Shown: positions 1-64,000 of the stretch, in pieces | Layout: the number at the start of each line of letters is the position of its first letter | Numbering within the stretch: the stretch's first letter is position 1 | Assembly (NCBI GenBank): GCA_023229365.1 | Contig: JALNZK010000003.1 | Coordinates: 10,339-74,338 of the forward strand | Direction of reading: 5' to 3' | Source: Pseudomonadota bacterium | GTDB lineage: Bacteria > Myxococcota_A > Polyangia > JAAYKL01 | Length of the DNA: 64,000 nucleotides | Notes under the pieces: generated by a model | What the model was told of the DNA's origin: nothing | Databases searched by the model: none | The model's input: the letters and a program-made list of their open reading frames with translations, nothing else | Made by a program: the position numbers and the translations under genes

Positions 1-226
1 CTATAGATTTTTCTCCCGAGTCAATAAGGAGTCCTCTTTTTGTTATCATCCGAAAACCCTTATCTTGTTTCGGCCTTACGTGAATCGCTATTAGGTTGGC
101 CACATATTGTTCGGGAGTTACCGCCATTGTTTGACATTTCTTTTTCAAGAGGTCTAGATCGGATTTTGGAAGAGATATATTAATACTGCGAGGAATTGAC
201 CGAAAAATATTAGATAAAAATTTCAT
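1..226 (-). CDS. hypothetical protein, N-terminal fragment (continues past window start); possible ribbon-helix-helix fold
   Basis: Hand translation: ATG 226-224 overlaps the TGA of gene 223..621 (ATGA). MKFLSNIFRSIPRSINISLPKSDLDLLKKKCQTMAVTPEQYVANLIAIH... stays open to base 1. Confidence 0.4.
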   Translation of the reverse strand, partial: MKFLSNIFRSIPRSINISLPKSDLDLLKKKCQTMAVTPEQYVANLIAIHVRPKQDKGFRMITKRGLLIDSGEKSI

Positions 227-621
227 ATCTTCTCTCCCCTCTTAAAATATCTACATTCTCCTTCCATCAAACATTCTTCTACGCTGTCGTCACATATCCA
301 CCCGATTATACCATTAGTAATCCTTACGATCCATTCAGGGTTGATCATTACTCCGTCTGCGTACCAATAATGAGGAAGTTTAAGGTCAATCTTGTTTTCT
401 TCTAACAGACTTTTATAAGTCAAAAATAAAATTTGTCGGAACTCTTGACAGCGCTTCATTTCTGGCGCAGTTTCTGCGGATAATACGATTATAGCATAGG
501 CTAAAGGTTTATACTCATCGGGAATTTCCTTGAACAATGATTTAAACTTTTCGGCGGAATGTCTTCCCGCTTCTGTGAAAAATGATTCTGGTAAATTTCT
601 TGTTAACCAATCGTCGTTCAT
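223..621 (-). CDS. hypothetical protein (132 aa)
   Basis: ORF track; dominant strand; 4-nt ATGA overlap with upstream gene 618..809. No domain recognised. Confidence 0.6.
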   Translation of the reverse strand: MNDDWLTRNLPESFFTEAGRHSAEKFKSLFKEIPDEYKPLAYAIIVLSAETAPEMKRCQEFRQILFLTYKSLLEENKIDLKLPHYWYADGVMINPEWIVRITNGIIGWICDDSVEECLMEGECRYFKRGEKI

Positions 622-809
622 TGTCTCTCCTTTAACACGGTTTCAAGATTCTTTCCACGATTGGGGCAGTCTATATCAAACTCGTAGAAGCCTGATTGGC
701 CTCCAGTTTGGTCTAATGGTATCGGTTGAGCCTCAACGCGCTGAGCCGTACCACAATGCCAACACTTGAAATTGACTATCATTTTATGCCTCTCCCTTAA
801 TCCACTCAT
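618..809 (-). CDS. small zinc-ribbon protein (63 aa)
   Basis: Two Cys pairs (CWHCG ... CPNRG) in a 63-aa ORF on the dominant strand. Confidence 0.5.
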   Translation of the reverse strand: MSGLRERHKMIVNFKCWHCGTAQRVEAQPIPLDQTGGQSGFYEFDIDCPNRGKNLETVLKERQ

Positions 810-1182
810 ATGTATTCACATGCGTCCGATTTACCAGATCACGCGCCGCCTGTTCTTGCTCGCGTTTTATTTCTGCTATTTCGTTTTGTCGTCTTACATA
901 TTCGATCTCAACCATCTTGACTATTTCGAGATCGGTCGTATTGGTAATCATTGAGCAATTTAATAATTTCAACGCATTGACCATCGCGTGATTGTCGCAA
1001 ATATATGAGTCCACGCTTAAAATTACATTCCAATTATTTTCTGCCAGATCAAATTCAATCATGTCCTCAAGTTGATTATCGAGTATATTGACATACTCAC
1101 CGTCAACTCGCGTGATCGCAATCGATCCGTTATCGGCGCACGACAGGCCGATTAGTATTATAAATATTAGTAAGTATTTCAT
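784..1182 (-). CDS. secreted or membrane-anchored protein
   Basis: ORF track gives 784..1224. The internal ATG at 1182 overlaps the stop of the upstream gene (ATGA) and gives a hydrophobic signal-like N-terminus, MKYLLIFIILIGLSCADNG. Confidence 0.5.
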   Translation of the reverse strand: MKYLLIFIILIGLSCADNGSIAITRVDGEYVNILDNQLEDMIEFDLAENNWNVILSVDSYICDNHAMVNALKLLNCSMITNTTDLEIVKMVEIEYVRRQNEIAEIKREQEQAARDLVNRTHVNTYEWIKGEA

Positions 1183-1589
1183 TTTATTTCTCCCCTCTCC
1201 TTCATTTTCTCGTAAACTCCACACGCAGGTTCACAGTGTAATGGTACAATAAATTCTCTCGATTCTATTGGCTCCGACGATAAAAACGGATGCAACCGAC
1301 ATATTTCCGGTCTAACCTCATATATTTTACACTTCTTGTTTTTAAGGTTATAAAATTTACAAGGTCTATCGTGCTTAATAATTAGCGAACCATTTTCAGG
1401 ATTAATTCTACAGTGTCTTTTTGCTGCGACTTTCATCGACTTCCCAAAGTATTCTGCGATCCTTTTTAAATCTTCCATAGTGACATCTATGGGCGTACAC
1501 TGAGTACAACAGTTTCCACAATTGGAACACTCAAATTCTTCCTGAGCCCTTAAACGGGCTGCGTAAGTTGGGCTAACGTAGTACATCAT
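1179..1589 (-). CDS. YkgJ/UPF0153-type Cys-cluster (CxxCxxCC) protein
   Basis: CSNCGNCCTQC motif plus further conserved Cys (CKFY..CKIY..C), as in the zinc/iron-chelating YkgJ family. Confidence 0.6.
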   Translation of the reverse strand: MMYYVSPTYAARLRAQEEFECSNCGNCCTQCTPIDVTMEDLKRIAEYFGKSMKVAAKRHCRINPENGSLIIKHDRPCKFYNLKNKKCKIYEVRPEICRLHPFLSSEPIESREFIVPLHCEPACGVYEKMKERGEIK

Positions 1590-1740
1590 CTATACATCCC
1601 CATTTCTGTCATAGAGGCAAAATACCCTAGAGATGAAAGAATCACATGTAACGGAACATAGCGAAAATGTTCTTTTGCACAAGATAGGGCGAGGTAAAAA
1701 TATAAGGTTCCATATAGGCCCCATCCGATTGAAAAGAAAG

Positions 1741-2127
1741 TTATTTCCATAGTCCCAATCTCCCCGTAATTTTATCGATATTCTCGTTTAAATCAGGTCC
1801 GATTCCTATGCAGGTAAGAGTGTTGGGGTCCAGTTCTGTCAGGCCGAAATCATAAACCGTATAGAACGGAAGATTGTGTTCCGCACACTTTCCTTCGAGC
1901 GCTATAATTTCTTTCGCCGATGGGACCCTAAGAACTATCTTTCGAAATCCTTCGGCAAACCAATTTTCCAGCGTTGCTTTTGCTCGATATACTCCAGATC
2001 CGTTACATATCACTCCCACGCTCGCGTGAGCTACCTGAACCGCCAGTTTCCCCGGCGACATTTTAAGATCTTCTCGGACAACTATTACTTGCTTATAAAG
2101 GAATTTAGTAGTCATAATATTTGTCAT
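1741..2127 (-). CDS. pth2: peptidyl-tRNA hydrolase, archaeal/eukaryotic Pth2 type
   Basis: KQVIVVREDLKMSPGKLAVQVAHASV ... FRKIVLRV ... GLTELDPNTLTCIGIGP aligns by eye along its whole length with Pth2 proteins. Confidence 0.85.
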   Translation of the reverse strand: MTNIMTTKFLYKQVIVVREDLKMSPGKLAVQVAHASVGVICNGSGVYRAKATLENWFAEGFRKIVLRVPSAKEIIALEGKCAEHNLPFYTVYDFGLTELDPNTLTCIGIGPDLNENIDKITGRLGLWK

Positions 2128-2692
2128 CTCCGATTTTCTCTACTTTAAGAACTTTAATGGTCGGAACCGTAATTTCTAGATAATTGTCATATTCCATATC
2201 TTCCTCTTCTATTATCTTTCTGTCTGCTTCATCTGGATCTGGAGCGCTCACAACCATTTTACCTGTAAAGGTGGTCTTAACCGTAAACTCCACCATATAG
2301 TCGGGCATCTCTTCCTTTCTCCTCTTAATTTCTTCGTCCCACAGTATACTCTTCATACAGTCTTCTAGGTCATAAAACTTTTGGTGGAGCCTTTTGAGAT
2401 TATCAAGACTCGTATTATGCTTTCCAAGGAAGAACGAGATCTGATTTGCAATTTCGTGTATCTCAGATTCGGAGTCTTTAGTATTCATAGTTTTGGTTTC
2501 TTCTTTGTGTTGCTCGATTTCTTCCTTCGTGATTTTTCGTAGATCTTCTGCATAATATTCATGCCCTTCTTTGTCCGTGCAATACGCTTTTTTACTCCAT
2601 GTACTAAATCTAATTGTTTTTATTTGGAACACTAAAAGGGGTGGATATGCGAGTTGTACCCAATCGCCCGTCTCCAATATGTCGGAACTCAT
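2105..2692 (-). CDS. hypothetical protein (195 aa)
   Basis: ORF track; dominant strand; overlaps neighbours by a few nt. No domain recognised. Confidence 0.5.
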   Translation of the reverse strand: MSSDILETGDWVQLAYPPLLVFQIKTIRFSTWSKKAYCTDKEGHEYYAEDLRKITKEEIEQHKEETKTMNTKDSESEIHEIANQISFFLGKHNTSLDNLKRLHQKFYDLEDCMKSILWDEEIKRRKEEMPDYMVEFTVKTTFTGKMVVSAPDPDEADRKIIEEEDMEYDNYLEITVPTIKVLKVEKIGDDKYYDY

Positions 2693-3132
2693 TTCCTTAA
2701 CCTCTCTATATCATCTAGAATAATGTTCGTGATTTCTTTTACTACCACTTCAAGTTCAGCAAGACCTTTCATATGACTCATTAAATCTTGAATCTTTTCT
2801 GGCGGAGTTTTTCTACAGTCTGGACATAGATAAAAGTATCCAGCTCTATAATCGTCCGACGCGGGATAATCATAACACGAGTAAGAGTCTCCACTATATC
2901 CGGCATCACCTACTTCAAACTCATATTCCTCAAAGATTTTATTTTTCTGAAGGCAAAAATTGCAAGCATGTTTTCCACACCCCAGACATGAGGGCATTCT
3001 GTCTCCCGATCCTCTGGCGCAAAAATCACAGTCCCAGACAATTCTAGGGACATCTATAGTAATTACTTCGTTCACCGCTGGCACGACGGTTCTTACTTCT
3101 TTTTTTCTCTCGATAATGGTTTTTTGAGTCAT
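2689..3132 (-). CDS. Cys-rich (multi zinc-ribbon) protein (147 aa)
   Basis: CDFC..CLGCGKHACNFC..CPDC pattern; 4-nt overlaps on both sides. Confidence 0.5.
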   Translation of the reverse strand: MTQKTIIERKKEVRTVVPAVNEVITIDVPRIVWDCDFCARGSGDRMPSCLGCGKHACNFCLQKNKIFEEYEFEVGDAGYSGDSYSCYDYPASDDYRAGYFYLCPDCRKTPPEKIQDLMSHMKGLAELEVVVKEITNIILDDIERLRK

Positions 3133-3626
3133 AATCCGTCTCCGTACATTGGAGTATCTAATCTTCTCTTTACGTTTTCTTTTATCTCATCCCTTACCTG
3201 CACCAAAAGTTTTCCTAGCATATTCTGACTTCCGGGAAGCGCTCCGCCCCAGAACATATCAGTTGGCGAATCCTCAATAAGAATTGCATCTCCAGTCCAT
3301 AGTAACAAGTATCTCAGGGTATTATTGTAGTGGAACTTCTTTCTCAATCCTTCCAACATAACCTCCGTTTTCTTTGTCTCCCACTTTTGAACCATTTCTT
3401 CGGGTCTCAAATTTCTGCCCGCGGTCATGGCGGCGTAAGCGGTTGGTGCTCTTCGTATCCATTCTTTCATCGCGTAACTTTTTGCTTTTTGAGATTGATA
3501 ATAATGTTCGTTCGTTTGATAAGTATCCGGTTTGGTTCCATATCCAAAATCTATTGGTTCTCTCCAAAAATTAGACAGGAATCCATAAGGCTCCTCTCTT
3601 AAATAAAATCTTATTTCTTCGGACAT
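3129..3626 (-). CDS. NADAR (YbiA/DUF1768) family protein
   Basis: YGFLSNFW ... NEHYYQSQKA ... GRNLR ... W...K..VMLEGLRKKF ... TGDAILIEDSPTDMFWG matches the YbiA/NADAR pattern. Confidence 0.8.
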   Translation of the reverse strand: MSEEIRFYLREEPYGFLSNFWREPIDFGYGTKPDTYQTNEHYYQSQKAKSYAMKEWIRRAPTAYAAMTAGRNLRPEEMVQKWETKKTEVMLEGLRKKFHYNNTLRYLLLWTGDAILIEDSPTDMFWGGALPGSQNMLGKLLVQVRDEIKENVKRRLDTPMYGDGL

Positions 3627-3627
3627 T

Positions 3628-3816
3628 TTACTTTTCTCTCCTTAAAATATCATCTAAATGTGTAACGGCCATTTCTACGGCCTTTCCCGGATTATGTCCC
3701 ATATTCATATATCTAGATTGCTCGGATTGGATATATGCATCTATCAGTATGTGGTACTTTGGAACGGTCATTTCCTGTTTAATTTGTTCTATTCTTTTAT
3801 ATAAGTTTTCGGACAT
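3628..3816 (-). CDS. hypothetical protein (62 aa)
   Basis: ORF track; dominant strand; 1-nt gap to upstream gene. Confidence 0.45.
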   Translation of the reverse strand: MSENLYKRIEQIKQEMTVPKYHILIDAYIQSEQSRYMNMGHNPGKAVEMAVTHLDDILRREK

Positions 3817-3856
3817 ATCACTTTCCCCTCTTTATGCCTCGTAATATACATATTAG

Positions 3857-4897
3857 CTAATTATGGTGCGCGGAAAGGGGAATTGTGCGAGTTCCCCGCC
3901 AAGTTACTTTTGTTAATATATTTAGGTCTTCTGACTTCGCAATTTTAGTAATCCGTTTTCCTGTTCTAACACTGTGTAGGGAAATTCTACCCTTATAACT
4001 TCCACCAATATAGGTTAATTTCCACTTAGGATGCCGAACCAAGGTTCCTCTGCTAAATCCCATTGATCGCGTCCCGCCTTGGGGTCTTCTAGTCCCTCCT
4101 TTTGTGAATTGAAACATATGTAATTGTCTTCTATTTAACACTATAGGTGTCCAATAGTTTAAATCTTTTGTGGTAGGTTGGCCTGCTCCGCAGATACTAG
4201 CAGCCATAACCCAAGCATCCACTGCATGAGATTCGAACACCTTCCTGGATTTAACGGAAGTTTTCTTCAGTCGGTACGTATCGCGGAGCATCTTAGTGTC
4301 GTAACCTCTAAATAATTCTAGCTTCAGCCGCATATCCCGAATTGTTTGGTAGAACCACGCTTTTCCCACTTCTAAAGGCGAGAAATTCACATTGAACTTT
4401 CGAGCCCCTTTCCTGGTCTTAGCCGCTATATCTTCCACGCAAACATCTGTGATAGGTAACACCCTCTTTATCTGTTTTAGTATTCGTACCTTGGAATTCC
4501 ATCTAGCTAGGGTCGAAGGCGGCAACCACTTTTTATTTCTATTTCGGTTAAATCTGGCGGGTCTTCTCCAACAGTTTCTATGCCTCCTAGATTTTCGTAG
4601 ATTACGGCGTCTCTCGACCGCGCCCTTAACGTGAATGGGCTCTTCCTGCATACCATTGAGTACCGTCTTATGTTGCCCTACCACGCTCCACCCGGTCCAC
4701 TTTGATCCAGGGTCAATACCAACTACTAACTTCTGGTTATCGGGTACGACCTCTTTGTGTAATATAATACAGAATATTCCTAATTTATTCCAGTAGGCGG
4801 ATGCCTTTCCGTTATCGAGCAGTTTCCTCGCGTGTGCCGGTGATGTAGGCATTAACGGAACCATTCTTGAATCTAATACGGGTATTTGTTGCGACAT
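3857..4897 (-). CDS. isrB: IsrB (HNH-less IscB-like, RuvC-only OMEGA nuclease/nickase)
   Basis: PLMP motif (RMVPLMPTSPAHARKLL); RuvC-I VVGIDPGSKWTGW; Arg-rich bridge helix RRRNLRKSRRHRNCWRRPARFNRNRNKKWLPPS; RuvC-II DVCVEDIA; RuvC-III ESHAVDAW. There is no HNH insert. Length is 346 aa. Confidence 0.85.
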   Translation of the reverse strand: MSQQIPVLDSRMVPLMPTSPAHARKLLDNGKASAYWNKLGIFCIILHKEVVPDNQKLVVGIDPGSKWTGWSVVGQHKTVLNGMQEEPIHVKGAVERRRNLRKSRRHRNCWRRPARFNRNRNKKWLPPSTLARWNSKVRILKQIKRVLPITDVCVEDIAAKTRKGARKFNVNFSPLEVGKAWFYQTIRDMRLKLELFRGYDTKMLRDTYRLKKTSVKSRKVFESHAVDAWVMAASICGAGQPTTKDLNYWTPIVLNRRQLHMFQFTKGGTRRPQGGTRSMGFSRGTLVRHPKWKLTYIGGSYKGRISLHSVRTGKRITKIAKSEDLNILTKVTWRGTRTIPLSAHHN

Positions 4898-5125
4898 ATT
4901 ATGTCTCCTACGGGTTAAACCCGCGTAACATTTCCCTTCGAGATTGCAGAAAAAGCTTAGCCGGATAACGGCGTCCTATTTGGCAAATAGAGAGGTGGTC
5001 CGCATTAGGGAAGCGTGCGGTACGTTCTTGTAGCTTCTGGTGCTGCTGCATGTTCTAATGCCCTCTAGTCAATACTTGCGACGTGTTAGCCATTAACACG
5101 TACCTAGTTTACCTAGATTATCAAC
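4898..5125 (-). ncRNA. candidate IsrB omega-RNA (guide plus scaffold)
   Basis: ORF-free, visibly GC-richer gap immediately 5' of isrB. Perfect 8-bp hairpin at 5071-5091, with further helices at 4900-4917, 4950-4963, 4966-4980 and 4990-5010. Promoter-like box at 5144-5157. The 5' boundary is a guess. Confidence 0.55.
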
Positions 5126-5143
5126 TCAACAATTGCTTGCAAA

Positions 5144-5157
5144 CAATATATTTATTC
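5144..5157 (-). promoter_or_regulatory. TATA/-10-like box GAATAAATATATTG upstream of omega-RNA/isrB
   Basis: Variant of the recurrent TAAATA(G/T)TA intergenic motif; overlaps the stop codon of the polymerase gene. Confidence 0.4.
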
Positions 5158-8100
5158 TCCATTCCAAAACGTACCCTTTGCGGTCGCATTCCACTTTCCT
5201 CTAATAATCGATCCATACATAGGCAACAATCCTCCGCGGCTCATCATGGCTCCGTAGGTTATCTGACCTACATTATCCACGCATTCTATTGAGGAGAATG
5301 CGTTTCCAGCCTTGCTGGTCCCATAACTTATATTTGTTATCAAGAACTCTTTGGCCCCTAGTGTATCGAATCCACCTTCCAATCCTCTCAGTACATTCTT
5401 AGACATTTCATCTTCTACATTACCCATCCATAGTATTTGTAACTTTCCCTCTCTAACTTCTATATGGCCTCTGTTCATGTAATAGGGATTTAAACAAAAC
5501 ACCAAGGGATTCTTTTGTTCTCCCTTAACTATCGTGTCCACAATCTCTTTATGTCTCCTCGCAACTACCGCAGACAAATTTAATGTAACTCTCGACGTGC
5601 CGTCCTCAAAATTCAAAACATACGAAGTGTTCCCATTACTACTAAACGCCTTATGATCATAAACCCATCCAACAGACAATATTGCTTTGTTTTCTACGGA
5701 CTCAGACTTTAAGTAGTTTAAAGGCTTCCTATGTAAATCATATTGAGTTTTTGGCAGTTCATCATACGATCTAGGCCAGGGCAAGGACTTTCTGAGCCTA
5801 AACATCTTTTCCTCCTCAGACCAGTCGTCGCTTGTATTCGGTTCTGTAGACCACCTCCACAGCGTATTCCTAGTGAGTTCCTTTCCCCCTAATAATTGTT
5901 TGCGATTCTTCTCTACTGAATCTAAATAACCGACCTCTACGAGCGTTTGGTAAACATTCTTTTTAATTTTCTTTATCTTATCAAAGTCATCTCCAGCCGC
6001 CAAGACCTTTTTGATTTCTTCAGGTCCGATTCCTTTGACTTTGTTTAATCCTAAGTAAATAATATTTTTGTCTTTATTGAACGTAGTTAATTCTGATGGA
6101 GATTCTACGCTTGGAGGTTTGATTTCTACTCCAGAATCCATCGCTTCTTTTACAAAGGATAAAGACTGAGTTTCATCGGATTCTACGTTAATTAGAGAGG
6201 CATAGAAAGCTAGGGGATAATATAATTTTAACCATGCTGTCCAGTATCCTAGCATAGAATATTCAATAGAATGTGCTTCGTTGAAACTATAGCGTCCAAA
6301 TTCAAGAATTTTGTTGAATAAATTATCAAATTGTGGTTTTGTGAAGCCATTTGATAACGCGCCCCGGAGCATTTTATCTTCACTTTCTTTAAGCGCTTCT
6401 CGACCCTTTGACTTTGCCACCAGCTTCATTTCCCGCTCACTTTCCACCAAAGAGAAATTTCCAATTTGATGGTAGATTTGCATAATCTGTTCTTGATAAC
6501 AAATAATTCCATAGGTGTCCTTCGTGATCGACTCAAGTGTTGGATGATCGTAGTTCCACTCTTTTCCTCCCTTTCGATCTACATAATCAAATGACATCCC
6601 AGAGTTAAGAGGTCCTGGACGACACAAAGCATTCACGGCTACTAAGTCATTAAACTTGTCGGGATTTAGCTTCCTCAAATAGTCTGTCACTAATTGAGAA
6701 CCAAATTGGAATATTCCAGCGGTTTTACTTGACTTAAGAAGTTCAAATATTTTAGGATCAGCATAATCCTCTGGTAAAACATCCCATTCTAATCCAGAGG
6801 ATTTTAACGCTCCGTCGATGACATCTAGGACGGAGATTCCTAGGACATCGAACTTGATTATACCCAAACTTTCCAACATATCCTTTTCAAAACTTGCGGC
6901 GAGGCAATTTTTGATATCTCCTTTGTCATATATTTCTGTTGGGATAGTGCTTTCTAGATCCTTACAAATTACTACTCCTGCGGCATGAAGTCCTACGTGT
7001 CTAATTTTGCCTTTGAGTTTTATAGATGCATCTATTACTTGGGGGTACTTTTTCGCGAACTCTGCGGCGGTTTCTGAAGTAAGAATTATATCTTCGATTT
7101 TAAGGTTCTCTGCGGTCTTAGTGGAGAGTTCTTTGTTGAATTTATTTACCTCGGAAAGGGGAACGTCATAAATTCTGGCTACATCCTTAATTGCGGATTT
7201 ATCAGACCACTCGTTAAACGTCATAATATAGGACACGTTGGTTGGTCCATATTTGAGCCTGAGACTTCCAATTATACTTCCCCTTTTCTCGGCGCTGAAA
7301 TCCATATCAATATCAGGAGTCCGTGTAGGTGAAAGGAATCTCTCCCATAAAGTATTAAATCTTAGTGGATCGACTCGTGTAATTTTTAATAAATATGCAA
7401 GTAGAGAACCGCCAACCGATCCTCTTCCTGGACCCCTTGGAATATTATGGGAATCTGCGTAGTCTGTCATATGCATAACTTTATCAAAATAATTAAAAAA
7501 TTTTCTAGATGTAAGGAGATCTATTTCTTTTGTTATTCTTTCGTTTACTATTTGTGGATCATATCCGTTCTTTTTGGTATAACCTTCAACATCTATTCTA
7601 TCTAAAATCTTTTGTCGGGCTTTCTCTTCATTTCCAGGCAAAGTATCCCCTAGATTTGACGGTAATTCAAAAGTGCATTTGCTAGCTACCTCTAAAGTAT
7701 TAGCAAATAACTCTTCTCTTATGGGGTATATTTTTGGGTGATTCGATTTCAACAAGGACTCTATTTGGTCGCAAGTTAAATTACAAAATGTGTCATCAGA
7801 GAACCCAATTTTATCTGTAATCTTTTTTCTCCATTCGTTCGCTTTTACGAGATCGTGATAATGTTTATCCTCTGGAGAGTTGTAGTGGGAGTCGGTAGTG
7901 ATTATTGGTTTAATATTATACTTTCTTGCTATATTAATTATATATTCATTAAATCTTATTTGTTCCTCCATTCGATTCGGCATTAGTTCCATATAAAGAT
8001 CTTCTCCGAACGCCGCTTGAAGTTTTTGTATTATAGGCTCAGGATCATCTCCTCTTTTCCATCTTTGGGCTACCGTTCCACTAATACATGCGGTGCTACA

Positions 8101-9138
8101 AATTAAACCTTCTGAATGCTTACAAACTTCGTCTAGAGGAATCTTTTGGAATACTTTATTGAAAACTTTATGGACATGTTCTTTTGCAATCGTATGTAAT
8201 TTTAGTAGATTCTTATATCCAATCTCGTTTTTAACAAGAAGAACGAGATGACTTTGTTTTTTCTCAGATTCCTCTATATAGGCTTCTAGTCCAATAATGG
8301 GTTTAATTCCTTTTTTCTTCAGGGCATTTTGAAAGTAAGGGAGACCGGAAAGAGATCCGTGATCTGTTATGGCACACGCTTTGAAGCCTTTCTGCGACAA
8401 ATCTTCTGCTAATTCATCTTCTGTACGGAAAACATCTCCCACAGATCCGTGTTCAGTGTGTACGTGCAAAGGCGCATATCTTTGCATTCCCAACGGAAAA
8501 GGTTTGGTTGACTGAGGTCCATTCGGAATTGGAGATCTCAGAGGACTTGGAAGGGGATCGGTTATTGATTGTTCTGCTGGAGCTTCAATACGTGTCGATC
8601 CATCTTCAAGAAAAAAGTTTACACGCTCGAAGGATTTCACGTAATCCTCAATTTTTACAGCTCCGCGCAGGCAGTAAGACGGATGATATAATCCGACAAA
8701 CCTTCTGCCGCTATCGTCTTTTAGGGTTTGTCCAATCGCTTCCGAGATTTTTTTGGCAGGGAAGAAGAAGTTTAGAGCGGTAGCTCCGAGGCACACGATG
8801 AGTTCTGGATTTAGCAATTCTAACTGTTGCTCCAGCCAGGGCTTGCACGCGGCGATCTCTTCTGACGTTGGTTTTCTGTTTTCTGGCGGGCGGCATTTTA
8901 AAATATTGAGAATGCAAAAATCTTTAATCCCATTTTCCGATATGCAGCGATCCAGTAACATTCCAGAGCGGCCCACAAATGGCTTCCCTGCGGCGTCTTC
9001 GGCCTCACCCGGAGCTTCCCCCAAAATTACTATTTTCGGAGTCTGCGAACCGCGTCCGACGACAACGTTTTTTCTTGATTCGCAGAGTCCACATTTTTTA
9101 CACGATTTGATTTCTTGAGATAGAATTTTTAGATCCAA
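5152..9138 (-). CDS. dnaE: family-4 uracil-DNA glycosylase fused to DNA polymerase III alpha (PHP + DnaE core)
   Basis: N-terminus: CKKCGL ... GEAPGEAEDAAGKPFVGRSG ... LYHPSY (UDG family 4). Then PHP HVHTEHGSVGD. A roughly 1100-aa DnaE-like body follows (GRGSVGGSLLAYLL, DIDMDF, HAAGVVI, GIIKFDVLG). Confidence 0.85.
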   Translation of the reverse strand: MDLKILSQEIKSCKKCGLCESRKNVVVGRGSQTPKIVILGEAPGEAEDAAGKPFVGRSGMLLDRCISENGIKDFCILNILKCRPPENRKPTSEEIAACKPWLEQQLELLNPELIVCLGATALNFFFPAKKISEAIGQTLKDDSGRRFVGLYHPSYCLRGAVKIEDYVKSFERVNFFLEDGSTRIEAPAEQSITDPLPSPLRSPIPNGPQSTKPFPLGMQRYAPLHVHTEHGSVGDVFRTEDELAEDLSQKGFKACAITDHGSLSGLPYFQNALKKKGIKPIIGLEAYIEESEKKQSHLVLLVKNEIGYKNLLKLHTIAKEHVHKVFNKVFQKIPLDEVCKHSEGLICSTACISGTVAQRWKRGDDPEPIIQKLQAAFGEDLYMELMPNRMEEQIRFNEYIINIARKYNIKPIITTDSHYNSPEDKHYHDLVKANEWRKKITDKIGFSDDTFCNLTCDQIESLLKSNHPKIYPIREELFANTLEVASKCTFELPSNLGDTLPGNEEKARQKILDRIDVEGYTKKNGYDPQIVNERITKEIDLLTSRKFFNYFDKVMHMTDYADSHNIPRGPGRGSVGGSLLAYLLKITRVDPLRFNTLWERFLSPTRTPDIDMDFSAEKRGSIIGSLRLKYGPTNVSYIMTFNEWSDKSAIKDVARIYDVPLSEVNKFNKELSTKTAENLKIEDIILTSETAAEFAKKYPQVIDASIKLKGKIRHVGLHAAGVVICKDLESTIPTEIYDKGDIKNCLAASFEKDMLESLGIIKFDVLGISVLDVIDGALKSSGLEWDVLPEDYADPKIFELLKSSKTAGIFQFGSQLVTDYLRKLNPDKFNDLVAVNALCRPGPLNSGMSFDYVDRKGGKEWNYDHPTLESITKDTYGIICYQEQIMQIYHQIGNFSLVESEREMKLVAKSKGREALKESEDKMLRGALSNGFTKPQFDNLFNKILEFGRYSFNEAHSIEYSMLGYWTAWLKLYYPLAFYASLINVESDETQSLSFVKEAMDSGVEIKPPSVESPSELTTFNKDKNIIYLGLNKVKGIGPEEIKKVLAAGDDFDKIKKIKKNVYQTLVEVGYLDSVEKNRKQLLGGKELTRNTLWRWSTEPNTSDDWSEEEKMFRLRKSLPWPRSYDELPKTQYDLHRKPLNYLKSESVENKAILSVGWVYDHKAFSSNGNTSYVLNFEDGTSRVTLNLSAVVARRHKEIVDTIVKGEQKNPLVFCLNPYYMNRGHIEVREGKLQILWMGNVEDEMSKNVLRGLEGGFDTLGAKEFLITNISYGTSKAGNAFSSIECVDNVGQITYGAMMSRGGLLPMYGSIIRGKWNATAKGTFWNGE

Positions 9139-9151
9139 CTTAAATCATCAC

Positions 9152-9937
9152 CTAAATAATTTTTCCTTCGCTTTCACTAAATCGGTTGCAATTATCGTTA
9201 AAACATTCTAGAGAATATGTTTCTTTTAATTCTTTGGGCCACCCCATTTTATTCCATTTGGATAATAATTTGGTTGAATCCGTTTCCCCATTGCGCCTCA
9301 TTTCAGCCCCATTATGTCCTATATGTCCAACACAAAGATGTATTAAACTTTGATCGCCACAGACTCTACAAGGACCAAAGAATTCATAGGCCGCTTTCCA
9401 AAGTTTTATTTGGCGTTTTTGAGACAAAGATATCTCCGACTTTGATAAATTAAAATACCCGCGCCGCTTCACTCCGCAATTGCAATTGTAATCCAAAACC
9501 CGCAATCTCCTTCTAATTTCGGTTTCTTCGGGCCAAACCGTTTTATTCCAATATTGAATCATCCCGTAAACGTAGTTTTCCCCATAAACTTCTCTGTCGT
9601 GTTTAGAGTCATTGTTTATGTGGTCGAAGGTTAAATACTTTTTGTTTGATTCTCCGCACATAACACATTCATAACCCAATATATCGAATAGCTTATTTCT
9701 TAGCTTTTCGTTGTATTTTCTTTGATACTCAATTATTGATTTATGATTTTGGGATCTATATTCTTCTTCTTTTCCCCTGGTCTTGTCATAGTTTATCCAT
9801 CGATTTATTGTCCCAACAGCGCAATTGCATTCTATCGCTATTTGTCTCTGGCTTTTTCCTAGTCGCATTTGTTTGTCCAACCAATCTTTATTTTTATATG
9901 GTTTTGCTCCGCTAAGTAACAAATAAAGTCCTCCCAA
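9152..9937 (-). CDS. free-standing HNH-type endonuclease with N-terminal HTH
   Basis: HTH-like KSQRQIAIECNCAVGTINRWI. Cys/His modules CVMCG...LTFDHINND and CRVCG...VGHIGHNG. Sits between the polymerase and methyltransferase genes. Confidence 0.55.
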   Translation of the reverse strand: MGGLYLLLSGAKPYKNKDWLDKQMRLGKSQRQIAIECNCAVGTINRWINYDKTRGKEEEYRSQNHKSIIEYQRKYNEKLRNKLFDILGYECVMCGESNKKYLTFDHINNDSKHDREVYGENYVYGMIQYWNKTVWPEETEIRRRLRVLDYNCNCGVKRRGYFNLSKSEISLSQKRQIKLWKAAYEFFGPCRVCGDQSLIHLCVGHIGHNGAEMRRNGETDSTKLLSKWNKMGWPKELKETYSLECFNDNCNRFSESEGKII

Positions 9938-9952
9938 AAAAGTTATAGCTAG

Positions 9953-11962
9953 TTAAATAGAATTAATCCGTTCTTCCGCCATTTTACAATAATCTGCGTT
10001 CAGATCTATCCCCACGAAATCCCGGCCCAACTTCTTGGAAACCACGCCTACAGTCCCACTTCCCATAAATGGATCTAATATCAAGCAAGGTTCAGGATCT
10101 CCCCAGGCGCAGTCCAGAATACATGAGCAGGTCTGTTGCCATCCTACGGTTTTAGATTCTGCGGGAGATAGCATAGTTCCACTAGCTTGAGTCCTTCCAA
10201 ATTCTCCCATTTGCGCCATTCTATCTGTCTTTCGAATAACCATTGGTTTCTTAAGAAGAATTCTCTTGTATGGAGCATTACATGCGGGACAGCAACCTTT
10301 TTCGGAAGTGGACGATTTGATAGGATTTAGAAGTAATTCTTCACAAAATGTCGCAAAATGCGCCGACTTAAAGGGCTTCGTTACAAGGGTCCAAACCGAA
10401 CGGAGGTTGCGCTTACTGGTACAATATTGACTGAGACGCCCACGAGACGTTTGTCCATTTGGCGTATTTTCTCTTGCAGAGCCAGATAGTTTGCCCGTCG
10501 TGTAATTCCCTGATTTTCCCGGTCTAGTGTCTTCTGGATTTTTGCGTCCTTCCTTCACCGCCTCTCCATCATAAAAATACTTCTTACTTTTCGTGAACAT
10601 AAACAAGTATTCATGACTTTTTGATGGGCGATCAACTACCGACTCAGGCATTGAATTCCCCACATATAATCCCAGGTTCTCAATGAGTGCTTCTATTTTA
10701 TTTTGATCAATTCCAATTTCTATGCCAGCATTATAGATCTGAGAAGTCAGTTCTTTTTGTCCACTCACTCCCTTGGCCCAGATAATGTCTGACCGGAGCC
10801 ACCAGCCGTCGTCTCTAAGAGCGAAAGCTACGAGCCAGGGAATTCCGATGAGATCTTTGGGTTTAATAGATATATTTATATAGTTTGTGGTATTATATGG
10901 CTGAATATATGGAAGGTTCAACCATGACGAAACAAGCGAATAGTATCTGGAAATGCATCGAATGTGGTCGCACAGTTCCTCGAAGGACGAAAAGGTGTCC
11001 CGAGTGTCACAAGGCGTTTCTAAAGATCCGACCGACTTACGTTCGAACTCCCGAGCACAAACGGCTAATGAGCGAAGTAACGACAGGAAAACCAAAAGCG
11101 TATCCTTCGGCTTCAACTCGCCCAGAAGTGGCGGAACGTATTCGTTTGGCTTGGACTCCTGAAATGAAAGAATCTGCTCGATTGCGGGGATTAGCGTTTG
11201 CGCTCGATCCAAACTGGCGTTTAATGATTGCCGAATCTGTTTCCGGAGAGAAAAATCCTCGATGGGAAGATGGTCGGGCAGTTTTACCTTATTCACCAGG
11301 TTTTGCTGGCAAAGTAAGGCAACTTGTTCATGAGCGAGACGGAGAGTGTTGTCAGAAATGTGGTTCCACCAAAAATTTATGCGTTCACCACATGGACTTT
11401 CAGAAAAATGATCACGATCTGGGAAACTTGGTTCTCCTCTGTCGGAAGTGTCACACGGGAACGCATTTAGAGCATAAGAACGGTCATGTTTAGACCTCCC
11501 GTTTGTTCTGTTAACTCCGCCCGTGTTTTTATGATTGCTATACCCCGCGCCGCAATAAGAATCTCCTAAATTTAAAAATAGGATTCCGTCGTCTCTCAGA
11601 GTCCTTTTTACCTCTCTAAATACTTCTACGAGATTAGTCACGTATTCGTCTGGCGTAGCCTCTAATCCGAGTTGAAAATCCTCATATGTGGCTCCACACT
11701 TAGAACATGTTGGGGATGGGAACTCGGACGGATAACTATTTGTTGTGTTTTTAGCATTGGGTCCAGATCCACCTCTCCCGTTCCTCGCTGGAATTGTATC
11801 GTGAACGCAATCTTGCGATCCTCCGATCCATTTTCCGGTATTGTACGATCTTAAGCCAAAAAATGGCGGACTCGTTATGCAACATTGAAACACTTTGTCT
11901 GGAAAAGTCTTTAAAACGTCCAAAGAATTGCCACAATAAATTTTATTTCGCTCCATACTCAT
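9953..11962 (-). CDS. beta-class N4/N6 DNA methyltransferase carrying a ~209-codon in-frame insertion
   Basis: Motif IV ITSPPFFG, FLNLGDSY, KPKDLIGIPWLVAFALRDDGWWLRSDIIWAK, MPESVVDRPSKSHEYLF, motif I ILDPFMGSGTVG. The loop between GDSY and KPKD is expanded by the antisense HNH cassette. Confidence 0.8.
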   Translation of the reverse strand: MSMERNKIYCGNSLDVLKTFPDKVFQCCITSPPFFGLRSYNTGKWIGGSQDCVHDTIPARNGRGGSGPNAKNTTNSYPSEFPSPTCSKCGATYEDFQLGLEATPDEYVTNLVEVFREVKRTLRDDGILFLNLGDSYCGAGYSNHKNTGGVNRTNGRSKHDRSYALNAFPCDTSDRGEPSFPDRDHFSESPCGERINFWWNHISDNTLRLAHEQVALLCQQNLVNKVKLPDHLPIEDFSLRKQIRQSLNASLDRAQTLIPAIEQILSFQESKPNEYVPPLLGELKPKDTLLVFLSLLRSLAVCAREFERKSVGSLETPCDTRDTFSSFEELCDHIRCISRYYSLVSSWLNLPYIQPYNTTNYINISIKPKDLIGIPWLVAFALRDDGWWLRSDIIWAKGVSGQKELTSQIYNAGIEIGIDQNKIEALIENLGLYVGNSMPESVVDRPSKSHEYLFMFTKSKKYFYDGEAVKEGRKNPEDTRPGKSGNYTTGKLSGSARENTPNGQTSRGRLSQYCTSKRNLRSVWTLVTKPFKSAHFATFCEELLLNPIKSSTSEKGCCPACNAPYKRILLKKPMVIRKTDRMAQMGEFGRTQASGTMLSPAESKTVGWQQTCSCILDCAWGDPEPCLILDPFMGSGTVGVVSKKLGRDFVGIDLNADYCKMAEERINSI
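10868..11494 (+). mobile_element. HNH endonuclease cassette (own promoter, SD and ORF) inserted in the variable loop of the methyltransferase gene
   Basis: Boundaries inferred from where the MTase translation leaves (..GGVNRTNGRS) and re-enters (IKPKDLIGIPW) family-typical sequence. TTTATATAGTTT box at 10875-10886. Confidence 0.5.
10924..11493 (+). CDS. HNH homing-type endonuclease, antisense inside the methyltransferase ORF
   Basis: Zinc ribbon CIECG..CPEC and HNH core CQKCGS...CVHHMD...NLVLLCRKCHTGTH. SD GGAAGG precedes ATG 10924. The ORF track start at 10885 is less likely. Confidence 0.8.
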   Translation: MTKQANSIWKCIECGRTVPRRTKRCPECHKAFLKIRPTYVRTPEHKRLMSEVTTGKPKAYPSASTRPEVAERIRLAWTPEMKESARLRGLAFALDPNWRLMIAESVSGEKNPRWEDGRAVLPYSPGFAGKVRQLVHERDGECCQKCGSTKNLCVHHMDFQKNDHDLGNLVLLCRKCHTGTHLEHKNGHV

Positions 11963-12420
11963 CTCTTCTCCAAATTTAGCCTTTTAGCTTTATGATATAC
12001 AGAATGGTCCTTTCTCCCTAGATGTTCCCCTATCTCTCCCGCTGTCATTGTGAGATAATTATTTTTCAAATAATCTATATCTTCAGGAGACCAACTAGAG
12101 TTTCTTTTTCTCCGAAGTCCTAAACTACTTGCCTTTAGTATTATTCCTTCCTTTTTCCTCCCCAGCACAAAACTCATTTCTTCCCAAGAGGTCGTAGCGT
12201 AACTTCTTTTAAGATATTCTATATCTTCCGAACTAAAATGTTTTAAATACTCTAAATTAGTTCCATTCAGTCCCAATTCATCAATTCTTTTTTCAATTTG
12301 AGATTCCGATCGGCCCCAGAGTTTATTTTGAATAGAGTTTCTTTTAACTCCTCTAACAGGGATCTTTCCATAAAATTCTTTTAAGATATCGTCTTCTTCT
12401 GTCGTAAACTTGTCGGGTAT
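11959..12420 (-). CDS. three-repeat Myb/SANT-like DNA-binding protein (start codon uncertain, probably AUA)
   Basis: Three ~45-aa repeats: FTTEEDDILKEFY.., FSSEDIEYLKRSY.., WSPEDIDYLKNNY... The ORF track starts at TTG 12276 inside repeat 1. The frame is open up to 12453 with no ATG, GTG or TTG. SD AGGAGAG lies 8 nt before ATA 12420. Confidence 0.55.
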   Translation of the reverse strand: MPDKFTTEEDDILKEFYGKIPVRGVKRNSIQNKLWGRSESQIEKRIDELGLNGTNLEYLKHFSSEDIEYLKRSYATTSWEEMSFVLGRKKEGIILKASSLGLRRKRNSSWSPEDIDYLKNNYLTMTAGEIGEHLGRKDHSVYHKAKRLNLEKR

Positions 12421-12595
12421 AAAAATCTCTCCTAATATTCGGTCTTTCAGACCTCATCTACCATATCTAGTCGTCAGAATCCTTTCTAGGGCCACCGCAA
12501 TTCTTACTAATGAATCACAATTCTCCCTCATCATGCAACTTTCTTTTTTCGGAATATAGGCCATACATTTTCCCAGAATACATTCATCGTTTATT

Positions 12596-13087
12596 TTAGG
12601 ACAAAACACCAAGAAATTCAGCCTCCTCTTTTGTTAAATCGATCTGTTGATCAAGAAGTGATTTTGATTTATTTGCTAGTTCTATTCCATGTTTACATTC
12701 CTTAATAAACCTTTCGACCGCTCTAATAGGAGAAATGTATGTGGGATGATCCCAAGGGAAGCGAACAAAGAATTTATCGGCCTCATATTTATAATATATA
12801 CAAAGGTAAGGATCTTTTATTTCGGTTTTCCATAACCGAATATTTATTCCGCTTTGCTTCAGGAGTTTTAAAACTTTCAGCGCCTTTCCCGCGTTTAAAA
12901 TATCGTTGTTTATATTTTGAATTATACATAGATGATTTCTTGGAAGAATCTCGCTGTAATTTTCTTCTATCTTAAACTCAAGGGTATCCAATATTTCTAT
13001 AGATTTTTGGATCAACTCTCGTCGAGGAATGGTCTTTTCAATATCTGTAAACGGAGGAGTTTTCTTAAAAAGAGAGAATAGGAACAT
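12596..13087 (-). CDS. hypothetical protein (163 aa)
   Basis: ORF track; dominant strand; abuts the next gene. Confidence 0.5.
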   Translation of the reverse strand: MFLFSLFKKTPPFTDIEKTIPRRELIQKSIEILDTLEFKIEENYSEILPRNHLCIIQNINNDILNAGKALKVLKLLKQSGINIRLWKTEIKDPYLCIYYKYEADKFFVRFPWDHPTYISPIRAVERFIKECKHGIELANKSKSLLDQQIDLTKEEAEFLGVLS

Positions 13088-13477
13088 TTATATTTCCTCC
13101 AATCTTTCCATGTAATATTTCTCTTCTTCCGGAGGAACAAATTCGTTATTTAAAAACGGACTAATCAGATCAGACAGTTCCTCTCTTGTTAGCGCATGTA
13201 CAATTATGTTCCTTTTTTCGCACCCATTTGCCGTACAAGTAGTTCTGGATTTTCCTCCAATGTACCATTGCAACCCACTACATTTCGGACACTTTATAAG
13301 TCTCGGACGATTACCCAGAGGCTCGATCTCGATGGGTGTCACGGTAGATTTACACTTAGAACACGCTGTCTTTTCACTACCTTGATACCAAGTCCTCCAA
13401 AACCAAGGTTCTTGACATTTGGGGCATTGTACGGATTTTGGCATCGGGAGCAAAATAGGATTATTAGGAATAAACAT
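13088..13477 (-). CDS. multi zinc-ribbon protein (129 aa)
   Basis: CPKC..CSKC..CPKC..C..GC Cys pairs. Confidence 0.5.
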   Translation of the reverse strand: MFIPNNPILLPMPKSVQCPKCQEPWFWRTWYQGSEKTACSKCKSTVTPIEIEPLGNRPRLIKCPKCSGLQWYIGGKSRTTCTANGCEKRNIIVHALTREELSDLISPFLNNEFVPPEEEKYYMERLEEI

Positions 13478-13591
13478 TTAAATCTCCTATCCCAGGCGGG
13501 CCGTTACGTCTCGAACAAAACCATTCCACCACGAATTCCAAGGAACCATCAGAAGCCTTCTGAGAGTTCCAATTTGAGAATGAGAAAGCAT

Positions 13592-13834
13592 CTACTCCCC
13601 TATCCCCGCATAAACATTCAATTCCTGAGCAATTGCCTTCCGCGCCTTATTAACGTCTCTCTTTCCTCCGCCGACAAGCTCGAGGTAACCTTCAATAGCG
13701 ACGATCTTCTGAGCAATATCCTTATCGGATTCAGAAGCGGTCATTTCCTGTGCTTTATCATACAACGCCTGAGAAGTATTTCTCAACTTCTCGGCACATG
13801 CCTTAATTTCATCGATAAATTGTTGGTCTAACAT
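13592..13834 (-). CDS. hypothetical protein (80 aa)
   Basis: ORF track; dominant strand. Confidence 0.45.
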   Translation of the reverse strand: MLDQQFIDEIKACAEKLRNTSQALYDKAQEMTASESDKDIAQKIVAIEGYLELVGGGKRDVNKARKAIAQELNVYAGIGE

Positions 13835-14031
13835 GTTTTATTCTCCGTTATCTGTATTAATTTAAGGTAAATTTGGTCGAGTTCTATGATTATAGCAAGT
13901 ACGCCGAAAAATATCATATATTTAATGTTCCCTATATAACATTCAACCGCGAATAACAAAAACGTCAAAAGGGATATCCAAGAAATAATCGGTATCAAAT
14001 ACTTGTTAATATTCGTCTTATCAATTAGCAT
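13828..14031 (-). CDS. small membrane protein (67 aa, two hydrophobic helices)
   Basis: LIPIISWISLLTFLLFAV and MIFFGVLAIII hydrophobic stretches. Confidence 0.5.
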   Translation of the reverse strand: MLIDKTNINKYLIPIISWISLLTFLLFAVECYIGNIKYMIFFGVLAIIIELDQIYLKLIQITENKTC

Positions 14032-14036
14032 TTTTT

Positions 14037-14240
14037 TTATTCTCCCTCAAATCCCATAAATTTTCTCCAACCCTCTGGACCGAAAAACTCTTCATCATCT
14101 AACGAATTCAGGGATTGAATAATTAGCTTAAGATACTTTTTTACCGCAAATTCGGTCATGTCGTCTACGATAGAAACAGATAACATAAAGACTCCTAAAA
14201 ATAAGACCTCGGATTCTGAAACGAATCCTACGGTTACCAC
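14037..14240 (-). CDS. hypothetical protein (67 aa)
   Basis: ORF track; dominant strand; 7-nt overlap with upstream gene. Confidence 0.45.
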   Translation of the reverse strand: MVTVGFVSESEVLFLGVFMLSVSIVDDMTEFAVKKYLKLIIQSLNSLDDEEFFGPEGWRKFMGFEGE

Positions 14241-15511
14241 GCATCCGCAGTGTTTTCCGCTGCGGTAGGCTCTTCATTAATCTTTATCGGCTCGCTAGGC
14301 ATCCCAGAAGAGATATCCTTTATGGCGTACACCCTAATTCCGGGAGTATCTCTTTCCTTGTTTATAAACACCTTTCCGATTACCTGTACGATTCCAGCGA
14401 GGTTTCCTTTTGGACCTGTTACAGAGTCAAATATAGCCGCATCTCCGATAATATTAATGGAATTAGCACTCATATCTGAAATCGTAGTGTATCCGATCTT
14501 AGTTCCCTTCTCTGGATTCTGCTTAACTTCTACAATTGCGTCCCCAAACATTGGCTGCAATTTCACAAACTTACCTGCGAAATTACGAACTCCATTTAGA
14601 TCCGCCAGGATCTCGCACGCCATACTGTCATCTATTGTGATCTTCTCATTGGAAGTGTTTGGCTTACTATTAAGGTTCCAGTATGGCCCGTTTTCTCTAA
14701 GAACTCCCTTGTACGTGGCCCCAAAATCCACCTTATGGGCCATCCACTCATCGAATATTGTAGAAACAGTCCGAACCTCGGTAGTTCCGTTTGAGTTTAA
14801 AACGAGAATCTCCATCGAACGAGACATAAGAGGCTCTGCGGAGATCTGACCATCCCTAGTCTTCTTGTAGAGAGGCTCTTTTACGATCTTTCCATCTTCT
14901 CCCTTTGTAACCTGTCCATCTGCGTCCTTTACGTTTCTCATTACGGGTTTGGGCTCATATGCTACTAGGATTTTAAATGGAGATCCCTGAGCGATTGCGG
15001 GAACCGTAAAAGTCCTTTCGGTTGTACCGATATCATTGATCCCATAGTTTGTATACCCATCCCTAATAGACTTATTAAGCTTACCTCTATAAAATCCCGG
15101 CCTAAAAGACTTGTTGTTCCAATGGGTAACCCGAATCCTTACACATCCTTCGGTCTGCGCCTCGCTGTGGAACATATCGGTATTGTTTCCAACTGGCACA
15201 ATAATATATAGATTGGAAAACGCCTTGTTATTCTTGGTGAGCTTGGCATCGTCCTGTTGCTCCAAGTAGAACAAAACCTCTGTATCTCCCTTGGAAGCCG
15301 CCTTCTCACAAGAAATAACCTGATTAATAGCCATCTCTTCTACAGAAAGAACTTTTGCAACTCCTCCAACATTCAGATTAAAGGGCTTTGTACCCGCGTC
15401 CTTTAAAACCTTAAATTTTGCCGCATACTTATCCTTAAACGTATCTATAGCGAGTCCTGTAGCTTCAACGCCCTTGTTTAGGGCGGCTTCTATATTAAAT
15501 TTCTCTGTCAT
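14234..15511 (-). CDS. 425-aa protein with acidic C-terminal tail; possible ssDNA-binding protein (speculative)
   Basis: Strong SD (GAGGAG, 9 nt before ATG) and its own promoter box. C-terminus is INEEPTAAENTADAW, acidic with a terminal aromatic residue as in many phage SSBs. No fold recognised by eye. Confidence 0.6.
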   Translation of the reverse strand: MTEKFNIEAALNKGVEATGLAIDTFKDKYAAKFKVLKDAGTKPFNLNVGGVAKVLSVEEMAINQVISCEKAASKGDTEVLFYLEQQDDAKLTKNNKAFSNLYIIVPVGNNTDMFHSEAQTEGCVRIRVTHWNNKSFRPGFYRGKLNKSIRDGYTNYGINDIGTTERTFTVPAIAQGSPFKILVAYEPKPVMRNVKDADGQVTKGEDGKIVKEPLYKKTRDGQISAEPLMSRSMEILVLNSNGTTEVRTVSTIFDEWMAHKVDFGATYKGVLRENGPYWNLNSKPNTSNEKITIDDSMACEILADLNGVRNFAGKFVKLQPMFGDAIVEVKQNPEKGTKIGYTTISDMSANSINIIGDAAIFDSVTGPKGNLAGIVQVIGKVFINKERDTPGIRVYAIKDISSGMPSEPIKINEEPTAAENTADAW

Positions 15512-15554
15512 GAATTTATGCTCCTCTTGTTTGATACCATTACAATGGATTGCT

Positions 15555-15567
15555 AGAATAAATAGTT
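15555..15567 (-). promoter_or_regulatory. promoter box AACTATTTATTCT (exact 13-mer, copy 1 of 3)
   Basis: 43 nt upstream of ATG 15511. Identical 13-mers occur at 16532-16544 and 54508-54520. Confidence 0.5.
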
Positions 15568-15570
15568 TCT

Positions 15571-15641
15571 GGTAGGCGTTTCAGCCTACCATCATAGCAC
15601 GCCGTCTTTCAGGCGTGCGTACCGAGTGACTCCGCAGAGTC
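15571..15641. other. three consecutive GC-rich hairpins in the leader/intergenic region
   Basis: GGTAGGC-GTTTCA-GCCTACC (15571-15590); GCACGCC-GTCTTTCA-GGCGTGC (15597-15618); GACTC-CGCA-GAGTC (15628-15641). The first two have perfect 7-bp stems and near-identical loops. Confidence 0.6.
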
Positions 15642-15647
15642 CGAGGT

Positions 15648-15659
15648 GATATTTATACC
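15648..15659 (-). promoter_or_regulatory. TATA/-10-like box GGTATAAATATC
   Basis: Matches the recurrent TATAAATA motif. It would launch a minus-strand transcript through the three hairpins. Confidence 0.4.
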
Positions 15660-15801
15660 GTCTCCAACAACAAATTAGCCGCAAACATCGAAAAAGATGC
15701 AGCTATTATCCTTTCCGTATACGAGTTTTCCCTATTAATTGAAATATCTAATCCAACATAAATTACAATAATAAATATAAATCTAACCACGAATTTCTCT
15801 A

Positions 15802-16500
15802 TCATAACCACCTCTCCAATCCAAGATTCCACACCTCTTCATGGTCTCCTAAATACTGACCAATTTTCTTTTCCTTTCTAACATATTTCGCCATGAAATC
15901 AAGCTTTCCTTCCCTTTCGACTCTATAAACACAACCCTCAGCGAGTTCCAGCGCTCCATGATGACCAAACTCACCAAGTAAAATGTCCGCCTCTTGAGTA
16001 GTTATCGGACCTCCCTCATGGAGAACATAAGGTCTGGGGAAGAAGGACGGGACAATCGAATTAAAAACATCTAATGTTTTAGCTCCGCCAGGACCTAATA
16101 GATCAAACGCTACGAAAGGTTCATGTTGTAATTCATATTTTGTTCCATGAGCCTGCGCCATCCACTCTCCACATAATCTTTGATTATTTTCTAAGAATTC
16201 AAATTCGTCCTGATTCTTATAGAACCAGTCAGAAAACAATCTATGCTGCTTAAATTTAGACGTATTTGCTTGCCAGCCTTTTCGTGTTACTGGTGTTAAT
16301 ATTCCATCAATTCGTGCGCCAGCACAGCTCGATCCGTCGCATTTCTCCTGTAGAATTATTTTGTCCTTCTTGTCGCGCAGTTTACGAGTACAAATTCTGT
16401 CCATTCCCTCATTTACAAAGAAATCTCCTTTCTCAGCGTGAGATCCTAGTAGGTGAGGAATTCGGTGATAGGCTTTTCTGCCTAGTGCTTTTGTGAGAAT
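15802..16500 (-). CDS. RNA ligase family nucleotidyltransferase (Rnl2/DRB0094-like), probable AUU start
   Basis: KxDG motif QEKCDGSS, CGEWM, FVAFDLL, EGCVYRV, FMAKYVRKE. The family-typical YHRIPHLLGS lies upstream of the first ATG (16404). The frame is open to 16506. SD AGGTGATC lies 4 nt before ATT 16500. Confidence 0.7.
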   Translation of the reverse strand: MLTKALGRKAYHRIPHLLGSHAEKGDFFVNEGMDRICTRKLRDKKDKIILQEKCDGSSCAGARIDGILTPVTRKGWQANTSKFKQHRLFSDWFYKNQDEFEFLENNQRLCGEWMAQAHGTKYELQHEPFVAFDLLGPGGAKTLDVFNSIVPSFFPRPYVLHEGGPITTQEADILLGEFGHHGALELAEGCVYRVEREGKLDFMAKYVRKEKKIGQYLGDHEEVWNLGLERWL

Positions 16501-16531
16501 TTGGGATCACCTATGTAAAAAGAGCGGTATT

Positions 16532-16544
16532 AGAATAAATAGTT
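16532..16544 (-). promoter_or_regulatory. promoter box AACTATTTATTCT (exact 13-mer, copy 2 of 3)
   Basis: 31 nt upstream of the proposed AUU start of the RNA ligase gene. Confidence 0.5.
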
Positions 16545-16558
16545 ATCGGAAAGTATGC

Positions 16559-16590
16559 AAAAAAAGACCTTGGTCTTTGGCGAGGCCAAG
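16559..16590 (-). terminator. hairpin(s) followed by a U7 run; candidate intrinsic terminator
   Basis: Minus strand reads CTTGGCCTCGCCAAAGACCAAGGTCTTTTTTT, with alternative 5-bp stems TTGGC/GCCAA or CTTGG/CCAAG. Confidence 0.4.
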
Positions 16591-16775
16591 AAGCCACTAA
16601 GAAATTGATATATATAACAATCATCCTCGCTAAATAGGGAGAGATGTCCCAAGGGCGCGAATTATAGGCCCGCGAGGAGACATAAACGGACCGCCGTAGG
16701 TTTCATTTTTTCAGAAACAGAGGCACGGAGGGAAGAATGGAGACGAATTTCCCTTGGGACGTTTTGAATTATTGT
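16591..16775 (-). ncRNA. candidate ~200-nt structured small RNA (strand assignment tentative)
   Basis: ORF-free, GC-richer stretch between a TATAAATA box (16782-16793) and the U7 terminator. Perfect 10-bp long-range helix GTCCCAAGGG (16649-16658) / CCCTTGGGAC (16752-16761) encloses about 93 nt with inner helices. Confidence 0.35.
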
Positions 16776-16781
16776 TCTAAT

Positions 16782-16793
16782 GGTATTTATAGA
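16782..16793 (-). promoter_or_regulatory. TATA/-10-like box TCTATAAATACC
   Basis: Recurrent motif, directly after the stop of gene 16800..17183. Confidence 0.45.
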
Positions 16794-16799
16794 TTACGG

Positions 16800-17183
16800 T
16801 CAATCTTGGTTTGTGTACGAAGCTAAGGCTTGTTCCGCTAAGAATTCTCCAAACAAACCCTCCATTACCTCTTCGTAACCCCAATTCCACAAGAAATAAT
16901 ATGTGTCGCCCTCGAAGCGTTTTAGTTGAGCTAATTCACGTTTCCATTCTTGCCTTCTCTTGACCCTCATGCGCCAATCTTTCCAACCCCTCATTCGACC
17001 CCAAGCGGCATAGGGATGGTATCCGATCCAAGTGGGCCAAAGAAGGTCGTTCGCGATAGGATCTATTAAATCTTCTGCTTTTAATTTCTGCGAAGAAATC
17101 CAACCACAGTATCCGGGACCGCCAATTATAGGGCGTTTGTTATAAATCCTTCTGGTTCTGGTCAAAGTTTTACTCTCCCACAA
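16800..17183 (-). CDS. hypothetical Trp-rich protein (127 aa)
   Basis: ORF track; dominant strand. Confidence 0.5.
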   Translation of the reverse strand: MWESKTLTRTRRIYNKRPIIGGPGYCGWISSQKLKAEDLIDPIANDLLWPTWIGYHPYAAWGRMRGWKDWRMRVKRRQEWKRELAQLKRFEGDTYYFLWNWGYEEVMEGLFGEFLAEQALASYTNQD

Positions 17184-17529
17184 TCGACTCCACGCATTCC
17201 TTCAGCATTTCCCAACATTCCTCTTTCGATACTTCGCGATTTATACTCATTCCCCGCCCCAAATATTTATACCAAGAAACTTCAATATCTTTGTATTTGA
17301 AATTAAATAGCTGATTATTTTCCTCATTCCAGTCGTGGGCGTTAACCTCAAAAATAGAATTATGCCATCGCGCACCAGTGTTTCTAAATGGATTTCCGTT
17401 AGAGATTTTCTTATTGTAAAAAAACTGAGCAAGATATTCTAATGCCGCAGCTATATGATCAGGACACTCAAATTTTTGTGGTTCCTGACCATAAAAGATT
17501 TGCCCCAATTCGGGCTCATATTCTTTCAT
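17170..17529 (-). CDS. hypothetical protein (119 aa)
   Basis: ORF track; dominant strand; overlaps neighbours. Confidence 0.5.
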   Translation of the reverse strand: MKEYEPELGQIFYGQEPQKFECPDHIAAALEYLAQFFYNKKISNGNPFRNTGARWHNSIFEVNAHDWNEENNQLFNFKYKDIEVSWYKYLGRGMSINREVSKEECWEMLKECVESIVGE

Positions 17530-17714
17530 CTAAACACTCCCAATAAAATCGCTCCACCAATGGCCATCGTTACTCCAAGAACTATCATACCAAGATCTAT
17601 GATAAAACAAATATGTTTAAACGTTTCTGGAAAAATTCTGGCCAACTTAGGATCAAATTCGGCTGGCTCATATTCGGTCCTTTTATCGGATGCCTCACGA
17701 GGCCTTCTTCCCAT
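17526..17714 (-). CDS. small C-terminally membrane-anchored protein
   Basis: ORF track gives 17526..17783. The ATG at 17714 lies just after the stop of the upstream gene. C-terminal hydrophobic helix IIDLGMIVLGVTMAIGGAILLGVF. Confidence 0.45.
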   Translation of the reverse strand: MGRRPREASDKRTEYEPAEFDPKLARIFPETFKHICFIIDLGMIVLGVTMAIGGAILLGVFR

Positions 17715-17715
17715 T

Positions 17716-18408
17716 TTATCCACCCTTCCATTCATAACATTCGCTATAGAGATCTCGTTTCTCATTCGAATCAAAAATCTCAACTACCCCATCTTTTATA
17801 ACTGCATACCTAAATCTTCCAGAATCAAATCCTACTTTACAATACGGATCAATCATATAGAAATCTTTTATGGGACGACACCATGAAGGAGGTGTATGCC
17901 CCACTACCTGCACTATTTCAGGGTGAGGATTAACTCCTTCTCCAGGCCGGAACCACAAAATGTTATCTCCAGACCATAAGTTAACCAATGGAGTTCTATT
18001 TAGAGTTTCTTTGATAAGACCCACATCATTTTGCCTACTAAAATATACATCAGATAGTCCCGCATGAGTAATTAATACGCCATCATGTACCGCAGCCATT
18101 TTAAATTCGTTCTGGATTTTAATAATTTTTTCTTGTTCCTCATAATTTATCATATTCTGAGGCCAGATCTGTTTATTTAATATAATGGCAGCGTCATGAT
18201 TCCCAATTAAAAGTTCTGCGTTATTTCTTTGTAGGATATCTATACATTCTAACGCTGAATATCCAATATCAACCAGATCTCCACAAAATACAAGTCTATC
18301 TGTATTTTTGTCATATCTAGAATGTTTTAAAACATTAGTAATAAGGTGAGGGCTTCCATGCGCGTCGGAGCAAATTATACATCTAATAGTAATCATCCTC
18401 ATATTCAT
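17716..18408 (-). CDS. calcineurin-like metallophosphoesterase (lambda-phosphatase/PrpE-like)
   Basis: CSDAHG, GDLVDIGY, GNHD, THAG and GHT motifs in canonical order. Confidence 0.75.
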   Translation of the reverse strand: MNMRMITIRCIICSDAHGSPHLITNVLKHSRYDKNTDRLVFCGDLVDIGYSALECIDILQRNNAELLIGNHDAAIILNKQIWPQNMINYEEQEKIIKIQNEFKMAAVHDGVLITHAGLSDVYFSRQNDVGLIKETLNRTPLVNLWSGDNILWFRPGEGVNPHPEIVQVVGHTPPSWCRPIKDFYMIDPYCKVGFDSGRFRYAVIKDGVVEIFDSNEKRDLYSECYEWKGG

Positions 18409-18631
18409 TATATGGCGGGTCTAACCAGTCTAAATAATCATACCACATTTCTACCGCGTAACCCATCGGGTCTTTAATTATCTCGGTCCAATTAATATCT
18501 CCATCTCTGTTTTTAATTTCAGTCTCCTTAAACCTCCTCAAATTCTCCTTCCTGTGGCTCAAATATTGTTTTACTTTCCAAGAAAAACAATCTGGACAGG
18601 CATCGAACCTGTCGAAACGGGAACGGATCAT
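18383..18631 (-). CDS. hypothetical protein (82 aa)
   Basis: ORF track; dominant strand. Confidence 0.45.
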   Translation of the reverse strand: MIRSRFDRFDACPDCFSWKVKQYLSHRKENLRRFKETEIKNRDGDINWTEIIKDPMGYAVEMWYDYLDWLDPPYNEYEDDYY

Positions 18632-18933
18632 GGATATTCTCTTCTGTAGAACTTCATCACTTCGAGTTGAAATTTTTCCATTAATTCATCTTTTATTGTC
18701 GGATATCGATCGACCTCTTTCCATAATTCCTCCAACATCTCTTCTTTGACGCGATCTCTTTCTAAATAATAGCTAACATCTATTTTCTGGAGATCATCAA
18801 TTAATTGTCGGATTGCTTGAAAATCCAAAGATATACTGTTTTCTTCTCCTGCGTCTATAATTACTTTTTCTCCCAAATAAGGTCCGTAATTGTGAATATA
18901 GACCTTTGCTGCACCAAAATCCTCGGTCACCAA
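18628..18933 (-). CDS. hypothetical protein (101 aa)
   Basis: ORF track; dominant strand; 4-nt overlap downstream. Confidence 0.5.
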   Translation of the reverse strand: MVTEDFGAAKVYIHNYGPYLGEKVIIDAGEENSISLDFQAIRQLIDDLQKIDVSYYLERDRVKEEMLEELWKEVDRYPTIKDELMEKFQLEVMKFYRREYP

Positions 18934-19088
18934 TATGTATAACCCCTATCTTTTGTTACTGTAAAAATCTCTCCAAACTTCTTAAAATATTGTCGCTCGC
19001 GAATCCTAAACGCTTTGTTCTCTGCGCGACGCCATTTAGCTGGTGCGTGATGAGACCAGTATTTTGTATTCTTTATTGTATGAGACAT
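18927..19088 (-). CDS. small basic protein (53 aa)
   Basis: Hand translation: MSHTIKNTKYWSHHAPAKWRRAENKAFRIRERQYFKKFGEIF... The stop overlaps the start of the next gene. Below the ORF-track length cut-off. Confidence 0.4.
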   Translation of the reverse strand: MSHTIKNTKYWSHHAPAKWRRAENKAFRIRERQYFKKFGEIFTVTKDRGYTYW

Positions 19089-19149
19089 AATTCGAACCGA
19101 TTATTTCTAGATCTGGAATCTGGCGCATCTGCCTTGTCCCCAAAAATTT

Positions 19150-19902
19150 TTAAAGAGGGTTCGGCACCCTCGTACTATATACCTTCTTTAGAGGTTTAAT
19201 ATCAGATGACTCTTCTTTATTGAACGCGATTCTTAAATATATAGATGTCGCAGGTTCTGTGTACTCCAGTGCGTCCACCTCATTAAACTTTTGGTTGCTT
19301 TTCCCAGAGAGTCCAGTTCCTCCGCTGATTAAACTGCGAGAGGCATAGGAACAGTTATCGGAGGAAAATTTGGCGTCACTAGATGTTACCGCGGAAGATC
19401 CACCACTATTCGTCTCACAAGAGAAAGATGATACCGTATCCCAATCCGAGACTGCATAGGCGTAAACTCTGGGCGGATTCCAAGGTTTTTCTGGGGTTTT
19501 TGTGATATAAGGCCAAGGATCTACGACAATTGGATGTTGAATTATAGGAACACATATCTTATTCCCAGGTCTAAATACCGCGCGAATTAATCCCATAGAT
19601 TTGTTATGGTCAATCTTCGCGATTTTAGCCTCTTCTGAATCAATTCTATAGGCAGTAAATCTTTGATTAGAATGCTCTGGCCTTTCAAGGATCATGCTTT
19701 GCCCACTCTCGATTCTGTAGATACCGCAGAATTCATCGTCGATATAGATTTCTACATCACAGGGTTTTCCATGACCGTCCTCTTTGTGATGATTAGAAAG
19801 TTTTAAAGAATACTGTTGTCTGTGCCGCATTATTACATAGCTCTCCGAAGTTTCACTTAAACACTCGGGAACTTTTACTGAAAATCCATTGAGACTTGCC
19901 AT
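19150..19902 (-). CDS. hypothetical protein (250 aa)
   Basis: ORF track; preceded by promoter box 19963-19973. Confidence 0.55.
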   Translation of the reverse strand: MASLNGFSVKVPECLSETSESYVIMRHRQQYSLKLSNHHKEDGHGKPCDVEIYIDDEFCGIYRIESGQSMILERPEHSNQRFTAYRIDSEEAKIAKIDHNKSMGLIRAVFRPGNKICVPIIQHPIVVDPWPYITKTPEKPWNPPRVYAYAVSDWDTVSSFSCETNSGGSSAVTSSDAKFSSDNCSYASRSLISGGTGLSGKSNQKFNEVDALEYTEPATSIYLRIAFNKEESSDIKPLKKVYSTRVPNPL

Positions 19903-19962
19903 TTAAAACTCACATCCATATTACATCCGCTTGGGATGAGGATATCTTAAATATGAGATCGA

Positions 19963-19973
19963 TACTATTTATA
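19963..19973 (-). promoter_or_regulatory. TATAAATAGTA promoter box
   Basis: Intergenic, 60 nt upstream of ATG 19902. Confidence 0.5.
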
Positions 19974-19999
19974 TTTATTGGTCATCAGTATATTTTCAA

Positions 20000-20275
20000 T
20001 CACAGAAGTTCCTCGATTAGCATATCTATAAAATCGTTGTCATGCCGATCGTTATAGCGAAAACATAATGCCCATCCAGCACTCACACGTTCCCAGGATT
20101 CATCTAATTTTCCTAAATCGGTAAGATGTTCCAGCGCAAAATGAACATCCGTTTTACTCAATCCAGTCTGCACTACTAAATTAGAAAAATATGGAAGATA
20201 GCAGTACCTACATGCAACCGCAACCTTTAGATTTCTTGACAAAAGGTTCCATCTTTCTTGGTTGAAGCATTTCAT
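20000..20275 (-). CDS. hypothetical protein (91 aa), possibly winged-helix
   Basis: ORF track; 4-nt overlap with upstream gene. Confidence 0.45.
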   Translation of the reverse strand: MKCFNQERWNLLSRNLKVAVACRYCYLPYFSNLVVQTGLSKTDVHFALEHLTDLGKLDESWERVSAGWALCFRYNDRHDNDFIDMLIEELL

Positions 20276-20496
20276 TTAGATTCCCACCACCGACCTTCAA
20301 CGCCACACGCGCCATCAAGGCGACACGAAATCCAACCACCAAGGAGAGACGACCTTTGGGTGCTGCAATAGTTATATCTTCTTTCTTCTTCAAACCCAGT
20401 CTGTTTATTTATATTTTTCTTGTTTTGAGGAGCGCGACATTCAGCAAATTCTCCTGGATTTTTACACCATCTACATTCTTTGCAAAGTTTTATCAT
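20272..20496 (-). CDS. Cys-rich small protein (CKECRWC ... CG.EGRWWE.K family)
   Basis: ATG 20496 overlaps the radical-SAM stop (ATGA). Paralog of 43286..43606. Confidence 0.5.
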   Translation of the reverse strand: MIKLCKECRWCKNPGEFAECRAPQNKKNINKQTGFEEERRYNYCSTQRSSLLGGWISCRLDGACGVEGRWWESK

Positions 20497-21560
20497 TTCC
20501 ACACCTCCGATTCCCAACAACTAAGTGCCGCTATATTCCAATCTGTAACTCCGTAAGACATCACATTACCGCCAAAGCAACCTCCATAGGAATCTCGCGG
20601 CTTGCGCTTAGTAGAAGAAGTTACTTCTTCAAAAATCTTTTGGACCTCTTCTGTCGTTAATTTTATCTCTTCCTTTTCTTCTGGGGTTATCTGTGGTTTA
20701 GGATGTTGACCGTGCTTTACTTTCTCTATGGGTGCAATAGTCGGCGTACATTCATCTATTTTGGGATACGAAACACAATTCCTACAGGACTTCGACCAAC
20801 CAGATCCGAACCTTATGTCTCTGAACTCGGTTTCCCATATATCTTTTAAAGACCTCTTAAATAAATTCCCTTGAACCGATATGCTTCCTGATGTTCTTTC
20901 GCTCAGACAAGGAATTACGTCTCCATCCACCGTAATCCCACATGAAACAATTCCTGCGGAGCATTTATGTTCATCCTGTAGATTATCTGCTAGGATGTAT
21001 TTTACGCCCTCTAATTCGCGAATTTTCTTTCTCAAGTAAGAAATCCCTTCAGAACTTAACATAAACTCCGATCCCGTAGTTAACTGAATCTGCCAAGATC
21101 TAAACGATTTAGCAATCTCGGCTAACGCATCGAATTCCCAAATGTTATGAGTTCCGAAATTTGTAACCATAACAATCTTGTTGTGTGGAATTTTCGGAAG
21201 ATACATTGGGTATAAATGGTCTCTTGGGGTGTTCACAGATAACCCAATTATGGTAAACTTTTCCAGTAGTTCTTTACTATGAGCAAAAAATGTACCATTT
21301 GTAATAATTCTTACGTCGCAGTTGTAAGACTTTAAAACATCAACTACTCTATTCAATTTATTGGACGAAAGCCCTCCGGGTTCTCCTCCACTTAGGGTGA
21401 CTACATCGACTCCGTAGGAGCCAATTTCGTGCGCGATATGAATCATATGTTCCAAAGTCGGATGGTCTTCCCTCAAAACATCCTTCGAACCACAGTATTT
21501 ACAACCTTTGTTACATCTAAGTGTAATTTCCCATATTATGTCCTTTAATTTAAGACTCAT
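20493..21560 (-). CDS. radical SAM enzyme with SPASM/twitch-like C-terminal Cys cluster
   Basis: Canonical CNKGCKYCG (Cx3Cx2C). C-terminal CSAGIVSCGITVDGDVIPC ... CRNC. Confidence 0.75.
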   Translation of the reverse strand: MSLKLKDIIWEITLRCNKGCKYCGSKDVLREDHPTLEHMIHIAHEIGSYGVDVVTLSGGEPGGLSSNKLNRVVDVLKSYNCDVRIITNGTFFAHSKELLEKFTIIGLSVNTPRDHLYPMYLPKIPHNKIVMVTNFGTHNIWEFDALAEIAKSFRSWQIQLTTGSEFMLSSEGISYLRKKIRELEGVKYILADNLQDEHKCSAGIVSCGITVDGDVIPCLSERTSGSISVQGNLFKRSLKDIWETEFRDIRFGSGWSKSCRNCVSYPKIDECTPTIAPIEKVKHGQHPKPQITPEEKEEIKLTTEEVQKIFEEVTSSTKRKPRDSYGGCFGGNVMSYGVTDWNIAALSCWESEVWK

Positions 21561-21828
21561 TTTCTCGTATCTCCTCTCTAATTTTACTTATTTCGTCCCA
21601 ATGTCTTGATATAAGCCCCGCCATGTATTCTCTGGTTTCCATGTCAGAGAAAACCTCTAAGTCATTAAAATCTCGAAGTACTATATCCTTTATCTCCTGC
21701 CTCTCTAATAAACTTTTCTCTGCTTCCGGCACCGATCTTCCTATTCCATAGTTACCCGGACTATCCGTGTCAAAGGCATAGTATTTTTTATCCTTATCCT
21801 TCCAGGGTTTAATACATTTTATGGGCAT
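21550..21828 (-). CDS. hypothetical protein (92 aa)
   Basis: ORF track; promoter box 21844-21854 lies 15 nt upstream. Confidence 0.5.
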   Translation of the reverse strand: MPIKCIKPWKDKDKKYYAFDTDSPGNYGIGRSVPEAEKSLLERQEIKDIVLRDFNDLEVFSDMETREYMAGLISRHWDEISKIREEIRENES

Positions 21829-21843
21829 ATCTCTCCTATCGCA

Positions 21844-21854
21844 AACTATTTAAA
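21844..21854 (-). promoter_or_regulatory. TTTAAATAGTT promoter box
   Basis: Intergenic; close to ATG 21828, a near-leaderless geometry. Confidence 0.45.
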
Positions 21855-21923
21855 TCATTAAAATAATATGGGTTTAATGGTCTAGTGGGTGGATAGATCT
21901 AGAATTGATAGTCTCCCGATATA

Positions 21924-22133
21924 CTAGACCCTCACCTCTTCAATCTCGTTTCCAAGGAACCACTCTATTTTATCCTTAACTTTTAGGATCATCAGCCTGA
22001 TTTTCCAATCCATCGGTTCGTTCTCTTGTTCCTCTAAATATTTAAGAGCATTTTCTAGGAGAGATAAACCATTATCTGTAATCCTATATTCTTTATCTTC
22101 CATAATATTAAACCTCTTTCTTATTGATATCAA
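21924..22133 (-). CDS. hypothetical protein (69 aa)
   Basis: ORF track; dominant strand. Confidence 0.45.
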   Translation of the reverse strand: MISIRKRFNIMEDKEYRITDNGLSLLENALKYLEEQENEPMDWKIRLMILKVKDKIEWFLGNEIEEVRV

Positions 22134-22284
22134 ATTTAGTTTTCACCCATTCAAATAATTCGTCTCGATCTTCTGAAGACAAACCTCCAACATACAAACT
22201 CATATGTATATAGTGCTTACCTTCATTGTGAATATCTTCTCCAGATGTCCACGTAAATCCTCCAGGTTTTATTTTATCTACCAC
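22114..22284 (-). CDS. small protein (56 aa, GTG start)
   Basis: Hand translation: VDKIKPGGFTWTSGEDIHNEGKHYIHMSLYVGGLSSEDRDELFEWVKTKF... Fills the gap between annotated ORFs. Confidence 0.4.
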
Positions 22285-22531
22285 TTAAACCATACTCCTT
22301 AATATCCTGTATCAAATCTACAAGTTTTTCATATTTAGATAATATCGCGATTCCCGCAAGGGATACGTTCGGGTCCCAAGATTCTTCTGCCTTCTTAATG
22401 GTCTCATAAAGATCTTTCTGGACCAGTTCTAAATAGACGCGATCTACGGGAGGCTTGGTGGGATAGGTGTGGGTGTGACTTGTTTTAAGGTAGTACTCCT
22501 CGTCAAACTGCCCATTCATGTAGGGTTCCAC
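22274..22531 (-). CDS. hypothetical protein (85 aa)
   Basis: ORF track; 2-nt gap after the radical SAM gene. Confidence 0.5.
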   Translation of the reverse strand: MEPYMNGQFDEEYYLKTSHTHTYPTKPPVDRVYLELVQKDLYETIKKAEESWDPNVSLAGIAILSKYEKLVDLIQDIKEYGLSGR

Positions 22532-22533
22532 GG

Positions 22534-23547
22534 TTACACCTCATATATCGGACAAACTCTTTCGTTCGCAATCAGTACTTTTCTAAACCATTTAAACTCT
22601 TCGCCGTACCATACGTCCTGTAACAGTCCATCACATTTAAGAAGATTTTCTTCGTTTAATCTCCCTTCGCAGAAACTACAGGGCAATACGTCTCCTCTTA
22701 CGTTTATATACGCACTAAACAGCGTAGACTCACACGGCTCAATACTCTGTTTCATCTGTTTCTTTATGATGTCGTATTTCGGATGTCTGTCCAAATACCG
22801 GAGAAACCGACCAGATGAGCAACTGTCGAACCCGAACCTGATCCAGTTATCGAGGCAATAACTTACTAGCGTATTAAACCTCTCTTGGCTCATCCGGGTG
22901 TAACCTTCTCCCCGGCCTTTCTTTTTAAGGGAAAGAAATACGATGGCATTTAAATCTTTGAGTCTAGGATCTGTTTCAATATCGTGGACGGTTTCTAGAC
23001 AATTCGCGTAGGTCTCCTCCGCTACCAATTGGTGGATATTAACTTGTTTTAATCCTGCGGCAACCAATTTCTCGACAGCAGAGTAGCAAACATTTTTGTC
23101 GTCATATCTTGAAACGGCTATGGCTCCACAAACCTCCGCTAATTTAAAAACCCAGGCATCGGTTAATCCCCAGCCATTTATGGTAACGTTTGGTACTACA
23201 TTATGATCTCTGCAATACCAAAATATTTCCAATAAGTCGGGATTCGCGTTCAGATCTCCAAGTCCAAAGGCAATTTGCAAAACTGAATTTGGCAATTTGT
23301 GGAATATGTTCCTGAAAGTCTCAAGACTCATATTCTCTCCAATACCTGTATTTGATTTATAGCAGTGAGAACATGGTTTTCCATTTATCCCATGACAGAT
23401 GGTGGAGACCTCACAATCTATGAGTTCTGGCCCTATCGGTGAAAACTGAGGATCATCGTTCTTGTCTAGGCCCCATCTACTAAACTTTCCCGTAATATCA
23501 TCAAAATCGTAGTTGTATGATGGTGTACGGACGGATTTAATGGACAT
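22534..23547 (-). CDS. radical SAM-like enzyme with non-canonical Cx7Cx2C cluster motif and SPASM/twitch-like C-terminus
   Basis: EVSTICHGINGKPCSHCY; C-terminal IEPCESTLFSAYINVRGDVLPCSFC ... CPIYEV. Starts 7 nt after the last tagged paralog. Confidence 0.65.
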   Translation of the reverse strand: MSIKSVRTPSYNYDFDDITGKFSRWGLDKNDDPQFSPIGPELIDCEVSTICHGINGKPCSHCYKSNTGIGENMSLETFRNIFHKLPNSVLQIAFGLGDLNANPDLLEIFWYCRDHNVVPNVTINGWGLTDAWVFKLAEVCGAIAVSRYDDKNVCYSAVEKLVAAGLKQVNIHQLVAEETYANCLETVHDIETDPRLKDLNAIVFLSLKKKGRGEGYTRMSQERFNTLVSYCLDNWIRFGFDSCSSGRFLRYLDRHPKYDIIKKQMKQSIEPCESTLFSAYINVRGDVLPCSFCEGRLNEENLLKCDGLLQDVWYGEEFKWFRKVLIANERVCPIYEV

Positions 23548-23554
23548 TCGCGAC

Positions 23555-23800
23555 CTACCTCGCTATTGTAAACTCATTGGTCAACTCAATTAATCTTTGA
23601 TCCTTTAATTCTCTGGCACGTATTTTAATATTGATTAATGTATTTATTAACCTTGACACCATTTCATGATTAATCTCATACATCTCACATCCAGTACCAA
23701 ATTCCTCTGTTTCTAAATACAATGGTTCTTCCTCATCTCTAAATTTTACAACAAAACTGGAAGAACTACTATTAGATACGAATCCGTCTCTAGTCTTCAT
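23555..23800 (-). CDS. tagged small protein P6 (N-terminal R-x-GFVSNSSSSSF tag)
   Basis: MKTRDGFVSNSSSSSFVVKF...; acidic helical remainder; ATGA overlap with P5. Confidence 0.7.
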   Translation of the reverse strand: MKTRDGFVSNSSSSSFVVKFRDEEEPLYLETEEFGTGCEMYEINHEMVSRLINTLINIKIRARELKDQRLIELTNEFTIAR

Positions 23801-24174
23801 GTTTTTATATACTCCTTCAATTCCGCATACGTCTTAAATTTTTCTTTAATCTCATCCTGCGCTATGTTGTAACTTACATTTCTAGATTTGAATATGTATT
23901 TTAAAACTTCTTCAGAGTCAAAAGCCAGAAGATTACATACGGGACACAAAGTAGATGGAACTTCTCCTTCCCATTCGTCTTTATCTTTTATTTCGTTTAT
24001 TAAAACTTTAATTTCTGAGGACAAACAAAATTCATGGAATAAATGCTCGTTTTCACATCCAACCATATCAAAATCGGAGGGTCCTACCTCGAATCCCGCT
24101 TCTTCTTCACCACATATTGCGCACACAAACGAACTTGAACTTGAGTTCGACACAAATCCCAATCTAACTATCAT
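23797..24174 (-). CDS. tagged small protein P5 (tag plus zinc-ribbon/RING-like module)
   Basis: MIVRLGFVSNSSSSSFVCAICG...CENEHLFHEFC...CPVCN. Confidence 0.7.
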   Translation of the reverse strand: MIVRLGFVSNSSSSSFVCAICGEEEAGFEVGPSDFDMVGCENEHLFHEFCLSSEIKVLINEIKDKDEWEGEVPSTLCPVCNLLAFDSEEVLKYIFKSRNVSYNIAQDEIKEKFKTYAELKEYIKT

Positions 24175-24349
24175 AAATATTTCCCTCTTTAAAATCTTTT
24201 ATGATTTTGGCTTCAACCATTTTGTTTAACATTTCTTCCAGTTTTTCTCTTTCTTCCTCGTATACTTCTAAGGATATTTCTACTCCTTTATATTTTACTA
24301 TAAAAGAGGACGAACTAGAATTACTCACAAATCCTTGTCTAACCTTCAT
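24164..24349 (-). CDS. tagged small protein P4
   Basis: MKVRQGFVSNSSSSSFIVKYKG...; 61 aa; acidic. Confidence 0.65.
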   Translation of the reverse strand: MKVRQGFVSNSSSSSFIVKYKGVEISLEVYEEEREKLEEMLNKMVEAKIIKDFKEGNIYDS

Positions 24350-24653
24350 TATTGCAAATCTCCTCGATAATCTCGTCTACAGTTTTACCAGACTTCTTTA
24401 GCAGGTACTCCTTTAAAGAGTTTGCGCTTGCTCGGCAGAGTGGACAAAACTTCGACGCAACTCTTTGTGGATCAGGTTTTGTTTTCTTGAAAGAGAAATG
24501 TTCTCTACAAAGTAAGTGTCCTTTTTCGCACCTTAATAGATCTCCCATCGATGGTATCTCATCCCAATCCCATCCTTCTTCCATCTTTCCGCAAAGATTG
24601 CAGATAAAAGAACAGGAAGAAGAATTACTTACGAACCCAACTCTTTCTTTCAT
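24339..24653 (-). CDS. tagged small protein P3 (tag plus zinc-ribbon/RING-like module)
   Basis: The ORF track extends to 24767. The internal ATG at 24653 (SD GGAG) gives MKERVGFVSNSSSCSFICNLCG...CEKGHLLCREH...CPLCR, matching its paralogs. Confidence 0.65.
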   Translation of the reverse strand: MKERVGFVSNSSSCSFICNLCGKMEEGWDWDEIPSMGDLLRCEKGHLLCREHFSFKKTKPDPQRVASKFCPLCRASANSLKEYLLKKSGKTVDEIIEEICNNEG

Positions 24654-24666
24654 ATTCGCTCCGCTT

Positions 24667-25092
24667 TCACCTATTATAAAAGTCAAATCTCCACTTAAAT
24701 CTCTTGGACTCTCCGCCGTCGCGAAGGATATAATCGTAAATTTCTCCCAAGAGAGTTCCCTGCTCATCTCCGAACTGGACAGAATTTTCTCCTGGCGCGA
24801 GAGCTTTGGTCTTTTTCGGGGACCAATACATTCCTCTGGATTCTTCTAGTTCTTTTGCCTCTTGGCACATAAGAGAGATTACGTCTTCGAGAGTCTTGAG
24901 ATTTATCTTCTCGTCCTTATGACTTTTCCGAAATTCTTTTCCCACAATTGGAGAATATTCTTCCTCATATTTCTTTATAAGACGTGAGTTTTCTTTTACG
25001 AACTCACAAAGATGGAGTCTCTCTTTAGTTTTATTCTCAATAATAAAACTGGTGGAGCTACTATTAGACACAAATCCAGATCTAGTAATCAC
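24667..25092 (-). CDS. tagged small protein P2
   Basis: GTG 25092 (SD AGGTGATC upstream) gives (M)ITRSGFVSNSSSTSFIIE..., identical in register to P1. The ORF track uses GTG 25101. Confidence 0.65.
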   Translation of the reverse strand: MITRSGFVSNSSSTSFIIENKTKERLHLCEFVKENSRLIKKYEEEYSPIVGKEFRKSHKDEKINLKTLEDVISLMCQEAKELEESRGMYWSPKKTKALAPGENSVQFGDEQGTLLGEIYDYILRDGGESKRFKWRFDFYNR

Positions 25093-25396
25093 GGCGATCA
25101 CCTATGTATATCCTTCCGATTTCTATGGTTTTTAATTCTAAGTTTTCTAACCGAGTCAACGAAGATTCGAATTTATCATCCGATTCGCTGGTTATTGTAA
25201 TCCGGACCTCTTTTAGATTCCCTCTGGCGTCATACTCTTCTAACCCATGCTCCTCAAATCTATTTGCCACCTTTTCAATCCAATTGGTCATCTCCTCTTT
25301 GAACCTGTTTATTAAATCAAATTTATCCGTTCCCTTTCCACTGATTATAAAGGAAGAAGATGACGAATTTGATACAAATCCAGATCTAGTAATCAT
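25082..25396 (-). CDS. tagged small protein P1
   Basis: MITRSGFVSNSSSSSFIISGKG...; the ATG overlaps the stop of the upstream membrane-protein gene (ATGA). Confidence 0.7.
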   Translation of the reverse strand: MITRSGFVSNSSSSSFIISGKGTDKFDLINRFKEEMTNWIEKVANRFEEHGLEEYDARGNLKEVRITITSESDDKFESSLTRLENLELKTIEIGRIYIGDRRDY

Positions 25397-25593
25397 TTTC
25401 TATTCTCCCAACCCATCAAGAATCCAAATACAGCAACAAAAACTATTCCTAATCCGAAACTCCAAGGTCTAAGATCAAATAATCCGTTAGGAGACGGAAT
25501 TGCATCTCCTAGATAAATAACCCTTAAAATTAGGAATCCTACGACACCTATAATTAAGGCGACGACTTCGTTATTTTTCATCTTCCCTCCCAT
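25393..25593 (-). CDS. small membrane protein (66 aa, two TM helices)
   Basis: VVALIIGVVGFLILRVIYL and FGLGIVFVAVFGFLMGW; translationally coupled to P1. Confidence 0.55.
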   Translation of the reverse strand: MGGKMKNNEVVALIIGVVGFLILRVIYLGDAIPSPNGLFDLRPWSFGLGIVFVAVFGFLMGWENRK

Positions 25594-26042
25594 AACATAT
25601 CAATAGCAACAGCATATTTCTTTCTCATTCTGTCCGCCGTCTCTGGCGGAAGTCCTCTCATTCGGCAGTCGCTTGAATTGTGCGCCACGTCTTCCCACTT
25701 TACGTTAACCGCTATTTTACCTGCGGCGAGGACTCTCTTAAGGTAGTCCACATACGGCTCGTTTTTAATATGAGTAAGAGCTACTAACGCACTCACTTCC
25801 TCTTCTGTCATATCTATTCTGTCTGTGATATCAGAGATGGTTATCTGCGGGCAATCTTCGAGTACATCATGAAGGACCGCAATCACTCTTTCGGGTTCGG
25901 TTTTCATTTGGAGCATTACATATAACGGATGAAGTATATAAGGAAGTCCAACTTTATCTAACTGCCCCACATGGCCCGCAACAGCGATCATAATCGCAAT
26001 ATCAAGTCTTGATGTTCCTTCGACGGGTTCTATTCTCGGCAT
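25578..26042 (-). CDS. HD-domain (p)ppGpp hydrolase-like small alarmone hydrolase
   Basis: IAVAGHVGQLDKVGLPYILHPLYV ... AVLHDVLEDC pattern of the SpoT/Mesh1-type HD domain; 154 aa. Confidence 0.7.
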   Translation of the reverse strand: MPRIEPVEGTSRLDIAIMIAVAGHVGQLDKVGLPYILHPLYVMLQMKTEPERVIAVLHDVLEDCPQITISDITDRIDMTEEEVSALVALTHIKNEPYVDYLKRVLAAGKIAVNVKWEDVAHNSSDCRMRGLPPETADRMRKKYAVAIDMLWEGR

Positions 26043-26061
26043 ACCTACACCTTGTCTCTAC

Positions 26062-26072
26062 TACTATTTAAT
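26062..26072 (-). promoter_or_regulatory. ATTAAATAGTA promoter box
   Basis: 19 nt upstream of ATG 26042. Likely the start of the operon HD - membrane - P1..P6 - rSAM. Confidence 0.5.
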
Positions 26073-26082
26073 CCTGGCGGCA

Positions 26083-26838
26083 CTAATATCTCATCACGTA
26101 AGGCAATCTTTTCTCAACAATTCCTTTTGCCGATTCTACGTCCCCTCTATAGATATGTAACGAATCGTTTTTATCTAATAATCTATATATTTTACAGTTG
26201 TTGGGTCCATACACGTATTTATTCATCATCCAGGTAATCGCGATTAGATTAGGTTGCCACGCATTAAATAGATCCCGAGACCTCCAATCTAAATGAAGAT
26301 CCGCGAAGTTAACTTCGTTTTCCTCTCCGATCCAGCGGGACCATATGCGCTGCATGCAGGGTGAAGCGTTATTTACAACATCCGCTTCTGGCTCCCATGT
26401 AATCGCCTGAGACCTGTTAGAGGCAATCCTATTGTTTATCTGATCTTCTAGTTGGTCTCTTAATACTTTTAGTTGGTCTACGGTTTTATTTTCGCTTTTA
26501 TATTGAACTATCCTTTCTATGTACAAATATGTAAACTTCTTTTCTTCGGGCCAATCGTTATATCCAGCGAGAAAATCAACATCAAATTCTCGTTTATATT
26601 GGTCAATAGATTTAAAAGAAAAATCTGGATGTAAAACTCCATTAGACATCTGATCTATAGCATTTCCCGTTAATTCTATTACTTGACAGGAGTCTTTTAT
26701 ATATTTAGGTTCCTCCACAGAACCGAATATAACATCCGTATTTGATTTTAAGACATTATTTATTGCGGTTAACCACGCTACATTAAAATCTCCCGATTTT
26801 ACCATATACATTTTAGATAGCTTCATCCCATTCCTCAT
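26083..26838 (-). CDS. thymidylate synthase (ThyA) superfamily protein; could be TS or a pyrimidine hydroxymethylase
   Basis: NRSQAITWEPE...ASPCMQRIW (catalytic Cys context), LDWRSRDLFNAWQPNLIA (QRSxD-like), DSLHIY. Confidence 0.5.
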   Translation of the reverse strand: MRNGMKLSKMYMVKSGDFNVAWLTAINNVLKSNTDVIFGSVEEPKYIKDSCQVIELTGNAIDQMSNGVLHPDFSFKSIDQYKREFDVDFLAGYNDWPEEKKFTYLYIERIVQYKSENKTVDQLKVLRDQLEDQINNRIASNRSQAITWEPEADVVNNASPCMQRIWSRWIGEENEVNFADLHLDWRSRDLFNAWQPNLIAITWMMNKYVYGPNNCKIYRLLDKNDSLHIYRGDVESAKGIVEKRLPYVMRY

Positions 26839-27004
26839 ATTTAATAATAATTTTATTGATTTCTTCTTGCGTCCAAGGCGGTCTCTTGTATAATGAATCT
26901 ACCAATATTACATCTTTTTCTCTAAAAATTGAAACAATCAGATTGTTTAGAATCAACTTGTGAGAAACAGACATTTTACACCTCTCTTTTGGTTCACCCC
27001 ACAA
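26813..27004 (-). CDS. hypothetical protein (63 aa), paralog of 27367..27588
   Basis: Shared motif ILVDSLY..PPWTQEEI versus ILIDSIY..KPWTQEDI. Confidence 0.45.
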   Translation of the reverse strand: MWGEPKERCKMSVSHKLILNNLIVSIFREKDVILVDSLYKRPPWTQEEINKIIIKYEEWDEAI

Positions 27005-27197
27005 AAGAAATAGACGAATTAAAAAGACTTAAGACGAATGACATAGCAATAAATATAAAAATTAAATACATGCTAAGGGCAAATACGTCAGCGCAAAATT
27101 CTCTTTTATTCGGAACTAATATACCCGCAATAAAACTTATGGAAGCGGACCCAGTAAACCATAGAGCCATTTTAATGCAAGAAAGTTCTAGAATCAT
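26994..27197 (-). CDS. small membrane protein (67 aa)
   Basis: Two hydrophobic helices. Confidence 0.5.
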   Translation of the reverse strand: MILELSCIKMALWFTGSASISFIAGILVPNKREFCADVFALSMYLIFIFIAMSFVLSLFNSSISFVG

Positions 27198-27361
27198 CCG
27201 AATAACACTCCCATAAGCATTTCAAACAACCCTGTAACTATAAAAATCGCAGCAACAGCAACAGCGACGAGAAAATTAGACCTTTGGTGTAAAAATATTG
27301 AAATCACATTAAAAATCATCCCAATCACTATTTGGATCATCCCAATCAAAACAAGATTCAT
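27194..27361 (-). CDS. small membrane protein (55 aa)
   Basis: Hand translation: MNLVLIGMIQIVIGMIFNVISIF...VAVAVAAIFIVTGLFEMLMGVLFG. SD GGAGG; ATGA overlap downstream. Confidence 0.45.
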   Translation of the reverse strand: MNLVLIGMIQIVIGMIFNVISIFLHQRSNFLVAVAVAAIFIVTGLFEMLMGVLFG

Positions 27362-27366
27362 ATTAA

Positions 27367-27588
27367 TTACCTCCTTATCATTTCCGATCTTTCAATCATC
27401 TTTCTTTCGCCAGAAGAAATCCATCTCTCAATTCCATAATACAGAGAAATTTTACCTAAATCGGCATCAATATCTTCTTGAGTCCAAGGTTTATTCATAT
27501 AAATAGAATCTATTAAAATACCGACCTCATCACAAATTGAGATAACCATGTGGGAGGGAAATGTATCGCACACCGCAAGTATGGTCAT
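27367..27588 (-). CDS. hypothetical protein (73 aa)
   Basis: ATG 27588 overlaps the upstream stop (ATGA). The ORF track start at 27615 is less likely. Confidence 0.45.
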   Translation of the reverse strand: MTILAVCDTFPSHMVISICDEVGILIDSIYMNKPWTQEDIDADLGKISLYYGIERWISSGERKMIERSEMIRR

Positions 27589-27782
27589 GGCGCACGCTCC
27601 ACCACTTTTAACCACTCTTTGGGATAAAATAAATATTGATTAGTATCTAGGACTTTAATGTATACGTCCTTCGAGTTCGGAGTTAAAATGTTGTTAACTC
27701 TAGCCCGCTTCCCTGCCAGACTATTTCCATCGAAATCTTCTCCTTTAATTATGAGAACTATATCGCAAACTTGGAAGGACAT
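27585..27782 (-). CDS. hypothetical protein (65 aa)
   Basis: ORF track; dominant strand. Confidence 0.45.
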   Translation of the reverse strand: MSFQVCDIVLIIKGEDFDGNSLAGKRARVNNILTPNSKDVYIKVLDTNQYLFYPKEWLKVVERAP

Positions 27783-27785
27783 GGA

Positions 27786-28043
27786 TTATGCTCCATATTT
27801 TGACAATTCGTCATCAATTGTCATTAAATCTCTCGCAATTGAAGATCTCTTTTGGAGAAGTTCCGATACCTCTTCAATGAAAAGGTATTCTCCTTTATCG
27901 AATATTTTTATTTTGCCTTTTTTCTCCTTTTTATTACTTCCATAAGATGTAATTATAAGAGTCGCATATTCGGCATCAGATCTAGATTTTAACCAACGGA
28001 CCAGAACAAAATAGGGAAGAATCTTCCATAGAGAGCGATACAA
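27786..28043 (-). CDS. hypothetical protein (85 aa)
   Basis: ORF track; dominant strand. Confidence 0.45.
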   Translation of the reverse strand: MYRSLWKILPYFVLVRWLKSRSDAEYATLIITSYGSNKKEKKGKIKIFDKGEYLFIEEVSELLQKRSSIARDLMTIDDELSKYGA

Positions 28044-28046
28044 TTT

Positions 28047-28268
28047 TCACTCCTCCCCGTCGTCGTCATTCTCATAATACTCTTTATCGAAGTCTTTTGA
28101 ATAAATTCCAGGCGACGCCATAATATCTCGTTCCTCGTCTACAAAATAAAATTGAATACCGACAAACTGCCATTTTCCGGGCATCACCCCTTCGGTTTGG
28201 CTCTTGAAAGACTCATACAATTCTTCTACGGTGATTCCTTTTCGCAGACGTTCCATGATTTCTTTCAT
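28047..28268 (-). CDS. hypothetical acidic protein (73 aa)
   Basis: ORF track; dominant strand. Confidence 0.45.
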   Translation of the reverse strand: MKEIMERLRKGITVEELYESFKSQTEGVMPGKWQFVGIQFYFVDEERDIMASPGIYSKDFDKEYYENDDDGEE

Positions 28269-28269
28269 G

Positions 28270-28482
28270 TTAGTACTTCCTTAACGCCGACAGCGCCCGC
28301 GAGAGGTCCATAGAAGCCCTTCTAACCGCACCAGATTCTTTGGGGCAGGACGGAATATGTGTATATTCCTTTTCTCCAACAAAATACCTTACCGTTATTT
28401 TCTGTTCGTTCTGGAGTTCTTTTACCCGATCTAAGAATCTTTTAGCCTCTTCGACCGCCGTTTTTAGTTTCTTTTCATCCAT
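28270..28482 (-). CDS. hypothetical protein (70 aa)
   Basis: ORF track; dominant strand. Confidence 0.45.
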   Translation of the reverse strand: MDEKKLKTAVEEAKRFLDRVKELQNEQKITVRYFVGEKEYTHIPSCPKESGAVRRASMDLSRALSALRKY

Positions 28483-28485
28483 AAA

Positions 28486-28836
28486 TTAATCTCCTCTTAA
28501 ATACTTCTCTCTATCTTCCGTCACCATCCAAGAAAAATCATCCTTGATAATTCCAGAATCTACTTTAGACTTATAGCCATTAAAATTAGGATCTCTGCAC
28601 CCGTGATCGCTCATCTCAAAGGAGAAATTTGTATTAGCGCATCCCGATCTACTTCTTATTTCATTCCAGATGGATTTATCAAGGATAAAACCTCTAATAA
28701 TTTCAAAAAATGATTCAAAATCAATATTAAGTTTAGCCGCCTCCCTCATATAACAAAGATGATACTCCCCATTTTTATTAGTAGCGATCTCCTTCGCCAT
28801 TTTATCGATAAACCAACTTCGGATTTCTTTGGACAT
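28486..28836 (-). CDS. hypothetical protein (116 aa)
   Basis: ORF track; dominant strand. Confidence 0.5.
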   Translation of the reverse strand: MSKEIRSWFIDKMAKEIATNKNGEYHLCYMREAAKLNIDFESFFEIIRGFILDKSIWNEIRSRSGCANTNFSFEMSDHGCRDPNFNGYKSKVDSGIIKDDFSWMVTEDREKYLRGD

Positions 28837-28849
28837 ACCCTCTCCCTCC

Positions 28850-28999
28850 TCAATTACTACAAAAATGTCTTATGTGTGAACTGCAACGTTCGGCAAATAC
28901 CGAAAATAATTCTCCGGCTTCTCTATTTATTACGTGTCCACATACGGGACACTTAAATTTAGAAAGGTCTTCTATGTAGTGCCACACATCTAACGCCAT
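28850..28999 (-). CDS. small Cys-containing protein (49 aa)
   Basis: Hand translation: MALDVWHYIEDLSKFKCPVCGHVINREAGELF... Confidence 0.35.
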   Translation of the reverse strand: MALDVWHYIEDLSKFKCPVCGHVINREAGELFSVFAERCSSHIRHFCSN

Positions 29000-29023
29000 A
29001 TTAAAGAATATGTGGGATTAGTA

Positions 29024-29347
29024 TTAATAGTTTGCGAGGCAATTACTACAACCAATTATATCGCCTTCGAAAGACAACATATCAATCCTTTTGCACATCG
29101 GACACTCTTCTTCAACCCAAGAATAACATCCAATCTTTAAGCCTTCTAAAGGCTCAACAACGTGGCCTTCTTTGAATCTTGTAACATCTACGTCTCGCTG
29201 CCACAGAACCCTTATATCTATCCAATCGTAGAGGTCTAGCCCCGATTTCCAAGCTAACTTCTTGGCATCTCTCGCGGTCTTAGCGACAATAGAAAACCCC
29301 TCACATTCGTCCGGATCGGGTTTAACGAAATAACACTTAAGGGTCAT
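29024..29347 (-). CDS. hypothetical protein (107 aa) with C-terminal CxxC..CxxC
   Basis: ORF track; CPMC...CSNC. Confidence 0.5.
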   Translation of the reverse strand: MTLKCYFVKPDPDECEGFSIVAKTARDAKKLAWKSGLDLYDWIDIRVLWQRDVDVTRFKEGHVVEPLEGLKIGCYSWVEEECPMCKRIDMLSFEGDIIGCSNCLANY

Positions 29348-29579
29348 TAAACACCACGTTCTGTAGTTGAAATTTAGGTTCCGTCCTGGTTATTACCAAG
29401 ATCCCATTATATCTCTTCAAATCAGATTTAATTAAGATATTTGTATAATCTCGCAAGTCTAGTCTCATATCTTTTGGGTAGTCTCTTGGTATGTAGGAAA
29501 TGTAGTCTCCCTCTGAGATTAATTCTTTTAACTCCTTTGGTGCATTGTTGAAGTTCCAAAATTGGATGAATTCTTTCAT
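29337..29579 (-). CDS. hypothetical protein (80 aa)
   Basis: ORF track; dominant strand. Confidence 0.45.
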   Translation of the reverse strand: MKEFIQFWNFNNAPKELKELISEGDYISYIPRDYPKDMRLDLRDYTNILIKSDLKRYNGILVITRTEPKFQLQNVVFNDP

Positions 29580-29767
29580 AGCTTTTTCTCCCTTATTTGA
29601 TTATGCGAGTCCATTAACACTTTAGAGTGAGGTTCCCCATCGGGACCTAATAGAGTAAAAACTTCTCCACACGCCAGACTTTCTAGGTTAACCTCGGATA
29701 TATTTTCTCCCCATTTTAGGGTTCTTGCGTTATCAAAATAATATTTCGGATTATAACCTTCGTTCAT
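29576..29767 (-). CDS. hypothetical protein (63 aa)
   Basis: ORF track; 4-nt overlaps on both sides. Confidence 0.45.
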   Translation of the reverse strand: MNEGYNPKYYFDNARTLKWGENISEVNLESLACGEVFTLLGPDGEPHSKVLMDSHNQIREKKL

Positions 29768-31464
29768 CTCATCACCTCCCTCGCTAATACTCTTTCTGAT
29801 AACTTCTCCTTCTTTTCGAGGATTTTATTTATGCGGGCCTCGATTACACTGTTACTGTTTAATTCATAAAAAGTCATAGGGTGAAGTTGGCCGCGCCTAT
29901 CGATTCTTCCTCGGAGCTGCTCCATACGGCTAAATGTCCATGAAGAATTTATAACAATCATTGATGAACAAAATTGAAGATTTAAACCTTCCTGGGCTTT
30001 TTCTGAAGCTAAGAGAATCCTAGTATCTCCTCTGAACTTCTCAAGTTCGTCTTCAGTGTCATAACTCCCGGCAACCATAGCGCAGTCCTCATTTGTAAGA
30101 CACCTTTTTACGAGTTCCAGAGCTTTTACATAGGTTGAAAATACAATGATTTTTTCTCTGCCCGATTCTTCCAAAATATCTTTTACCTCTAGAAGTCTTG
30201 GTGTTAATTCTATGTCTTCTGGTTTAATTTTGCCTTCTAATAGTTCTTGAACTTTGCTTGGAATATATTCAATAGACTCATTGCTATTCCCCTCGATCTG
30301 ACTCCACAAGTCTAGACCTCTCGGTGCGTCCAAAACCGCTATCGGGAGGAGCGATGGGCTTATGAGATTTTCGCGGCTATACGTGAAGTATTTAAGAACA
30401 TTATTTGGGTCCTCTTTTGCCAGTTCCAAGAGTCTTTTTTCTATTCGTTTCTGCTCCTTGGAGAGTTCTACGGTTCTTGTAATTATTGAAGTTGGTGGCA
30501 AATTTAATACTTCGCGTTTTTCTTTCCGGATCATAAGGGGTTTAATAAGTTCTCGGAACTCGTCTACATTACGTTCTCCCCGGATTTGCCAGTAAGATCT
30601 CCCGTTAGAACCTTGTCTTAGTTCTCTGACAAGGAACATTTCTGCAAATTTTTCATAAGACGGGATAAAGCCCGGACTAACTATATTTAATATTGTATAA
30701 AATTCTCCTAAATTATTATCAATTGGTTGTCCCGTTAAACCTATACAAGAGAACGTCTTGCTTCTTAGATCTATGCAGGCTTTTGTTCTCTTGGACTCCC
30801 TGTTTTTTATACGCATAACTTCGTCAAATATTAATAATCCATTCCTGTTTAAATACAATTTAGCTTTATCAAGATCTGTTTTTTGTCTCATTAAGTCATA
30901 AGAGCAGATAACATATTGGCACTCTTTTGCGAGTTTCCACTGCTTCTCTCTTTTCTCTCTTGATCCATCGATTACTATTCTACTTGGATCTAGATTATTA
31001 AACTTTTTTAATTCTTCATACCACTGGCCTCTTAATGAAGCGGGGCAAACAACAAGATTTCTTTGTCCCAAGTAATCTGCATACCCTATTGCGGTCGGTG
31101 TCTTGCCGAGGCCTATTGATAGGGCTATTACGCAAGATTGGGCATTTTTAGTAAACTCCAAAGCCTCTTTTTGATAGTCAAGTAACATTTCATATTTAAA
31201 ATTGTCTTCAAAAATTCTAATGGGTCTAAACGCTGTTTTTTGATTGTATTCCTCTAATACAGCTTTTGAAGGTTGTATCCCAAAAGACTCCAACACTTTA
31301 ATTACGTGAGGTTGAAACTCTCCTCCGCGAGCCCAGAAATGACCCAATGGATTGAATGTGAATCCTAATACAGATAATTTATTTCGTAGAGAGGTAGAGC
31401 TATCTGTAAGGACAGCTAAAACTCTCTCTTTGAAGCCTTGAGGCGTTCCAAATTTCATTTCCAC
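29764..31464 (-). CDS. SNF2-family (SF2) helicase/translocase
   Basis: Walker A SIGLGKTP, DExx FDEVMRIKN, LTGQPIDNNLGEFYTILN, C-terminal helicase motif QLRGRIDRRGQ. Confidence 0.8.
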   Translation of the reverse strand: MEMKFGTPQGFKERVLAVLTDSSTSLRNKLSVLGFTFNPLGHFWARGGEFQPHVIKVLESFGIQPSKAVLEEYNQKTAFRPIRIFEDNFKYEMLLDYQKEALEFTKNAQSCVIALSIGLGKTPTAIGYADYLGQRNLVVCPASLRGQWYEELKKFNNLDPSRIVIDGSREKREKQWKLAKECQYVICSYDLMRQKTDLDKAKLYLNRNGLLIFDEVMRIKNRESKRTKACIDLRSKTFSCIGLTGQPIDNNLGEFYTILNIVSPGFIPSYEKFAEMFLVRELRQGSNGRSYWQIRGERNVDEFRELIKPLMIRKEKREVLNLPPTSIITRTVELSKEQKRIEKRLLELAKEDPNNVLKYFTYSRENLISPSLLPIAVLDAPRGLDLWSQIEGNSNESIEYIPSKVQELLEGKIKPEDIELTPRLLEVKDILEESGREKIIVFSTYVKALELVKRCLTNEDCAMVAGSYDTEDELEKFRGDTRILLASEKAQEGLNLQFCSSMIVINSSWTFSRMEQLRGRIDRRGQLHPMTFYELNSNSVIEARINKILEKKEKLSERVLAREVMR

Positions 31465-31925
31465 GGTACGAACCCCAATATACCCATATACGTATATCCA
31501 ATTAACCCATCTGGATTAGTAGTAATAATGTGGTCTCCAATGCCTTCTCCACCATAATCTTCTCCACTTACAAGTTGAGTAGTTCTATAGAATTTATATA
31601 ATGCTCGCGTTCCGCTCATGTGAGTGGCATATACCCACATCTCAGGCTCAGTTGCATTAACCCAACATTTACTATTAAGTAATTCTTTTAGACTATCCGT
31701 ACTCGTTACAAATGTATTATCATAGTTCTCTGTAAAAGGAGCAACTACGTGATACAGTCGCACCATCCCTGGTTCCCACGACGAGTATACTTCGCAGACC
31801 GGTTTAACCGAATATAAATGATTTCCTATATGGGTGGTTGTTTCAGTTATTTCAACCGTCGTCTGCGTGCCATCGACCATGTTCATCATAAAAATGAACA
31901 CAAGCGCTCCAATTATTTTCCTCAT
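31455..31925 (-). CDS. secreted protein (signal peptide)
   Basis: The internal ATG at 31925 gives MRKIIGALVFIFMMNMVDG. The ORF track start is 31958. Confidence 0.5.
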   Translation of the reverse strand: MRKIIGALVFIFMMNMVDGTQTTVEITETTTHIGNHLYSVKPVCEVYSSWEPGMVRLYHVVAPFTENYDNTFVTSTDSLKELLNSKCWVNATEPEMWVYATHMSGTRALYKFYRTTQLVSGEDYGGEGIGDHIITTNPDGLIGYTYMGILGFVPWK

Positions 31926-32069
31926 GGTATATCCTCTCTTAATCAAATTCGTGTCCACATCTTTTGCAGGCCCAAAAAGCTTGCGAATAATCCATTTCTA
32001 TAAGTAACTCGATCCAAGTATATCCGCATTTAGGACATTTAGCTGGAAAATTAATTAAACACATTAGGG

Positions 32070-32606
32070 TCACCTAAAACAATTATGTTCCGCCCTTTCT
32101 TCCATCTCTTGTATATAAGAAATAGTATATTGACTCATTAACCAATCATACCTATATTTAATCTCGCGAGCATCCCACAGTGCATGATGTTCAATTTTAT
32201 CTGGCAGATTGGGTAATACAGGATTTACACATTCTGTTGCCATCTGCTTTAAATCTAAACAATACTTTGGCCATCCCACGGGCAAATCGATCATGCGTCC
32301 GAATAATTGGCACAATACAACCCAATCATAGTCACTGTAGTACCCAATCCAACTGGGATTGCTCTTCTGACTAACAAATTCCACAATCTCTTTAGCGATA
32401 ACCCTTCTTCTCTTCCCTTTACTAAAATCCAGGTGCTTTATCACATTATCATAGACCCAATCATCCGCAAGGCTTAATGCGAGTTCAATCTGATCCACTA
32501 CAGCATAATATTCTCTTCCGTCTTCCGCAACAATTCCTATACTCAAAAGCTGAATGGGATAATCGGGACCCGCTTCTATGAATTCGGTGTCTAAAAAGTA
32601 TTTCAT
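32070..32606 (-). CDS. DEDD 3'-5' exo(ribo)nuclease, Rv2179c-like
   Basis: FLDTEFIEAG...LLSIGIVAEDGREYYAV, YYSDYDWVVL, HHALWDA. Confidence 0.65.
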   Translation of the reverse strand: MKYFLDTEFIEAGPDYPIQLLSIGIVAEDGREYYAVVDQIELALSLADDWVYDNVIKHLDFSKGKRRRVIAKEIVEFVSQKSNPSWIGYYSDYDWVVLCQLFGRMIDLPVGWPKYCLDLKQMATECVNPVLPNLPDKIEHHALWDAREIKYRYDWLMSQYTISYIQEMEERAEHNCFR

Positions 32607-32827
32607 CTTTTTGCCTTCTTTCTGTTTCCAATAATATCATAGTCATGTGTATTTTTTTCAGGAACATCACACCTATGAGCATACTCAGTTGTCTTCCCGT
32701 TAATTTTACATTTACCTACATGATCAAAAGTATATAGTTCTTTCCACAATTCACAATTTCCACAAATTCCTTGAACAGGTTTCGCTCTAAAAGCAACTAG
32801 CACATCTCCATCTCCTTCTCCAGCCAA
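32603..32827 (-). CDS. hypothetical protein (74 aa)
   Basis: ORF track; 4-nt overlap downstream. Confidence 0.45.
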   Translation of the reverse strand: MAGEGDGDVLVAFRAKPVQGICGNCELWKELYTFDHVGKCKINGKTTEYAHRCDVPEKNTHDYDIIGNRKKAKR

Positions 32828-33087
32828 TTTAAGAAATCTGCCACATGTTCCAAACCATACCCCGCTTTCCTCGCTCCAGGGCTCAGGAATTCTCTATGGG
32901 CGAATTCATTGAGAACCATTGGATAAGTTCTCCCTTTATTTTCGGGGCGGTCTAGTTCGTCCTGAAGGGCTCCTTTCAATTCCTCTTTGTGTTTCTTGCG
33001 AAGGATTTTAGAGCTATCTGAGTTTTCCATTAATTCGAATATTAAAGCGTATATTCTTCCCTTATTCATTGCTGAACCTCGTCTCAA
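32797..33087 (-). CDS. hypothetical protein (96 aa)
   Basis: ORF track; dominant strand. Confidence 0.45.
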   Translation of the reverse strand: MRRGSAMNKGRIYALIFELMENSDSSKILRKKHKEELKGALQDELDRPENKGRTYPMVLNEFAHREFLSPGARKAGYGLEHVADFLNWLEKEMEMC

Positions 33088-33316
33088 TTATTATTCCTTG
33101 TTTTTCGGCGTGTCTATATGTAGAAAATTCACACTCTTTTAAAAGAAAAAGTTCCGAGTCAGAAACAAAAACTTTTTCTCCTAATCGAACAACCAGGGCC
33201 GTGATAATGCTTTTCGTAAATTCTAACTCTGCTTTTAAATGTTTTGTCTCAATGATTTCTTCACAAAATCCCGCTTTTAAGGCTTCAATTTCATTTTCTA
33301 GATCTTTGGACGACAT
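33062..33316 (-). CDS. hypothetical coiled-coil protein (84 aa)
   Basis: ORF track; dominant strand. Confidence 0.45.
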   Translation of the reverse strand: MSSKDLENEIEALKAGFCEEIIETKHLKAELEFTKSIITALVVRLGEKVFVSDSELFLLKECEFSTYRHAEKQGIIIETRFSNE

Positions 33317-33317
33317 C

Positions 33318-33599
33318 TCAAATCTCCATTTGCATCTGTTTTATCTCCTCAATCAATCTATTTAACTTTTCTGATCCTTTTATTTTTAATGTTTTATCTC
33401 CTAACTTCTTCCACCAAAATTTGTGAGGTTTAAACAATCGATGAATTTCTTCATGACAATGGGAACAAACCCACATTTTGTTAGAAACCGTAGGGTTGAA
33501 ATAATATTTCATCGCTTTAATTATAGCAATAGGAATAATATGATGTTTTTCTATATTGTCGTGAAGAACGGAAGATTTACATTTTTCACATATGGGCAC
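33318..33599 (-). CDS. small HNH endonuclease (93 aa)
   Basis: CEKCKS...EKHHIIP...VCSHCHEEIH. Confidence 0.65.
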   Translation of the reverse strand: MPICEKCKSSVLHDNIEKHHIIPIAIIKAMKYYFNPTVSNKMWVCSHCHEEIHRLFKPHKFWWKKLGDKTLKIKGSEKLNRLIEEIKQMQMEI

Positions 33600-33610
33600 A
33601 TGGATACCTC

Positions 33611-33760
33611 CTATTCGTCTCTTCGGATCTCCATATCTATATCGGTATATAACTTATAGGCGATTTCGGAATTTGGTCCAAATAGTACTTTTTTGGAATA
33701 CCAATGCAGCAATTCCCTTAAAAATTTAGCATCTTCGTCACTAAATGTTATACCGATCAT
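33611..33760 (-). CDS. small protein (49 aa), tandem paralog b
   Basis: Hand translation: MIGITFSDEDAKFLRELLHWYSKK... ATGA overlap with paralog a. Confidence 0.4.
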   Translation of the reverse strand: MIGITFSDEDAKFLRELLHWYSKKVLFGPNSEIAYKLYTDIDMEIRRDE

Positions 33761-33903
33761 TCTTCTCCTCCAATAGCCCGATCTATTTCAGCGTGTAAAC
33801 GCAGGGTCGTGTAAGACTCATGTCCAAGGGCAACCGCAGAGTGTTTGAATAACAACGCTCTTAGAAATCTGGCATCCTCATTATTTAAAGTTATGTTAAC
33901 CAT
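33757..33903 (-). CDS. small protein (48 aa), tandem paralog a
   Basis: Hand translation: MVNITLNNEDARFLRALLFKHSAV... Same N-terminal pattern as paralog b. Confidence 0.4.
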   Translation of the reverse strand: MVNITLNNEDARFLRALLFKHSAVALGHESYTTLRLHAEIDRAIGGEE

Positions 33904-34365
33904 TCAAACCGTCTCCGGAGCGTTCCTATAATACTTTATCGCATCCACAAAACACCTTTGTTCTATCATAAGTTCAATAATTTCCGAGTCCGACAAATTC
34001 TCCTTAATACCATCATTTATTGTTTCAAGCGAACACGCTGCAACCTCGCCAAATTCTAACGTTTCGTGTAAAATTTTATGCTCCGCGTCGAATTCTTTCC
34101 AAGAAAGTTTCCGTGGTCTGAGAAGGTGGTCGTATCCAAGCTTTTTAGAAAGAATTCGTACTACTTTATCGGCGTATTCCGAATCCCCACACTCTCGCTC
34201 TATAAATGTACCAATTAATTCTATAAAGGATATGTCGTCTTCATATTTGTCTCCCCAGTCTTCTATTTTGATGTCTTCAGAATTTGGTTTATTGGTTCCG
34301 ATAACATATGATTTCGTTATTCCATAAAACCAATCGAGAGGGCTAACGGGTCTCATATAGCTCAT
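33904..34365 (-). CDS. hypothetical protein (153 aa)
   Basis: ORF track; promoter box 34402-34412 upstream. Confidence 0.5.
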   Translation of the reverse strand: MSYMRPVSPLDWFYGITKSYVIGTNKPNSEDIKIEDWGDKYEDDISFIELIGTFIERECGDSEYADKVVRILSKKLGYDHLLRPRKLSWKEFDAEHKILHETLEFGEVAACSLETINDGIKENLSDSEIIELMIEQRCFVDAIKYYRNAPETV

Positions 34366-34401
34366 TTAGAATCACCTTAATTTATAGGGCATACGTTTTA
34401 A

Positions 34402-34412
34402 TACTATTTATT
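34402..34412 (-). promoter_or_regulatory. AATAAATAGTA promoter box
   Basis: Overlaps the stop of the upstream gene; 36 nt before ATG 34365. Confidence 0.5.
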
Positions 34413-34590
34413 CCTTCTGGCTTGAAATATGTGGTACCTCTTCTACCCAGATTCTAACATCATATCTAGAACCCGGCGCTAACCATCCTAGTTTGTTTGC
34501 GATATCATACGCCCCTCTATAGGCCTCATCATATGTATCTGCCGTACAAAGCGGACTATCATTAGCCATACCCACAAATTTTGTTACCAA
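34408..34590 (-). CDS. hypothetical protein (60 aa)
   Basis: ORF track; dominant strand. Confidence 0.4.
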   Translation of the reverse strand: MVTKFVGMANDSPLCTADTYDEAYRGAYDIANKLGWLAPGSRYDVRIWVEEVPHISSQKE

Positions 34591-34877
34591 TTATTCCACA
34601 CTCCCCTGATATTCATCGCTTCAAAGAAAACATATGTGGCCACCATAAACCAATTTCTATCCTTGTAAAACCCAATAGCAATAATCCCATTGGAAATCAA
34701 CCACACACCGAAACCGATAGCCCTGAATAGCGCCGTAGGGTCTGACGTTAAATACGCCCCACTCATACTTAAAACCATCGCTAGGGCATACCAAGGTTTA
34801 GTTTTTATTTCATGGATTAATTCCTTCCATACCATCCACTTCCTCCCACTTCTTTTTAAATTTATCAAGTTCCTCAC
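34584..34877 (-). CDS. small membrane protein (start uncertain)
   Basis: Three hydrophobic helices; faint PnuC-like C-terminus (weak). Confidence 0.45.
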   Translation of the reverse strand: MRNLINLKRSGRKWMVWKELIHEIKTKPWYALAMVLSMSGAYLTSDPTALFRAIGFGVWLISNGIIAIGFYKDRNWFMVATYVFFEAMNIRGVWNNW

Positions 34878-35004
34878 GGGATTTATCTAGTGAGTTATTT
34901 AAATTTTGAAGATAATAAGTAGTATTATCCAACAAAGCGCTGATTACCCCAAGGTTATAACTTCTCTTTTTGATTACTTCTAACTCTTCTTCGGCAATTT
35001 CCAT
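34810..35004 (-). CDS. hypothetical coiled-coil protein (64 aa)
   Basis: ATG 35004 lies just after the upstream stop, with SD GGAAGGGG. The ORF track start is 35076. Confidence 0.4.
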   Translation of the reverse strand: MEIAEEELEVIKKRSYNLGVISALLDNTTYYLQNLNNSLDKSREELDKFKKKWEEVDGMEGINP

Positions 35005-35005
35005 C

Positions 35006-35281
35006 TCAATACCCCTTCCTCGGGCGCCCATTGTCACATAAATCAGCGTTGCAATTCTTTTCGGCGCATAATTCATAATAATGGCAATCTTCGGGAAACG
35101 GGCAATAGGAAAACGCCTTATTAATTTTAAGAGATCTAAAGATTTCTATCTTTGGAAGAAATATGGAATCTTCAAAGTAATCAAAATTTCGACTTTTTAG
35201 CTCTTCTCTTAAAATAGAGAAGATCTTCCCGTAAGCGGTGCAAATATCTTCCAAGTTTTTAACATCGGATGAAAGGGACAT
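35006..35281 (-). CDS. hypothetical protein (91 aa)
   Basis: ORF track; dominant strand. Confidence 0.45.
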   Translation of the reverse strand: MSLSSDVKNLEDICTAYGKIFSILREELKSRNFDYFEDSIFLPKIEIFRSLKINKAFSYCPFPEDCHYYELCAEKNCNADLCDNGRPRKGY

Positions 35282-35289
35282 GAAACCAC

Positions 35290-35484
35290 CTATCCAGAAA
35301 TACTAAGTATTAAAGAGTCACCTGCTCTAGCATTAGAGATCATTCTGTCTAATTCGGAAATAATATCAGATTTTGTAGCGTAGTCCTTTGACAGGAAACT
35401 TACGTCAAATCCACGTTCCTTTAGTGTTGCTGCAAAATTAATCATTTCGTCTTTATAGGTTGTTACGAATAGAGCGCGTTTCAT
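35290..35484 (-). CDS. caspase/metacaspase (C14) N-terminal half only, truncated before the catalytic His
   Basis: KRALFVTTYKD...LKERGFDVSFLSKDYATKSDIISELDRMISNARAGDSLILSISG then a stop. Resembles the start of the caspase p20 fold and ends where SGHG is expected. Confidence 0.4.
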   Translation of the reverse strand: MKRALFVTTYKDEMINFAATLKERGFDVSFLSKDYATKSDIISELDRMISNARAGDSLILSISG

Positions 35485-35807
35485 GTTGACTCGCCCTGAG
35501 TAAACGTAGTAGTTTTTGAGCAGTCTTTACAGTGCCATCTCGCTATAGGTTTGTTGCATTCCTCGACCCAGAAATTCCCTCTGACAGAACCGCAATGGCT
35601 GCATCTTAAATTGGCCTGGTCTGCATCTATACAAGTTTTACATCTATATGCGCCGCCAGCCGATGTTAGGCTTAAATCCTCGTTAAATACTCCGCAAGAC
35701 GGATCTTTAAATTTACCCGTTCCATATAAGTCTACATATCCTAGCGACTGACAGTTTTCGCACAACTCAACGTCGTTCGTATCTATTTTAACCAGAATTT
35801 GCCTCAT
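35481..35807 (-). CDS. Cys-rich protein (108 aa)
   Basis: CENCQS..C..CKTC..CSHCG..CKDC. Confidence 0.5.
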   Translation of the reverse strand: MRQILVKIDTNDVELCENCQSLGYVDLYGTGKFKDPSCGVFNEDLSLTSAGGAYRCKTCIDADQANLRCSHCGSVRGNFWVEECNKPIARWHCKDCSKTTTFTQGEST

Positions 35808-35970
35808 TTAATAACCCCTCTTCCTTCATCCTCTCAATATCTTTTGTCGAAACTCCAGCCGAAAGTAACATAGCTTCTGAGCGCTCTCCGGGACAATCAA
35901 AAACAGAGACAAGGCACTTAAAGCCTTTACCTTGTCTCCTATCACAATCTAGTTTAGAACAGAGTCTCAT
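35788..35970 (-). CDS. hypothetical protein (60 aa)
   Basis: ORF track; dominant strand. Confidence 0.4.
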   Translation of the reverse strand: MRLCSKLDCDRRQGKGFKCLVSVFDCPGERSEAMLLSAGVSTKDIERMKEEGLLNEANSG

Positions 35971-36140
35971 TGGATATAATCCTCAATTCTCGTAATCTGC
36001 GAGATATTAATAATACTACCATCATCTAATTCGTGCCATCTAACGGGACCTAATCCTATATGTTTAAGAAAATCGTCTACCGAATCATAATTAATATCCC
36101 GAAAATAAGTTTTATCCGAGAGATAAATAAGAATAGCCAT
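35967..36140 (-). CDS. small protein (57 aa)
   Basis: Hand translation: MAILIYLSDKTYFRDINYDSVDDFLKHIGLGPVRWHELDDGS... ATGA overlap downstream. Confidence 0.4.
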   Translation of the reverse strand: MAILIYLSDKTYFRDINYDSVDDFLKHIGLGPVRWHELDDGSIINISQITRIEDYIQ

Positions 36141-36145
36141 CTTCC

Positions 36146-36586
36146 TCAGATCCTATACGTCGTAATCTCTAGTTCTCTAATATTCGCTGCCTCTTTCTCT
36201 CTAAATCTTCTGTTTATCTCAGACAATCTCTTCCCTGCTTTATAAGCAATATTCATCATATCTTCCATGTCGCTAATAGAAATTGCTTCATTAAAGGCAG
36301 GTACGTCCTCCTTGCAGACTTTAATCTTGTAAGTAACAAAATTAGACTCCTCAAAGAGATCACAATTATAACTAGACTTATCCATAAAGAGAATTACTTC
36401 TCCAGACTTATAAACTCGGGGATAACCTCTAAGATATTCTTCGGGAAGATGTTCCTTTGGTAGAACTCCATCTGCTTTTATAAGAACCCTGTAGTTCTCC
36501 ACAAATGGCTTGTAGTCTCCACATTCATACACTACCTTCTCAGGAACATCTCTTGGAAGGTCCCACTTAAATTCCATGTTGGTCAT
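36146..36586 (-). CDS. hypothetical protein (146 aa)
   Basis: ORF track; dominant strand. Confidence 0.5.
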   Translation of the reverse strand: MTNMEFKWDLPRDVPEKVVYECGDYKPFVENYRVLIKADGVLPKEHLPEEYLRGYPRVYKSGEVILFMDKSSYNCDLFEESNFVTYKIKVCKEDVPAFNEAISISDMEDMMNIAYKAGKRLSEINRRFREKEAANIRELEITTYRI

Positions 36587-36592
36587 GTCGTC

Positions 36593-36820
36593 TCATTCCT
36601 CCAATTTTCTTAACGGAAGCGCTCTGTTCTCCTGCGATTTATCCCATTCAGATCTGAGCATCACGGAAACTTCAAAAGTTTTCGAATCCTCGATTGGTTT
36701 GTTAGGATGGTCTGGTTCCAACCACTCTTCAAAAACTAGGTTGTCTCCGGGTTTACCTTCCATATTTTTCACAATTTCTTTTGGAATAGTAATTGTCCCG
36801 TCAGAATTAATTTGTGGCAT
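36593..36820 (-). CDS. AbrB/SpoVT-like DNA-binding protein
   Basis: INSDGTITIPKEIVKNMEGKPGDNLVFEE matches the swapped-hairpin AbrB/MazE pattern. Confidence 0.55.
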   Translation of the reverse strand: MPQINSDGTITIPKEIVKNMEGKPGDNLVFEEWLEPDHPNKPIEDSKTFEVSVMLRSEWDKSQENRALPLRKLEE

Positions 36821-37170
36821 TATACCGCACTTCTCCTCACTGTTCTCTTCTTATATTTGCGTTTTATTGGTGCAAGATTTTCAATCTCAGAGGAGTCTTC
36901 CTCTGAATCGTCCTCTTTCCTCAACGTCCCTTTTATCCTGCTATGTTCTATATAGTTTTCTGCCGTGACGAGTTCAGACGCGAATTTTCCATGATCTAAT
37001 ACAGATTTTATAGTTAATAAATGTTCCGCTTGAAGTTCTCGGATAGCGTTGGCGAGCTTTTCCGTTGCTTTATATGTTTTATTCTCATATAGGGAATCTG
37101 CGGTTACTATTCCTTTTTTGTTTTTCTCTTGAATGCGGAGGTAGAGACGAGAGGCGTAAGAGGACAACAT
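36820..37170 (-). CDS. hypothetical protein (116 aa), basic C-terminus
   Basis: ORF track; dominant strand. Confidence 0.45.
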   Translation of the reverse strand: MLSSYASRLYLRIQEKNKKGIVTADSLYENKTYKATEKLANAIRELQAEHLLTIKSVLDHGKFASELVTAENYIEHSRIKGTLRKEDDSEEDSSEIENLAPIKRKYKKRTVRRSAV

Positions 37171-37172
37171 AA

Positions 37173-37655
37173 TTATACTCCCTTAAGATCAAATGTGGAA
37201 ATTCTAGTCTCTCCATTGTGTTTCTCAAACACGACAAGAGCCAATGGTTGAGGCAGTCCCTGCGTCGCTCCGCTAAATTTAGGACGACCACGGATAAACT
37301 TAATTTCTTTGGCCTTCATACAATATTCATGCCACCAATTGGTATTTGTCCTGGCGGGAATCAACATCACAATGGTTGTAGTACAATATTTCTGAGATTC
37401 TTTATAACTCTTTATTACCCAATCCTTTAGTTTTCCGTTTTTATCTCCATAAGGCGGGTTTAACCAACAAGATCCTTTCCATTCTTGTATTAGGGCGTTA
37501 TCTGTCTCGGAATAAAAAAGATCACACTTCTTGTTAGACTCACTCGCGGCCAAATCCCAATTAAAGTGAAACTCCTCATCCAATTTATTAAAAAGTTCAT
37601 CTGGCGTCTCCCAATCTTGTTTTACAGAATTAAATTTACTATCAAAGTTTACCAT
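37173..37655 (-). CDS. dam: phage-type DNA N6-adenine methyltransferase (Dam family)
   Basis: QDWETPDELF ... DLAAS ... WLNPPYG ... MLIPARTNTNWWH. Confidence 0.8.
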   Translation of the reverse strand: MVNFDSKFNSVKQDWETPDELFNKLDEEFHFNWDLAASESNKKCDLFYSETDNALIQEWKGSCWLNPPYGDKNGKLKDWVIKSYKESQKYCTTTIVMLIPARTNTNWWHEYCMKAKEIKFIRGRPKFSGATQGLPQPLALVVFEKHNGETRISTFDLKGV

Positions 37656-38405
37656 TTACAATCTCTCCATAACTTCTAAAATTCTATTGGCTAAAAATTC
37701 AATTACAGGTGGACAAACTGCGTTTCCATAGGATTTTACTCTATGTCGAGCCAACCGTAAGGGAACCCCATCGCCCATTCGTATATTTGGGATATTCTTA
37801 AACCACCAAGACCCGCAAGCAATACTTCGGTTGCCAAACTCGGTTGATGCCTGTTTCTCGACGCTGCATATGCCTCCTTCAAAGAAAGGTCTCTGTAGTC
37901 CCTTGCTGACGGGGTAGGCAACGACAAAGATCCGATCCCTCTTGTGAGGCGCACCAAAGGCTCTCGCCGGAAGCACTTCCCATTCTGCATTATACCCGAT
38001 GGAGGCCAAGTCTGATAAGATTCTCCCGAAGATTTCCCCTTTTTCTGCGGTAAGCAGCCCTCTAACATTTTCCAGGATAAACCAGTCTGGTCTAAGACCG
38101 CAAATAACGTTAAAGGTTTGGGGCCACAAGTATCTATCGTCGCTTGATCCATTGCGTCTTCCGGCGAAAGAATAGGGTTGACACGGCATTCCTGCGCAGA
38201 TAATGTTGGGTTTTTCAAGTTCATTAATATCAACTTCTTTAATATCAGTATATCTTTTGGTGTTTGGATAGTGCTTTTCTAATATAGAAATACAAAATGG
38301 ATCGTTTTCTATTTGCCATATGGTTTTAAAAAGGTTAGAAGTGCTCTGAAATCCAAGTTCGAATCCACCTATACCAGAAAAGAGGGAGCCAAGGGTTAAA
38401 GTGAT
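37656..38405 (-). CDS. dcm: DNA cytosine-5 methyltransferase, short phage type (probable AUC start or frameshift entry)
   Basis: Motif I LFSGIGGFELG lies upstream of the first ATG (38189). Also IV GMPCQPYS, VI ILENV, VIII HKRDRIFVVAY, and tail GVPLRLARHRVKSYGNAVCPPV. SD GGAGGG lies 6 nt before ATC 38405. Confidence 0.75.
   Translation of the reverse strand: MTLTLGSLFSGIGGFELGFQSTSNLFKTIWQIENDPFCISILEKHYPNTKRYTDIKEVDINELEKPNIICAGMPCQPYSFAGRRNGSSDDRYLWPQTFNVICGLRPDWFILENVRGLLTAEKGEIFGRILSDLASIGYNAEWEVLPARAFGAPHKRDRIFVVAYPVSKGLQRPFFEGGICSVEKQASTEFGNRSIACGSWWFKNIPNIRMGDGVPLRLARHRVKSYGNAVCPPVIEFLANRILEVMERL
37736..38233 (-). CDS. alternative-frame ORF inside dcm with methyltransferase TRD/tail-like motifs (coding status uncertain)
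   Basis: 165 aa. DTCGPKP..., WPPSGIMQNGKCF, SLSLPTPSARDY, IYEWAMGFPYGW resemble the C-terminal part of long phage C5-MTases, from my recollection of those families. Confidence 0.3.
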   Translation of the reverse strand: MILMNLKNPTLSAQECRVNPILSPEDAMDQATIDTCGPKPLTLFAVLDQTGLSWKMLEGCLPQKKGKSSGESYQTWPPSGIMQNGKCFRREPLVRLTRGIGSLSLPTPSARDYRDLSLKEAYAASRNRHQPSLATEVLLAGLGGLRISQIYEWAMGFPYGWLDIE

Positions 38406-38980
38406 ATTCTTCCCTCCTGTTTCTTCCAGTTTAAACCGTTTCTCTCCACTAATCCTTTTATTTCGTCCAAACTTTCTAAATCTGGATAATCTGGAAAAAC
38501 CGTTGTGCGGATCTGTAGTGGAATATCATACCATTTGCACAACAAAATTACATTTTCCGCATTTTCCCAAGAATCCTCAACACCAGTAAGTTTAAAATAA
38601 TTCTCTTCTCCATAAGTTTTCATATCCAGGAAAACTTCATCAATTAATTTCTCCCTCATTAAAAGATCTAATTTTCCCGAATTATATCCAGATGTTTCCA
38701 ACCCCACTTTGAATCCTATTAGGTGACAAAATTTAGCAATTTCTTCTACAGCCGCAGGCTGGAGCATTGCTTCTCCGCCGGAGAAAATCACCTCTGAAAT
38801 CAAATAATTATCTAATATTTGTTTCGTTATATCTCTAATGTCTACGAAACTTTCCCCAGATTGTAACTCTTTGTTGTGGCAATAAAAACATTTATAAGGA
38901 CAACCTCGGAAAAATAAAATTAATGAGGAATGATTGGAATCCGAACATGAGAGTTGGGACCCTCCAAAATTAACTAGCAC
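38396..38980 (-). CDS. nrdG: anaerobic ribonucleotide reductase activating enzyme (radical SAM)
   Basis: GCPYKCFYCHN cluster motif; 194 aa; adjacent to nrdD. Confidence 0.8.
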   Translation of the reverse strand: MLVNFGGSQLSCSDSNHSSLILFFRGCPYKCFYCHNKELQSGESFVDIRDITKQILDNYLISEVIFSGGEAMLQPAAVEEIAKFCHLIGFKVGLETSGYNSGKLDLLMREKLIDEVFLDMKTYGEENYFKLTGVEDSWENAENVILLCKWYDIPLQIRTTVFPDYPDLESLDEIKGLVERNGLNWKKQEGRISL

Positions 38981-39224
38981 GCTCGATTACTCCTTTAATT
39001 CCCCTAAATTTCTCTCCATCGAACATATCATTTACGGTATAAAATTTGTCATCAACCTGTAGAACCGGAGCAGACATAGTAAAAACTCCGTTGGAGTATA
39101 GCTCGGTTTGCGATTCGGGGGTTCCCATATCTACTACTTCAAAAGACTCTCCCGCTCTCATTAGGATATCTTTCAAAAACGAACATTTTGGACAATTCTT
39201 TGTAAAAAAAAGTTTATATTTCAT
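38970..39224 (-). CDS. glutaredoxin/NrdH-like redoxin
   Basis: 84 aa; FTKNCPKCSFLK CxxC motif; lies between nrdD and nrdG. Confidence 0.6.
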   Translation of the reverse strand: MKYKLFFTKNCPKCSFLKDILMRAGESFEVVDMGTPESQTELYSNGVFTMSAPVLQVDDKFYTVNDMFDGEKFRGIKGVIERAS

Positions 39225-39238
39225 ATTTCAGTCTCCTC

Positions 39239-41449
39239 TTAAATTGAATATCTCTTTCGGTCCATCAACTCTTCTTTCTTGCCTGCATTCCATCCGCTCA
39301 CAGCTTGCAGGTAGCCCGTAACTCGGCTGATAAAATCTACATTTTTAGAGCCGCAGTTTGGGCAAACATGCCTTAATCCCTTGTTTGTTTTTGAGCAGTC
39401 CAAGCAAATTGTCATATCTCTAGTAACATCAAAATAGCCAATTTGAGTATTCCGAGCAGTCTTGTTTACGAGATCATAGAGCGCTTCGGGATCGGGATCT
39501 TTCTCCCCAAGGAATATATGGAAAATATTCCCACCGTCGAGGATAGGGAAAAATGTTTGTTCATAATTCATCCGCTCAACAAGAGAAACGTCGGCATTTG
39601 GCGGTAGCATTGTGCCATTCGTATAATATATTGGTAAATCGTTCATCTTGTTTATACGAGACAACGCCCCATTTACATCTCCCTGGACAATATTTTGTGT
39701 AAAAGGTCTGTATTTTTCGTTAAGAAGATCGGCCACCGCAAATCGTTGTGCCACTGATTCGGCAGGCGTTCTTGCTACCGCAATTTTGATCCCGCTCTCT
39801 TTCTCTAACTCTCTAGCATAATTTTTCATCTCCAAAAGAGCGCGAATAGCTAATCTATATGCATCCTTGCTTTCATGTAAGGCAAACCCCGTATGATGCT
39901 TTACCATTTCATTAATTCCCACGACGCCAATCGTATAAACAAGGTCTTTTAGCAAATATGCATCTGGAAACCGTTTTCCGCTTTCGTGATCTAGTGATTT
40001 TTGGGTAAGGAATGGAAGCCGATCCGCCTGTAAAATCCTTTTCATCCAAGATTGTTTGATCTTAAAAACCTTAATAGCATCGTCCATTATCGATTTCAAG
40101 TTCTCGAATAATAGATTGTCATCTCCATTAGATTTATAGGAAGCTCTAGGGGCGTTTACGGTAACTACCTGCCACGAACCCATTGAAAAATGTTTTCCAT
40201 CAACAAAGTTTAACTTGTCTTCAAATTCGTTATCCGTTTCCTCATTATCCGAGAATTGATACGCGCAACATTGATAGCAAGAAATTCCCTTCCCCGCTCC
40301 TCGGTATTCCGGCATCTGGTTATCGAAATATGGAGTTCCAAATTTCGCTGCCAACTCTATTGATAATCTATATAAATCATCATATTCCGAGTTGTTCATA
40401 AAAAATGGTTCCATATTAATTTCGGGTTTTGGGAAATTAAACGGCTTCCCAAGATAGTCCCCTTCCAACATTACTTCCATTAAAGCCCTAAAAGTGGTTT
40501 GAGCCTCAGTCTCGAAATCTCCATAGGTCTGATTGTTCCAAATTTTTCCCTTATAAACTGGAGAAATATCGCGCCACATTTCCGGAATACCAGGAGACAG
40601 TTGTAGAGAAGAAAATACTATCTGGCCACCGCGAGCGACCTGGACCTGGGATGTCTCGTAGATTAATTCTTGCATAAGCTGTTTTATTTCTTTATACTCT
40701 AGCCCGCGCATGTATGGAGCAATAAATGGTATAAAATTATAAAATCCTTGTCCGCCCGCGCAATTTGTTTGTCCCGCGGCAAGTATTTTTACTGCATGGA
40801 GAATAGCCACGGAAGGTTTCATTGCAGGACCAGCTACCGCGGCACGAATACCTTTTCCGTCGGGAAGAAATCCCGTCTTAAAGAAATAACGCAAATCCCA
40901 GTCAGCGCAAAAAGGTCTTGTGCCAAAATATTCAAGGTCGTGGATGTGTAGATCTCCGCCTAAATGTTTGTCCGCTAACTGAGGCGGCATAAGCAACAAA
41001 TATTGTTCCTTTGAAACCTTGTCGGCCTTCTTCTTGTGGCTCGTTTCAGGATTTCCCTGAACGTTGGCGTTCTCGTTCCGCTCAAATGAATTTTGGTCTC
41101 CCACATCGATCATGAAGGCGTCGTATACCGGCAATCCTACCCGTGTTGATCTTTTTCTGTAGGAATCATATCTCATTATGTCTTCTTTGTTTTTAGATTT
41201 TTGGCTTTTTTCAAGTAAAATTTGATTCGCAATTTCTCGGACCAACGAAGAATTTATTATTGAGTGTTTCTTGAAATTAATTCTCCTTTCTACTTCTATC
41301 GCTATTCCTTCTGCTTCTTCTCTAGAAATTCCATCAATTTCAAAGAACTCTTTAAGCGCGGCGGTTTCCTTTATAAGTTGATTAGAAATAGCGGCGCGGT
41401 CCCAAGGTCGATGTAGGCCACTAGACGTTCGTACAAAAATATTATCCAT
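39239..41449 (-). CDS. nrdD: class III anaerobic ribonucleoside-triphosphate reductase
   Basis: 736 aa. C-terminal zinc site CLDC..CPNCG and glycyl-radical motif SRVTGYL. The body resembles NrdD throughout. Confidence 0.85.
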   Translation of the reverse strand: MDNIFVRTSSGLHRPWDRAAISNQLIKETAALKEFFEIDGISREEAEGIAIEVERRINFKKHSIINSSLVREIANQILLEKSQKSKNKEDIMRYDSYRKRSTRVGLPVYDAFMIDVGDQNSFERNENANVQGNPETSHKKKADKVSKEQYLLLMPPQLADKHLGGDLHIHDLEYFGTRPFCADWDLRYFFKTGFLPDGKGIRAAVAGPAMKPSVAILHAVKILAAGQTNCAGGQGFYNFIPFIAPYMRGLEYKEIKQLMQELIYETSQVQVARGGQIVFSSLQLSPGIPEMWRDISPVYKGKIWNNQTYGDFETEAQTTFRALMEVMLEGDYLGKPFNFPKPEINMEPFFMNNSEYDDLYRLSIELAAKFGTPYFDNQMPEYRGAGKGISCYQCCAYQFSDNEETDNEFEDKLNFVDGKHFSMGSWQVVTVNAPRASYKSNGDDNLLFENLKSIMDDAIKVFKIKQSWMKRILQADRLPFLTQKSLDHESGKRFPDAYLLKDLVYTIGVVGINEMVKHHTGFALHESKDAYRLAIRALLEMKNYARELEKESGIKIAVARTPAESVAQRFAVADLLNEKYRPFTQNIVQGDVNGALSRINKMNDLPIYYTNGTMLPPNADVSLVERMNYEQTFFPILDGGNIFHIFLGEKDPDPEALYDLVNKTARNTQIGYFDVTRDMTICLDCSKTNKGLRHVCPNCGSKNVDFISRVTGYLQAVSGWNAGKKEELMDRKRYSI

Positions 41450-41464
41450 AATGATTAACCTCTA

Positions 41465-41489
41465 TAAATTAAATTAAATTAAATTAAAT
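41465..41489. repeat. (TAAAT)x5 microsatellite
   Basis: Perfect five-unit pentanucleotide repeat, 16-40 nt upstream of the nrdD ATG. Confidence 0.9.
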
Positions 41490-41545
41490 CGTCCTCAAAT
41501 TCGGGCAGCCTTCAAGATAGCTTTACGATGTTATAAACTTGTCGC

Positions 41546-41800
41546 TCAGAAATCTAACTCAGTAAAATACTTATCAAATTCTTCTTTGTTTATTAAATCA
41601 TCTCCCAAGGCACATTCTAAAATCCAATTCTTTACGAATTCTCCCTCGTATGTATGTTCTGGATATTCTTCATAACGTTCATCATACGCCCACAAGTATA
41701 ACATTAAACGGTCTAGAGGAATTACGGTAACAGTTGTTAGAGTCCCATTACTGATATTACCGTCGCCTATTAAACCGTTTAACATCTCTACCTCACCCAT
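41546..41800 (-). CDS. hypothetical protein (84 aa)
   Basis: ORF track; dominant strand. Confidence 0.45.
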   Translation of the reverse strand: MGEVEMLNGLIGDGNISNGTLTTVTVIPLDRLMLYLWAYDERYEEYPEHTYEGEFVKNWILECALGDDLINKEEFDKYFTELDF

Positions 41801-41991
41801 CCCACAGTCTTACTCGCTCGGACCTGCTCACTATCAGATAATTGAGACTTCTTAAGTTTCATTCTTTCCGCAAAATAATCTCCGACTTCTCCCTGAAACA
41901 AAACGGCTCCTATGGGAGCGAACCTCCACGCTCTAAGCATTTGCTCATAATTCATGGTATCAATTCGATTCTTTGTAGACTCGTCTATCAT
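41788..41991 (-). CDS. hypothetical protein (67 aa)
   Basis: ORF track; dominant strand. Confidence 0.45.
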   Translation of the reverse strand: MIDESTKNRIDTMNYEQMLRAWRFAPIGAVLFQGEVGDYFAERMKLKKSQLSDSEQVRASKTVGWVR

Positions 41992-41992
41992 T

Positions 41993-42349
41993 TTAAATCA
42001 CTCCCAATCTTTGCGCTTCACAATCCGCTGCGGCTTGTTCATTTCTTATTTGCCACTGGAGGCATTCTATCTCGTCGGAGACCAATGAATATTCCAGGTC
42101 TAAAGACCTCTTTTTAGCCTCCAAAGATTCAAGGGCAAGGACTTCAGCCAAGGTCTGATCGATTATATAAGCCTCTCTTTCCTTATCGTTGGTTCCCAAC
42201 TTCTTTTTGTCCGTCGTGTTAATAATACGTGCCCTTAACTTTTTAAGATCGGCTTGAGCAGTCAACACATCTTCGTTGATTTTGTGTAGAGATTTTTTTG
42301 TAGCGCCTTTCTTGGCGTATATTTCCTTTATTTCTTGGTTGGTTGGCAT
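41993..42349 (-). CDS. hypothetical coiled-coil protein (118 aa)
   Basis: ORF track; dominant strand. Confidence 0.5.
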   Translation of the reverse strand: MPTNQEIKEIYAKKGATKKSLHKINEDVLTAQADLKKLRARIINTTDKKKLGTNDKEREAYIIDQTLAEVLALESLEAKKRSLDLEYSLVSDEIECLQWQIRNEQAAADCEAQRLGVI

Positions 42350-42350
42350 A

Positions 42351-43070
42351 TTAATTACTCCTCTCGTAGTCTTTAAATCTTATCTTAGCTATCCTAGACC
42401 GATCCGCAGATCGGACAACAATTCCCTCTGGTCTCCCGCCACCACCATCATCTAACGCGGCCTGCGTCCTAGAAATCTTAGTCTTGAGCCAATCATAGGT
42501 ATCTACTAATCCAGTCGGAATCAAATCTTCACCGATTCTTGGAGTCACAGGAAGTCCTAGACTTTGTAATAGAAATTCATCATAAAATTTCTGCCCTCCG
42601 TTATCTCTCCAAGATGCAATTTTTTCTACAGGCATCTCAAGAATTTCGTCTGAGTTTGCAATCATGGCAACATCAAATAGTCGAGCACCCAACAATCCAG
42701 TTCCGGTATATTGTTTCCCATTTTTAGTTGTTTTTCCCCCGTATACTTCAAAATAGAATATAGTAACCCAAAGACGAGGGGCTAATCTCTCCGCAATTGG
42801 CTTCAAAGTCTCCACTATTCCTAATTGTGGATTCCCTATAAGATCACCTTTAGCATACAACAATTCTTCCCTACTACCAATAATGTATAATCCGTCGGGG
42901 AATATAATAATTCTTCCGTTTACCCCATCTATCTTTTCCGTGAGAATTGCTGTCGCGCCATCAAACGGAACCTGCACTTCATCAAGTAGTCTTCCACGAT
43001 CCTCACCTATTTTATGATAAGTGAGGATGGAAGGATACTTGGTCATGGAATTTACTTTGGAAAGGTCCAT
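42351..43070 (-). CDS. ATP-dependent RNA ligase-like nucleotidyltransferase
   Basis: KxDG motif LTEKIDGVNGR, FEVYGG, LFDV, PEGIVVRS, AKIRFKDY. Confidence 0.65.
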   Translation of the reverse strand: MDLSKVNSMTKYPSILTYHKIGEDRGRLLDEVQVPFDGATAILTEKIDGVNGRIIIFPDGLYIIGSREELLYAKGDLIGNPQLGIVETLKPIAERLAPRLWVTIFYFEVYGGKTTKNGKQYTGTGLLGARLFDVAMIANSDEILEMPVEKIASWRDNGGQKFYDEFLLQSLGLPVTPRIGEDLIPTGLVDTYDWLKTKISRTQAALDDGGGGRPEGIVVRSADRSRIAKIRFKDYERSN

Positions 43071-43073
43071 GTT

Positions 43074-43280
43074 TTAAATCTCCTTCGCACACGCTTCCAA
43101 TTTCACAATGTCGAGACCCGAAAGAATTGTGGCACTATGGGTATAATTATGGCAGTGAGGACAATGTATTTTAAAATATTTAATCTCTACGTCTGTGGTT
43201 GGTTTCTCACTCGTATATTTAATAATTTCAATGTCAGGCGATCTACAAGCCTGACAGACAAGAACTATTCTGGCGTACAT
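43074..43280 (-). CDS. small zinc-ribbon protein (68 aa)
   Basis: CQACRS ... CPHCHN. Confidence 0.5.
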   Translation of the reverse strand: MYARIVLVCQACRSPDIEIIKYTSEKPTTDVEIKYFKIHCPHCHNYTHSATILSGLDIVKLEACAKEI

Positions 43281-43285
43281 TTAAG

Positions 43286-43606
43286 TTACCTCCAAATTTG
43301 CCACCATTTCTTCGCGGGTTTGGGTTCGAACCAAAGACCTTCTTTTCCGCAAATATCTACGCCCGGAACGTGGTACCCATAATCTAGTCCCACGCGCAGA
43401 GATCTGCAATATTCGGAAAGTTTTGATTGTTTGCATTTTCGTCCTGACTTCCCAGAAACATAACAAGATTCGGGGATCTCTTTATACTCTCCTTCGTTAT
43501 AAAAAACTTTTGGGTTAGAACACTTGTCTAACGAACCATAGTTATAACTATTCGGTTTATCCCATCTACAATCTCTACAAATTCTATCGACTTTAGGACA
43601 GGTCAT
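43286..43606 (-). CDS. Cys-rich small protein (CRDCRW ... CGKEGLWFEPK family)
   Basis: Paralog of 20272..20496. Confidence 0.5.
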   Translation of the reverse strand: MTCPKVDRICRDCRWDKPNSYNYGSLDKCSNPKVFYNEGEYKEIPESCYVSGKSGRKCKQSKLSEYCRSLRVGLDYGYHVPGVDICGKEGLWFEPKPAKKWWQIWR

Positions 43607-43612
43607 TTGAGA

Positions 43613-44578
43613 TCAACTCTCGTTAGGATTATAGACACAATCTATTGCATTCTTATCCGACCTAAATCTCAAGAAGCGCGGATGTCTAAAGCGCCCTGTT
43701 GGAAATCTGTCATTCGCCTTTATTTCGATAACCTTTCCCAGATACCTCTCTTTATTGTTACTGATCTCTTCCCTAAGAGCGTCGTCCATTCCCGAGCAAG
43801 TGCCAAATTCTATTAGTTTTTCGTCGTAAAACTGCCCAAATTTAATGGCCCCAATCCAACCATTATCGTATAATCTAGATGTTGATTCCTCCCCGGAAGA
43901 TTTCTTTGTAATCTTGGTTGGATCTTCAAAACCCATTATGACGCAATCATGCGTGGCCTCTTTTTTAATTTTAATCCAATCCTTCGCATATGGAGATTTG
44001 GTATTTTTCAAAATTATACCCTCTCCTCCATTAGCCACGATTGTATTAAAATATTCTTCCTTGTCTTCGGTGATCGCCGGAACTATACTAAAGTGTTTAC
44101 TCTCGGCGGCAGAGAAATTGTCCACCAAGACACTTCTCCTTTCTTCATATGAACGGTCTCGTAGATCTTGACCCTTGAAATATAAAATGTCGAATACTCG
44201 GTAATCTACCCAGATATTCTCATTTTGAAGTCTTATAGCCTTTTCTGGGAGGGCTCCCATAATTTTTGACACGCGAGTACTTTGACTTTGATCTCCAACT
44301 ACAATTTCGCCATCCAAAACCGTTCCTTCAAACTCTATATCCATCCCGTTACTCGTAAACAAATCTCTTAAATGCGGGACATTTTCAGTTTTTTCCACAA
44401 AAAGGTTATTTTTCACGGAAATATGTCTACTTGTGAACCTGTTTTTACCAATTCCGCAATGTAAAAGGAACCTTTCTCCGTCGAGCTTTTCCTCTCCTAC
44501 AAATAAATTGGATTTTAACATCTTCTCATTAAATTTACCCCTAGCTTTTCCAGGAGTTAGTTGCTGCAATGGTTCCAT
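43613..44578 (-). CDS. lig: ATP-dependent DNA ligase
   Basis: Motif I EEKLDGER, III VLDGEIV, IIIa YRVFDILY, IV GEGIILK, V DWIKIKK, plus an OB-like C-terminal domain ending RFLRFRSDK. Confidence 0.85.
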   Translation of the reverse strand: MEPLQQLTPGKARGKFNEKMLKSNLFVGEEKLDGERFLLHCGIGKNRFTSRHISVKNNLFVEKTENVPHLRDLFTSNGMDIEFEGTVLDGEIVVGDQSQSTRVSKIMGALPEKAIRLQNENIWVDYRVFDILYFKGQDLRDRSYEERRSVLVDNFSAAESKHFSIVPAITEDKEEYFNTIVANGGEGIILKNTKSPYAKDWIKIKKEATHDCVIMGFEDPTKITKKSSGEESTSRLYDNGWIGAIKFGQFYDEKLIEFGTCSGMDDALREEISNNKERYLGKVIEIKANDRFPTGRFRHPRFLRFRSDKNAIDCVYNPNES

Positions 44579-44610
44579 ATTCGTCTCCTCTACTCACATA
44601 TCTACCTTGC

Positions 44611-44621
44611 TACTATTTATA
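44611..44621 (-). promoter_or_regulatory. TATAAATAGTA promoter box
   Basis: Intergenic, 32 nt upstream of the ligase ATG 44578. Confidence 0.5.
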
Positions 44622-44627
44622 CTTATC

Positions 44628-45011
44628 CTAGTTTAAATGCGCCTTACTCTTCAAAAATTCCCACCTAAAAATTGAGTCTCCGATTACGGGTTCTGGACTC
44701 CACCCAAGGAATTCCCTAGCCTTTTTAATGGTTCTCATATTATTAAAAACGGCCCTTTCAAGATACTCAATTTCCGACTCGGAAGAGTCCTCACCCGTAT
44801 CTTCGTCACTACAGGAAATTATTCCATCTTCTATTCCTGTCTTCAGATCCCTTTGAAAAGCGACTTTAGACTCTATCTCTTTCACTAATTGAGGAAGATC
44901 TTCTTGAGATTCCAAGAAATTATCTATGTTGGTAATCTCAAATTCCTTTTCAAGTCCAGTTTCATCGTGAGTATAAATAAAATAGTTACTTTCGTCCACA
45001 GTAGCACCCAT
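44628..45011 (-). CDS. hypothetical acidic protein (127 aa)
   Basis: ORF track; dominant strand. Confidence 0.5.
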   Translation of the reverse strand: MGATVDESNYFIYTHDETGLEKEFEITNIDNFLESQEDLPQLVKEIESKVAFQRDLKTGIEDGIISCSDEDTGEDSSESEIEYLERAVFNNMRTIKKAREFLGWSPEPVIGDSIFRWEFLKSKAHLN

Positions 45012-45204
45012 CTTTTGTGATCTCTCGCGGAACTATACACCCATCCATAATCTTTCTTATTCTCCCAATAAGAATGGGAGGATTATGATCCGTACAATAA
45101 AAATCTTCCCCAACCATTGGGACCCGCTCGGTCAAAAGATCTATACAGCCCCAACAGGGACGACCCGTGGGGATTATAGTTACACCACATTTGATGTCGG
45201 ACAT
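44986..45204 (-). CDS. hypothetical Cys-rich protein (72 aa)
   Basis: ORF track; dominant strand. Confidence 0.45.
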   Translation of the reverse strand: MSDIKCGVTIIPTGRPCWGCIDLLTERVPMVGEDFYCTDHNPPILIGRIRKIMDGCIVPREITKDGCYCGRK

Positions 45205-45225
45205 AAAAAAATGATGGGTAGGTTT

Positions 45226-46149
45226 TCACCTACCCAAAGGAACTATCTTCTCCGATCCTGTCAGATCCGATACAAGGGTGGTTACGTTGGTACCCTGCGG
45301 GACTATTATCTTGGAGTTACTCTTAAAGATCACTTCTCCAACTTCCAATTGTTTTAACGTTACTGAAGGTCCCGTAAAAGTTTCATTTGCGGCGGCGTTT
45401 ACGGTTCGAATCGCTTCTGCTTTAGCCGTAGCGTTCACCGTAATAGCATTTGCATTAGCTTCTGCGGCAATCGTAACCGACTTAGCCAATCCCTCTGCCT
45501 CTTTAATAGCGGCCCTCTTTTTACCATCCGCCTGAGTCTCAACTGCGGTAGCAAAATCAATCGCGGCCCTCTTCTCTGACTCGGCCTTAACAATCTCATT
45601 CATGGCCTTTTGAACATCTGCGGGTGCGTCAATCTCAGCGATTTCGGTACGAACCACGTCAATACCCCAACTAGAGGTCTCTGATGCAATGGTATCCTTA
45701 AGGCTTGTATTAAGTCCCGCCCTCTTACTGTTTGCGTCCCTCAGAGTTAGTCCTCCTACTACATTTCTAAGAGTTGTCTGAGCTAGAGAAACTATCTGAA
45801 CAGCGATGTTGTCTACATTATACTGAGAATTTTTAACACTCTGTTCATCCCCCTTGATTCTGTAATATACCTGTGCAGATACACCCGCATTAAGATTATC
45901 TCCAGTGATTACTTCCTGGCGCTGACAAGTAACCATCTTCTCGGTTACATTTACGAGTCGGATTCTCTCAATTATCGGGATACAGATAGCGAGACCAGAA
46001 TCAACGTATCTATTAAACCTTCCTGCTCTCTCAATGAGCGCTCTATGTGTTGGTCTCACAAACTTTACACTACTAGACATTATAGCCGCGAATATTCCTG
46101 TAAGGAATACGAGAACGACTACCCAAAGTAGTACTTCAAATATTTCCAT
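45226..46149 (-). CDS. SPFH/band-7 (stomatin/prohibitin-like) membrane protein
   Basis: N-terminal TM helix, then a band-7 core (HRALIERAGRF..., AQVYYRI) and an Ala-rich coiled-coil tail. Confidence 0.75.
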   Translation of the reverse strand: MEIFEVLLWVVVLVFLTGIFAAIMSSSVKFVRPTHRALIERAGRFNRYVDSGLAICIPIIERIRLVNVTEKMVTCQRQEVITGDNLNAGVSAQVYYRIKGDEQSVKNSQYNVDNIAVQIVSLAQTTLRNVVGGLTLRDANSKRAGLNTSLKDTIASETSSWGIDVVRTEIAEIDAPADVQKAMNEIVKAESEKRAAIDFATAVETQADGKKRAAIKEAEGLAKSVTIAAEANANAITVNATAKAEAIRTVNAAANETFTGPSVTLKQLEVGEVIFKSNSKIIVPQGTNVTTLVSDLTGSEKIVPLGR

Positions 46150-46187
46150 GTTGAATCTCCTCTAAACAAATTCCCATTACACTTTAA

Positions 46188-46198
46188 TACTATTTAAT
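46188..46198 (-). promoter_or_regulatory. ATTAAATAGTA promoter box
   Basis: Overlaps the upstream stop codon; 38 nt before ATG 46149, with an SD in between. Confidence 0.5.
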
Positions 46199-46877
46199 CC
46201 TTCCGCAGGTATTTTTTTGGAATACCCTCACCCTGGTATTGTCCGTTATAAACACTATCAGTCGGAGTTCCTTCAAAGAATATCATCTGTCCAAATGAAT
46301 CTCCCGGTTTAATTTGAAGGGGAACCTCAGAAGTTCTTACGAACACAACCCCAGATCCCTTATATCCCGCGTCCCACCATGCAGAGTGGACCGAAATACC
46401 TCTGCGCGAGAGGGAAGACTTGGGAAGGACAAGGGCGTTAATCGTGGGGACTTTTAAAGATTGTTTCCCTAAGAACAAACTCAGAGTATCCGCCACGAGC
46501 TTTTGTTCTGGGTCACAGTCGGCACCATTAAATCGCTGTAACGGGTCATAGGTCTTCTTCGACAGATCTACCGTCTCCATCAACTTGAAAAGAACGGAGG
46601 ACTCTGGAGGTATCCAGTAATAGAGAAGATTTCCGGCGTCATTCCAAACCTGAGCTATACAGGTTTGTCTAAAAGATTTCTCATAATACCGAACCGGCTC
46701 CACATAATCCTCTTCCTTAATCTTTTGGCCCCAAGGCTTATTCACACATCTATAAACCTTATCTAGTCTCACATCCCATCCCTGAGCTTGCATGTTCGAT
46801 TCTTCCGCATTTAGAAGAAGATTATACTTTTTAATATCTTGTCCACTAAGAATCATAGCATCTCCATTTGATTCCAT
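46194..46877 (-). CDS. dcd: dCTP deaminase/dUTPase-fold protein
   Basis: SRRGISVHSAWWDAGYKGSGVVFVRT, IKPGDSFGQMIFFE, YNGQYQGE. Confidence 0.65.
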   Translation of the reverse strand: MESNGDAMILSGQDIKKYNLLLNAEESNMQAQGWDVRLDKVYRCVNKPWGQKIKEEDYVEPVRYYEKSFRQTCIAQVWNDAGNLLYYWIPPESSVLFKLMETVDLSKKTYDPLQRFNGADCDPEQKLVADTLSLFLGKQSLKVPTINALVLPKSSLSRRGISVHSAWWDAGYKGSGVVFVRTSEVPLQIKPGDSFGQMIFFEGTPTDSVYNGQYQGEGIPKKYLRKD

Positions 46878-47212
46878 AAATTTGAGGCCAATCGGTGTCC
46901 TACGTGGTCAGCTATATCCTTTCTCTTTTCAATATCTAGAAGATCCGAGAACGGAACCATGTCGGGATGAGTTTTCCTTTCGAAGTCTTTTACGGGGCCA
47001 TAAACCCATCCCTGTGATGCTTTCATTTTCATCCAATTGTCATGATTTTGTTCTGGTGTCATGTCTGAATGTTCATCAGCATACTTGATGCCATCCAAAA
47101 GGCTCTTAATTTGGTCTCCGTTGGCTACCTCGTTATATTGTTGTCCCGCCGCAATTTGATAATAAACCCACCCAATGTGCCGAACTGCCGCGATAAACTT
47201 TTCGCGATTCAT
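46853..47212 (-). CDS. RyR-domain protein
   Basis: HDNWMKMKASQGWVYGPVKDFERKTHPDMVPFSDL...EKRKD matches the ryanodine-receptor RyR repeat pattern seen in phages. Confidence 0.6.
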   Translation of the reverse strand: MNREKFIAAVRHIGWVYYQIAAGQQYNEVANGDQIKSLLDGIKYADEHSDMTPEQNHDNWMKMKASQGWVYGPVKDFERKTHPDMVPFSDLLDIEKRKDIADHVGHRLASNLWNQMEML

Positions 47213-47214
47213 CT

Positions 47215-47409
47215 TTACTCCACCTCCATAAACAATTTCAGTCCCTCGATCAACTTTGGTATATCTGATTTAGGAACGTAATACTCGGCTTCGGTTCCCT
47301 CTAGAGTGTCGATATCGCGAATAATTACGCTATCTCCATCCTCTACAATTTCTATTCCAACCATATCTTCAGTTTCTTCCGAAACTACAAAATTATCTCT
47401 CGTCAACAA
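47215..47409 (-). CDS. hypothetical acidic protein (64 aa)
   Basis: ORF track; dominant strand. Confidence 0.45.
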   Translation of the reverse strand: MLTRDNFVVSEETEDMVGIEIVEDGDSVIIRDIDTLEGTEAEYYVPKSDIPKLIEGLKLFMEVE

Positions 47410-47858
47410 AAATCAACTCCTATAGAACTATAAAATCTTATGGGACACTCTTCAAGAATTTGCTTAAATTCCTCAATAGTAAATCTCCTCCCATATTCAT
47501 CTTTTACAACCTTTATTCTCTTCAACTCAGATTCGGGGATCGCCCAAGAAAACGAGGAACAAGATGAGACACCCGTCTTCTTTCCGTAGGGTTCACTATT
47601 AAATCCCAATTCCCTTCCTACCGCGGAACTATTTAAGTCTTCCTCTCTTGGAAGATCACCACAAATGGGACATTTATCGTACCACTCTCTTTTGTGCGCT
47701 TCTTGATCAAATGGATTTGCTCTGGAACTATTGACAAGAGATTCTCCACCAATTCTTAATGATTTCATACATGTCCAGCAAAAGAGCCCGCTAGCTGATT
47801 TCTTCCCAAGATGTTTTCTCTTTGCGCGGCTTCCTAATGTGTAGTAATTAGTTCCCAT
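47403..47858 (-). CDS. hypothetical protein (151 aa; MGTNYY... family common in phages)
   Basis: ORF track; N-terminus MGTNYYTLG...HLGKKSASG; CPICG. Confidence 0.5.
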   Translation of the reverse strand: MGTNYYTLGSRAKRKHLGKKSASGLFCWTCMKSLRIGGESLVNSSRANPFDQEAHKREWYDKCPICGDLPREEDLNSSAVGRELGFNSEPYGKKTGVSSCSSFSWAIPESELKRIKVVKDEYGRRFTIEEFKQILEECPIRFYSSIGVDFC

Positions 47859-47860
47859 CT

Positions 47861-48244
47861 TTACTCATACTCCAGCGCTTCTAGCAACTCCCGAGATCTT
47901 AAAATTATCGATTCAATAGAGTCCCAAAGACGACTTTCAAAGCTTTTGTTTATGACCGCTTTAATCTCAGGCGACCTTGGTTCGTGATTAATTTCAAGCC
48001 GTACATGTGTGGTCTGGTCTTCTAAAACAAGAAAATGGCCCAAAACCTTTTCATGAACACAATCTCTTTCTCTGACTATAAGAACCCAACCTTTGAGATC
48101 GTAATAGATATCTTCGGGTCCAGGTTTTAACTCTAGAGAAGCAATAAAATTTATACCCTTCGAGATATAAAGGGTATCATTAAATTTTTTAAAGTCACTC
48201 ATCATTTCGTCTCTCACTCCCACGGTAATCTCGGAGATTTCCAA
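47861..48244 (-). CDS. hypothetical protein (start uncertain; alternative ATG 48205)
   Basis: ORF track; dominant strand. Confidence 0.45.
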   Translation of the reverse strand: MEISEITVGVRDEMMSDFKKFNDTLYISKGINFIASLELKPGPEDIYYDLKGWVLIVRERDCVHEKVLGHFLVLEDQTTHVRLEINHEPRSPEIKAVINKSFESRLWDSIESIILRSRELLEALEYE

Positions 48245-49134
48245 TTAAATCCCGCGGCCTTCTGATGTCCATTTCCCTTGTATTTCTTCGCTAGAACCGA
48301 TAGGTCTATGTCATCTCTGACGGTCCTCAAGCTTACCTCCCAAGATTCTCCTTTTATATTTGCGTAATTAATAGCGATGTCGCAACCATCAAATTCTTTG
48401 CTTCGGGTCATATAGTTAGCAATATACGGATCGCTATTAACTACGAGACAGGTATAGCCTTCCCAGTCGATTTTATAGGATCTATCTGTGAGGGTGGATT
48501 TGAAGCGGTCTTCGACGTAAGACCGGACTATTTTACCGTCACTAGATATGGATTTGACAACGGAGAACTGGTCGTTTTCATTAAATTTGTTAGTATTAAA
48601 CCAATTCGCCCAAAATATTATATCATCTTTAGGATCTCTTGATTGAGCTTTAAATCCGTACTGGAACGCCTCGATAAAGGCCCAATCAAATTCTTTGTCA
48701 TCGTGCCGCCATACATCATAGCAACTCAATAATCTAATAAACATTGGGGTTTTTGATCCAAACAAATACCACCACGTCAACTCACAGGCTGCGACTCCCG
48801 ATTGCCGATACCCTTTAATCCATACTCCGTTGTGAGCAGTCTCTTTCTTCTCCATTTCGTCAATTATGCCCTTATGATGGTCTATCCAGAAGAAGTTTTG
48901 ACTCGCTTTATTCTCTTTTAACCCCAAATACCTTGCGAGTTTTTCCATGTCATCAACGGACAAACTAAAATCCACCATATAAACTACATCATCGGTTTTT
49001 ATCTCATCCCACGGAAATTTATCTCCATAATTAATCGGAAACATCTTCGCTTCTGGAAATTTATGTTTTACAATCGAACCACTGGCCCAACCATCGAGGT
49101 CTTTGCCGTGGTAGAATACTTTTATGTTAGACAT
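48214..49134 (-). CDS. DHH/DHHA1-family phosphoesterase (NrnA-like)
   Basis: YHGKDLDG, WIDHHKG (DHH), and C-terminal GNGHQKAAGF (GGGH-type DHHA1 motif). Confidence 0.65.
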   Translation of the reverse strand: MSNIKVFYHGKDLDGWASGSIVKHKFPEAKMFPINYGDKFPWDEIKTDDVVYMVDFSLSVDDMEKLARYLGLKENKASQNFFWIDHHKGIIDEMEKKETAHNGVWIKGYRQSGVAACELTWWYLFGSKTPMFIRLLSCYDVWRHDDKEFDWAFIEAFQYGFKAQSRDPKDDIIFWANWFNTNKFNENDQFSVVKSISSDGKIVRSYVEDRFKSTLTDRSYKIDWEGYTCLVVNSDPYIANYMTRSKEFDGCDIAINYANIKGESWEVSLRTVRDDIDLSVLAKKYKGNGHQKAAGFNWKSPRLPWE

Positions 49135-49469
49135 TTCTTCTCCTCTCTAATCTTATCTTCCAGAATTTTCTGGATTTTCCGCTCAGACTCATAAAAGTTA
49201 GTTTCTCTGTTTTTTAGAGCGTCCATCTCATCGTATAACGACATCAACTTCTTAAATTCTTTTGGTGGATTCGCAATGCATTTATTGCAGAATTGGTTAC
49301 CACTACTGGAAATATGTAATTCAGCAGTCCTTTCCGTAAAATGATCTTTCTTACATTCATAACAAGCGTGAGCACCACATATAGGACATTCTCCATAAGT
49401 TTCCTTATTCTCATCTTCACAATAATCACAAACATTTCTTTCTTCTGTTATAGTTACCACTTTCTTCAT
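49122..49469 (-). CDS. zinc-ribbon protein (115 aa)
   Basis: CDYC..CPICGAHACYEC..CNKC. Confidence 0.5.
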   Translation of the reverse strand: MKKVVTITEERNVCDYCEDENKETYGECPICGAHACYECKKDHFTERTAELHISSSGNQFCNKCIANPPKEFKKLMSLYDEMDALKNRETNFYESERKIQKILEDKIREEKKCLT

Positions 49470-49909
49470 TTCCTATCCACCACCATAATCTCTCTATTCA
49501 GTCTCTGTCCCTCTACTTCCCTCGTCTTGAAAAATCGATCTTGTTCTCTTTTAAATTCCAAAAATTCCCTACTTGGAACCACCTTATCAAGAATTCCGTT
49601 AGTTTCCATAATGGTTTTACTCTGTGAATTATAATGTTTTGATCTTCCGGGCAGCACATTGTCGCCATTAGTTCCTTTCAATATATAACGACACCCTGAT
49701 CTGGAAATAATTTTTGCATCTCCAAACCCATATCCAATCTTGAGTACTTCCCTTCGAACTATTCTCCCTTTATGGAGTCTGACGATATGAATCTTTTCTC
49801 CATTATCAATCACATCAACTATTCCTGCATTAAATACCTTCCCATTTCCTAGCGCGATTTTCACGGTATTCTCTTCCTTTGTGGCTTCTTTCGGGGTATA
49901 GTTGCACAT
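49466..49909 (-). CDS. hypothetical protein (147 aa)
   Basis: ORF track; promoter box 49943-49953 upstream. Confidence 0.5.
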   Translation of the reverse strand: MCNYTPKEATKEENTVKIALGNGKVFNAGIVDVIDNGEKIHIVRLHKGRIVRREVLKIGYGFGDAKIISRSGCRYILKGTNGDNVLPGRSKHYNSQSKTIMETNGILDKVVPSREFLEFKREQDRFFKTREVEGQRLNREIMVVDRK

Positions 49910-49942
49910 GACAATTCTCCTCTATCATATAGGTGGGTGTAC

Positions 49943-49953
49943 TACTATTTATA
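49943..49953 (-). promoter_or_regulatory. TATAAATAGTA promoter box
   Basis: Overlaps the upstream stop; 33 nt before ATG 49909. Confidence 0.5.
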
Positions 49954-50182
49954 CTTTACGTATGATCTTAGATATCCCGATCATCAAAAAGCCGATACTC
50001 ACCATGAGTATCATCACTGGCCCCATAAGATCTATATTTGTAAAATCTCGCATGGGATATACAAAGTTTGGGGTATAAAAATCAACAATTCCCAAATAAG
50101 CGGCGTATATCATCTCCATAATTGCAATAAGTGCAGAAAACAATATTAATCCGAATCCGACTGAGCCGATGTATCGCGTCAT
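49949..50182 (-). CDS. small membrane protein (77 aa)
   Basis: Three hydrophobic helices. Confidence 0.5.
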   Translation of the reverse strand: MTRYIGSVGFGLILFSALIAIMEMIYAAYLGIVDFYTPNFVYPMRDFTNIDLMGPVMILMVSIGFLMIGISKIIRKV

Positions 50183-50541
50183 GTGGCCTCTTTTGCATTA
50201 ATGTAGGCTATGAGAAGGGCCTGGGCGGGCGTATCTCCATGCGCCCGAAACATATCATATGGCCGATATACATTCGCTCTGATCTCATCTCGGAAGGCCT
50301 CGACTGAATAGCTCCAAGTGTCGGTCGTCTTTTCTGTGTTGGGATCGATTTGGCTGCTTATCGCTCTCTGCAATTCTCCCTGTAAGCTGTCCAAGACGCA
50401 TTCGCCCATGTGGATATCTTGCGGCGACCCTTCCAGACTGCATACATCTTCCCAACATATGGTACGGATACCGATCTTATCATTGATCTTATTCCATGTG
50501 GCGGGATCGCATTTTTGCAAGCGGACGAGCAATTCCTTCAT
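50179..50541 (-). CDS. hypothetical protein (120 aa)
   Basis: ORF track; 4-nt overlap downstream. Confidence 0.5.
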   Translation of the reverse strand: MKELLVRLQKCDPATWNKINDKIGIRTICWEDVCSLEGSPQDIHMGECVLDSLQGELQRAISSQIDPNTEKTTDTWSYSVEAFRDEIRANVYRPYDMFRAHGDTPAQALLIAYINAKEAT

Positions 50542-50557
50542 AGATCATCACATCCTT

Positions 50558-50704
50558 TTATTTTAAAAAATGCTGAAATACATCCGTCGGGGCCTTCCAA
50601 ATATACAAATTGATCATCTTCATCAATTTTCTTGGAGCCGTCCGGTCGAGTGCATATATATCATATAAACATTTATTTATCTCACATAATAGATCTTTGT
50701 TCAT
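50558..50704 (-). CDS. small protein (48 aa)
   Basis: ATG 50704 lies directly after the upstream stop. The ORF track start is 50755. Confidence 0.35.
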   Translation of the reverse strand: MNKDLLCEINKCLYDIYALDRTAPRKLMKMINLYIWKAPTDVFQHFLK

Positions 50705-50705
50705 G

Positions 50706-51392
50706 TTACTTGCCCTCTCGAATCCTGTCCAAGGCGGCTTGCGCCGTTCGGTCAATCACTTCTTGCATGTTCTCTCCTCGTTTGCATCTATAATGGAACG
50801 CAATTAGACGCTTTTCGGCTACCAAATAGGCAGCTTCCAACCTCTCTACATATCCGGCTTCTTTGGCCGCCTCTAGCTGAAGCTCTTTAGCGGCACGTGC
50901 TCTGAAATCTCGGACAAAACGGTCATTAATCTGCGTGCCGTTCCCCGGTTGTGCTTTTACGCTCCACGGAGTGTATGCCAATTTACATTTTTCAATTTTA
51001 TCGAAATACCAGTTACCTCTCGCTCGCTCCTCTATGGCGACCTGTTCCAGCTCGGCTATGCGGGCCTTCATTTTCCTGACGGCCTCTATAGCCTGCGTTT
51101 GGCTCCAATCGCATCCGATCACGTCGGTGATGGCGCGCGAGCTTGCTTCCAGTCCTAGTTTATCGCATTCTAGTGTCCTTATGAGCACATCCCTGGCGGC
51201 AAGTTGCTCTTTCATTTGTCGTATATCGTTGAATGCGGCATTTGCCGTATCAGCATGGCTAGCAGCAAGGCTCTTTAGTTGCGATTCTCTTTCTCGGAGC
51301 CGCTTGATCTCGGACACTAAATCAGGTCTTTCCTTGATCGAAAAGACGCCGATGCACATCGCTTCGACCTCCTGCAAAATATCCTCGCTCAT
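50706..51392 (-). CDS. coiled-coil protein (228 aa)
   Basis: ATG 51392 overlaps the upstream stop (ATGA). The ORF track start is 51476. Confidence 0.5.
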   Translation of the reverse strand: MSEDILQEVEAMCIGVFSIKERPDLVSEIKRLRERESQLKSLAASHADTANAAFNDIRQMKEQLAARDVLIRTLECDKLGLEASSRAITDVIGCDWSQTQAIEAVRKMKARIAELEQVAIEERARGNWYFDKIEKCKLAYTPWSVKAQPGNGTQINDRFVRDFRARAAKELQLEAAKEAGYVERLEAAYLVAEKRLIAFHYRCKRGENMQEVIDRTAQAALDRIREGK

Positions 51393-52036
51393 ATCAAACC
51401 TACCTTTATTAGCGGAGTTCCTTTGTCCGCATGAAACGGCTCGTCGAAGTCTACAGTAAACCTTCCTTTGGCCCATCTATTCTCCGGAGTTATTCCAGGG
51501 TTGGAATCATACGCTAATCTATTTCTTATTACTTGATGCATGTCCCACAATGTTCTTGCTGTATCCGGAACTTCCAAAGAAAATATTCCATAACTGGCAT
51601 TTGAAGACATTCCCCACCAAGATTTTAGTCTATTTAGATTGCCTCTAAATTCCCAAAGTTTCTTAAAGTCTGGATCGAGGCCAGATGGCTCTATTATGTC
51701 GGCTATCCTATCAAACTGGCAGATCTGGATTCGAGAAATAAGATCGCAGGACCAAGATAGGGTTCTTAGTTGGGACTCATTGCAGGTTATGGTGTTATTT
51801 ACGATAGTAAACACCTCTCTGTTGCCTTCTATTGGCAGCGTAGAAAAATATTTTAACTTCAACCTTGAAATATCAGATTTAAGTCCCTCCAGTTTAGACC
51901 CATCTAAGTCGTTAAAAGGTTGAATTATCTCTGCAATTAATTCAATTTTCCCGTTTCCAATACGGTAAACAAAGTCATACGCCTCCAACAGGAGATTTAG
52001 CTGGTTTGACGTTCCCTCAATAACGTATTCGTCCAT
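51389..52036 (-). CDS. hypothetical protein (215 aa) with internal duplication
   Basis: QLNLLLEAYDFVYRI..IELIAEIIQP versus QLRTLSWSCDLISRI..FDRIADIIEP. Promoter box 19 nt upstream. Confidence 0.55.
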   Translation of the reverse strand: MDEYVIEGTSNQLNLLLEAYDFVYRIGNGKIELIAEIIQPFNDLDGSKLEGLKSDISRLKLKYFSTLPIEGNREVFTIVNNTITCNESQLRTLSWSCDLISRIQICQFDRIADIIEPSGLDPDFKKLWEFRGNLNRLKSWWGMSSNASYGIFSLEVPDTARTLWDMHQVIRNRLAYDSNPGITPENRWAKGRFTVDFDEPFHADKGTPLIKVGLI

Positions 52037-52055
52037 ACTACCTTATCAGCACTAA

Positions 52056-52066
52056 TACTATTTAAT
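52056..52066 (-). promoter_or_regulatory. ATTAAATAGTA promoter box
   Basis: Contains the upstream TAG stop; only 19 nt before ATG 52036. Confidence 0.5.
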
Positions 52067-52627
52067 CTCATCGCTGGTCGAAATTATGGTAAAAGGCTTC
52101 CTTACGTGACAATTAAATTGAGCGGAGGCACGTAGGGCTTTTATTAATTTGCCTTGTGGACTTATTTCTAGGTCAGGTGAATCCTCTAGTCCATATAAAC
52201 ATCCAAGGGCCACAGCCATCCCACACCCCACGGCATTATAGTTTAGGGCGCTCTCCGAAACATGAAAATAGGATTCCAAGACAAACAACCTTCCTTGATA
52301 GCCAATTAAAACCCACGCATCACTAGATGTAATTTCATCCTGTTTTATGAGTACTCCATTTTCCTCGAGGCATTCTTTTAGATCGGGTATAAAACATTGA
52401 TGCATATATTCAAGCGCGTCTTGGCCATCATAAGTCGGTAATGGAATATTGAAATTATACCTCAATACATCACTCATCCGCGGGTTTCCACTGACCCCAA
52501 AAATAAATTCTCCTAGTTTAAAAACCTTGGAGCCTTTAATAGTTTGAATCGATGAATCATCTGTCGCTGCGGAGTCTCCGCCGATATAAACTACGCCGTT
52601 TTCTATGAGACCTACAATACAAGTCAT
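52058..52627 (-). CDS. Ntn-hydrolase, HslV/proteasome-beta-like peptidase
   Basis: MTCIVGLIENGVVYIGGDSAAT (Thr2 nucleophile context); GVSGNPR. Confidence 0.6.
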   Translation of the reverse strand: MTCIVGLIENGVVYIGGDSAATDDSSIQTIKGSKVFKLGEFIFGVSGNPRMSDVLRYNFNIPLPTYDGQDALEYMHQCFIPDLKECLEENGVLIKQDEITSSDAWVLIGYQGRLFVLESYFHVSESALNYNAVGCGMAVALGCLYGLEDSPDLEISPQGKLIKALRASAQFNCHVRKPFTIISTSDEIK

Positions 52628-52791
52628 TTTAAAAACCCTCTTCTAAAAGAAGTTTTTCAATTTCTTCGGTAGCTTGCTCCTTATATTCCTGAAACGTTTT
52701 ACTCGGAAAACCGGAGTCTTTAATTTTTTCAATTAATATGATAACTTTACATCGTTCATCTATCGCGATCTCTAATAATTTCTTCTCTTTA

Positions 52792-52986
52792 CTACTCACA
52801 CTTATCACTCTCCTGATCCATTTTATCTACACATTCACTGGAACAAAAATATCCTTGATAGTTAATCTCGACAAAGTGTGTCGGAAATCCACAAATAGAA
52901 CATGGTTCAACTACATTACTATAAATTAAACCCTCGCGAACTTCCTCTAGGTGTTTTGCGACAGAGAACAAGGTCTCAAAAATCAA
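52792..52986 (-). CDS. small zinc-binding protein (64 aa)
   Basis: CSICGFPTH...CSSEC. Confidence 0.45.
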   Translation of the reverse strand: MIFETLFSVAKHLEEVREGLIYSNVVEPCSICGFPTHFVEINYQGYFCSSECVDKMDQESDKCE

Positions 52987-52992
52987 TAATTC

Positions 52993-53253
52993 TCACTCCT
53001 TAAAAATCGCTATTTTACTCGCGATGTTGGTATGCAACAAAAATATTCCTATCATTACTTTTTCTTTGTCGTCGAAGTCGTTCAATTGTATAAAATTTTG
53101 GACATAATTTTTATCTGGTGGGGCAGTTTTTATATGCGCGGCCCACAAAGAATTAAATCTACTGATTGATTCTTGCGAGATTTCCAGGGAGCGAAATACG
53201 TCTTGAAGACTAGAATCAAGAACAAAGGTATAAAAAGTCTGAAGAGTACTCAT
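52993..53253 (-). CDS. hypothetical protein (86 aa)
   Basis: ORF track; dominant strand. Confidence 0.45.
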   Translation of the reverse strand: MSTLQTFYTFVLDSSLQDVFRSLEISQESISRFNSLWAAHIKTAPPDKNYVQNFIQLNDFDDKEKVMIGIFLLHTNIASKIAIFKE

Positions 53254-53426
53254 TCACCCACCTTAAATGGACAATTTTCTTTTTGACATTCGTTGTTCTC
53301 TAGACGATTTTCTTCCCGAATTAGACAACCTATGTATTCCGCGGGATAGTATATAAATGGACACCTGACATTGTTTAGTTTAATTATCACGGTCCAGTTC
53401 TCTTTTGGATATTTAACATCTACCAT
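53250..53426 (-). CDS. small Cys-containing protein (58 aa)
   Basis: Hand translation: MVDVKYPKENWTVIIKLNNVRCPFIYYPAEYIGCLIREEN... ATGA overlap downstream. Confidence 0.4.
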   Translation of the reverse strand: MVDVKYPKENWTVIIKLNNVRCPFIYYPAEYIGCLIREENRLENNECQKENCPFKVGE

Positions 53427-53748
53427 GCGTATCCTCCCTTATTCGGTCTCCGTCACACATAATTTTCTCAGCTAAGATATCTGTCTCGCTTCTGTAATAA
53501 GTAGTACCACTACAAATTGATTTCTCCGATAGATACTTTTGAGACGGTTTCCGCCAGCCTATCGGCAATTCATAGACGGATGCAATATCATGATGCCAAT
53601 TTCTTGCTCCTGCGGGATCTGCATAAGATAATTTTGCTTTTTCTTCCAATGCAGCCAGGATAGCCTTCTTAGATATAGTAAATTCTATTCTAGAATTGGG
53701 ACTCCTAGAATCAGTACTTTGCCGAATAATGGCATATCTTCTTCTCAT
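53413..53748 (-). CDS. hypothetical protein (111 aa)
   Basis: ORF track; dominant strand. Confidence 0.5.
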   Translation of the reverse strand: MRRRYAIIRQSTDSRSPNSRIEFTISKKAILAALEEKAKLSYADPAGARNWHHDIASVYELPIGWRKPSQKYLSEKSICSGTTYYRSETDILAEKIMCDGDRIREDTHGRC

Positions 53749-53954
53749 AGTTTCATCTCCATAAATTCTTTTAATTCCTCGGGACTCAAATAACTTTCCC
53801 AGGGTTTTTCATAAATCAAAGATTTATATCTTATTGGAAATCCACAAAGAGTTCCTTTTACCACGACGCTTAATTCCAAAATTTCATTATTAACTACGTC
53901 CATTTCAAGACCAAAATCATATTCTATCTTACATTTTAAGGTAAATGACTTCAT
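53745..53954 (-). CDS. hypothetical protein (69 aa)
   Basis: ORF track; 4-nt overlaps. Confidence 0.45.
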   Translation of the reverse strand: MKSFTLKCKIEYDFGLEMDVVNNEILELSVVVKGTLCGFPIRYKSLIYEKPWESYLSPEELKEFMEMKL

Positions 53955-54127
53955 ACTCTAAACACCACCGCGCCACTTCTAAAGAATATTCTTCCCGCAT
54001 TAATTTGCTGGGTTGGATATTTCTCTTTTTGATAAATTAACTTCTTTTCCCTTAAAGGAACCCTACATTTAGGACACTCATCTCTGGATGAAGAAAAGAA
54101 ATGGCCACACGAGGAACAATATCCCAT
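53951..54127 (-). CDS. small zinc-ribbon protein (58 aa)
   Basis: Hand translation: MGYCSSCGHFFSSSRDECPKCRVPL... ATGA overlap downstream. Confidence 0.45.
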   Translation of the reverse strand: MGYCSSCGHFFSSSRDECPKCRVPLREKKLIYQKEKYPTQQINAGRIFFRSGAVVFRV

Positions 54128-54129
54128 AA

Positions 54130-54534
54130 TTACTCCTCCAGAAATCTTTTAGGAATCATGCTTGTCTCATTAAATATACCTTTCAATTCAGTTTGAATAT
54201 GAGAAATCCTCTCCGCCAGAAATAATCTCATCTCGTTTTGATAATCCTTCTCTGCCAATAGGTCTCTATACATCGCATCTTTATCTTCTATGGTCAGGTC
54301 CGATCTCATTTCTCCCACGGATAACTCTATAGCGGAAAGGGACTCTTCCATAGATTTTAAAACATCTTTGTACACCTTGTCAGATTCCATATTATGAGCC
54401 GAAATGTAATCCAATCTCTGGATATCTTGGATCATGTGAGCGCAGGCGGTTCTCATTTTCTCCGTAGTAAAGACATCGCATTTCATGTTATATCTCTGAA
54501 CCAGCAGAGAATAAATAGTTGGCGGTGGGAACAT
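54130..54534 (-). CDS. hypothetical protein (start uncertain)
   Basis: ORF track; alternative ATG at 54486. Confidence 0.5.
   Translation of the reverse strand: MFPPPTIYSLLVQRYNMKCDVFTTEKMRTACAHMIQDIQRLDYISAHNMESDKVYKDVLKSMEESLSAIELSVGEMRSDLTIEDKDAMYRDLLAEKDYQNEMRLFLAERISHIQTELKGIFNETSMIPKRFLEE
54508..54520 (+). promoter_or_regulatory. AGAATAAATAGTT (exact 13-mer, copy 3 of 3; here plus-oriented upstream of a plus-strand gene)
   Basis: 47 nt upstream of ATG 54568. A second box, TTTAAATATTATTA, lies at 54534-54547. Confidence 0.4.
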
Positions 54535-54567
54535 TTAAATATTATTAGTACATATTCATTTCTTGTT

Positions 54568-55044
54568 ATGACGCAAATGGAAGCAAATTTAGTCAAGTCT
54601 TTAAATTCTTTTTTTATAGAACAAAAAATTAAAGCCTTTGCCTTCCGCCAGTACCAGGCTAAATTTGGCCTCGGTCAAGTTGCGGACATTCTTTGTGACA
54701 GCTTAGACAAAAGGTTTTACTCTATGATTGAAGCCAAATCAATGGATACGTCAACAGGAGTTAAAACATTTAACTTTAAATCGCGCTTTGATGAAAGTAA
54801 AGAAGGGTTTCAGCTTGTAAGGGAAAACGCTTTTTGCGAATTAACGGGAAGAAAAGGAATTCTTGCTTTAGAATTAAGAAATGGCGTAGGAAAATCGCGG
54901 GATTGTTATTTTATCCCATTATGTGAGGTCTATAACCTCTGGAAATCAGGCGAAAAATCACTAAAAATGAAAGATATAATCAGTTATCCAAAATTAAAAA
55001 GAAAAAAAAGTTTATATGTGGTTGACGAAGAAATATTTATGTAG
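54568..55044 (+). CDS. PD-(D/E)XK nuclease, Hjc-like Holliday-junction resolvase (putative)
   Basis: E...VADILC...MIEAKS gives E/D/ExK spacing like archaeal Hjc. An isolated plus-strand gene with its own promoter boxes. The ORF track start at 54394 overlaps the neighbouring gene. Confidence 0.4.
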   Translation: MTQMEANLVKSLNSFFIEQKIKAFAFRQYQAKFGLGQVADILCDSLDKRFYSMIEAKSMDTSTGVKTFNFKSRFDESKEGFQLVRENAFCELTGRKGILALELRNGVGKSRDCYFIPLCEVYNLWKSGEKSLKMKDIISYPKLKRKKSLYVVDEEIFM

Positions 55045-55348
55045 GAACCGAACTCCCTACATAGGCTCTCTTTGGACTCACATTTCCCATAGGCTTTCCA
55101 TCTCTTTCGTCATTCTCCATAAAGGCTCTCTGAGAGGGAGTCCACTGAGACATTAGGCCGCCGCTCATAAACCAATATCCATCTCCACCACTAAAAATCG
55201 CATCAATTTCTTCCAACGAAAGATTACCAAGTTCTTTCACTACTGGCATTCCACCGTTAGTCTTAATGAAATCCTCGGCGGAAACTATACTCATAGCCAT
55301 AATAGAGGCTATTATAAACATCGTAGTCAAAATCTTCTTCATCATCAT
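55037..55348 (-). CDS. secreted protein (signal peptide)
   Basis: MMMKKILTTMFIIASIMAMSIVSA; promoter box 55385-55395. Confidence 0.55.
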   Translation of the reverse strand: MMMKKILTTMFIIASIMAMSIVSAEDFIKTNGGMPVVKELGNLSLEEIDAIFSGGDGYWFMSGGLMSQWTPSQRAFMENDERDGKPMGNVSPKRAYVGSSVPT

Positions 55349-55746
55349 TTATACACCTTTTTGTTAATTCTAAGTTTGAATTTATTCTATTTATAGGTTG
55401 CGGTTGTTTCTGTTGTAACACTCTTCTCTGGTAGTCCAAGATTTAACTTTCTTCGAAAAACAAATAGAGCAAATCAACTCATCGTGAGGCTTTAAATGCC
55501 AGTTACACTGGAGAAAGGCTCGCATGGAGAATCAAATAATCAAGAACTAAAAAGAGAGATTTTAAAAAAGTGAATTAAATCATGGTGCCGTCCACAGTCA
55601 CACGTCTCTCCCAATTCAAGCCATCTCCTAATTTTCAGTAATTGACCGTATGTATACAACATTTCCTACAGTGCAATACTCAGATACATCATCAGATTTA
55701 TTTTTTTTCCATTCCATTTTTTTATCACCTCCTTCCAACAAAAAAC

Positions 55747-56034
55747 TTAGTTTCTCGTAAAACTATCCGGCAGCGGAGTCCATTCATTGGACCAATTTTG
55801 AAGCTCTGGATCTGAAGGAGTATTATTCTGCCTGACAACCTTCGGGTCCCACACATAATGAGACGGCCCAAGAGGTCCAACATCAAATGCAGATGAGTTA
55901 AAGACGCTTCCATTTATTCCAGAAATGGAAATTGTTGGGGTATCCGCTGGTCCCGTCTGCAATACTACTCCCGCGGGTCCACTTACTGCTCCGGCCATTC
56001 CTATCAGGGCAAAAAGGATTAGAAGGAACTTCAT
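55747..56034 (-). CDS. secreted protein (95 aa)
   Basis: ATG 56034 overlaps the upstream stop (ATGA) and gives MKFLLILFALIGMAGAVSG. The ORF track start is 56139. Confidence 0.5.
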   Translation of the reverse strand: MKFLLILFALIGMAGAVSGPAGVVLQTGPADTPTISISGINGSVFNSSAFDVGPLGPSHYVWDPKVVRQNNTPSDPELQNWSNEWTPLPDSFTRN

Positions 56035-56552
56035 CCCGTAACCACCCCAGGACCAGCTATCTTTCTCCTTATCTCTCCAGTAGCCCACACTCTCAACCCG
56101 TCGCGACCAAAATCCTTGTACCAAGATAGTCGGGTCCATTCCATCCGACCTTTTGCATCAGAAAGAAGAATTGCGTCAGAATCGCCCTCATAGAGTTCTC
56201 CTATGAGATCTTCATCCAGAATGGCTTTAATAACCATATCACCCTTCTTGACCGGAAGATTACCTTCCTCATCGGACTCTATGGTAATAATCTTCTTCCC
56301 GCGCTTTACTTTAACGGCGGCAACCAAATCTACCACATGCCAACCTTGGGGCATCTTGCCTCCGGTGGGGTCTTTCGCTCCTGGTCCAGAATATTCCAAA
56401 CACGAATTCCAATCGTCTCCAGACTCGGTGGTGGGGATATTGTCGGTGTTCCCAATCTCGTTTACGGTTCCGCAAGGACACTTCCAAGTGCCACAAGTGA
56501 CGCAATCGGGTATTTCCGATTCCATCTTACATTTCGTGCATATATATTTCAT
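56031..56552 (-). CDS. protein with N-terminal double zinc ribbon (173 aa)
   Basis: CTKC..CVTCG..CPCG. Confidence 0.5.
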   Translation of the reverse strand: MKYICTKCKMESEIPDCVTCGTWKCPCGTVNEIGNTDNIPTTESGDDWNSCLEYSGPGAKDPTGGKMPQGWHVVDLVAAVKVKRGKKIITIESDEEGNLPVKKGDMVIKAILDEDLIGELYEGDSDAILLSDAKGRMEWTRLSWYKDFGRDGLRVWATGEIRRKIAGPGVVTG

Positions 56553-56724
56553 TTGTTTCGCATCTCCTCAGAGACTAAAACTAGATTATGGTTTAAGATG
56601 TATTTAAGGTTTGGGGAGAATTTCTACCAATACTGGTTCTTGTTTACCGGGAGGTTGTCTCGTCCACAAGACTTTATATTCCTTCCCGTCTTCACTTTCG
56701 ATAACTTGTTCTTTCATGAGGACC

Positions 56725-57333
56725 TCAAATTACTATGATCAGCGGTAAAATATCTACAATCTTTTTATTGTAGGGATCGTAATACACCCTTGTCTTTTCG
56801 TCCAGCCAAAACACATTGTATGCCGCTCCGGGTTCGCCTTCTTTATATCCTCCCGCTACTCCTATGGGACACCCCGCAAACTTTTCCTTTACCTTATCTC
56901 TAATTTCATAGGGATCGACCGTTTCCAGTCCCTCCAAGAACATAAGTAGAGCTTCGCGAGAGCAGAGTTGATACTCGGCGGGGAATATCCCTATGTAGCA
57001 ATTTTTGGGGAACATTAACCCAGAGGAACCAAATGTTCTTTCCTTCTTCTTAGGTTCCTGAAAACTGAATCCAGAGTCCACAAATAGCGTATCTGAGTAC
57101 GGAGGTCTTCCAGTCTCTATCACACTATTTATAATATCTTGAACGAGAAGAGTGGCAGGAGATACTTCCTCTGTTCTGTGTGAAACATCTATAGGATACT
57201 CCACATCTAATTTAATCGGATCTACCTGCGGGTCAGGAACTATACCCAGTATCCTCTCGGAGAAACTTTTCTTCTTGGACGACATAATCTCGAATAAACG
57301 CAGTGATAGTATTTTAAGGTTTCGGTACGGCAA
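56725..57333 (-). CDS. hypothetical protein (start uncertain; alternative ATG 57285)
   Basis: ORF track; last minus-strand gene before the strand switch. Confidence 0.5.
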   Translation of the reverse strand: MPYRNLKILSLRLFEIMSSKKKSFSERILGIVPDPQVDPIKLDVEYPIDVSHRTEEVSPATLLVQDIINSVIETGRPPYSDTLFVDSGFSFQEPKKKERTFGSSGLMFPKNCYIGIFPAEYQLCSREALLMFLEGLETVDPYEIRDKVKEKFAGCPIGVAGGYKEGEPGAAYNVFWLDEKTRVYYDPYNKKIVDILPLIIVI

Positions 57334-57347
57334 GATTCCTAGCGAAA

Positions 57348-57359
57348 CCTATTTAAACC
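57348..57359 (-). promoter_or_regulatory. GGTTTAAATAGG box in the divergent intergenic region
   Basis: Quasi-palindromic TATA-like element between divergent genes. Confidence 0.35.
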
Positions 57360-57386
57360 ATTGGGACAAAACTCAAGGTTCACCTC

Positions 57387-57396
57387 TTTATAGGTA
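57387..57396 (+). promoter_or_regulatory. TTTATAGGTA box upstream of the primase gene
   Basis: 13 nt before ATG 57410. Confidence 0.35.
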
Positions 57397-57409
57397 GGTT
57401 AGGTTTACA

Positions 57410-59818
57410 ATGGTCTCTCTTATTCAACAATATATAGACAAAGGTTGGGGCATTATCCCCATTCGGCCCAAAGGACATATAAATGAAAAAACAGGGGAGT
57501 CGGATGAAAAAGCACCCTTTGTCACCTGGGGAGGCTATAAAAGTAGTAATGGGCATAAACCTGATGAAGACCAAATTCTTCAGTGGTTATCTCAATTTGA
57601 TCGCGCAGACTGGGCCGTGCTAACAGGTTATGATAATCTTGTTTTAGTAGACATAGACGACCCCAATCTTTATGATCTCTATCTTTCTGATTTTAAAAAG
57701 TGTTTAATGAGAACCCCATCTGGCGGGATGTCTTTTCTTATTAGGAGTACGGTAGTTCCTAAATTTCATGCCCGTATAAATGGAGTCGCCGTAGATATTA
57801 AAGGTATAGATGGGTATGCCATTCTTCCGTCTCGCGACTTGAGTCAAGAAGAAATAGATCTGGAAGAGAAAGAAGAAAAAGAAGGGACCAAAAGAGATTT
57901 TATACGTCATTGGATTAACTCTGAAGAGCCAGAAGAAATAGAAGACATCTATAGACACCTTGAATCGGTGTTACCTCTCATTAAGCCGGATGTTAAACCG
58001 GGAAAAGGAATTCCTACTGCTCTGGCATGGGCAAGAGAACATAATTTACAAATTGCTTATGATGGTGGAAGATATATCCAAGTTTTGTGCCCCCACCATG
58101 AGGATACAAAACCATCAATGAGTATATATGCAGATGGATATTTTTGTCACAGCTGCCGGGCAACGGGTGGGTTGTTTTCTCTCATTAAATCTTTCAGTAA
58201 TAAAACCGACGATGAGATCTATGCCGATTTTCCAGGGATTAAAAAGCAAAAGAAGACAATAACAGATAATGTAATAGAAATCGTGGGGAACAACGTATCA
58301 TTAGTAAAGGATCAAAACAATAACAGCTACTTCAAACTTCACGACTATTCTGAAATAGGAATAAATCTATTACCAATTACTTCTAAGATCACAAAATATT
58401 GGATTGCAACCACCGCAGAAAAAGTTATAGATAAGCTCCCATCTGAAAGCGTTTTATCCTATGTAATAAAATATTATGATGGAAAATGTATGGCTACCGG
58501 AGAAAAAGCAAAAATATTCCGCCGAGTGGGAGGGGATCTAGCTGGAAAGGTGGTCTGGTATGATCTCGGAAATAACAATTTTGTAAAAATAACACCTGAT
58601 GGGATTGGGGTATATCCTTACTCAGATGTTACTTTTATTAGAGAAACCAATCAAGGGACTCAGAATGTTCCAACAAAGAAAAATATTAAAAGTATCTTTA
58701 AGTTATTTAATATCATAAACGTAAAAGACGAGGCACAAAAAGTTTTACTTCTAACGTGGATAGTCAACTCGTTACTTCCCTGGGCTCAGAGTCCCATTCT
58801 TCTGTTGTGTGGTACTCGAGGTTCGGGAAAATCTTTTATGGGACGTATAATTAAAAGAACTCTAGATCCCGTGGAAGGAAACGCATCTGAGCTATTGGTA
58901 AACAAACCGCAGGATTTAAATTATTTAATAGGATTACTTTCGCATAACGCCGTTGCTGTTTTAGATAACATCAGCAGAATTGATAGAGCTACGGGTGACG
59001 TACTATGTAACGTGGTTACTGGTGGTGTAATTTCTACTAGGGAATTGTATACCACCAATGATCAAATATTAATTGATATCCGTTCAAAATTAATTATTAC
59101 AGCCATCAATTCTCAAATATTTGATACCGGAGCAGGAGATCTCGCGGAAAGGACCGTAAGCATAGAAATTTCCAGACCTGAATCAAATTATTTATCCGAA
59201 GAATGGCTAAATGAGGAATTTGAAACCTATAGGAGCGAAATATTTGGTGCGATCCTTGAACTCATACGCGGATACCTACAGAAAGGAATTCCCAGAAAGG
59301 GCGAGGTATCCGAATTTAGACTGACTACGTTTGCTTCCGTAGGGCGCTATATTTCAGACGTACTAGGATTAAAACCTAGCTTTGATGTCGCTTACAGACT
59401 GAGCCAGGCTGGAATGTGCCAGACCTCATTGGAAGCAGAACCCGTTACTGAATTCTTTGTTGATTTCGTAAGAAAATATGGAGGCGTAGACTTCAACAAC
59501 AATTCAGGATGGGGTATTTCTTCGGATGTATTATTCGGTAAATATTTCAACCAATGGATGATAGAAAACAATAGCGGTGGCATGGACAAAAAGTTACCTG
59601 CAACATCAAGCTCTCTATTAAATAGATTAAAGAGAATAGAACCTGATCTAAAGAGAATCTACTCAATTGTTATTGAGCCCCAAGGAGTCCATAGAGGAAA
59701 GAAGTGGTACAGGTTGTATTGTAAGGACCTTGAAATGCTTAACGAGGGAGCAGAGGAAGAGATCTTGGAGAAACAAACATCTATCGAGAAAGATAGTAAC
59801 GAGGAAGCGGGATGGTAA
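57410..59818 (+). CDS. Prim-Pol / CHC2 zinc-finger / SF3 (D5-like) primase-helicase
   Basis: GWGIIPIRPK ... VLVDIDD (Prim-Pol); CPHHEDTKPSMSIY..GYFCHSC (CHC2); Walker A CGTRGSGKS. Confidence 0.8.
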   Translation: MVSLIQQYIDKGWGIIPIRPKGHINEKTGESDEKAPFVTWGGYKSSNGHKPDEDQILQWLSQFDRADWAVLTGYDNLVLVDIDDPNLYDLYLSDFKKCLMRTPSGGMSFLIRSTVVPKFHARINGVAVDIKGIDGYAILPSRDLSQEEIDLEEKEEKEGTKRDFIRHWINSEEPEEIEDIYRHLESVLPLIKPDVKPGKGIPTALAWAREHNLQIAYDGGRYIQVLCPHHEDTKPSMSIYADGYFCHSCRATGGLFSLIKSFSNKTDDEIYADFPGIKKQKKTITDNVIEIVGNNVSLVKDQNNNSYFKLHDYSEIGINLLPITSKITKYWIATTAEKVIDKLPSESVLSYVIKYYDGKCMATGEKAKIFRRVGGDLAGKVVWYDLGNNNFVKITPDGIGVYPYSDVTFIRETNQGTQNVPTKKNIKSIFKLFNIINVKDEAQKVLLLTWIVNSLLPWAQSPILLLCGTRGSGKSFMGRIIKRTLDPVEGNASELLVNKPQDLNYLIGLLSHNAVAVLDNISRIDRATGDVLCNVVTGGVISTRELYTTNDQILIDIRSKLIITAINSQIFDTGAGDLAERTVSIEISRPESNYLSEEWLNEEFETYRSEIFGAILELIRGYLQKGIPRKGEVSEFRLTTFASVGRYISDVLGLKPSFDVAYRLSQAGMCQTSLEAEPVTEFFVDFVRKYGGVDFNNNSGWGISSDVLFGKYFNQWMIENNSGGMDKKLPATSSSLLNRLKRIEPDLKRIYSIVIEPQGVHRGKKWYRLYCKDLEMLNEGAEEEILEKQTSIEKDSNEEAGW

Positions 59819-60060
59819 ATAAATGTATTTGGTGCGGCTCGGAGGATACGTACTTCGAGCAAGATACGCATAATAAAACAACTAAGGATGGAACGGATTA
59901 CGGAGTCTTTATTTGTAACAACTGCCATCAAATTCAATTTTGGTTTTTTAAGATTAAAGGAGGAGTTAATGTTGCAAACGGAAAACTTACCATAAAACAT
60001 AAGGAACCAAAAATTGTTTTTATAAATCAATGGGATGGTCCAGTAACTCAATTTCTTTAG
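59812..60060 (+). CDS. small zinc-ribbon protein (82 aa)
   Basis: CIWCGS ... CNNCH. Confidence 0.5.
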   Translation: MVNKCIWCGSEDTYFEQDTHNKTTKDGTDYGVFICNNCHQIQFWFFKIKGGVNVANGKLTIKHKEPKIVFINQWDGPVTQFL

Positions 60061-60224
60061 AATCACATAGAGCAATCCTCAAAATTAACTGGAAGACCCA
60101 TAGATACTTACTATACACATATTATTATTAAAAACGCGAAAGAAATGTTTGCGAGAAGATTAGATTTTACTGAAGTAATCGACGCTTTTAATAAAAAGGT
60201 TTTGAAGGAAATCGCGGAGGAGAG

Positions 60225-60428
60225 ATGATCACTAAAGAAGAGACAAAAATTGTTGCCTCCTTGGCACCAATTACAGAAGAATTTTTAAGGGAAAATGTTA
60301 CAGATATGAGTGAGGCGTGTTTCCTGGCGGCAATGGCGACTATGGGATTCCACAAAAGCGTGATGATAGAATTACTCGAAAAATATAATAGGTTATTCCT
60401 TTATGCAATACAAAGGCGTTATCCTTAA
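60225..60428 (+). CDS. hypothetical protein (67 aa)
   Basis: ORF track; plus-strand block. Confidence 0.45.
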   Translation: MITKEETKIVASLAPITEEFLRENVTDMSEACFLAAMATMGFHKSVMIELLEKYNRLFLYAIQRRYP

Positions 60429-60453
60429 GTAGGATTAAGTAGTGGTTAGAGGT

Positions 60454-60588
60454 ATGATATTCGAACCTGGGGATTCCGACGAGTTAGACTTTGCGATGGA
60501 CGTTGTGGGCGAAAGCGTAGGCGATCCTGAGCCAACAATGGCAGTTCTAAGGCGCTTGAGAGATGCAGCAAAAATGGAGGGATATTAG
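60454..60588 (+). CDS. small acidic protein (44 aa)
   Basis: Hand translation: MIFEPGDSDELDFAMDVVGESVGDPEPTMAVLRRLRDAAKMEGY. The stop abuts the next ATG. Confidence 0.35.
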   Translation: MIFEPGDSDELDFAMDVVGESVGDPEPTMAVLRRLRDAAKMEGY

Positions 60589-60834
60589 ATGGAAGAAGAT
60601 GTTATTATAGGGGAAGACGATTGGGCTCCAATCCCACCAATCCGAAGTTACAAAATGGTAATGGTCCCGCCAGAGAAATATGCGACGCTAAAATCTATTA
60701 CCGAAGAAATTGTTAATAGAAGTTGGTTCTCGGCGGACTGGCCGATGGAATGTAAAATATGCGGAGAGGTTTATCCGAACCATTATGAGTTTTGTTTAGT
60801 GTTAAAGGCTAAGAAGGTATTGGAGGAGGTATGA
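60589..60834 (+). CDS. hypothetical protein (81 aa)
   Basis: ORF track; plus-strand block. Confidence 0.45.
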   Translation: MEEDVIIGEDDWAPIPPIRSYKMVMVPPEKYATLKSITEEIVNRSWFSADWPMECKICGEVYPNHYEFCLVLKAKKVLEEV

Positions 60835-60955
60835 AGAAATGTTTGATCTATTATCATGGGTGTTGGGGGTTGCGCTTGGTGTGTGCGGCACGTATTTTGT
60901 CATCGCAGGTCGGAGATGAATTGAAATAATCTCGCGCCTATAATTAAGCGAAACC

Positions 60956-60969
60956 TTTAAATACTATTA
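60956..60969 (+). promoter_or_regulatory. TTTAAATACTATTA box upstream of tnpB
   Basis: Same family as the viral intergenic boxes; 22 nt before ATG 60992. Confidence 0.45.
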
Positions 60970-60991
60970 CAGCATAAATCAAACTACTTCT

Positions 60992-62149
60992 ATGAAGAAA
61001 TCCTATAAATTTCGGGTGTTTCCAACTAAGGCTCAACAACATCTCTTAGAAGAAACTCTCGATCTTTGTAGGTGGACCTACAATCAAACCTTGGCCTACA
61101 GAAAGAACATGTGGGAATCAGAGAAAAAGAACGTTTCTAAGTACGATTCCCATCTTTTGCTTCCAACATGGAAGGCTGAAAGGCCAGAGTTGAAAGGCGT
61201 ATTTTCTCAGGTTCTACAAAACGCCCAAGAAAGGATTGACCTCGCTTTTAAGGCTTTCTTTAGACGAGTCAAAAACCATGAAAATCCTGGATATCCTAGA
61301 TTTAAAGGAAAGGGGAACTATGACTCGTTTACGTACCCTCAAAGCGGATTCTCTGTAAAGGATAACAAAACTCTTTACCTCTCCAAAATCGGAGATGTCA
61401 AGATAAAGATTCATAGAGAAATTGAGGGCCAAATAAAAAGGTTGACCGTCCTTAGAACCATACGGAACAAATGGTATGTTACGTTCTCCGTAGAACAAGA
61501 AACTATATTCATACCTTCTGATAACGGTCCAGTAATCGGAATTGATCTTGGGTTAGAAAGCTTTTTAACATTCTCAGATGGCAGCAAGGTTGATAATCCA
61601 AGGTTCTTCCGATCTGAAGAACATTTATTGGCTAAGAAACAGAGTCGAAGAGACAAACTCCCTAAAGGCTCCGTAGAAAGGAAGAAAACAACAAGGGTTA
61701 TCCAGAGAATTCATGAGAGAATAACCAATAAACGTTCTAATTTTGCCCATCAACTCAGTCATAAATTAGTAACAAAATATTCTGTAGTTTGCTTAGAAGA
61801 TCTTAATATAAAATCAATGCTCAGAGATGGAACACGCGGACTGTCTAAGTCTATCTCAGACGCTTCTTGGAATCTTCTACTCCGATTAATTTCCTACAAG
61901 GCTGAAAGTGCCGGTTCGAAAGCGATCTTTGTAGATCCTCGAAATACGTCTCAGATGTGTTCTTTCTGCGGAGCGATGGTTCCGAAGCAGTTAAAGGACC
62001 GAATCCATAAATGCCCATTCTGCGGCTTAGAAATGGACCGAGACAAAAACGCTGCTATAAATATACTCAGATTGGGATTACAATCTGTCGGTAAAACCGA
62101 TCTTAGATCGGAAGTCCGTAGAAGCCCCATCTTTCAGGATGGGGAATGA
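60992..62149 (+). CDS. tnpB: TnpB (IS200/IS605-IS1341 family RuvC RNA-guided nuclease)
   Basis: N-terminus YKFRVFPTKAQQHLL; RuvC D IGIDLG; E VCLEDLN; zinc finger CSFCG..CPFCG; D DRDKNAAINI. Confidence 0.9.
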   Translation: MKKSYKFRVFPTKAQQHLLEETLDLCRWTYNQTLAYRKNMWESEKKNVSKYDSHLLLPTWKAERPELKGVFSQVLQNAQERIDLAFKAFFRRVKNHENPGYPRFKGKGNYDSFTYPQSGFSVKDNKTLYLSKIGDVKIKIHREIEGQIKRLTVLRTIRNKWYVTFSVEQETIFIPSDNGPVIGIDLGLESFLTFSDGSKVDNPRFFRSEEHLLAKKQSRRDKLPKGSVERKKTTRVIQRIHERITNKRSNFAHQLSHKLVTKYSVVCLEDLNIKSMLRDGTRGLSKSISDASWNLLLRLISYKAESAGSKAIFVDPRNTSQMCSFCGAMVPKQLKDRIHKCPFCGLEMDRDKNAAINILRLGLQSVGKTDLRSEVRRSPIFQDGE

Positions 62150-62150
62150 T
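62040..62150 (+). ncRNA. candidate TnpB omega/reRNA scaffold (3' portion; 5' boundary unknown)
   Basis: Two perfect hairpins inside the last 55 nt of tnpB: CCGATC-TTA-GATCGG (62097-62111) and CCCCATC-TTTCAG-GATGGGG (62125-62144). The second ends 3 nt before the stop codon. Confidence 0.35.
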
Positions 62151-62358
62151 CACGAACCCAGATTTATTACCAGATGATATTATTTCCGACCTATGTAACA
62201 ATCTCGGAATCGACCCAGGAGATGACAAAAGTTCTAAAATCATAGAAGAAATGACTCCAGATCAAGTACTTAAATGCGTCTGTAATTGGAACGGATTGAT
62301 AGGATATTCTCAGAAAATAAAATATTGGGTTGATAGCATTTATCAGAGGGGAGTTTAA
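62146..62358 (+). CDS. hypothetical protein (70 aa)
   Basis: The ATG overlaps the tnpB stop (ATGA). Confidence 0.45.
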   Translation: MITNPDLLPDDIISDLCNNLGIDPGDDKSSKIIEEMTPDQVLKCVCNWNGLIGYSQKIKYWVDSIYQRGV

Positions 62359-62359
62359 T

Positions 62360-62497
62360 TTGATCTATTGTGAATCCTGCGGGTACTCTGAAGATAGACC
62401 GCTCTATAATTTAAAAATATGGTGTTCCTTATGGAAGATTTCTGTATGTCCGGAAGATACAGACTGCGGAAGCGGGATACCAAAAGGGGAATAATCT
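62360..62497 (+). CDS. small Cys-rich protein (45 aa, TTG start)
   Basis: Hand translation: (M)IYCESCGYSEDRPLYNLKIWCSLWKISVCPEDTDCG... SD GGGGAG upstream. Confidence 0.35.
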
Positions 62498-62519
62498 TTT
62501 TTTAAAAGGGGAGATTTGA

Positions 62520-62972
62520 TTGGTAAATAAAATAAAGATCACTATTACATCAATAGACAGAGAGCCTTCTTTTTTGGTAGATGAGTATACCTCATCTAGA
62601 GAGATAGAGGAATATATTAAAAATAGATATGGGGCTCAGGCACCTCCCAAGAAAGGTATGCAGGCTAAGAAACATGAGTGGATTTCTCAAAAGTCCGAGA
62701 GGACTAGAGATAACAGCCTATATCTAGAAGAAGAGATTTCACAATTAAGAGAGCAGATCGCGCTACAGGAAAGGGAAGAAAAGAGATTAAAACAAGCAAT
62801 TAAAAACCTGAATAAATGTCTAGTGCAGGCCCACACAAAGATATACTACATAGATAGGACACAAAACATCAATTGGTTAGATAACGTTCCATCTAAAGAA
62901 GACATAAAATCAGCAAAGTTGAAAACAGAAGAGATTCTAATTAGACTGAAATTGGAAGACATAGAAAAATAA
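62520..62972 (+). CDS. coiled-coil protein (150 aa)
   Basis: ORF track; last plus-strand gene before the convergent junction. Confidence 0.5.
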   Translation: MVNKIKITITSIDREPSFLVDEYTSSREIEEYIKNRYGAQAPPKKGMQAKKHEWISQKSERTRDNSLYLEEEISQLREQIALQEREEKRLKQAIKNLNKCLVQAHTKIYYIDRTQNINWLDNVPSKEDIKSAKLKTEEILIRLKLEDIEK

Positions 62973-63092
62973 TATTTTTTTTAAATCCTGCGAGGTCGGA
63001 AAATCTCCTGCGGATGTTTTTGGGTCCGTATTAGGGGCTGTTTAAATTTATAAATTTTAATTAAAATAGTATGTTTTTTTTAAATGGTTTAT

Positions 63093-63392
63093 TTATAACG
63101 ATTGTTCATAATTTCCCAGACTTTTATTCTTCCTCTTCTTTATTTCTAAAGAATATTCCTTTTTTCTCCTTAGAATATCGTCCTTTATAGATGCTTCTAA
63201 TCCGTTTAAGAGGTGAAGCAAGTACTGACTAGGAAGAGTCTTCGCGACTTCGGGTAGGTCGATAAATAGTCTACTATATTGAGATATTAGACGAACCCTG
63301 TCATTTGGATGCCTATTGGGGACACTAAATTCTTCTTCAAAGTAAAGTAGCTCACCTACTGGATCTAATAAAAAAGAATCTTTAATTTGCAT
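63093..63392 (-). CDS. hypothetical protein (99 aa)
   Basis: ORF track. Confidence 0.45.
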   Translation of the reverse strand: MQIKDSFLLDPVGELLYFEEEFSVPNRHPNDRVRLISQYSRLFIDLPEVAKTLPSQYLLHLLNGLEASIKDDILRRKKEYSLEIKKRKNKSLGNYEQSL

Positions 63393-63694
63393 TATTCCTT
63401 CTCCCCTTTAATCTTCTTTTCAATCATTTCTATCTCTGCCGAATTTGCAGCGCCAAGAGTGTCATGTAGAAATTCATTAATACTCAGGGCCGCATTATAA
63501 TCTATAAGTGCATTTTTCTTATAAGTCGGATCTTTAAGGACTTCTGAGATCTCAATACCATAATCCGCTCTATTGACACATGCCACGGAATATTCCTTTA
63601 AAATGTTTATAGCTGTCCTCTTGTGAGATTGAACATTGCTATCATACTCCTCTTTGGCACTAAATATTGCGTCTTTTACCATTTCAAGAGCCAT
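63392..63694 (-). CDS. hypothetical protein (100 aa)
   Basis: ORF track; 1-nt overlap downstream. Confidence 0.45.
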   Translation of the reverse strand: MALEMVKDAIFSAKEEYDSNVQSHKRTAINILKEYSVACVNRADYGIEISEVLKDPTYKKNALIDYNAALSINEFLHDTLGAANSAEIEMIEKKIKGEKE

Positions 63695-63698
63695 AGGT

Positions 63699-63932
63699 TT
63701 AGTCCTCCTTTATTGTAACATATTTTATATCTTTAACGCCCCAGCTAAGATGCTCGTATACTTCAATTATATCCCGATAAATCCATATTCGAGTCCCATC
63801 TTGTCTCATTCTTTCCGTTGTTATTCTGGTTGCACCATCTCTTAAGAGGTGATAATAATCTCTAGAATCTACAAGGCTCCATTTTTCATCACTCATTTTA
63901 ATCACTTCCAATTGAATATAGCCTTGCATCAT
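63699..63932 (-). CDS. hypothetical protein (77 aa)
   Basis: ORF track. Confidence 0.45.
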   Translation of the reverse strand: MMQGYIQLEVIKMSDEKWSLVDSRDYYHLLRDGATRITTERMRQDGTRIWIYRDIIEVYEHLSWGVKDIKYVTIKED

Positions 63933-64000
63933 CAGGTTTCTTTAGTCTGTTCCCGTCTTTATCATAAAATCCCTCCAGATCTAATCCGACAACCGCATCA
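63932..64000 (-). CDS. C-terminal fragment of a gene entering from beyond the window end
   Basis: The TGA at 63934-63932 overlaps the next ATG (ATGA). The frame is open to 64000. Confidence 0.35.

Follow-up and report, generated by a model that had tools for sequence, protein, structure and literature searches.

Immediately downstream of the gene for the replicative polymerase in a probable methanogen virus lies a complete ISC1-type insertion encoding IsrB and its omega-RNA, a reading to which we give a probability of roughly 0.8. It occupies 3852-5125 of the window, by which we mean the whole 64-kb stretch of DNA that was analysed, itself part of a 145-kb contig from a landfill-type metagenome. 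The features of the locus, all on the minus strand, are as follows.

3852..5125, minus strand: whole ISC1-type (IsrB) non-autonomous IS200/IS605-family element, ~1.27 kb
3847..3851, minus strand: target site and TAM-position flank, ATGTA in the window, ATGAA in relatives
3857..4897, minus strand: isrB gene, encoding a PLMP domain, RuvC-I (D62), an Arg-rich bridge helix, RuvC-II (E155), a short HNH-less linker, RuvC-III (H224, D227) and a beta-rich, putative TAM-interacting domain
3877..3897, minus strand: subterminal hairpin at the isrB-distal end, GGGGAA-N9-TTCCCC then TTTCCG, read from the sequence; candidate TnpA-binding site
4904..4908, minus strand: Shine-Dalgarno-like AGGAG, read from the sequence, 6 nt 5' of the ATG and right behind SL7
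4908..5125, minus strand: omega-RNA scaffold, 218 nt, from the relatives-only covariance model, covariation and DtIsrB topology
5120-5125 with 5068-5073, minus strand: scaffold helix S1
5102-5118, minus strand: scaffold hairpin SL1
5081-5101, minus strand: scaffold hairpin SL2
5062-5065 with 4940-4943, minus strand: scaffold helix S2
5032-5043 with 4946-4957, minus strand: scaffold helix S3
4992-5027, minus strand: scaffold helix and hairpin S4/SL4
4975-4991, minus strand: scaffold hairpin SL5
4960-4972, minus strand: scaffold hairpin SL6
4910-4924, minus strand: scaffold hairpin SL7
5007-5012 with 4932-4937, minus strand: nexus pseudoknot, UUCCCU (5012-5007) with AGGGAA (4937-4932)
5089-5092 with 4981-4984, minus strand: adaptor pseudoknot, UGGC (5092-5089) with GCCA (4984-4981)
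5126..5145, minus strand: predicted guide segment, TGTTTGCAAGCAATTGTTGA, outside the element and 6 nt past the polymerase stop codon (5152-5154)

Sequence, catalytic residues and predicted fold all mark the 346-aa ORF at 3857-4897 (-) as a full-length IsrB, which an earlier note on this DNA had proposed, and all the motifs quoted in that note are present. It matches Pfam RRXRR (E=2.4e-40), its closest solved relative by sequence is DtIsrB (PDB 8dmb; E=2.7e-37, phmmer alignment), and a Foldseek search with its AF2 model (pLDDT 80.5) returned 8dmb_P at the top, with E=6e-26 and TM 0.63/0.66 over 337 columns, the whole chain being aligned. The RuvC residues D62, E155, H224 and D227 do not vary among 37 homologues and align with the DPG, TED and ETHANDA motifs of DtIsrB; no catalytic residue is substituted. 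A nuclease-dead, TldR-like regulator is ruled out by these intact residues. The VPLMPTSP motif (residues 13-20) aligns with the PLMP strand of DtIsrB, and in the model this region forms beta strands and a helix with pLDDT 86-96. The claimed lack of an HNH insert holds: there is no Pfam HNH match in the ORF, just 68 residues lie between E155 and H224, and the alignment with DtIsrB is uninterrupted, whereas large insertions appear against IscB structures. With no HNH domain, IsrB is expected to nick DNA and not to cut both of its strands. In the AF2 model the C-terminus is rich in beta strands, as had been read by eye, with strands at 286-329 in the putative TAM-interacting domain; the phmmer alignment to DtIsrB ends at residue 291, the last 16 residues are modelled at pLDDT <50, and R334 is invariant within the family. 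Since homologues begin M[RQ][VI]PVLD, we prefer the start at 4897 over the gene caller's 335-aa version. The Shine-Dalgarno-like motif before this start is kept in relatives as GGAG or GGAGG.

Judged by comparison with its relatives, the region upstream of isrB is a genuine omega-RNA. The 254-nt gap (4898-5151) contains no same-strand ORF, and a covariance model (R1) built from 14 relatives only, with the window left out, gave a single match in the 64-kb window, spanning the scaffold at full length with 132.1 bits (E=3.4e-40). RNAalifold found compensatory changes in 33 of 46 pairs. When the named structure, both pseudoknots included, was scored, 92.8% of cells were paired compared with at most 51% in controls with slid partners, and compensatory changes occurred in 38 of its 66 pairs, a count reached by none of 500 shuffles. 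The nexus pseudoknot is 93.8% paired, with compensatory changes in relatives L008 and L009, and one pair of the adaptor pseudoknot covaries (CG in 10, UA in 5). Folded as a single sequence, the gap resembles its shuffles (z = -0.14); the structure is significant only in comparison with relatives, and in this respect the case is weaker than the earlier note had it. The four local helices that had been listed all exist, but 10 nt higher than they had been placed: the 8-bp hairpin lies at 5081-5101, not 5071-5091, and the others at 4975-4991, 4998-5023 and 4910-4924. A 7-nt long-range complement is likewise real, at 5098-5104 with 5019-5025, but it competes with conserved helices and falls outside the conserved fold. 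The gap is GC-richer than the window mean, 0.445 versus 0.394, but that value ranks no higher than the 87.5th percentile among windows of 254 nt.

A fit to the HEARO family had been proposed as a check on this RNA, and formally the window sequence fails it. The Rfam model (RF02033) did not match the window at E<=10, either on 3500-5600 (2.1 kb) or on 4880-5150 alone (271 nt), and Rfam at gathering thresholds returned nothing from the whole 64-kb window. Five of six relatives scanned do match HEARO over its full length, with E ~1e-9 to 1e-10 (positions 1-211, 56-63 bits, E 1.6e-10 to 7.5e-9); the bit scores do not reach the gathering score, 83, and the matches begin exactly at the scaffold start. 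We assign the window RNA to the omega-RNAs despite its lack of a HEARO match because the HEARO-matching relatives are homologous to it and the relatives-only model recovers it. No standalone omega-RNAs were detected in the window or in IsrB-less relatives with nhmmer and model R1.

How close is this system to the characterised one? In DtIsrB of Desulfovirgula thermocuniculi (PDB 8DMB, PMC9581776) the PLMP domain, split RuvC, bridge helix and TAM-interacting (TI) domain, the last of these putative in the window protein, follow in the same order, again with no HNH, and the proteins are similar in length (353 aa, compared with 346 aa here) at ~29% identity in the structural alignment. The helices of the DtIsrB omega-RNA occur in the same order as in the window RNA, and its two pseudoknots, an adaptor joining SL2 to SL5 and a nexus joining SL4 to the S2-SL7 linker, are both found here, the "group B" arrangement (PMC9581776). 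The window scaffold is shorter, 218 nt rather than 262 nt, with a short SL1, no clear SL3 and no SL8. The phosphate-lock residue N265 of DtIsrB aligns to Gln in an alignment read by eye, and its TAM-reading R323 lies beyond the aligned stretch of the window IsrB. Whereas DtIsrB comes from a thermophile, the present system is AT-rich, is carried by a probable virus and comes from a landfill-type metagenome.

The boundaries of the element follow from its relatives. Among 16 loci, conservation begins sharply at GTCAAC (GTTGAT in the window), the point at which the covariance-model match starts, and the 20 nt upstream are unrelated among loci. The 5' boundary is fixed independently by L003 and L004, which carry an identical element in two unrelated viral contexts with differing upstream sequence. 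The 3' boundary, accurate to within a few nt, was deduced from L115 (...GCTAA|ATGAA, compared with ...GCTAAT|ATGTA in the window) and from the distance between hairpin and end in relatives, in which a hairpin with T(T/C)TCC behind it occupies the position equivalent to 3877-3897. The two end hairpins of relatives are alike, as in L003, with CCCACGAC-TAAA-GTCGTGGG and CCCATGAC-TAAA-GTCATGGG; the two in the window, SL1 at 5102-5118 and the one at 3877-3897, are unlike each other. In 10 relatives the 3' flank is ATGAA (n=9) or ATGAT (n=1), and 9 of these 10 start with GTCAAC, the tenth (L115) being truncated 5' where its contig ends. The ends of the family thus fit the ISC1 pattern, a GTCA... terminus and an N|ATGA target that would also serve as the TAM. 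ISC1-1_MA of Microcystis aeruginosa has the 5'-GTCA terminus and the N|ATGA target, and ISC elements have subterminal hairpins (PMC4810608). ISC1 resembles the window element in being short and in encoding only an HNH-less Cas9 homologue, and it shares with the family of that element its terminus, its subterminal hairpins, its insertion at N|ATGA and the lack of both target duplication and a transposase of its own (PMC4810608); the window copy differs from ISC1 in starting with GTTGAT, in its ATGTA 3' flank, and in lying in a viral genome with a probable archaeal host. The TAM of DtIsrB, NTGA (PMC9581776), fits the ATGA flank motif, and the GstIscB TAM, TTCAT, is ATGAA in reverse complement (bioRxiv 10.1101/2023.03.14.532601). 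Elements of the GstIscB type are also organised similarly, with an RNA that lies upstream of the ORF and whose limit is set by the transposon end, with the element co-oriented with the upstream gene and tnpA rarely near, at ~1.5% of iscB genes (bioRxiv 10.1101/2023.03.14.532601); IscB has an HNH domain, unlike the window IsrB. No TnpA adjoins IsrB or TnpB, as had been noted for isrB, although this holds for the larger ORFs in 64 kb of the 145-kb contig.

The window copy deviates from its family at three bases of the terminus (GTTGAT) and one base of the flank (ATGTA), and because ATGTA stands at the TAM position where relatives have ATGAA, it may be stranded, no longer able to leave its own site or to re-establish itself there. 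Could it have gone further, to an inactive single insertion that neither excises nor homes and is becoming a pseudogene? The altered flank and terminus, the shortened SL1, an RNA missed by the HEARO model and the lack of TnpA nearby would all suit such decay, for which the family provides a precedent in L010, a decayed copy whose frame is interrupted at 152 aa. We nevertheless consider this improbable: the ORF of the window is full length with every invariant residue in place, and all helices and both pseudoknots of its RNA are still paired. Even the change of GTCAAC to GTTGAT in S1 is compensated, by G-U and A-U pairs. Against L115, the nearest relative at 75% aa identity, the differences in SL2, SL5 and SL7 are also compensated, which argues for purifying selection on RNA and protein since the two copies split.

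The genome that carries this intact copy is most likely viral, in agreement with the earlier note. The contig sequence is an IMG/VR UViG, IMG/VR also lists five related polymerase-bearing contigs as viral genomes, and related contigs of 129-145 kb are syntenic. A PHROG-type replication module is encoded, many proteins match PHROG families, and among deposited phages the best match of the polymerase is Methanobacterium virus PhiF1; the host is probably archaeal, a methanogen. The neighbours of isrB are, as had been described, the polymerase gene, here a UDG-PolIII-alpha fusion co-oriented with isrB and directly upstream of it, and a NADAR gene. A plasmid, another extrachromosomal element or a piece of cellular DNA binned in error would account for the lack of structural and packaging genes among ~36 larger ORFs scanned and for a gene content identified as replication, nucleotide metabolism and methylase only; that scan covered 64 kb of 145 kb, and the IMG/VR, PHROG, polymerase and synteny evidence makes a non-viral origin unlikely. 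Deposited phages yielded no blastn match to 3000-6500, and no tRNA genes were found. Full-length RRXRR/IsrB-like homologues occur in nine deposited phage records (88-96% coverage, 31-46% identity), including uncultured huge phage LR745208, Bacillus phage AgentSmith and the Microcystis phages Ma-LMM01 and MaMV-DC; where hosts are named they are all bacterial, and the genes are annotated only as RRXRR-domain or hypothetical.

Within its viral family the IsrB element is a sporadic selfish insertion and not a fixed viral component. The polymerases of L020, L021-L024, L112 and L113/L114 are 71-86% identical to that of the window, yet none of the nine relatives of the virus that were compared has IsrB after this gene, and other IsrB copies lie at two other sites in L002 and L110, members of the same viral family, making at least three IsrB lineages at three sites. 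The view that the module is fixed into the viral programme therefore has to be given up. Its stronger form, a domesticated, promoter-driven viral tool whose guide has been selected against a competitor virus or the host, would draw on the intact gene and RNA, on the position of isrB directly after a co-oriented polymerase gene, on the ATGTA flank and diverged terminus as signs of lost transposition, and on an AT-rich box upstream. The box exists, at 5144-5157, but it is without statistical support as a promoter: on that strand a sigma-70 scan found nothing upstream of the RNA (4 sites in total, 4.1 expected), and promoter and terminator scans and TATA-like word counts gave nothing above chance. 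Read as an archaeal TATA element, it would by our estimate start transcription at about the first scaffold base, leaving no guide. The guide itself is merely adjacent flank, as in every transposon copy, and no target for it was found beyond chance 16-mers. Together with the absence of the element at this site in all nine relatives and the different lineages elsewhere, this makes domestication very improbable.

The guide, predicted at 5145->5126 with a length of 20 nt borrowed from DtIsrB (PMC9581776) that sets its putative 5' end, was searched widely, as the earlier note had suggested. Its 16-nt version had 48 exact matches in IMG/VR, none longer than 16 nt save the virus itself, and with NTG appended it had 28 in metagenome contigs, none of which extends and none of which is a related virus. 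With up to 4 mismatches, the 20-nt guide found only itself and one chance match in all loci compared. The 16-mer matches look like chance, since in none does the match continue along the guide. The 13-nt match seen in L020 orf128 has no TAM and was set aside as chance. Nor is a clean empty allele of the window insertion to be found in L020, L112, L113 and others: homology to relatives ends at the polymerase stop codon and restarts within orf62, the flanks are rearranged relative to those of relatives, and the insertion event is not cleanly reconstructable because orf62 lies elsewhere in L020 and L112.

In an all-against-all search with 17 guides, only one match was meaningful, that of the L002 guide to the window; a separate search with the L110 guide gave nothing meaningful. 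The insertion flanks of L002, where ...CAGAAT abuts the scaffold and ATGAA abuts the 3' end of the element, match an uninterrupted window site, ...CAGAAT|ATGAT. Window positions 18173-18150 (AACAGATCTGGCCTCAGAAT+ATGA), inside a metallophosphatase gene, constitute an intact protospacer and TAM for the L002 IsrB, and in L002 that gene has shrunk to a 33-nt remnant that includes the guide-encoding stretch. Any such insertion polymorphism would be expected to leave a guide matching the empty allele; alone, the match is no proof of homing.

What might an insertion of this kind do? Transcription would proceed by read-through from the co-oriented polymerase gene, or begin just upstream, and would yield an RNA whose 5' ~20 nt (5145->5126), derived from the flank, would act as the guide, the next 218 nt being the IsrB scaffold. 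The complex would be expected to introduce a nick, on the non-target strand, into guide-matched DNA that is followed by an NTGA-type TAM. A nickable site would exist only where the element is absent, either at a post-excision joint or at the same locus in a co-infecting relative; there the nick could become a break during replication and be repaired from the element-bearing copy, so that the element would be kept, or spread by homing. The OMEGA homing model has been reviewed (PMC13565253). At least three IsrB lineages at three sites, and the intact window protospacer for the L002 IsrB, lead us to suggest, as a possible but doubtful reading, that IsrB elements in the UDG-PolIII-alpha virus family act in RNA-guided homing, or gene drive, between co-infecting genomes by a nick alone. 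We know of no demonstration so far of nick-driven homing.

IsrB, omega-RNAs and ISC1 transposons are known already, and virus-borne IsrB-type genes have precedent in deposited phages. To these the locus adds a compact, AT-rich IsrB system of 346 aa and a 218-nt scaffold. Because the standard HEARO model misses the window RNA, HEARO-based surveys will under-count such RNAs. The natural insertion sites support a single motif, ATGA, as both transposon target and nuclease TAM in an IsrB family. In the viral family several IsrB lineages, TnpB and HNH genes are clustered around the replication genes, and the filled and empty alleles in the family make RNA-guided homing between viruses directly testable. 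If homing does occur here, it would exemplify in nature the "transposon non-restorative homing" described as awaiting validation in a 2026 OMEGA review, and a nickase would be sufficient for it.

The locus holds a genuine ISC1-type transposon (ISC1 elements are small members of the IS200/IS605 family without a transposase of their own), with IsrB and omega-RNA intact, carried by a probable virus. With its immediate neighbours, it comprises:

3857-4897, minus strand: isrB, 346 aa
5125-4908, minus strand: omega-RNA scaffold
5145-5126, minus strand: putative guide, TGTTTGCAAGCAATTGTTGA, 6 nt past the polymerase stop codon
5102-5118 and 3877-3897: subterminal hairpins at the two ends, the latter followed by TTTCCG, as in relatives
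3851-3847: flank, ATGTA
5157-5144: TATA-like box, GAATAAATATATTG
5152-9138, minus strand: polymerase, 1328 aa, UDG fused to DnaE-type PolIII-alpha; stop codon at 5152-5154
3628-3816, minus strand: orf62

What identifies the protein as IsrB, the HNH-less form of IscB? The ORF contains every motif quoted in the earlier note, and its identification as IsrB is borne out by domain content, sequence and fold. Pfam finds RRXRR (PF14239, E=2.4e-40) and no HNH domain in the ORF. The best solved relative by sequence is the Desulfovirgula thermocuniculi IsrB, DtIsrB (8dmb, E=2.7e-37), over residues 4-291, an alignment beyond which the TAM-reading arginine of DtIsrB, R323, falls; IscB chains rank after it (E 1e-13 to 3e-6). 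With an AlphaFold2 model (mean pLDDT 80.5), the top Foldseek match in the PDB is 8dmb_P (E-value 6e-26, TM 0.63/0.66, 337 columns), followed by IscBs and then RuvC resolvases. None of the catalytic RuvC residues is substituted, a point on which the earlier note had made the assignment depend: D62, E155, H224 and D227 align with the RuvC motifs of DtIsrB and are invariant among 37 homologues that are 54-74% identical to the window protein. Because homologues begin with M[RQ][VI]PVLD, the ATG at 4897 is favoured over the internal methionine chosen by the gene caller (a 335-aa version), and an AGGAG lies 6 nt 5' of this ATG.

That the gap upstream of isrB encodes the omega-RNA, as had been proposed, is upheld by comparison (covariation and a covariance-model match), not by single-sequence folding. 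The gap is 254 nt long, reaching to the polymerase stop codon, and has no same-strand ORF. It is GC-richer than its surroundings, but only modestly (0.445 versus 0.394 for the window as a whole, at the 87.5th percentile of 254-nt windows), and alone it folds no better than its shuffles (-67.3 kcal/mol versus -66.6 +/- 4.9, z = -0.14). All four local helices first picked out by eye are there, though their true positions are 10 nt higher than given. The 7-nt long-range complement is also present (5098-5104/5019-5025), but it competes with conserved helices and falls outside the conserved fold.

Positions of the four local helices of the gap
Stem-loop; position; position in the earlier note
SL2; 5081-5101; 5071-5091
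SL5; 4975-4991; 4966-4980
SL4; 4998-5023; 4990-5010
SL7; 4910-4924; 4900-4917

For the comparison, loci encoding IsrB homologues were taken from viral contigs and genomes, and the 400 nt upstream of each were aligned. A conserved block begins sharply with GTCAAC, which in the window (5125) reads GTTGAT, and extends ~230 nt to the ATG; upstream of that point the sequences are unrelated from locus to locus. From 16 sequences RNAalifold predicted 46 pairs, 33 of them with compensatory changes. With the missed helices S1 and SL2 and two pseudoknots added, the named structure has 66 pairs, 38 of which show changes on both sides, and a standard pair is formed in 92.8% of cells, compared with at most 51% once the 3' partners have been shifted 1-3 columns out of register. 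The observed value was matched by 0/500 shuffles on four of five measures and by 1/500 on the fifth. S1 encloses SL1 and SL2; S2 then encloses a variable stretch and S3, which itself encloses S4 with SL4, SL5 and SL6, and the pseudoknot 3' strand and SL7 follow. The adaptor pseudoknot joins the SL2 and SL5 loops, and one of its pairs shows clean covariation, being CG in 10 sequences and UA in 5. The nexus pseudoknot joins the SL4 loop UUCCCU to AGGGAA after S2, pairing being kept through C->U/G->A changes in the relatives L008 and L009. This order of elements is that of the published dot-bracket of the solved DtIsrB omega-RNA, including its "group B" pseudoknot arrangement (PMC9581776). The window scaffold is shorter (218 nt versus 262 nt): SL1 is short, SL3 is not clear and SL8 is absent. 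After correction of small alignment shifts in SL1, SL2 and SL6, all helices and both pseudoknots are paired in the window RNA. In L115, the nearest relative (75% aa identity), the RNA is AT-rich too, and where it departs from that of the window in SL2, SL5 and SL7 the changes are compensated.

The earlier note would have counted failure to fit omega-RNA models against a guide RNA, and taken literally that is what the Rfam model HEARO (RF02033) gives, with no match to the window RNA at E<=10 in either 2.1 kb or 271 nt searched. However, HEARO does pick up five of six relatives, over its positions 1-211 and with 56-63 bits (E 1.6e-10 to 7.5e-9) against a gathering score of 83; all five matches start exactly at the GTCAAC previously set as the scaffold start. 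R1, a covariance model built from 14 relatives with the window excluded, matches the window full length at 5125->4908 (132.1 bits, E=3.4e-40), its sole match in 64 kb. Since the relatives match HEARO, R1 matches the window, and the L115 RNA is similarly AT-rich with compensated changes, the HEARO miss is a problem of sensitivity. On L001, two weak and heavily truncated matches to the omega-RNA model (about 20 bits, E~1e-4) occur in addition to the real one, at 3526-3603 (-) and 7739-7807 (+), the former also scoring 23 bits with HEARO; these could be remnants, miniature derivatives or chance.

The ends of the element are fixed by two IMG/VR contigs, L003 and L004, which share one IsrB element (5775-7071 in each, 100% identical protein, same omega-RNA) in unrelated flanks of GC content 0.44 and 0.32: the element begins with GTCAAC, and ATGA closes the stretch shared by the two contigs. 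The pair indicates recent movement between viral genomes. In the related contig L002 the ATGA after the element opens the next viral gene (ATGAAAGAATATGA...), and as the window has the same gene start without any insertion, ATGA is flanking target, outside the element. It is found at the 3' flank in ten relatives (nine ATGAA, one ATGAT), the boundary being inferred from position in most. The GTCAAC start and ATGA flank of the relatives fit the 5'-GTCA terminus and N|ATGA target of ISC1-1_MA (PMC4810608); ATGA also fits the NTGA TAM of DtIsrB (PMC9581776), and ATGAA is the reverse complement of the GstIscB TAM, TTCAT. The window copy departs from consensus at its terminus, GTTGAT, where S1 is still paired via G-U and A-U, and at its flank, ATGTA.

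Does the guide point to a target? For the window copy, none was found in IMG/VR, metagenomes or fetched relatives. The exact guide 16-mer gave 48 matches in IMG/VR, and the 16-mer plus NTG gave 28 in metagenomes, none longer than the pattern except the virus itself and none in a related virus; the fetched relatives held no near-matches. The L002 IsrB, 64% identical to that of the window and located at another site, is more informative. In its better-conserved stretches, L002 is 80-95% identical at the amino-acid level to window 11962-21167. The 33 nt preceding its scaffold match window 18186-18154 at 28/33 positions, and its guide matches at 17/20 bases, the 15 TAM-proximal ones being identical, followed in the window by ATGA (18153-18150; site 18150-18173, -). 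This protospacer lies in an intact window metallophosphatase gene (ORF 17716-18408, Pfam Metallophos E=3.6e-12); in L002 the IsrB element has taken the place of this gene, and all that survives of it is 33 nt, the guide-encoding stretch among them. The window therefore carries the uninterrupted allele of the L002 insertion site. Elements of this kind work in such a way that their guides should match the empty allele, so this shows insertion polymorphism, not homing.

The module had been thought fixed into the viral programme and driven by a viral promoter box, a view that is not supported. The window falls in a clade of 129-145-kb contigs defined by the UDG-PolIII-alpha fusion, and close relatives have no IsrB after the polymerase.

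Genes after the polymerase in relatives of the window
Contig; polymerase identity; after polymerase
L020 (same IMG sample); 86%, C-terminal part; 81-aa ORF then NADAR, no IsrB
L112; 82%; 57-aa ORF then NADAR, no IsrB
L113/L114; 76%; no IsrB
L021-L024; 71-76%; no IsrB

DNA homology between L020 and the window ends at the polymerase stop codon and picks up again at the NADAR gene. The more distant L110 (polymerase 49% identity) has a further IsrB, accompanied by an omega-RNA of its own; this one lies about 4 kb upstream of the polymerase. Comparison of these contigs and L002 thus gives three or more IsrB sites in one viral family, most members lacking IsrB after the polymerase. A local rearrangement accompanies the insertion: orf62 sits between IsrB and NADAR in the window, but follows the orf147 homologue, several genes further downstream, in L020 and L112. 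Virus-borne IsrB has precedent, as nine deposited phage records hold full-length RRXRR/IsrB-like genes (31-46% identity).

As for the promoter, a sigma-70 scan found no site upstream of the RNA on the minus strand, its total of 4 sites is what chance predicts (4.1), and TATA-like words are common all through the AT-rich window. Read as an archaeal TATA, centred about 26 nt before the start, the box would place the start at about 5122-5125 and leave no guide. IscB elements tend to share the orientation of the gene upstream, as would suit a guide supplied by read-through; the window IsrB directly follows the polymerase gene, co-oriented with it, and a terminator scan found no terminator-like site between them.

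Guided by its omega-RNA, IsrB makes a nick in the non-target strand beside an NTGA TAM (PMC9581776). TnpB and IscB restore their element by cutting the joint that remains once TnpA has excised it. A further proposal, which awaits validation, is homing into empty alleles carried by co-resident plasmids or phages. The element is probably a selfish IS, maintained by nicks that its guide would direct to empty sites. That the catalytic residues are intact and the stem changes compensated speaks for continuing selection on protein and RNA, and the ATGTA flank may have cost the window copy its ability to excise or restore at this site.

The window sequence is also an IMG/VR viral contig (L005/L025/L049), and IMG sample 3300014204 is cited in a landfill virome paper (PMC12607003). 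The genes of the window serve replication, nucleotide metabolism and methylation, with no structural genes among those scanned. An archaeal host is suggested, not proven, by the best match of the polymerase in deposited phages (Methanobacterium virus PhiF1, 34% identity), a PTH2-type peptidyl-tRNA hydrolase (1741-2127, -, E=9e-35) and IsrB relatives in Methanoculleus, Methanocalculus and Methanoregula genomes.

Other mobile genes, or candidates, and the gene within which one lies are:

60992-62149, plus strand: TnpB, 385 aa, a second OMEGA-type nuclease gene
10885-11493, plus strand: HNH endonuclease ORF, 202 aa (Pfam HNH E=5.8e-5)
9953-11962, minus strand: N6/N4 methylase, 669 aa
9152-9937, minus strand: ORF of 261 aa between the methylase and polymerase genes

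TnpB has the Pfam domains HTH_OrfB_IS605, OrfB_IS605 and Cas12f1-like_TNB (PHROG 506, E=6e-110), with no TnpA-like ORF adjoining it. The HNH ORF lies antisense within the methylase. Compared with the 485-aa methylase of L112, which aligns with its residues 1-145 and 358-669, the window methylase has an insertion of residues ~146-357; this insertion is where the HNH ORF lies, yet the methylase frame is open throughout. Different selfish elements occur at the polymerase gene in other relatives: in L113 a DUF559/MTES_1575 endonuclease-like ORF (5682-6011) overlaps the polymerase start, and the polymerase homologue P0134 has LAGLIDADG and intein-splicing domains. The 261-aa ORF has two CxxC...H motifs, HNH-like by eye and without Pfam support, and its homologues lie at other positions in L021, L112 and L113; in L112, unlike the window, the methylase directly abuts the polymerase. 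It is likely a free-standing mobile endonuclease gene, and if so, selfish elements would lie on both sides of the polymerase gene.

What the first reader, a model, noticed from the sequence alone, without database searches (positions are those of the whole stretch)
10868..11494. HNH endonuclease cassette embedded antisense in a methyltransferase ORF whose reading frame stays open across it
The 669-aa beta-class N4/N6 methyltransferase (9953-11962, minus strand) has normal motifs. The short Gly-rich loop expected between NLGDSY and KPKDLIGIPW is instead about 230 aa long.
- Exactly this stretch is the reverse complement of a complete plus-strand gene. That gene has a TTTATATAGTTT box (10875-10886), an SD, ATG 10924, and a zinc-ribbon plus HNH core (CVHHMD...LLCRKCHTGTH).
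- The MTase frame has no stop codon across the ~209 antisense codons.
- In this frame relationship an MTase stop arises whenever an HNH codon of type NTT, NCT or NTC is followed by a codon starting with A.
- I counted 36 such codons in the HNH gene and none is followed by A. About a quarter of its codons start with A, so roughly 9 stops would be expected by chance.
That looks like selection to keep the host gene translatable through an opposite-strand selfish gene. This is neither an intron nor an intein. It behaves like a homing endonuclease gene that invades a coding loop without breaking the frame. I am not aware of a described class like this.
Basis: seen in the sequence. Interest (0 to 1): 0.8.

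Follow-up and report, generated by a model that had tools for sequence, protein, structure and literature searches.

The report
Backwards endonuclease gene inside methyltransferase gene
A selfish DNA-cutting-enzyme (HNH) gene sits backwards inside a phage DNA methyltransferase gene, and in about 60 divergent relatives the host reading frame has stayed free of stop codons across it, so the parasite seems to avoid breaking its host without any splicing.

Summary
The 669-aa beta-class methyltransferase (MTase) ORF (9953-11962, minus) reads without a stop through a complete plus-strand HNH gene (10924-11493). There are 36 at-risk codon contexts and no stops, where about 9-11 are expected.

HNH-seeded searches show this is a family:
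- 95 loci carry the HNH.
- In 75 of them, the antisense frame is open.
- In 61 of those 75, one ORF joins the MTase N and C parts in frame.

Across 61 distinct HNH genes there are 0 stops against 245-364 expected. Split-type and free-standing relatives show 68 against 72-94 expected.

The HNH frame is the selected one (dN/dS 0.19). The read-through peptide drifts (apparent dN/dS 1.45), has no Pfam domain, and is disordered or loosely helical in AlphaFold models.

No intron or intein signature was found. The cassette's relationships do not follow those of its host MTases, and an insert-free ortholog exists.

Best reading: a homing HNH cassette with its own conserved extended -10 promoter, tolerated as an in-frame loop insertion.

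This is not unprecedented. The ShiLan domain is a same-strand hidden HNH in phage methylases, and antisense endonuclease genes are known inside inteins. I rate it a new variant of a known kind. Translation through the insert and MTase activity are untested, and the window's own MTase shows signs of decay.

The parts
9953..11962 (-). Host gene: a 669-aa beta-class N4/N6 DNA methyltransferase ORF, read uninterrupted through the cassette. The motif IV sequence SPPF lies near the N-terminus and the motif I sequence DPFMGSG near the C-terminus.
   Evidence: - ORF listing.
- Pfam N6_N4_Mtase at 1.3e-32 and PHROG 67.
- The AlphaFold core matches M.BceJIV, M.MboIIA, CcrM, M.RsrI and M.PvuII.
- The nearly invariant Pro540 of the HFATFP motif is Cys here.
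11555..11962 (-). MTase N-terminal part, aa 1-136, ending in the conserved LNLGDSY motif.
   Evidence: Alignment to the insert-free ortholog L158/P0001 and the MTase alignment.
10865..11554 (.). Inserted cassette of 690 nt, equal to MTase aa 137-366. It replaces the native 48-aa loop of the ortholog. On the minus strand it is stop-free and a multiple of 3. On the plus strand it carries the HNH gene with its expression signals.
   Evidence: -.
- Nucleotide identity to L076 is 0.63-0.97 (mostly 0.7 or higher) from about 10829 to 11575. Beyond that it falls to 0.2-0.63, and is lowest away from the conserved motifs.
- The insert has no Pfam domain.
- AlphaFold: aa 141-194 are disordered, and aa 192-348 form five helices with pLDDT 53-90.
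10924..11493 (+). HNH endonuclease gene of 189 aa. It has an N-terminal CxxC...CxxC zinc ribbon, a conserved middle region (AWTPEMKE), and a C-terminal HNH core CVHHMD...N...CRKCH. In-frame alternative starts lie at 10885 (TTG), 10897 (ATG) and 10909 (ATG).
   Evidence: -.
- The family alignment has invariant C11, C25, C28, C143, C146, H155, H156, D158, N168, C173 and C176. C14 is nearly invariant.
- dN/dS is 0.185 in the HNH frame.
10888..10896 (+). Extended -10 promoter element TGG-TATTAT for the HNH gene. In most relatives it is TGGTATAAT followed by exactly 6 nt and then ATG, which implies a leaderless mRNA. Its mirror image gives the conserved Y-T-T (N-T-T here) in the MTase frame.
   Evidence: - The scan shows TATTAT preceded by TG.
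- The element is conserved across class A loci. 36 of 58 match a strict pattern, and about 32 have the 6-nt spacing to ATG.
- Promoter function is inferred.
10911..10916 (+). Shine-Dalgarno-like GGAAGG, ending 7 nt before ATG 10924. A short leader with a Shine-Dalgarno sequence is specific to the window's subgroup (also L076, L077, L080).
   Evidence: Sequence and the upstream alignment.
11494..11554 (.). Spacer between the HNH stop and the LNLGDSY codons. In the MTase frame it reads CGAGYSNHKNTGGVNRTNGR. It is conserved with L076. In other members it is absent or resembles a native Gly-rich loop.
9953..10864 (-). MTase C-terminal part, aa 367-669, starting at the conserved KPKDLIGIPW motif.

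Best explanation
The 690-nt stretch is a mobile HNH homing-endonuclease cassette. It lives on the strand opposite to its host gene, in the variable loop between two highly conserved motifs (LNLGDSY and KPKDLIGIPW) of beta-class DNA methyltransferases.

Shown:
- The HNH gene is a conserved protein-coding gene under purifying selection.
- It has its own conserved extended -10 box. Here this comes with a short leader carrying a Shine-Dalgarno sequence; in most relatives the spacing implies a leaderless mRNA.
- The cassette occupies the same site in at least 56 distinct MTases.
- Its relationships are decoupled from those of the host MTases.
- Close orthologs exist without it.
- The host frame across it is kept free of stops far beyond chance, and it joins the two MTase halves in phase.

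Inferred:
- The HNH cuts or nicks cassette-free alleles near the conserved motif DNA. Recombinational repair then copies the cassette in and replaces the loop.
- The ribosome translates the MTase straight through the antisense of the HNH gene. This adds a 200-230 aa excursion to a surface loop. The excursion is weakly constrained and either largely disordered or loosely helical, and the enzyme tolerates it.
- Cassettes that acquire an antisense stop harm the host gene or operon and are lost. That loss maintains the open frame without RNA or protein splicing.
For: - Exact reproduction of the count and the local baseline.
- Family-wide pattern: 75 of 95 HNH-seeded loci are open in the same antisense phase. 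In 61 of them one ORF contains the MTase N part upstream and the C part downstream in frame.
- Stop test: 0 stops against 364 (codon shuffle) or 245 (synonymous resampling) expected in 61 distinct genes. The split-type and free-standing controls show 68 against 94 or 72.
- Escaped relative: the free-standing L002 nests inside a read-through clade yet carries 8 stops.
- Which frame is selected: HNH dN/dS is 0.185, and HNH third positions are near saturation. The antisense frame has an apparent dN/dS of 1.45.
- Fixed site: always between the LNLGDSY-like and KPKDL-like motifs.
- Mobility: there is an insert-free ortholog L158. Window and L076 share a high-identity tract limited to the cassette plus the motif codons. 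HNH and MTase identities correlate only at r = 0.17.
- Host integrity: 33 of 41 complete read-through ORFs keep both motif IV and motif I by a strict pattern.
- Structure: the MTase core folds confidently around the insert in two models.
- No intron or intein.
- Conserved promoter.
- Independent confirmation from the MTase side: 12 of the 15 long homologs that were fetched and read (out of the 120 listed) carry the insert. P0045's DNA holds the antisense HNH.
Against: - There are no expression, protein or activity data.
- In this particular lineage the MTase may be decaying. The nearly invariant Pro540 is Cys.
- The 99.7%-identical contig L001/L075 has five non-synonymous changes out of six in the MTase, including the nonsense change K578*.
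- Two read-through loci (L091, L143) carry in-frame stops inside the SPPY motif, upstream of the cassette.
- The window's insert is predicted to be partly a helical bundle. That could mean more than passive tolerance.
- Evidence for a co-conversion tract is inconclusive.
- The HNH target site is unknown.
Confidence: 0.7

Rival explanations
1. The frame is kept open by selection, but not for MTase activity. Stop-free read-through would simply avoid premature termination, and with it Rho-type polarity or loss of translational coupling on downstream genes. Here those are the HNH-like gene at 9152-9937 and the DNA polymerase III alpha gene. On this view the MTase itself could be dead.
For: - The MTase lies directly upstream of the polymerase gene on the same strand, here and in L158.
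- There are signs of MTase decay in this lineage: P540C, and K578* in L001.
- L091 and L143 have stops in motif IV.
Against: - Most read-through hosts keep their catalytic and AdoMet motifs.
- L001 tolerates a nonsense codon in the same gene. L091 and L143 tolerate upstream stops. Polarity therefore cannot be a strict constraint.
- The sister clade solves the same problem with a stop and a restart, and both halves are conserved as protein.
Confidence: 0.12
2. The antisense-encoded peptide is itself a selected, functional domain of the MTase, for example a helical module that affects dimerisation, specificity or regulation. The element would then be domesticated rather than merely tolerated.
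For: - AlphaFold predicts five long helices (aa 192-348, pLDDT up to 90) in the window's insert.
- Class A peptides have fewer prolines and more acidic residues than synonymous resamples.
- They are slightly more conserved than the virtual peptide of split-type relatives.
Against: - The apparent dN/dS is 1.45.
- Peptide identity is only 19-37% when the HNH is 30-70% identical.
- There is no Pfam domain.
- The fold search gives only generic helical bundles at E of 0.03 or worse.
- In another clade (P0045) the insert is predicted to be mostly disordered, with pLDDT below 50.
Confidence: 0.08
3. The insert is removed from the mRNA by a self-splicing or other intron that carries an antisense endonuclease gene, as seen in some nuclear group I introns.
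For: Antisense homing endonuclease genes exist in nuclear rDNA group I introns (PMC9548176). Rfam cannot detect unknown ribozymes.
Against: - No Rfam match at E up to 1 in 9500-12500, and none at gathering score in 20 related loci.
- The HNH ORF fills 570-609 of the 690 nt. In compact members it overlaps the flanking motif codons.
- A spliced insert would not need a stop-free frame that is a multiple of 3 across 61 diverged genes.
Confidence: 0.03
4. The insert is excised from the protein by an unusual intein-like reaction. It would be a non-canonical intein with an antisense endonuclease gene.
For: Inteins with antisense LAGLIDADG or VSR-like endonuclease genes are described (bioRxiv 10.1101/2025.01.02.630785). 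The window's insert happens to begin with Cys137.
Against: - No Hint or intein Pfam hit, even at E = 10.
- The residue after the insert is Lys, not Cys, Ser or Thr, and there is no terminal His-Asn.
- The first residue of the insert is F, Y, M, A, S or C in relatives.
- The non-HNH flanks are 0-30 aa long, far too short for splicing blocks.
Confidence: 0.02
5. The open antisense frame is a by-product of composition or codon bias of the HNH gene, and reflects no selection.
For: Shadow ORFs are common in GC-rich genes. The codon-aligned antisense frame is indeed open by chance in GC-rich relatives.
Against: - The window has 41-49% GC across the gene.
- 0 of 500 shuffles or resamples were stop-free.
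- The other antisense frames carry 9 and 11 stops.
- Controls from the same protein family show stops at the expected rate.
Confidence: 0.005

Closest known systems
ShiLan domain, the 'hidden HNH' insertion in actinobacteriophage DNA methylases (Gosselin et al. 2023, PMC9957025; Arsenault, Gosselin and Gogarten 2025, PMC11855218; also phage Applejack, PMC12613952)
   Same: [quoted passage not shown]
- There are no stops in the host frame.
- An HNH endonuclease ORF is hidden in another reading frame.
- No intron or intein features are detectable.
- Its distribution is patchy, and the element's phylogeny is decoupled from the methylase phylogeny.
- The in-frame peptide is predicted to be poorly structured and to loop out.
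   Different: - There the HNH is on the same strand, in the +3 frame, with a GTG start 18 bp into the insert and no ribosome-binding site. Its authors speculate about how it is translated.
- Here the HNH is on the opposite strand and has its own conserved extended -10 promoter, with or without a Shine-Dalgarno sequence.
- The two HNH proteins are not detectably related. tblastn of the window HNH against 50,697 phage records gave no mycobacteriophage hit at E of 1e-5 or better.
- I did not test whether the insertion site in the MTase fold is the same.
- The papers contain no statistical test of stop avoidance and no metagenomic survey, as far as I read them.
Non-canonical inteins with an endonuclease gene on the antisense strand or in another frame (Gorbalenya 1998 and Gogarten et al. 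2002, as cited in bioRxiv 10.1101/2025.01.02.630785)
   Same: A homing endonuclease gene is encoded antisense to, or out of frame with, an ORF that stays open across it. The in-frame translation of that stretch forms no recognisable structure.
   Different: - In those cases the stretch lies inside an intein, and the intein's splicing domain removes it from the host protein.
- Here there are no splicing blocks at all, so the peptide must stay in the MTase.
- The endonucleases there are of the LAGLIDADG, VSR-like or endonuclease VII-like types, not HNH.
Group I intron-encoded homing endonuclease genes, including antisense genes in nuclear rDNA introns (PMC9548176), and phage HNH examples such as I-HmuI (own knowledge)
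   Same: A site-specific endonuclease gene is embedded in a conserved host gene. Presence and absence vary between close relatives. The insertion lies next to highly conserved host sequence.
   Different: There is no ribozyme and no non-coding scaffold. The host is protected at the level of translation, not by RNA splicing.
Free-standing homing endonuclease genes that split a host gene into two genes (for example mobE in the Aeromonas phage Aeh1 nrdA gene; own knowledge), and the split-type sister clade found here
   Same: It is the same HNH family, at the same MTase loop and in the same antisense orientation. The host function is presumably kept.
   Different: In the split type the antisense frame carries stops at the chance rate. 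The MTase is made as two polypeptides with conserved tail and head peptides. The window's element keeps one continuous ORF.

Membership tests
Non-splicing in-frame 'hidden HNH' insertion of DNA methylases (ShiLan-type) | The insertion lies in a DNA methylase gene at a conserved position flanked by conserved residues. | tested here: met
   It lies between LNLGDSY and KPKDLIGIPW in the window and in 56 distinct host ORFs.
Non-splicing in-frame 'hidden HNH' insertion of DNA methylases (ShiLan-type) | There is no stop codon in the host frame across the insert, and the insert length keeps the host in phase. | tested here: met
   - The insert is 690 nt with 0 stops.
- 61 loci have the N and C parts in one ORF.
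- Family-wide there are 0 stops against 245-364 expected.
Non-splicing in-frame 'hidden HNH' insertion of DNA methylases (ShiLan-type) | The HNH ORF lies in an alternative frame of the same strand as the methylase. | tested here: not met
   The HNH is on the opposite strand. This is the main structural difference.
Non-splicing in-frame 'hidden HNH' insertion of DNA methylases (ShiLan-type) | No intron or intein features are detectable. | tested here: met
   Rfam finds nothing. Pfam finds no Hint or intein domain in the insert.
Non-splicing in-frame 'hidden HNH' insertion of DNA methylases (ShiLan-type) | The element is distributed patchily and transferred between divergent methylases. | tested here: met
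   - Insert-free ortholog L158.
- Window against L076: HNH 84% identical, MTase 36-55% identical.
- Correlation r = 0.17.
Non-splicing in-frame 'hidden HNH' insertion of DNA methylases (ShiLan-type) | The HNH is homologous in sequence to the ShiLan HNH or domain. | tested here: not met
   There was no mycobacteriophage hit for the window HNH at E of 1e-5 or better in the phage collection. I made no direct alignment with ShiLan, because my guessed accession was wrong.
HNH homing endonuclease | An HNH catalytic core with its zinc-binding cysteines. | tested here: met
   - Pfam HNH above the gathering score.
- 12 PHROG families annotated HNH endonuclease.
- Invariant H155, H156, D158, N168, C143, C146, C173 and C176.
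- Some relatives carry NUMOD3.
HNH homing endonuclease | The enzyme cleaves or nicks the element-free allele at or near the insertion site and thereby drives gene conversion. | not testable with these tools
   There is only indirect support: presence/absence polymorphism, a fixed site, and incongruent relationships. The co-conversion test was inconclusive.
Intein (including non-canonical inteins with an antisense endonuclease gene) | Hint splicing blocks are present: an N-terminal Cys/Ser/Thr, a C-terminal His-Asn, and Cys/Ser/Thr at the +1 position. | tested here: not met
   - No Pfam hit.
- The +1 residue is Lys367.
- The insert ends in ...NISI.
- The first residue varies among relatives.
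Group I or group II intron carrying an endonuclease gene | A ribozyme core flanks or surrounds the ORF. | tested here: not met
   There was no Rfam match at E up to 1 or at gathering score in 20 loci. The non-ORF sequence is 0-120 nt long. An unknown ribozyme class cannot be excluded by this test.
Beta-class N4/N6 DNA methyltransferase (host gene) | The PF01555 domain is present, with motif IV ((D/S)PP(Y/F)) N-terminal to motif I (FxGxG). | tested here: met
   -.
- SPPF at aa 31-34 and DPFMGSG at aa 630-636.
- Fold matches to M.MboIIA, CcrM, M.RsrI and M.PvuII.
Beta-class N4/N6 DNA methyltransferase (host gene) | The protein has catalytic activity while carrying the insert. | not testable with these tools
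   Motifs IV and I are intact. However, the nearly invariant Pro540 is Cys, and the nearest relative has a nonsense codon at 578.

The most novel reading that the evidence does not exclude
This may be a distinct, widespread class of homing-endonuclease element that needs neither an intron nor an intein. The cassette sits on the opposite strand with its own, mostly leaderless, promoter. It is shaped by selection so that its mirror image is a harmless stop-free peptide, through which an active methyltransferase is translated. A sister clade of the same HNH family solves the same problem differently. It splits the host into fragments that carry portable 'tail' and 'head' junction peptides, and those peptides recur at other MTase split points.
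Probability: 0.5. Interest if true: 0.8.

Novelty: new variant of a known kind. Interest (0 to 1): 0.62.

Why it matters
Homing endonuclease genes are thought to persist inside essential or conserved genes by hiding in self-splicing introns or inteins. This family adds to recent ShiLan-type evidence for a third route: staying in the protein as a tolerated loop.

It is also the clearest quantitative case, with 0 stops against about 250-360 expected across 61 diverged genes and with built-in controls. That makes it a natural example of selection sculpting roughly 200 codons of one strand solely so that they do not terminate a gene on the other strand.

Practical consequences:
- Gene callers hide these HNH genes under 'long methyltransferases'. 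Only 42 HNH proteins of this family were found among 5.8 billion, yet a single metagenome scan confirmed 105 loci.
- The loop between LNLGDSY and KPKDL is marked as a permissive site for large insertions in beta-class MTases.
- The family offers site-specific HNH enzymes whose target is probably the DNA encoding two universal MTase motifs.

Tried and rejected
- **Intron.** The Rfam E-value search of 9500-12500 and the gathering search of 20 related loci found nothing. Rejected.
- **Intein.** Pfam on the whole protein, and on three insert peptides at E up to 10, found nothing relevant. Rejected.
- **Codon-bias artefact.** Rejected by the window baseline, the shuffles, and the control relatives.
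- **Second reading phase.** I first thought a subgroup used a second phase, the codon-aligned antisense frame. That frame turned out to be only a GC-rich shadow ORF confined to the HNH gene. Those loci are the split-MTase type.
- **Native loop for the split type.** I asked whether the tail and head peptides of the split type are a native MTase loop. They are absent from the 120 closest MTase homologs, and they occur at other split points.
- **Promoter scan.** On its own it was no better than shuffles, 7 sites against 4.5 ± 2. The promoter claim rests on conservation and fixed spacing.
- **Co-conversion tract** next to the cassette. Inconclusive.
- **Composition test** of the read-through peptide. 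The biases are only weak. The first attempt timed out.
- **ShiLan genome.** I guessed its accession and fetched the wrong phage, Eureka. I therefore did not compare insertion sites directly.
- **Cultured phages.** No record covers 80% or more of the window MTase, and the HNH has no close relative among them.
- **Species-representative genomes.** Only 3 MAG contigs carry the HNH.


Full report
**1. The observation**

The window holds a 669-aa ORF on the minus strand (9953-11962). A 189-aa ORF lies on the plus strand inside it (ATG 10924 to stop 11493, with an upstream TTG at 10885).
- The long ORF is a PF01555 N4/N6 DNA methyltransferase (MTase) at 1.3e-32.
- The short ORF passes the Pfam HNH gathering score.
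- The short ORF also matches 14 PHROG families, 12 of them annotated HNH endonuclease, down to 1.4e-12.

There are 36 codons of type NTT/NCT/NTC, none is followed by A, and 50 of 190 codons start with A.

Several baselines show this is not chance.
- In 36 other long ORFs of the window, 30% of such codons are followed by A. That predicts about 11 stops.
- Codon shuffles gave a mean of 9.2 stops and synonymous resampling gave 6.3. None of 500 trials of either kind was stop-free.
- The other two antisense frames carry 9 and 11 stops.

**2. It is a family, and the open frame is selected**

I collected loci by searching for the HNH protein. This sampling does not depend on whether the opposite frame is open.

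Of 95 loci with a near-full-length relative (28-100% identity), almost all have an MTase N part upstream and a C part downstream on the opposite strand.
- In 75 loci the antisense phase used in the window has no stop.
- In 61 of these, one uninterrupted ORF contains both MTase parts in frame.
- Most of the rest are cut by contig ends.

Among 61 distinct HNH genes of this read-through type there are 0 stops. Codon shuffling predicts 364 and synonymous resampling predicts 245.

The class was defined by openness, so the real evidence lies in three other points.
- The distribution is bimodal: zero stops in 75 loci, and 2-13 in nearly all of the rest (one locus, L092, has a single stop).
- The class coincides with in-frame MTase flanks.
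- Relatives from the same protein family serve as controls. Twelve split-type and three other HNH genes carry 68 stops, against 94 or 72 expected.

The free-standing relative L002 nests within a read-through clade. It carries 8 stops in that phase and sits beside a truncated MTase remnant.

The MTase-seeded search points the same way. Of the 15 long homologs fetched from the 120 listed, 12 carry a homologous long insert. The DNA of one of them, P0045, holds the antisense HNH.

**3. Which strand is the 'real' gene**

- HNH third codon positions diverge towards saturation (identity 0.31-0.64), while positions 1 and 2 are conserved.
- dN/dS is 0.185 in the HNH frame. The apparent value in the antisense frame is 1.45.
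- In this phase the HNH wobble base is the second base of the antisense codon. The read-through peptide therefore changes fast: it is 19-37% identical when the HNH is 30-70% identical.
- It is only 2-7 points more conserved than the virtual peptide of split-type relatives. It shows weak biases towards fewer prolines and more acidic residues.
- It has no Pfam domain.

AlphaFold models the MTase core confidently around the insert.
- In the window the insert is a disordered linker (aa 141-194) followed by five helices (pLDDT 53-90).
- In P0045, from another clade, the insert mostly has pLDDT below 50.
- The fold search matches the core to M.BceJIV, M.MboIIA, CcrM, M.RsrI and M.PvuII. The insert matches only generic helical bundles.

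The peptide therefore looks like a tolerated passenger, not a conserved domain.

**4. Anatomy and mobility**

An ortholog on a 129-kb contig (L158/P0001) has about 90% identical flanks and lacks the cassette.
- Its 48-aa loop between NLGDSY and KAKDLIGIPW is replaced in the window by aa 137-366, which is nt 10865-11554.
- In 56 distinct hosts the cassette always lies between these two motifs.
- In compact versions the HNH stop overlaps the LNLGDSY codons and the start lies 2-13 codons from KPKD.

Comparison of the window with L076 supports horizontal movement.
- The HNH is 84% identical.
- Nucleotide identity is 0.63-0.97 (mostly 0.7 or higher) from about 10829 to 11575. It falls to 0.2-0.63 outside.
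- The MTases are only 36-55% identical.

Across 703 pairs, HNH and MTase identities correlate at r = 0.17.

Upstream of the HNH start, most members share TGGTATAAT followed by exactly 6 nt and then ATG. That is the geometry of an extended -10 promoter producing a leaderless mRNA.
- Its mirror image is the conserved Y-T-T in the MTase frame.
- The window's subgroup has TGG-TATTAT (10888-10896), a short leader, and GGAAGG 7 nt before the ATG.
- Promoter function is inferred from conservation. The consensus scan alone was not above shuffles.

**5. What it is not**

- **Not an intron.** There is no Rfam match, including group I and II introns, in the window region or in 20 related loci. There is also almost no non-coding sequence to build a ribozyme.
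- **Not an intein.** There are no splicing blocks. The residue after the insert is Lys, and the insert's first residue varies between relatives.

**6. Mechanism**

The best-supported explanation is a homing HNH cassette on the opposite strand, tolerated as an in-frame insertion in a surface loop. Selection removes copies that gain an antisense stop.

The following are shown:
- the gene content;
- the fixed insertion site;
- the open frame and its statistics;
- purifying selection on the HNH;
- the mobility signatures.

The following are inferred:
- cleavage of empty alleles;
- translation through the insert;
- retained MTase activity.

There are cautions for this particular locus.
- The nearly invariant Pro540 (HFATFP motif) is Cys.
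- In the 99.7%-identical contig L001/L075, the MTase has six substitutions. Five are non-synonymous, including K578*, and none lies in the cassette.

The main rival is that the frame is kept open to avoid polarity on the downstream polymerase gene rather than for MTase function. The tolerated nonsense codons argue against a strict polarity constraint.

**7. Relatives with stops**

Sixteen loci (12 distinct HNH genes) form their own HNH clade. In them the MTase is split into two ORFs around the antisense HNH.
- The N fragment ends in a conserved tail (..LRxDLTxEExAYVLxELAxCxxL).
- The C fragment starts with a conserved head (MxLxLxQxEIPxHLxxYFRP).
- Both are conserved across 40-67% GC.
- These peptides are not a native loop of the 120 nearest MTases.
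- They recur at other split points. P0167 is a middle MTase fragment that starts with the head and ends with the tail.

It also suggests a second, splicing-free way of living inside the same gene.

**8. Comparison with the literature**

- The closest described case is the ShiLan domain. It is a 202-aa stop-free insertion in mycobacteriophage methylases that hides an HNH in the +3 frame of the same strand. It has no intron or intein features and is transferred horizontally (PMC9957025, PMC11855218).
- Antisense or out-of-frame endonuclease genes inside an open frame are also known. In those cases they lie within inteins, which splice the stretch out (bioRxiv 10.1101/2025.01.02.630785).
- Antisense endonuclease genes also occur in nuclear group I introns (PMC9548176).

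I found no description of an opposite-strand HNH read through directly in a host protein. The window HNH has no close relative in 50,697 phage records.

**Verdict**

The feature is real and under strong selection. It is a new variant of a known kind: opposite strand, own promoter, no splicing domain, and widespread in metagenomes.

Noticed in passing
L111, L121, L124/L125, L122/L123/L156, L008, L114, L014, L115/L116, L103, L106, L109, L110, L112; proteins P0163-P0167, P0172, P0223: A sister clade of the same HNH family sits antisense at the same MTase loop, but there the MTase is split into two ORFs. The N fragment ends in a conserved tail of about 25 aa (..LRxDLTxEExAYVLxELAxCxxL*). The C fragment begins with a head of about 20 aa (MxLxLxQxEIPxHLxxYFRP). 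The same tail and head recur at other MTase split points: P0167 starts with the head and ends with the tail. They therefore look like portable junction peptides, perhaps holding the fragments together. They are too short to be split inteins.
   Followed up: partly
window 9152-9937 (-): A 261-aa ORF with weak HNH and HTH matches (PHROG 4234 and 8446, about 1e-6) lies between the MTase and the DNA polymerase III alpha gene. In the insert-free relative L158 the MTase stop and the polymerase start are adjacent. This looks like a second, free-standing endonuclease insertion in the same neighbourhood.
   Followed up: partly
window aa 540 of the MTase (about nt 10343-10345); L001/L075 codon 578: The nearly invariant Pro of the HFATFP motif is Cys in the window. 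The 99.7%-identical contig L001/L075 has 6 substitutions in the MTase: 5 non-synonymous, including AAG to TAG at codon 578, and none in the cassette. This suggests relaxed selection on this particular MTase.
   Followed up: yes
L091 and L143 (MTase motif IV): Two unrelated read-through loci carry a 6-nt insertion with in-frame stop codons exactly inside the catalytic motif. L091 reads SPPY-TGA-TAG-WGLRDY, and L143 reads SPPYW-TAG-WGLRDY. The origin is unknown. It could be a footprint, deliberate inactivation or recoding.
   Followed up: no
L161 = Synechococcus phage S-EIVl KJ410740.1, locus 1618-4158 and 2201-3160 (+): The annotated 846-aa 'terminase large subunit' of a cultured cyanophage is open throughout. 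It has intein-like ends (..CLVGDTMVLT.. to ..GFNVLN/C). It contains a 319-codon HNH ORF in a different frame of the same strand. This looks like a hidden out-of-frame HNH inside an intein.
   Followed up: partly
L026, L054 (terminase-like with intein-like ends); L045, L058, L063 (C5-cytosine MTase-like): I surveyed 63 loci with partial HNH matches. In five of them a host ORF stays open across a same-strand, out-of-frame HNH ORF, with flanks of at least 60 aa. Stop-free nesting of HNH genes may therefore be common beyond this family.
   Followed up: partly
P0005, P0028, P0093, P0104 (MTase homologs): The same MTase family carries other in-frame insertions at other sites. P0028 and P0104 have intein-like segments (Intein_splicing and LAGLIDADG_3 hits). 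P0005, a close relative of the window MTase, has an insert of about 170 aa after KPKDLIGIPWKLAEAL. That insert has a LAGLIDADG-like motif by eye but no Pfam hit. The gene is a hot spot for mobile elements.
   Followed up: partly
window 10892-10921 (-): The best sigma-70-like match in the region (TTGAAC-18-TATAAT, 10 of 12) lies on the MTase strand inside the cassette, overlapping the mirror image of the HNH -10 box. It could drive transcription of the MTase C part and the downstream genes. It is seen only in the window's subgroup.
   Followed up: no
HNH family, database level: Only 42 proteins of this HNH family are called among 5.8 billion predicted proteins. Yet one metagenome scan confirmed 105 encoding loci. 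Gene callers usually report only the longer antisense MTase ORF, so these endonucleases are systematically unannotated.
   Followed up: yes
window 60992-62149 (+): A 385-aa transposase (PHROG 506, 6e-110) lies on the plus strand of this otherwise mostly minus-strand phage-like region.
   Followed up: no
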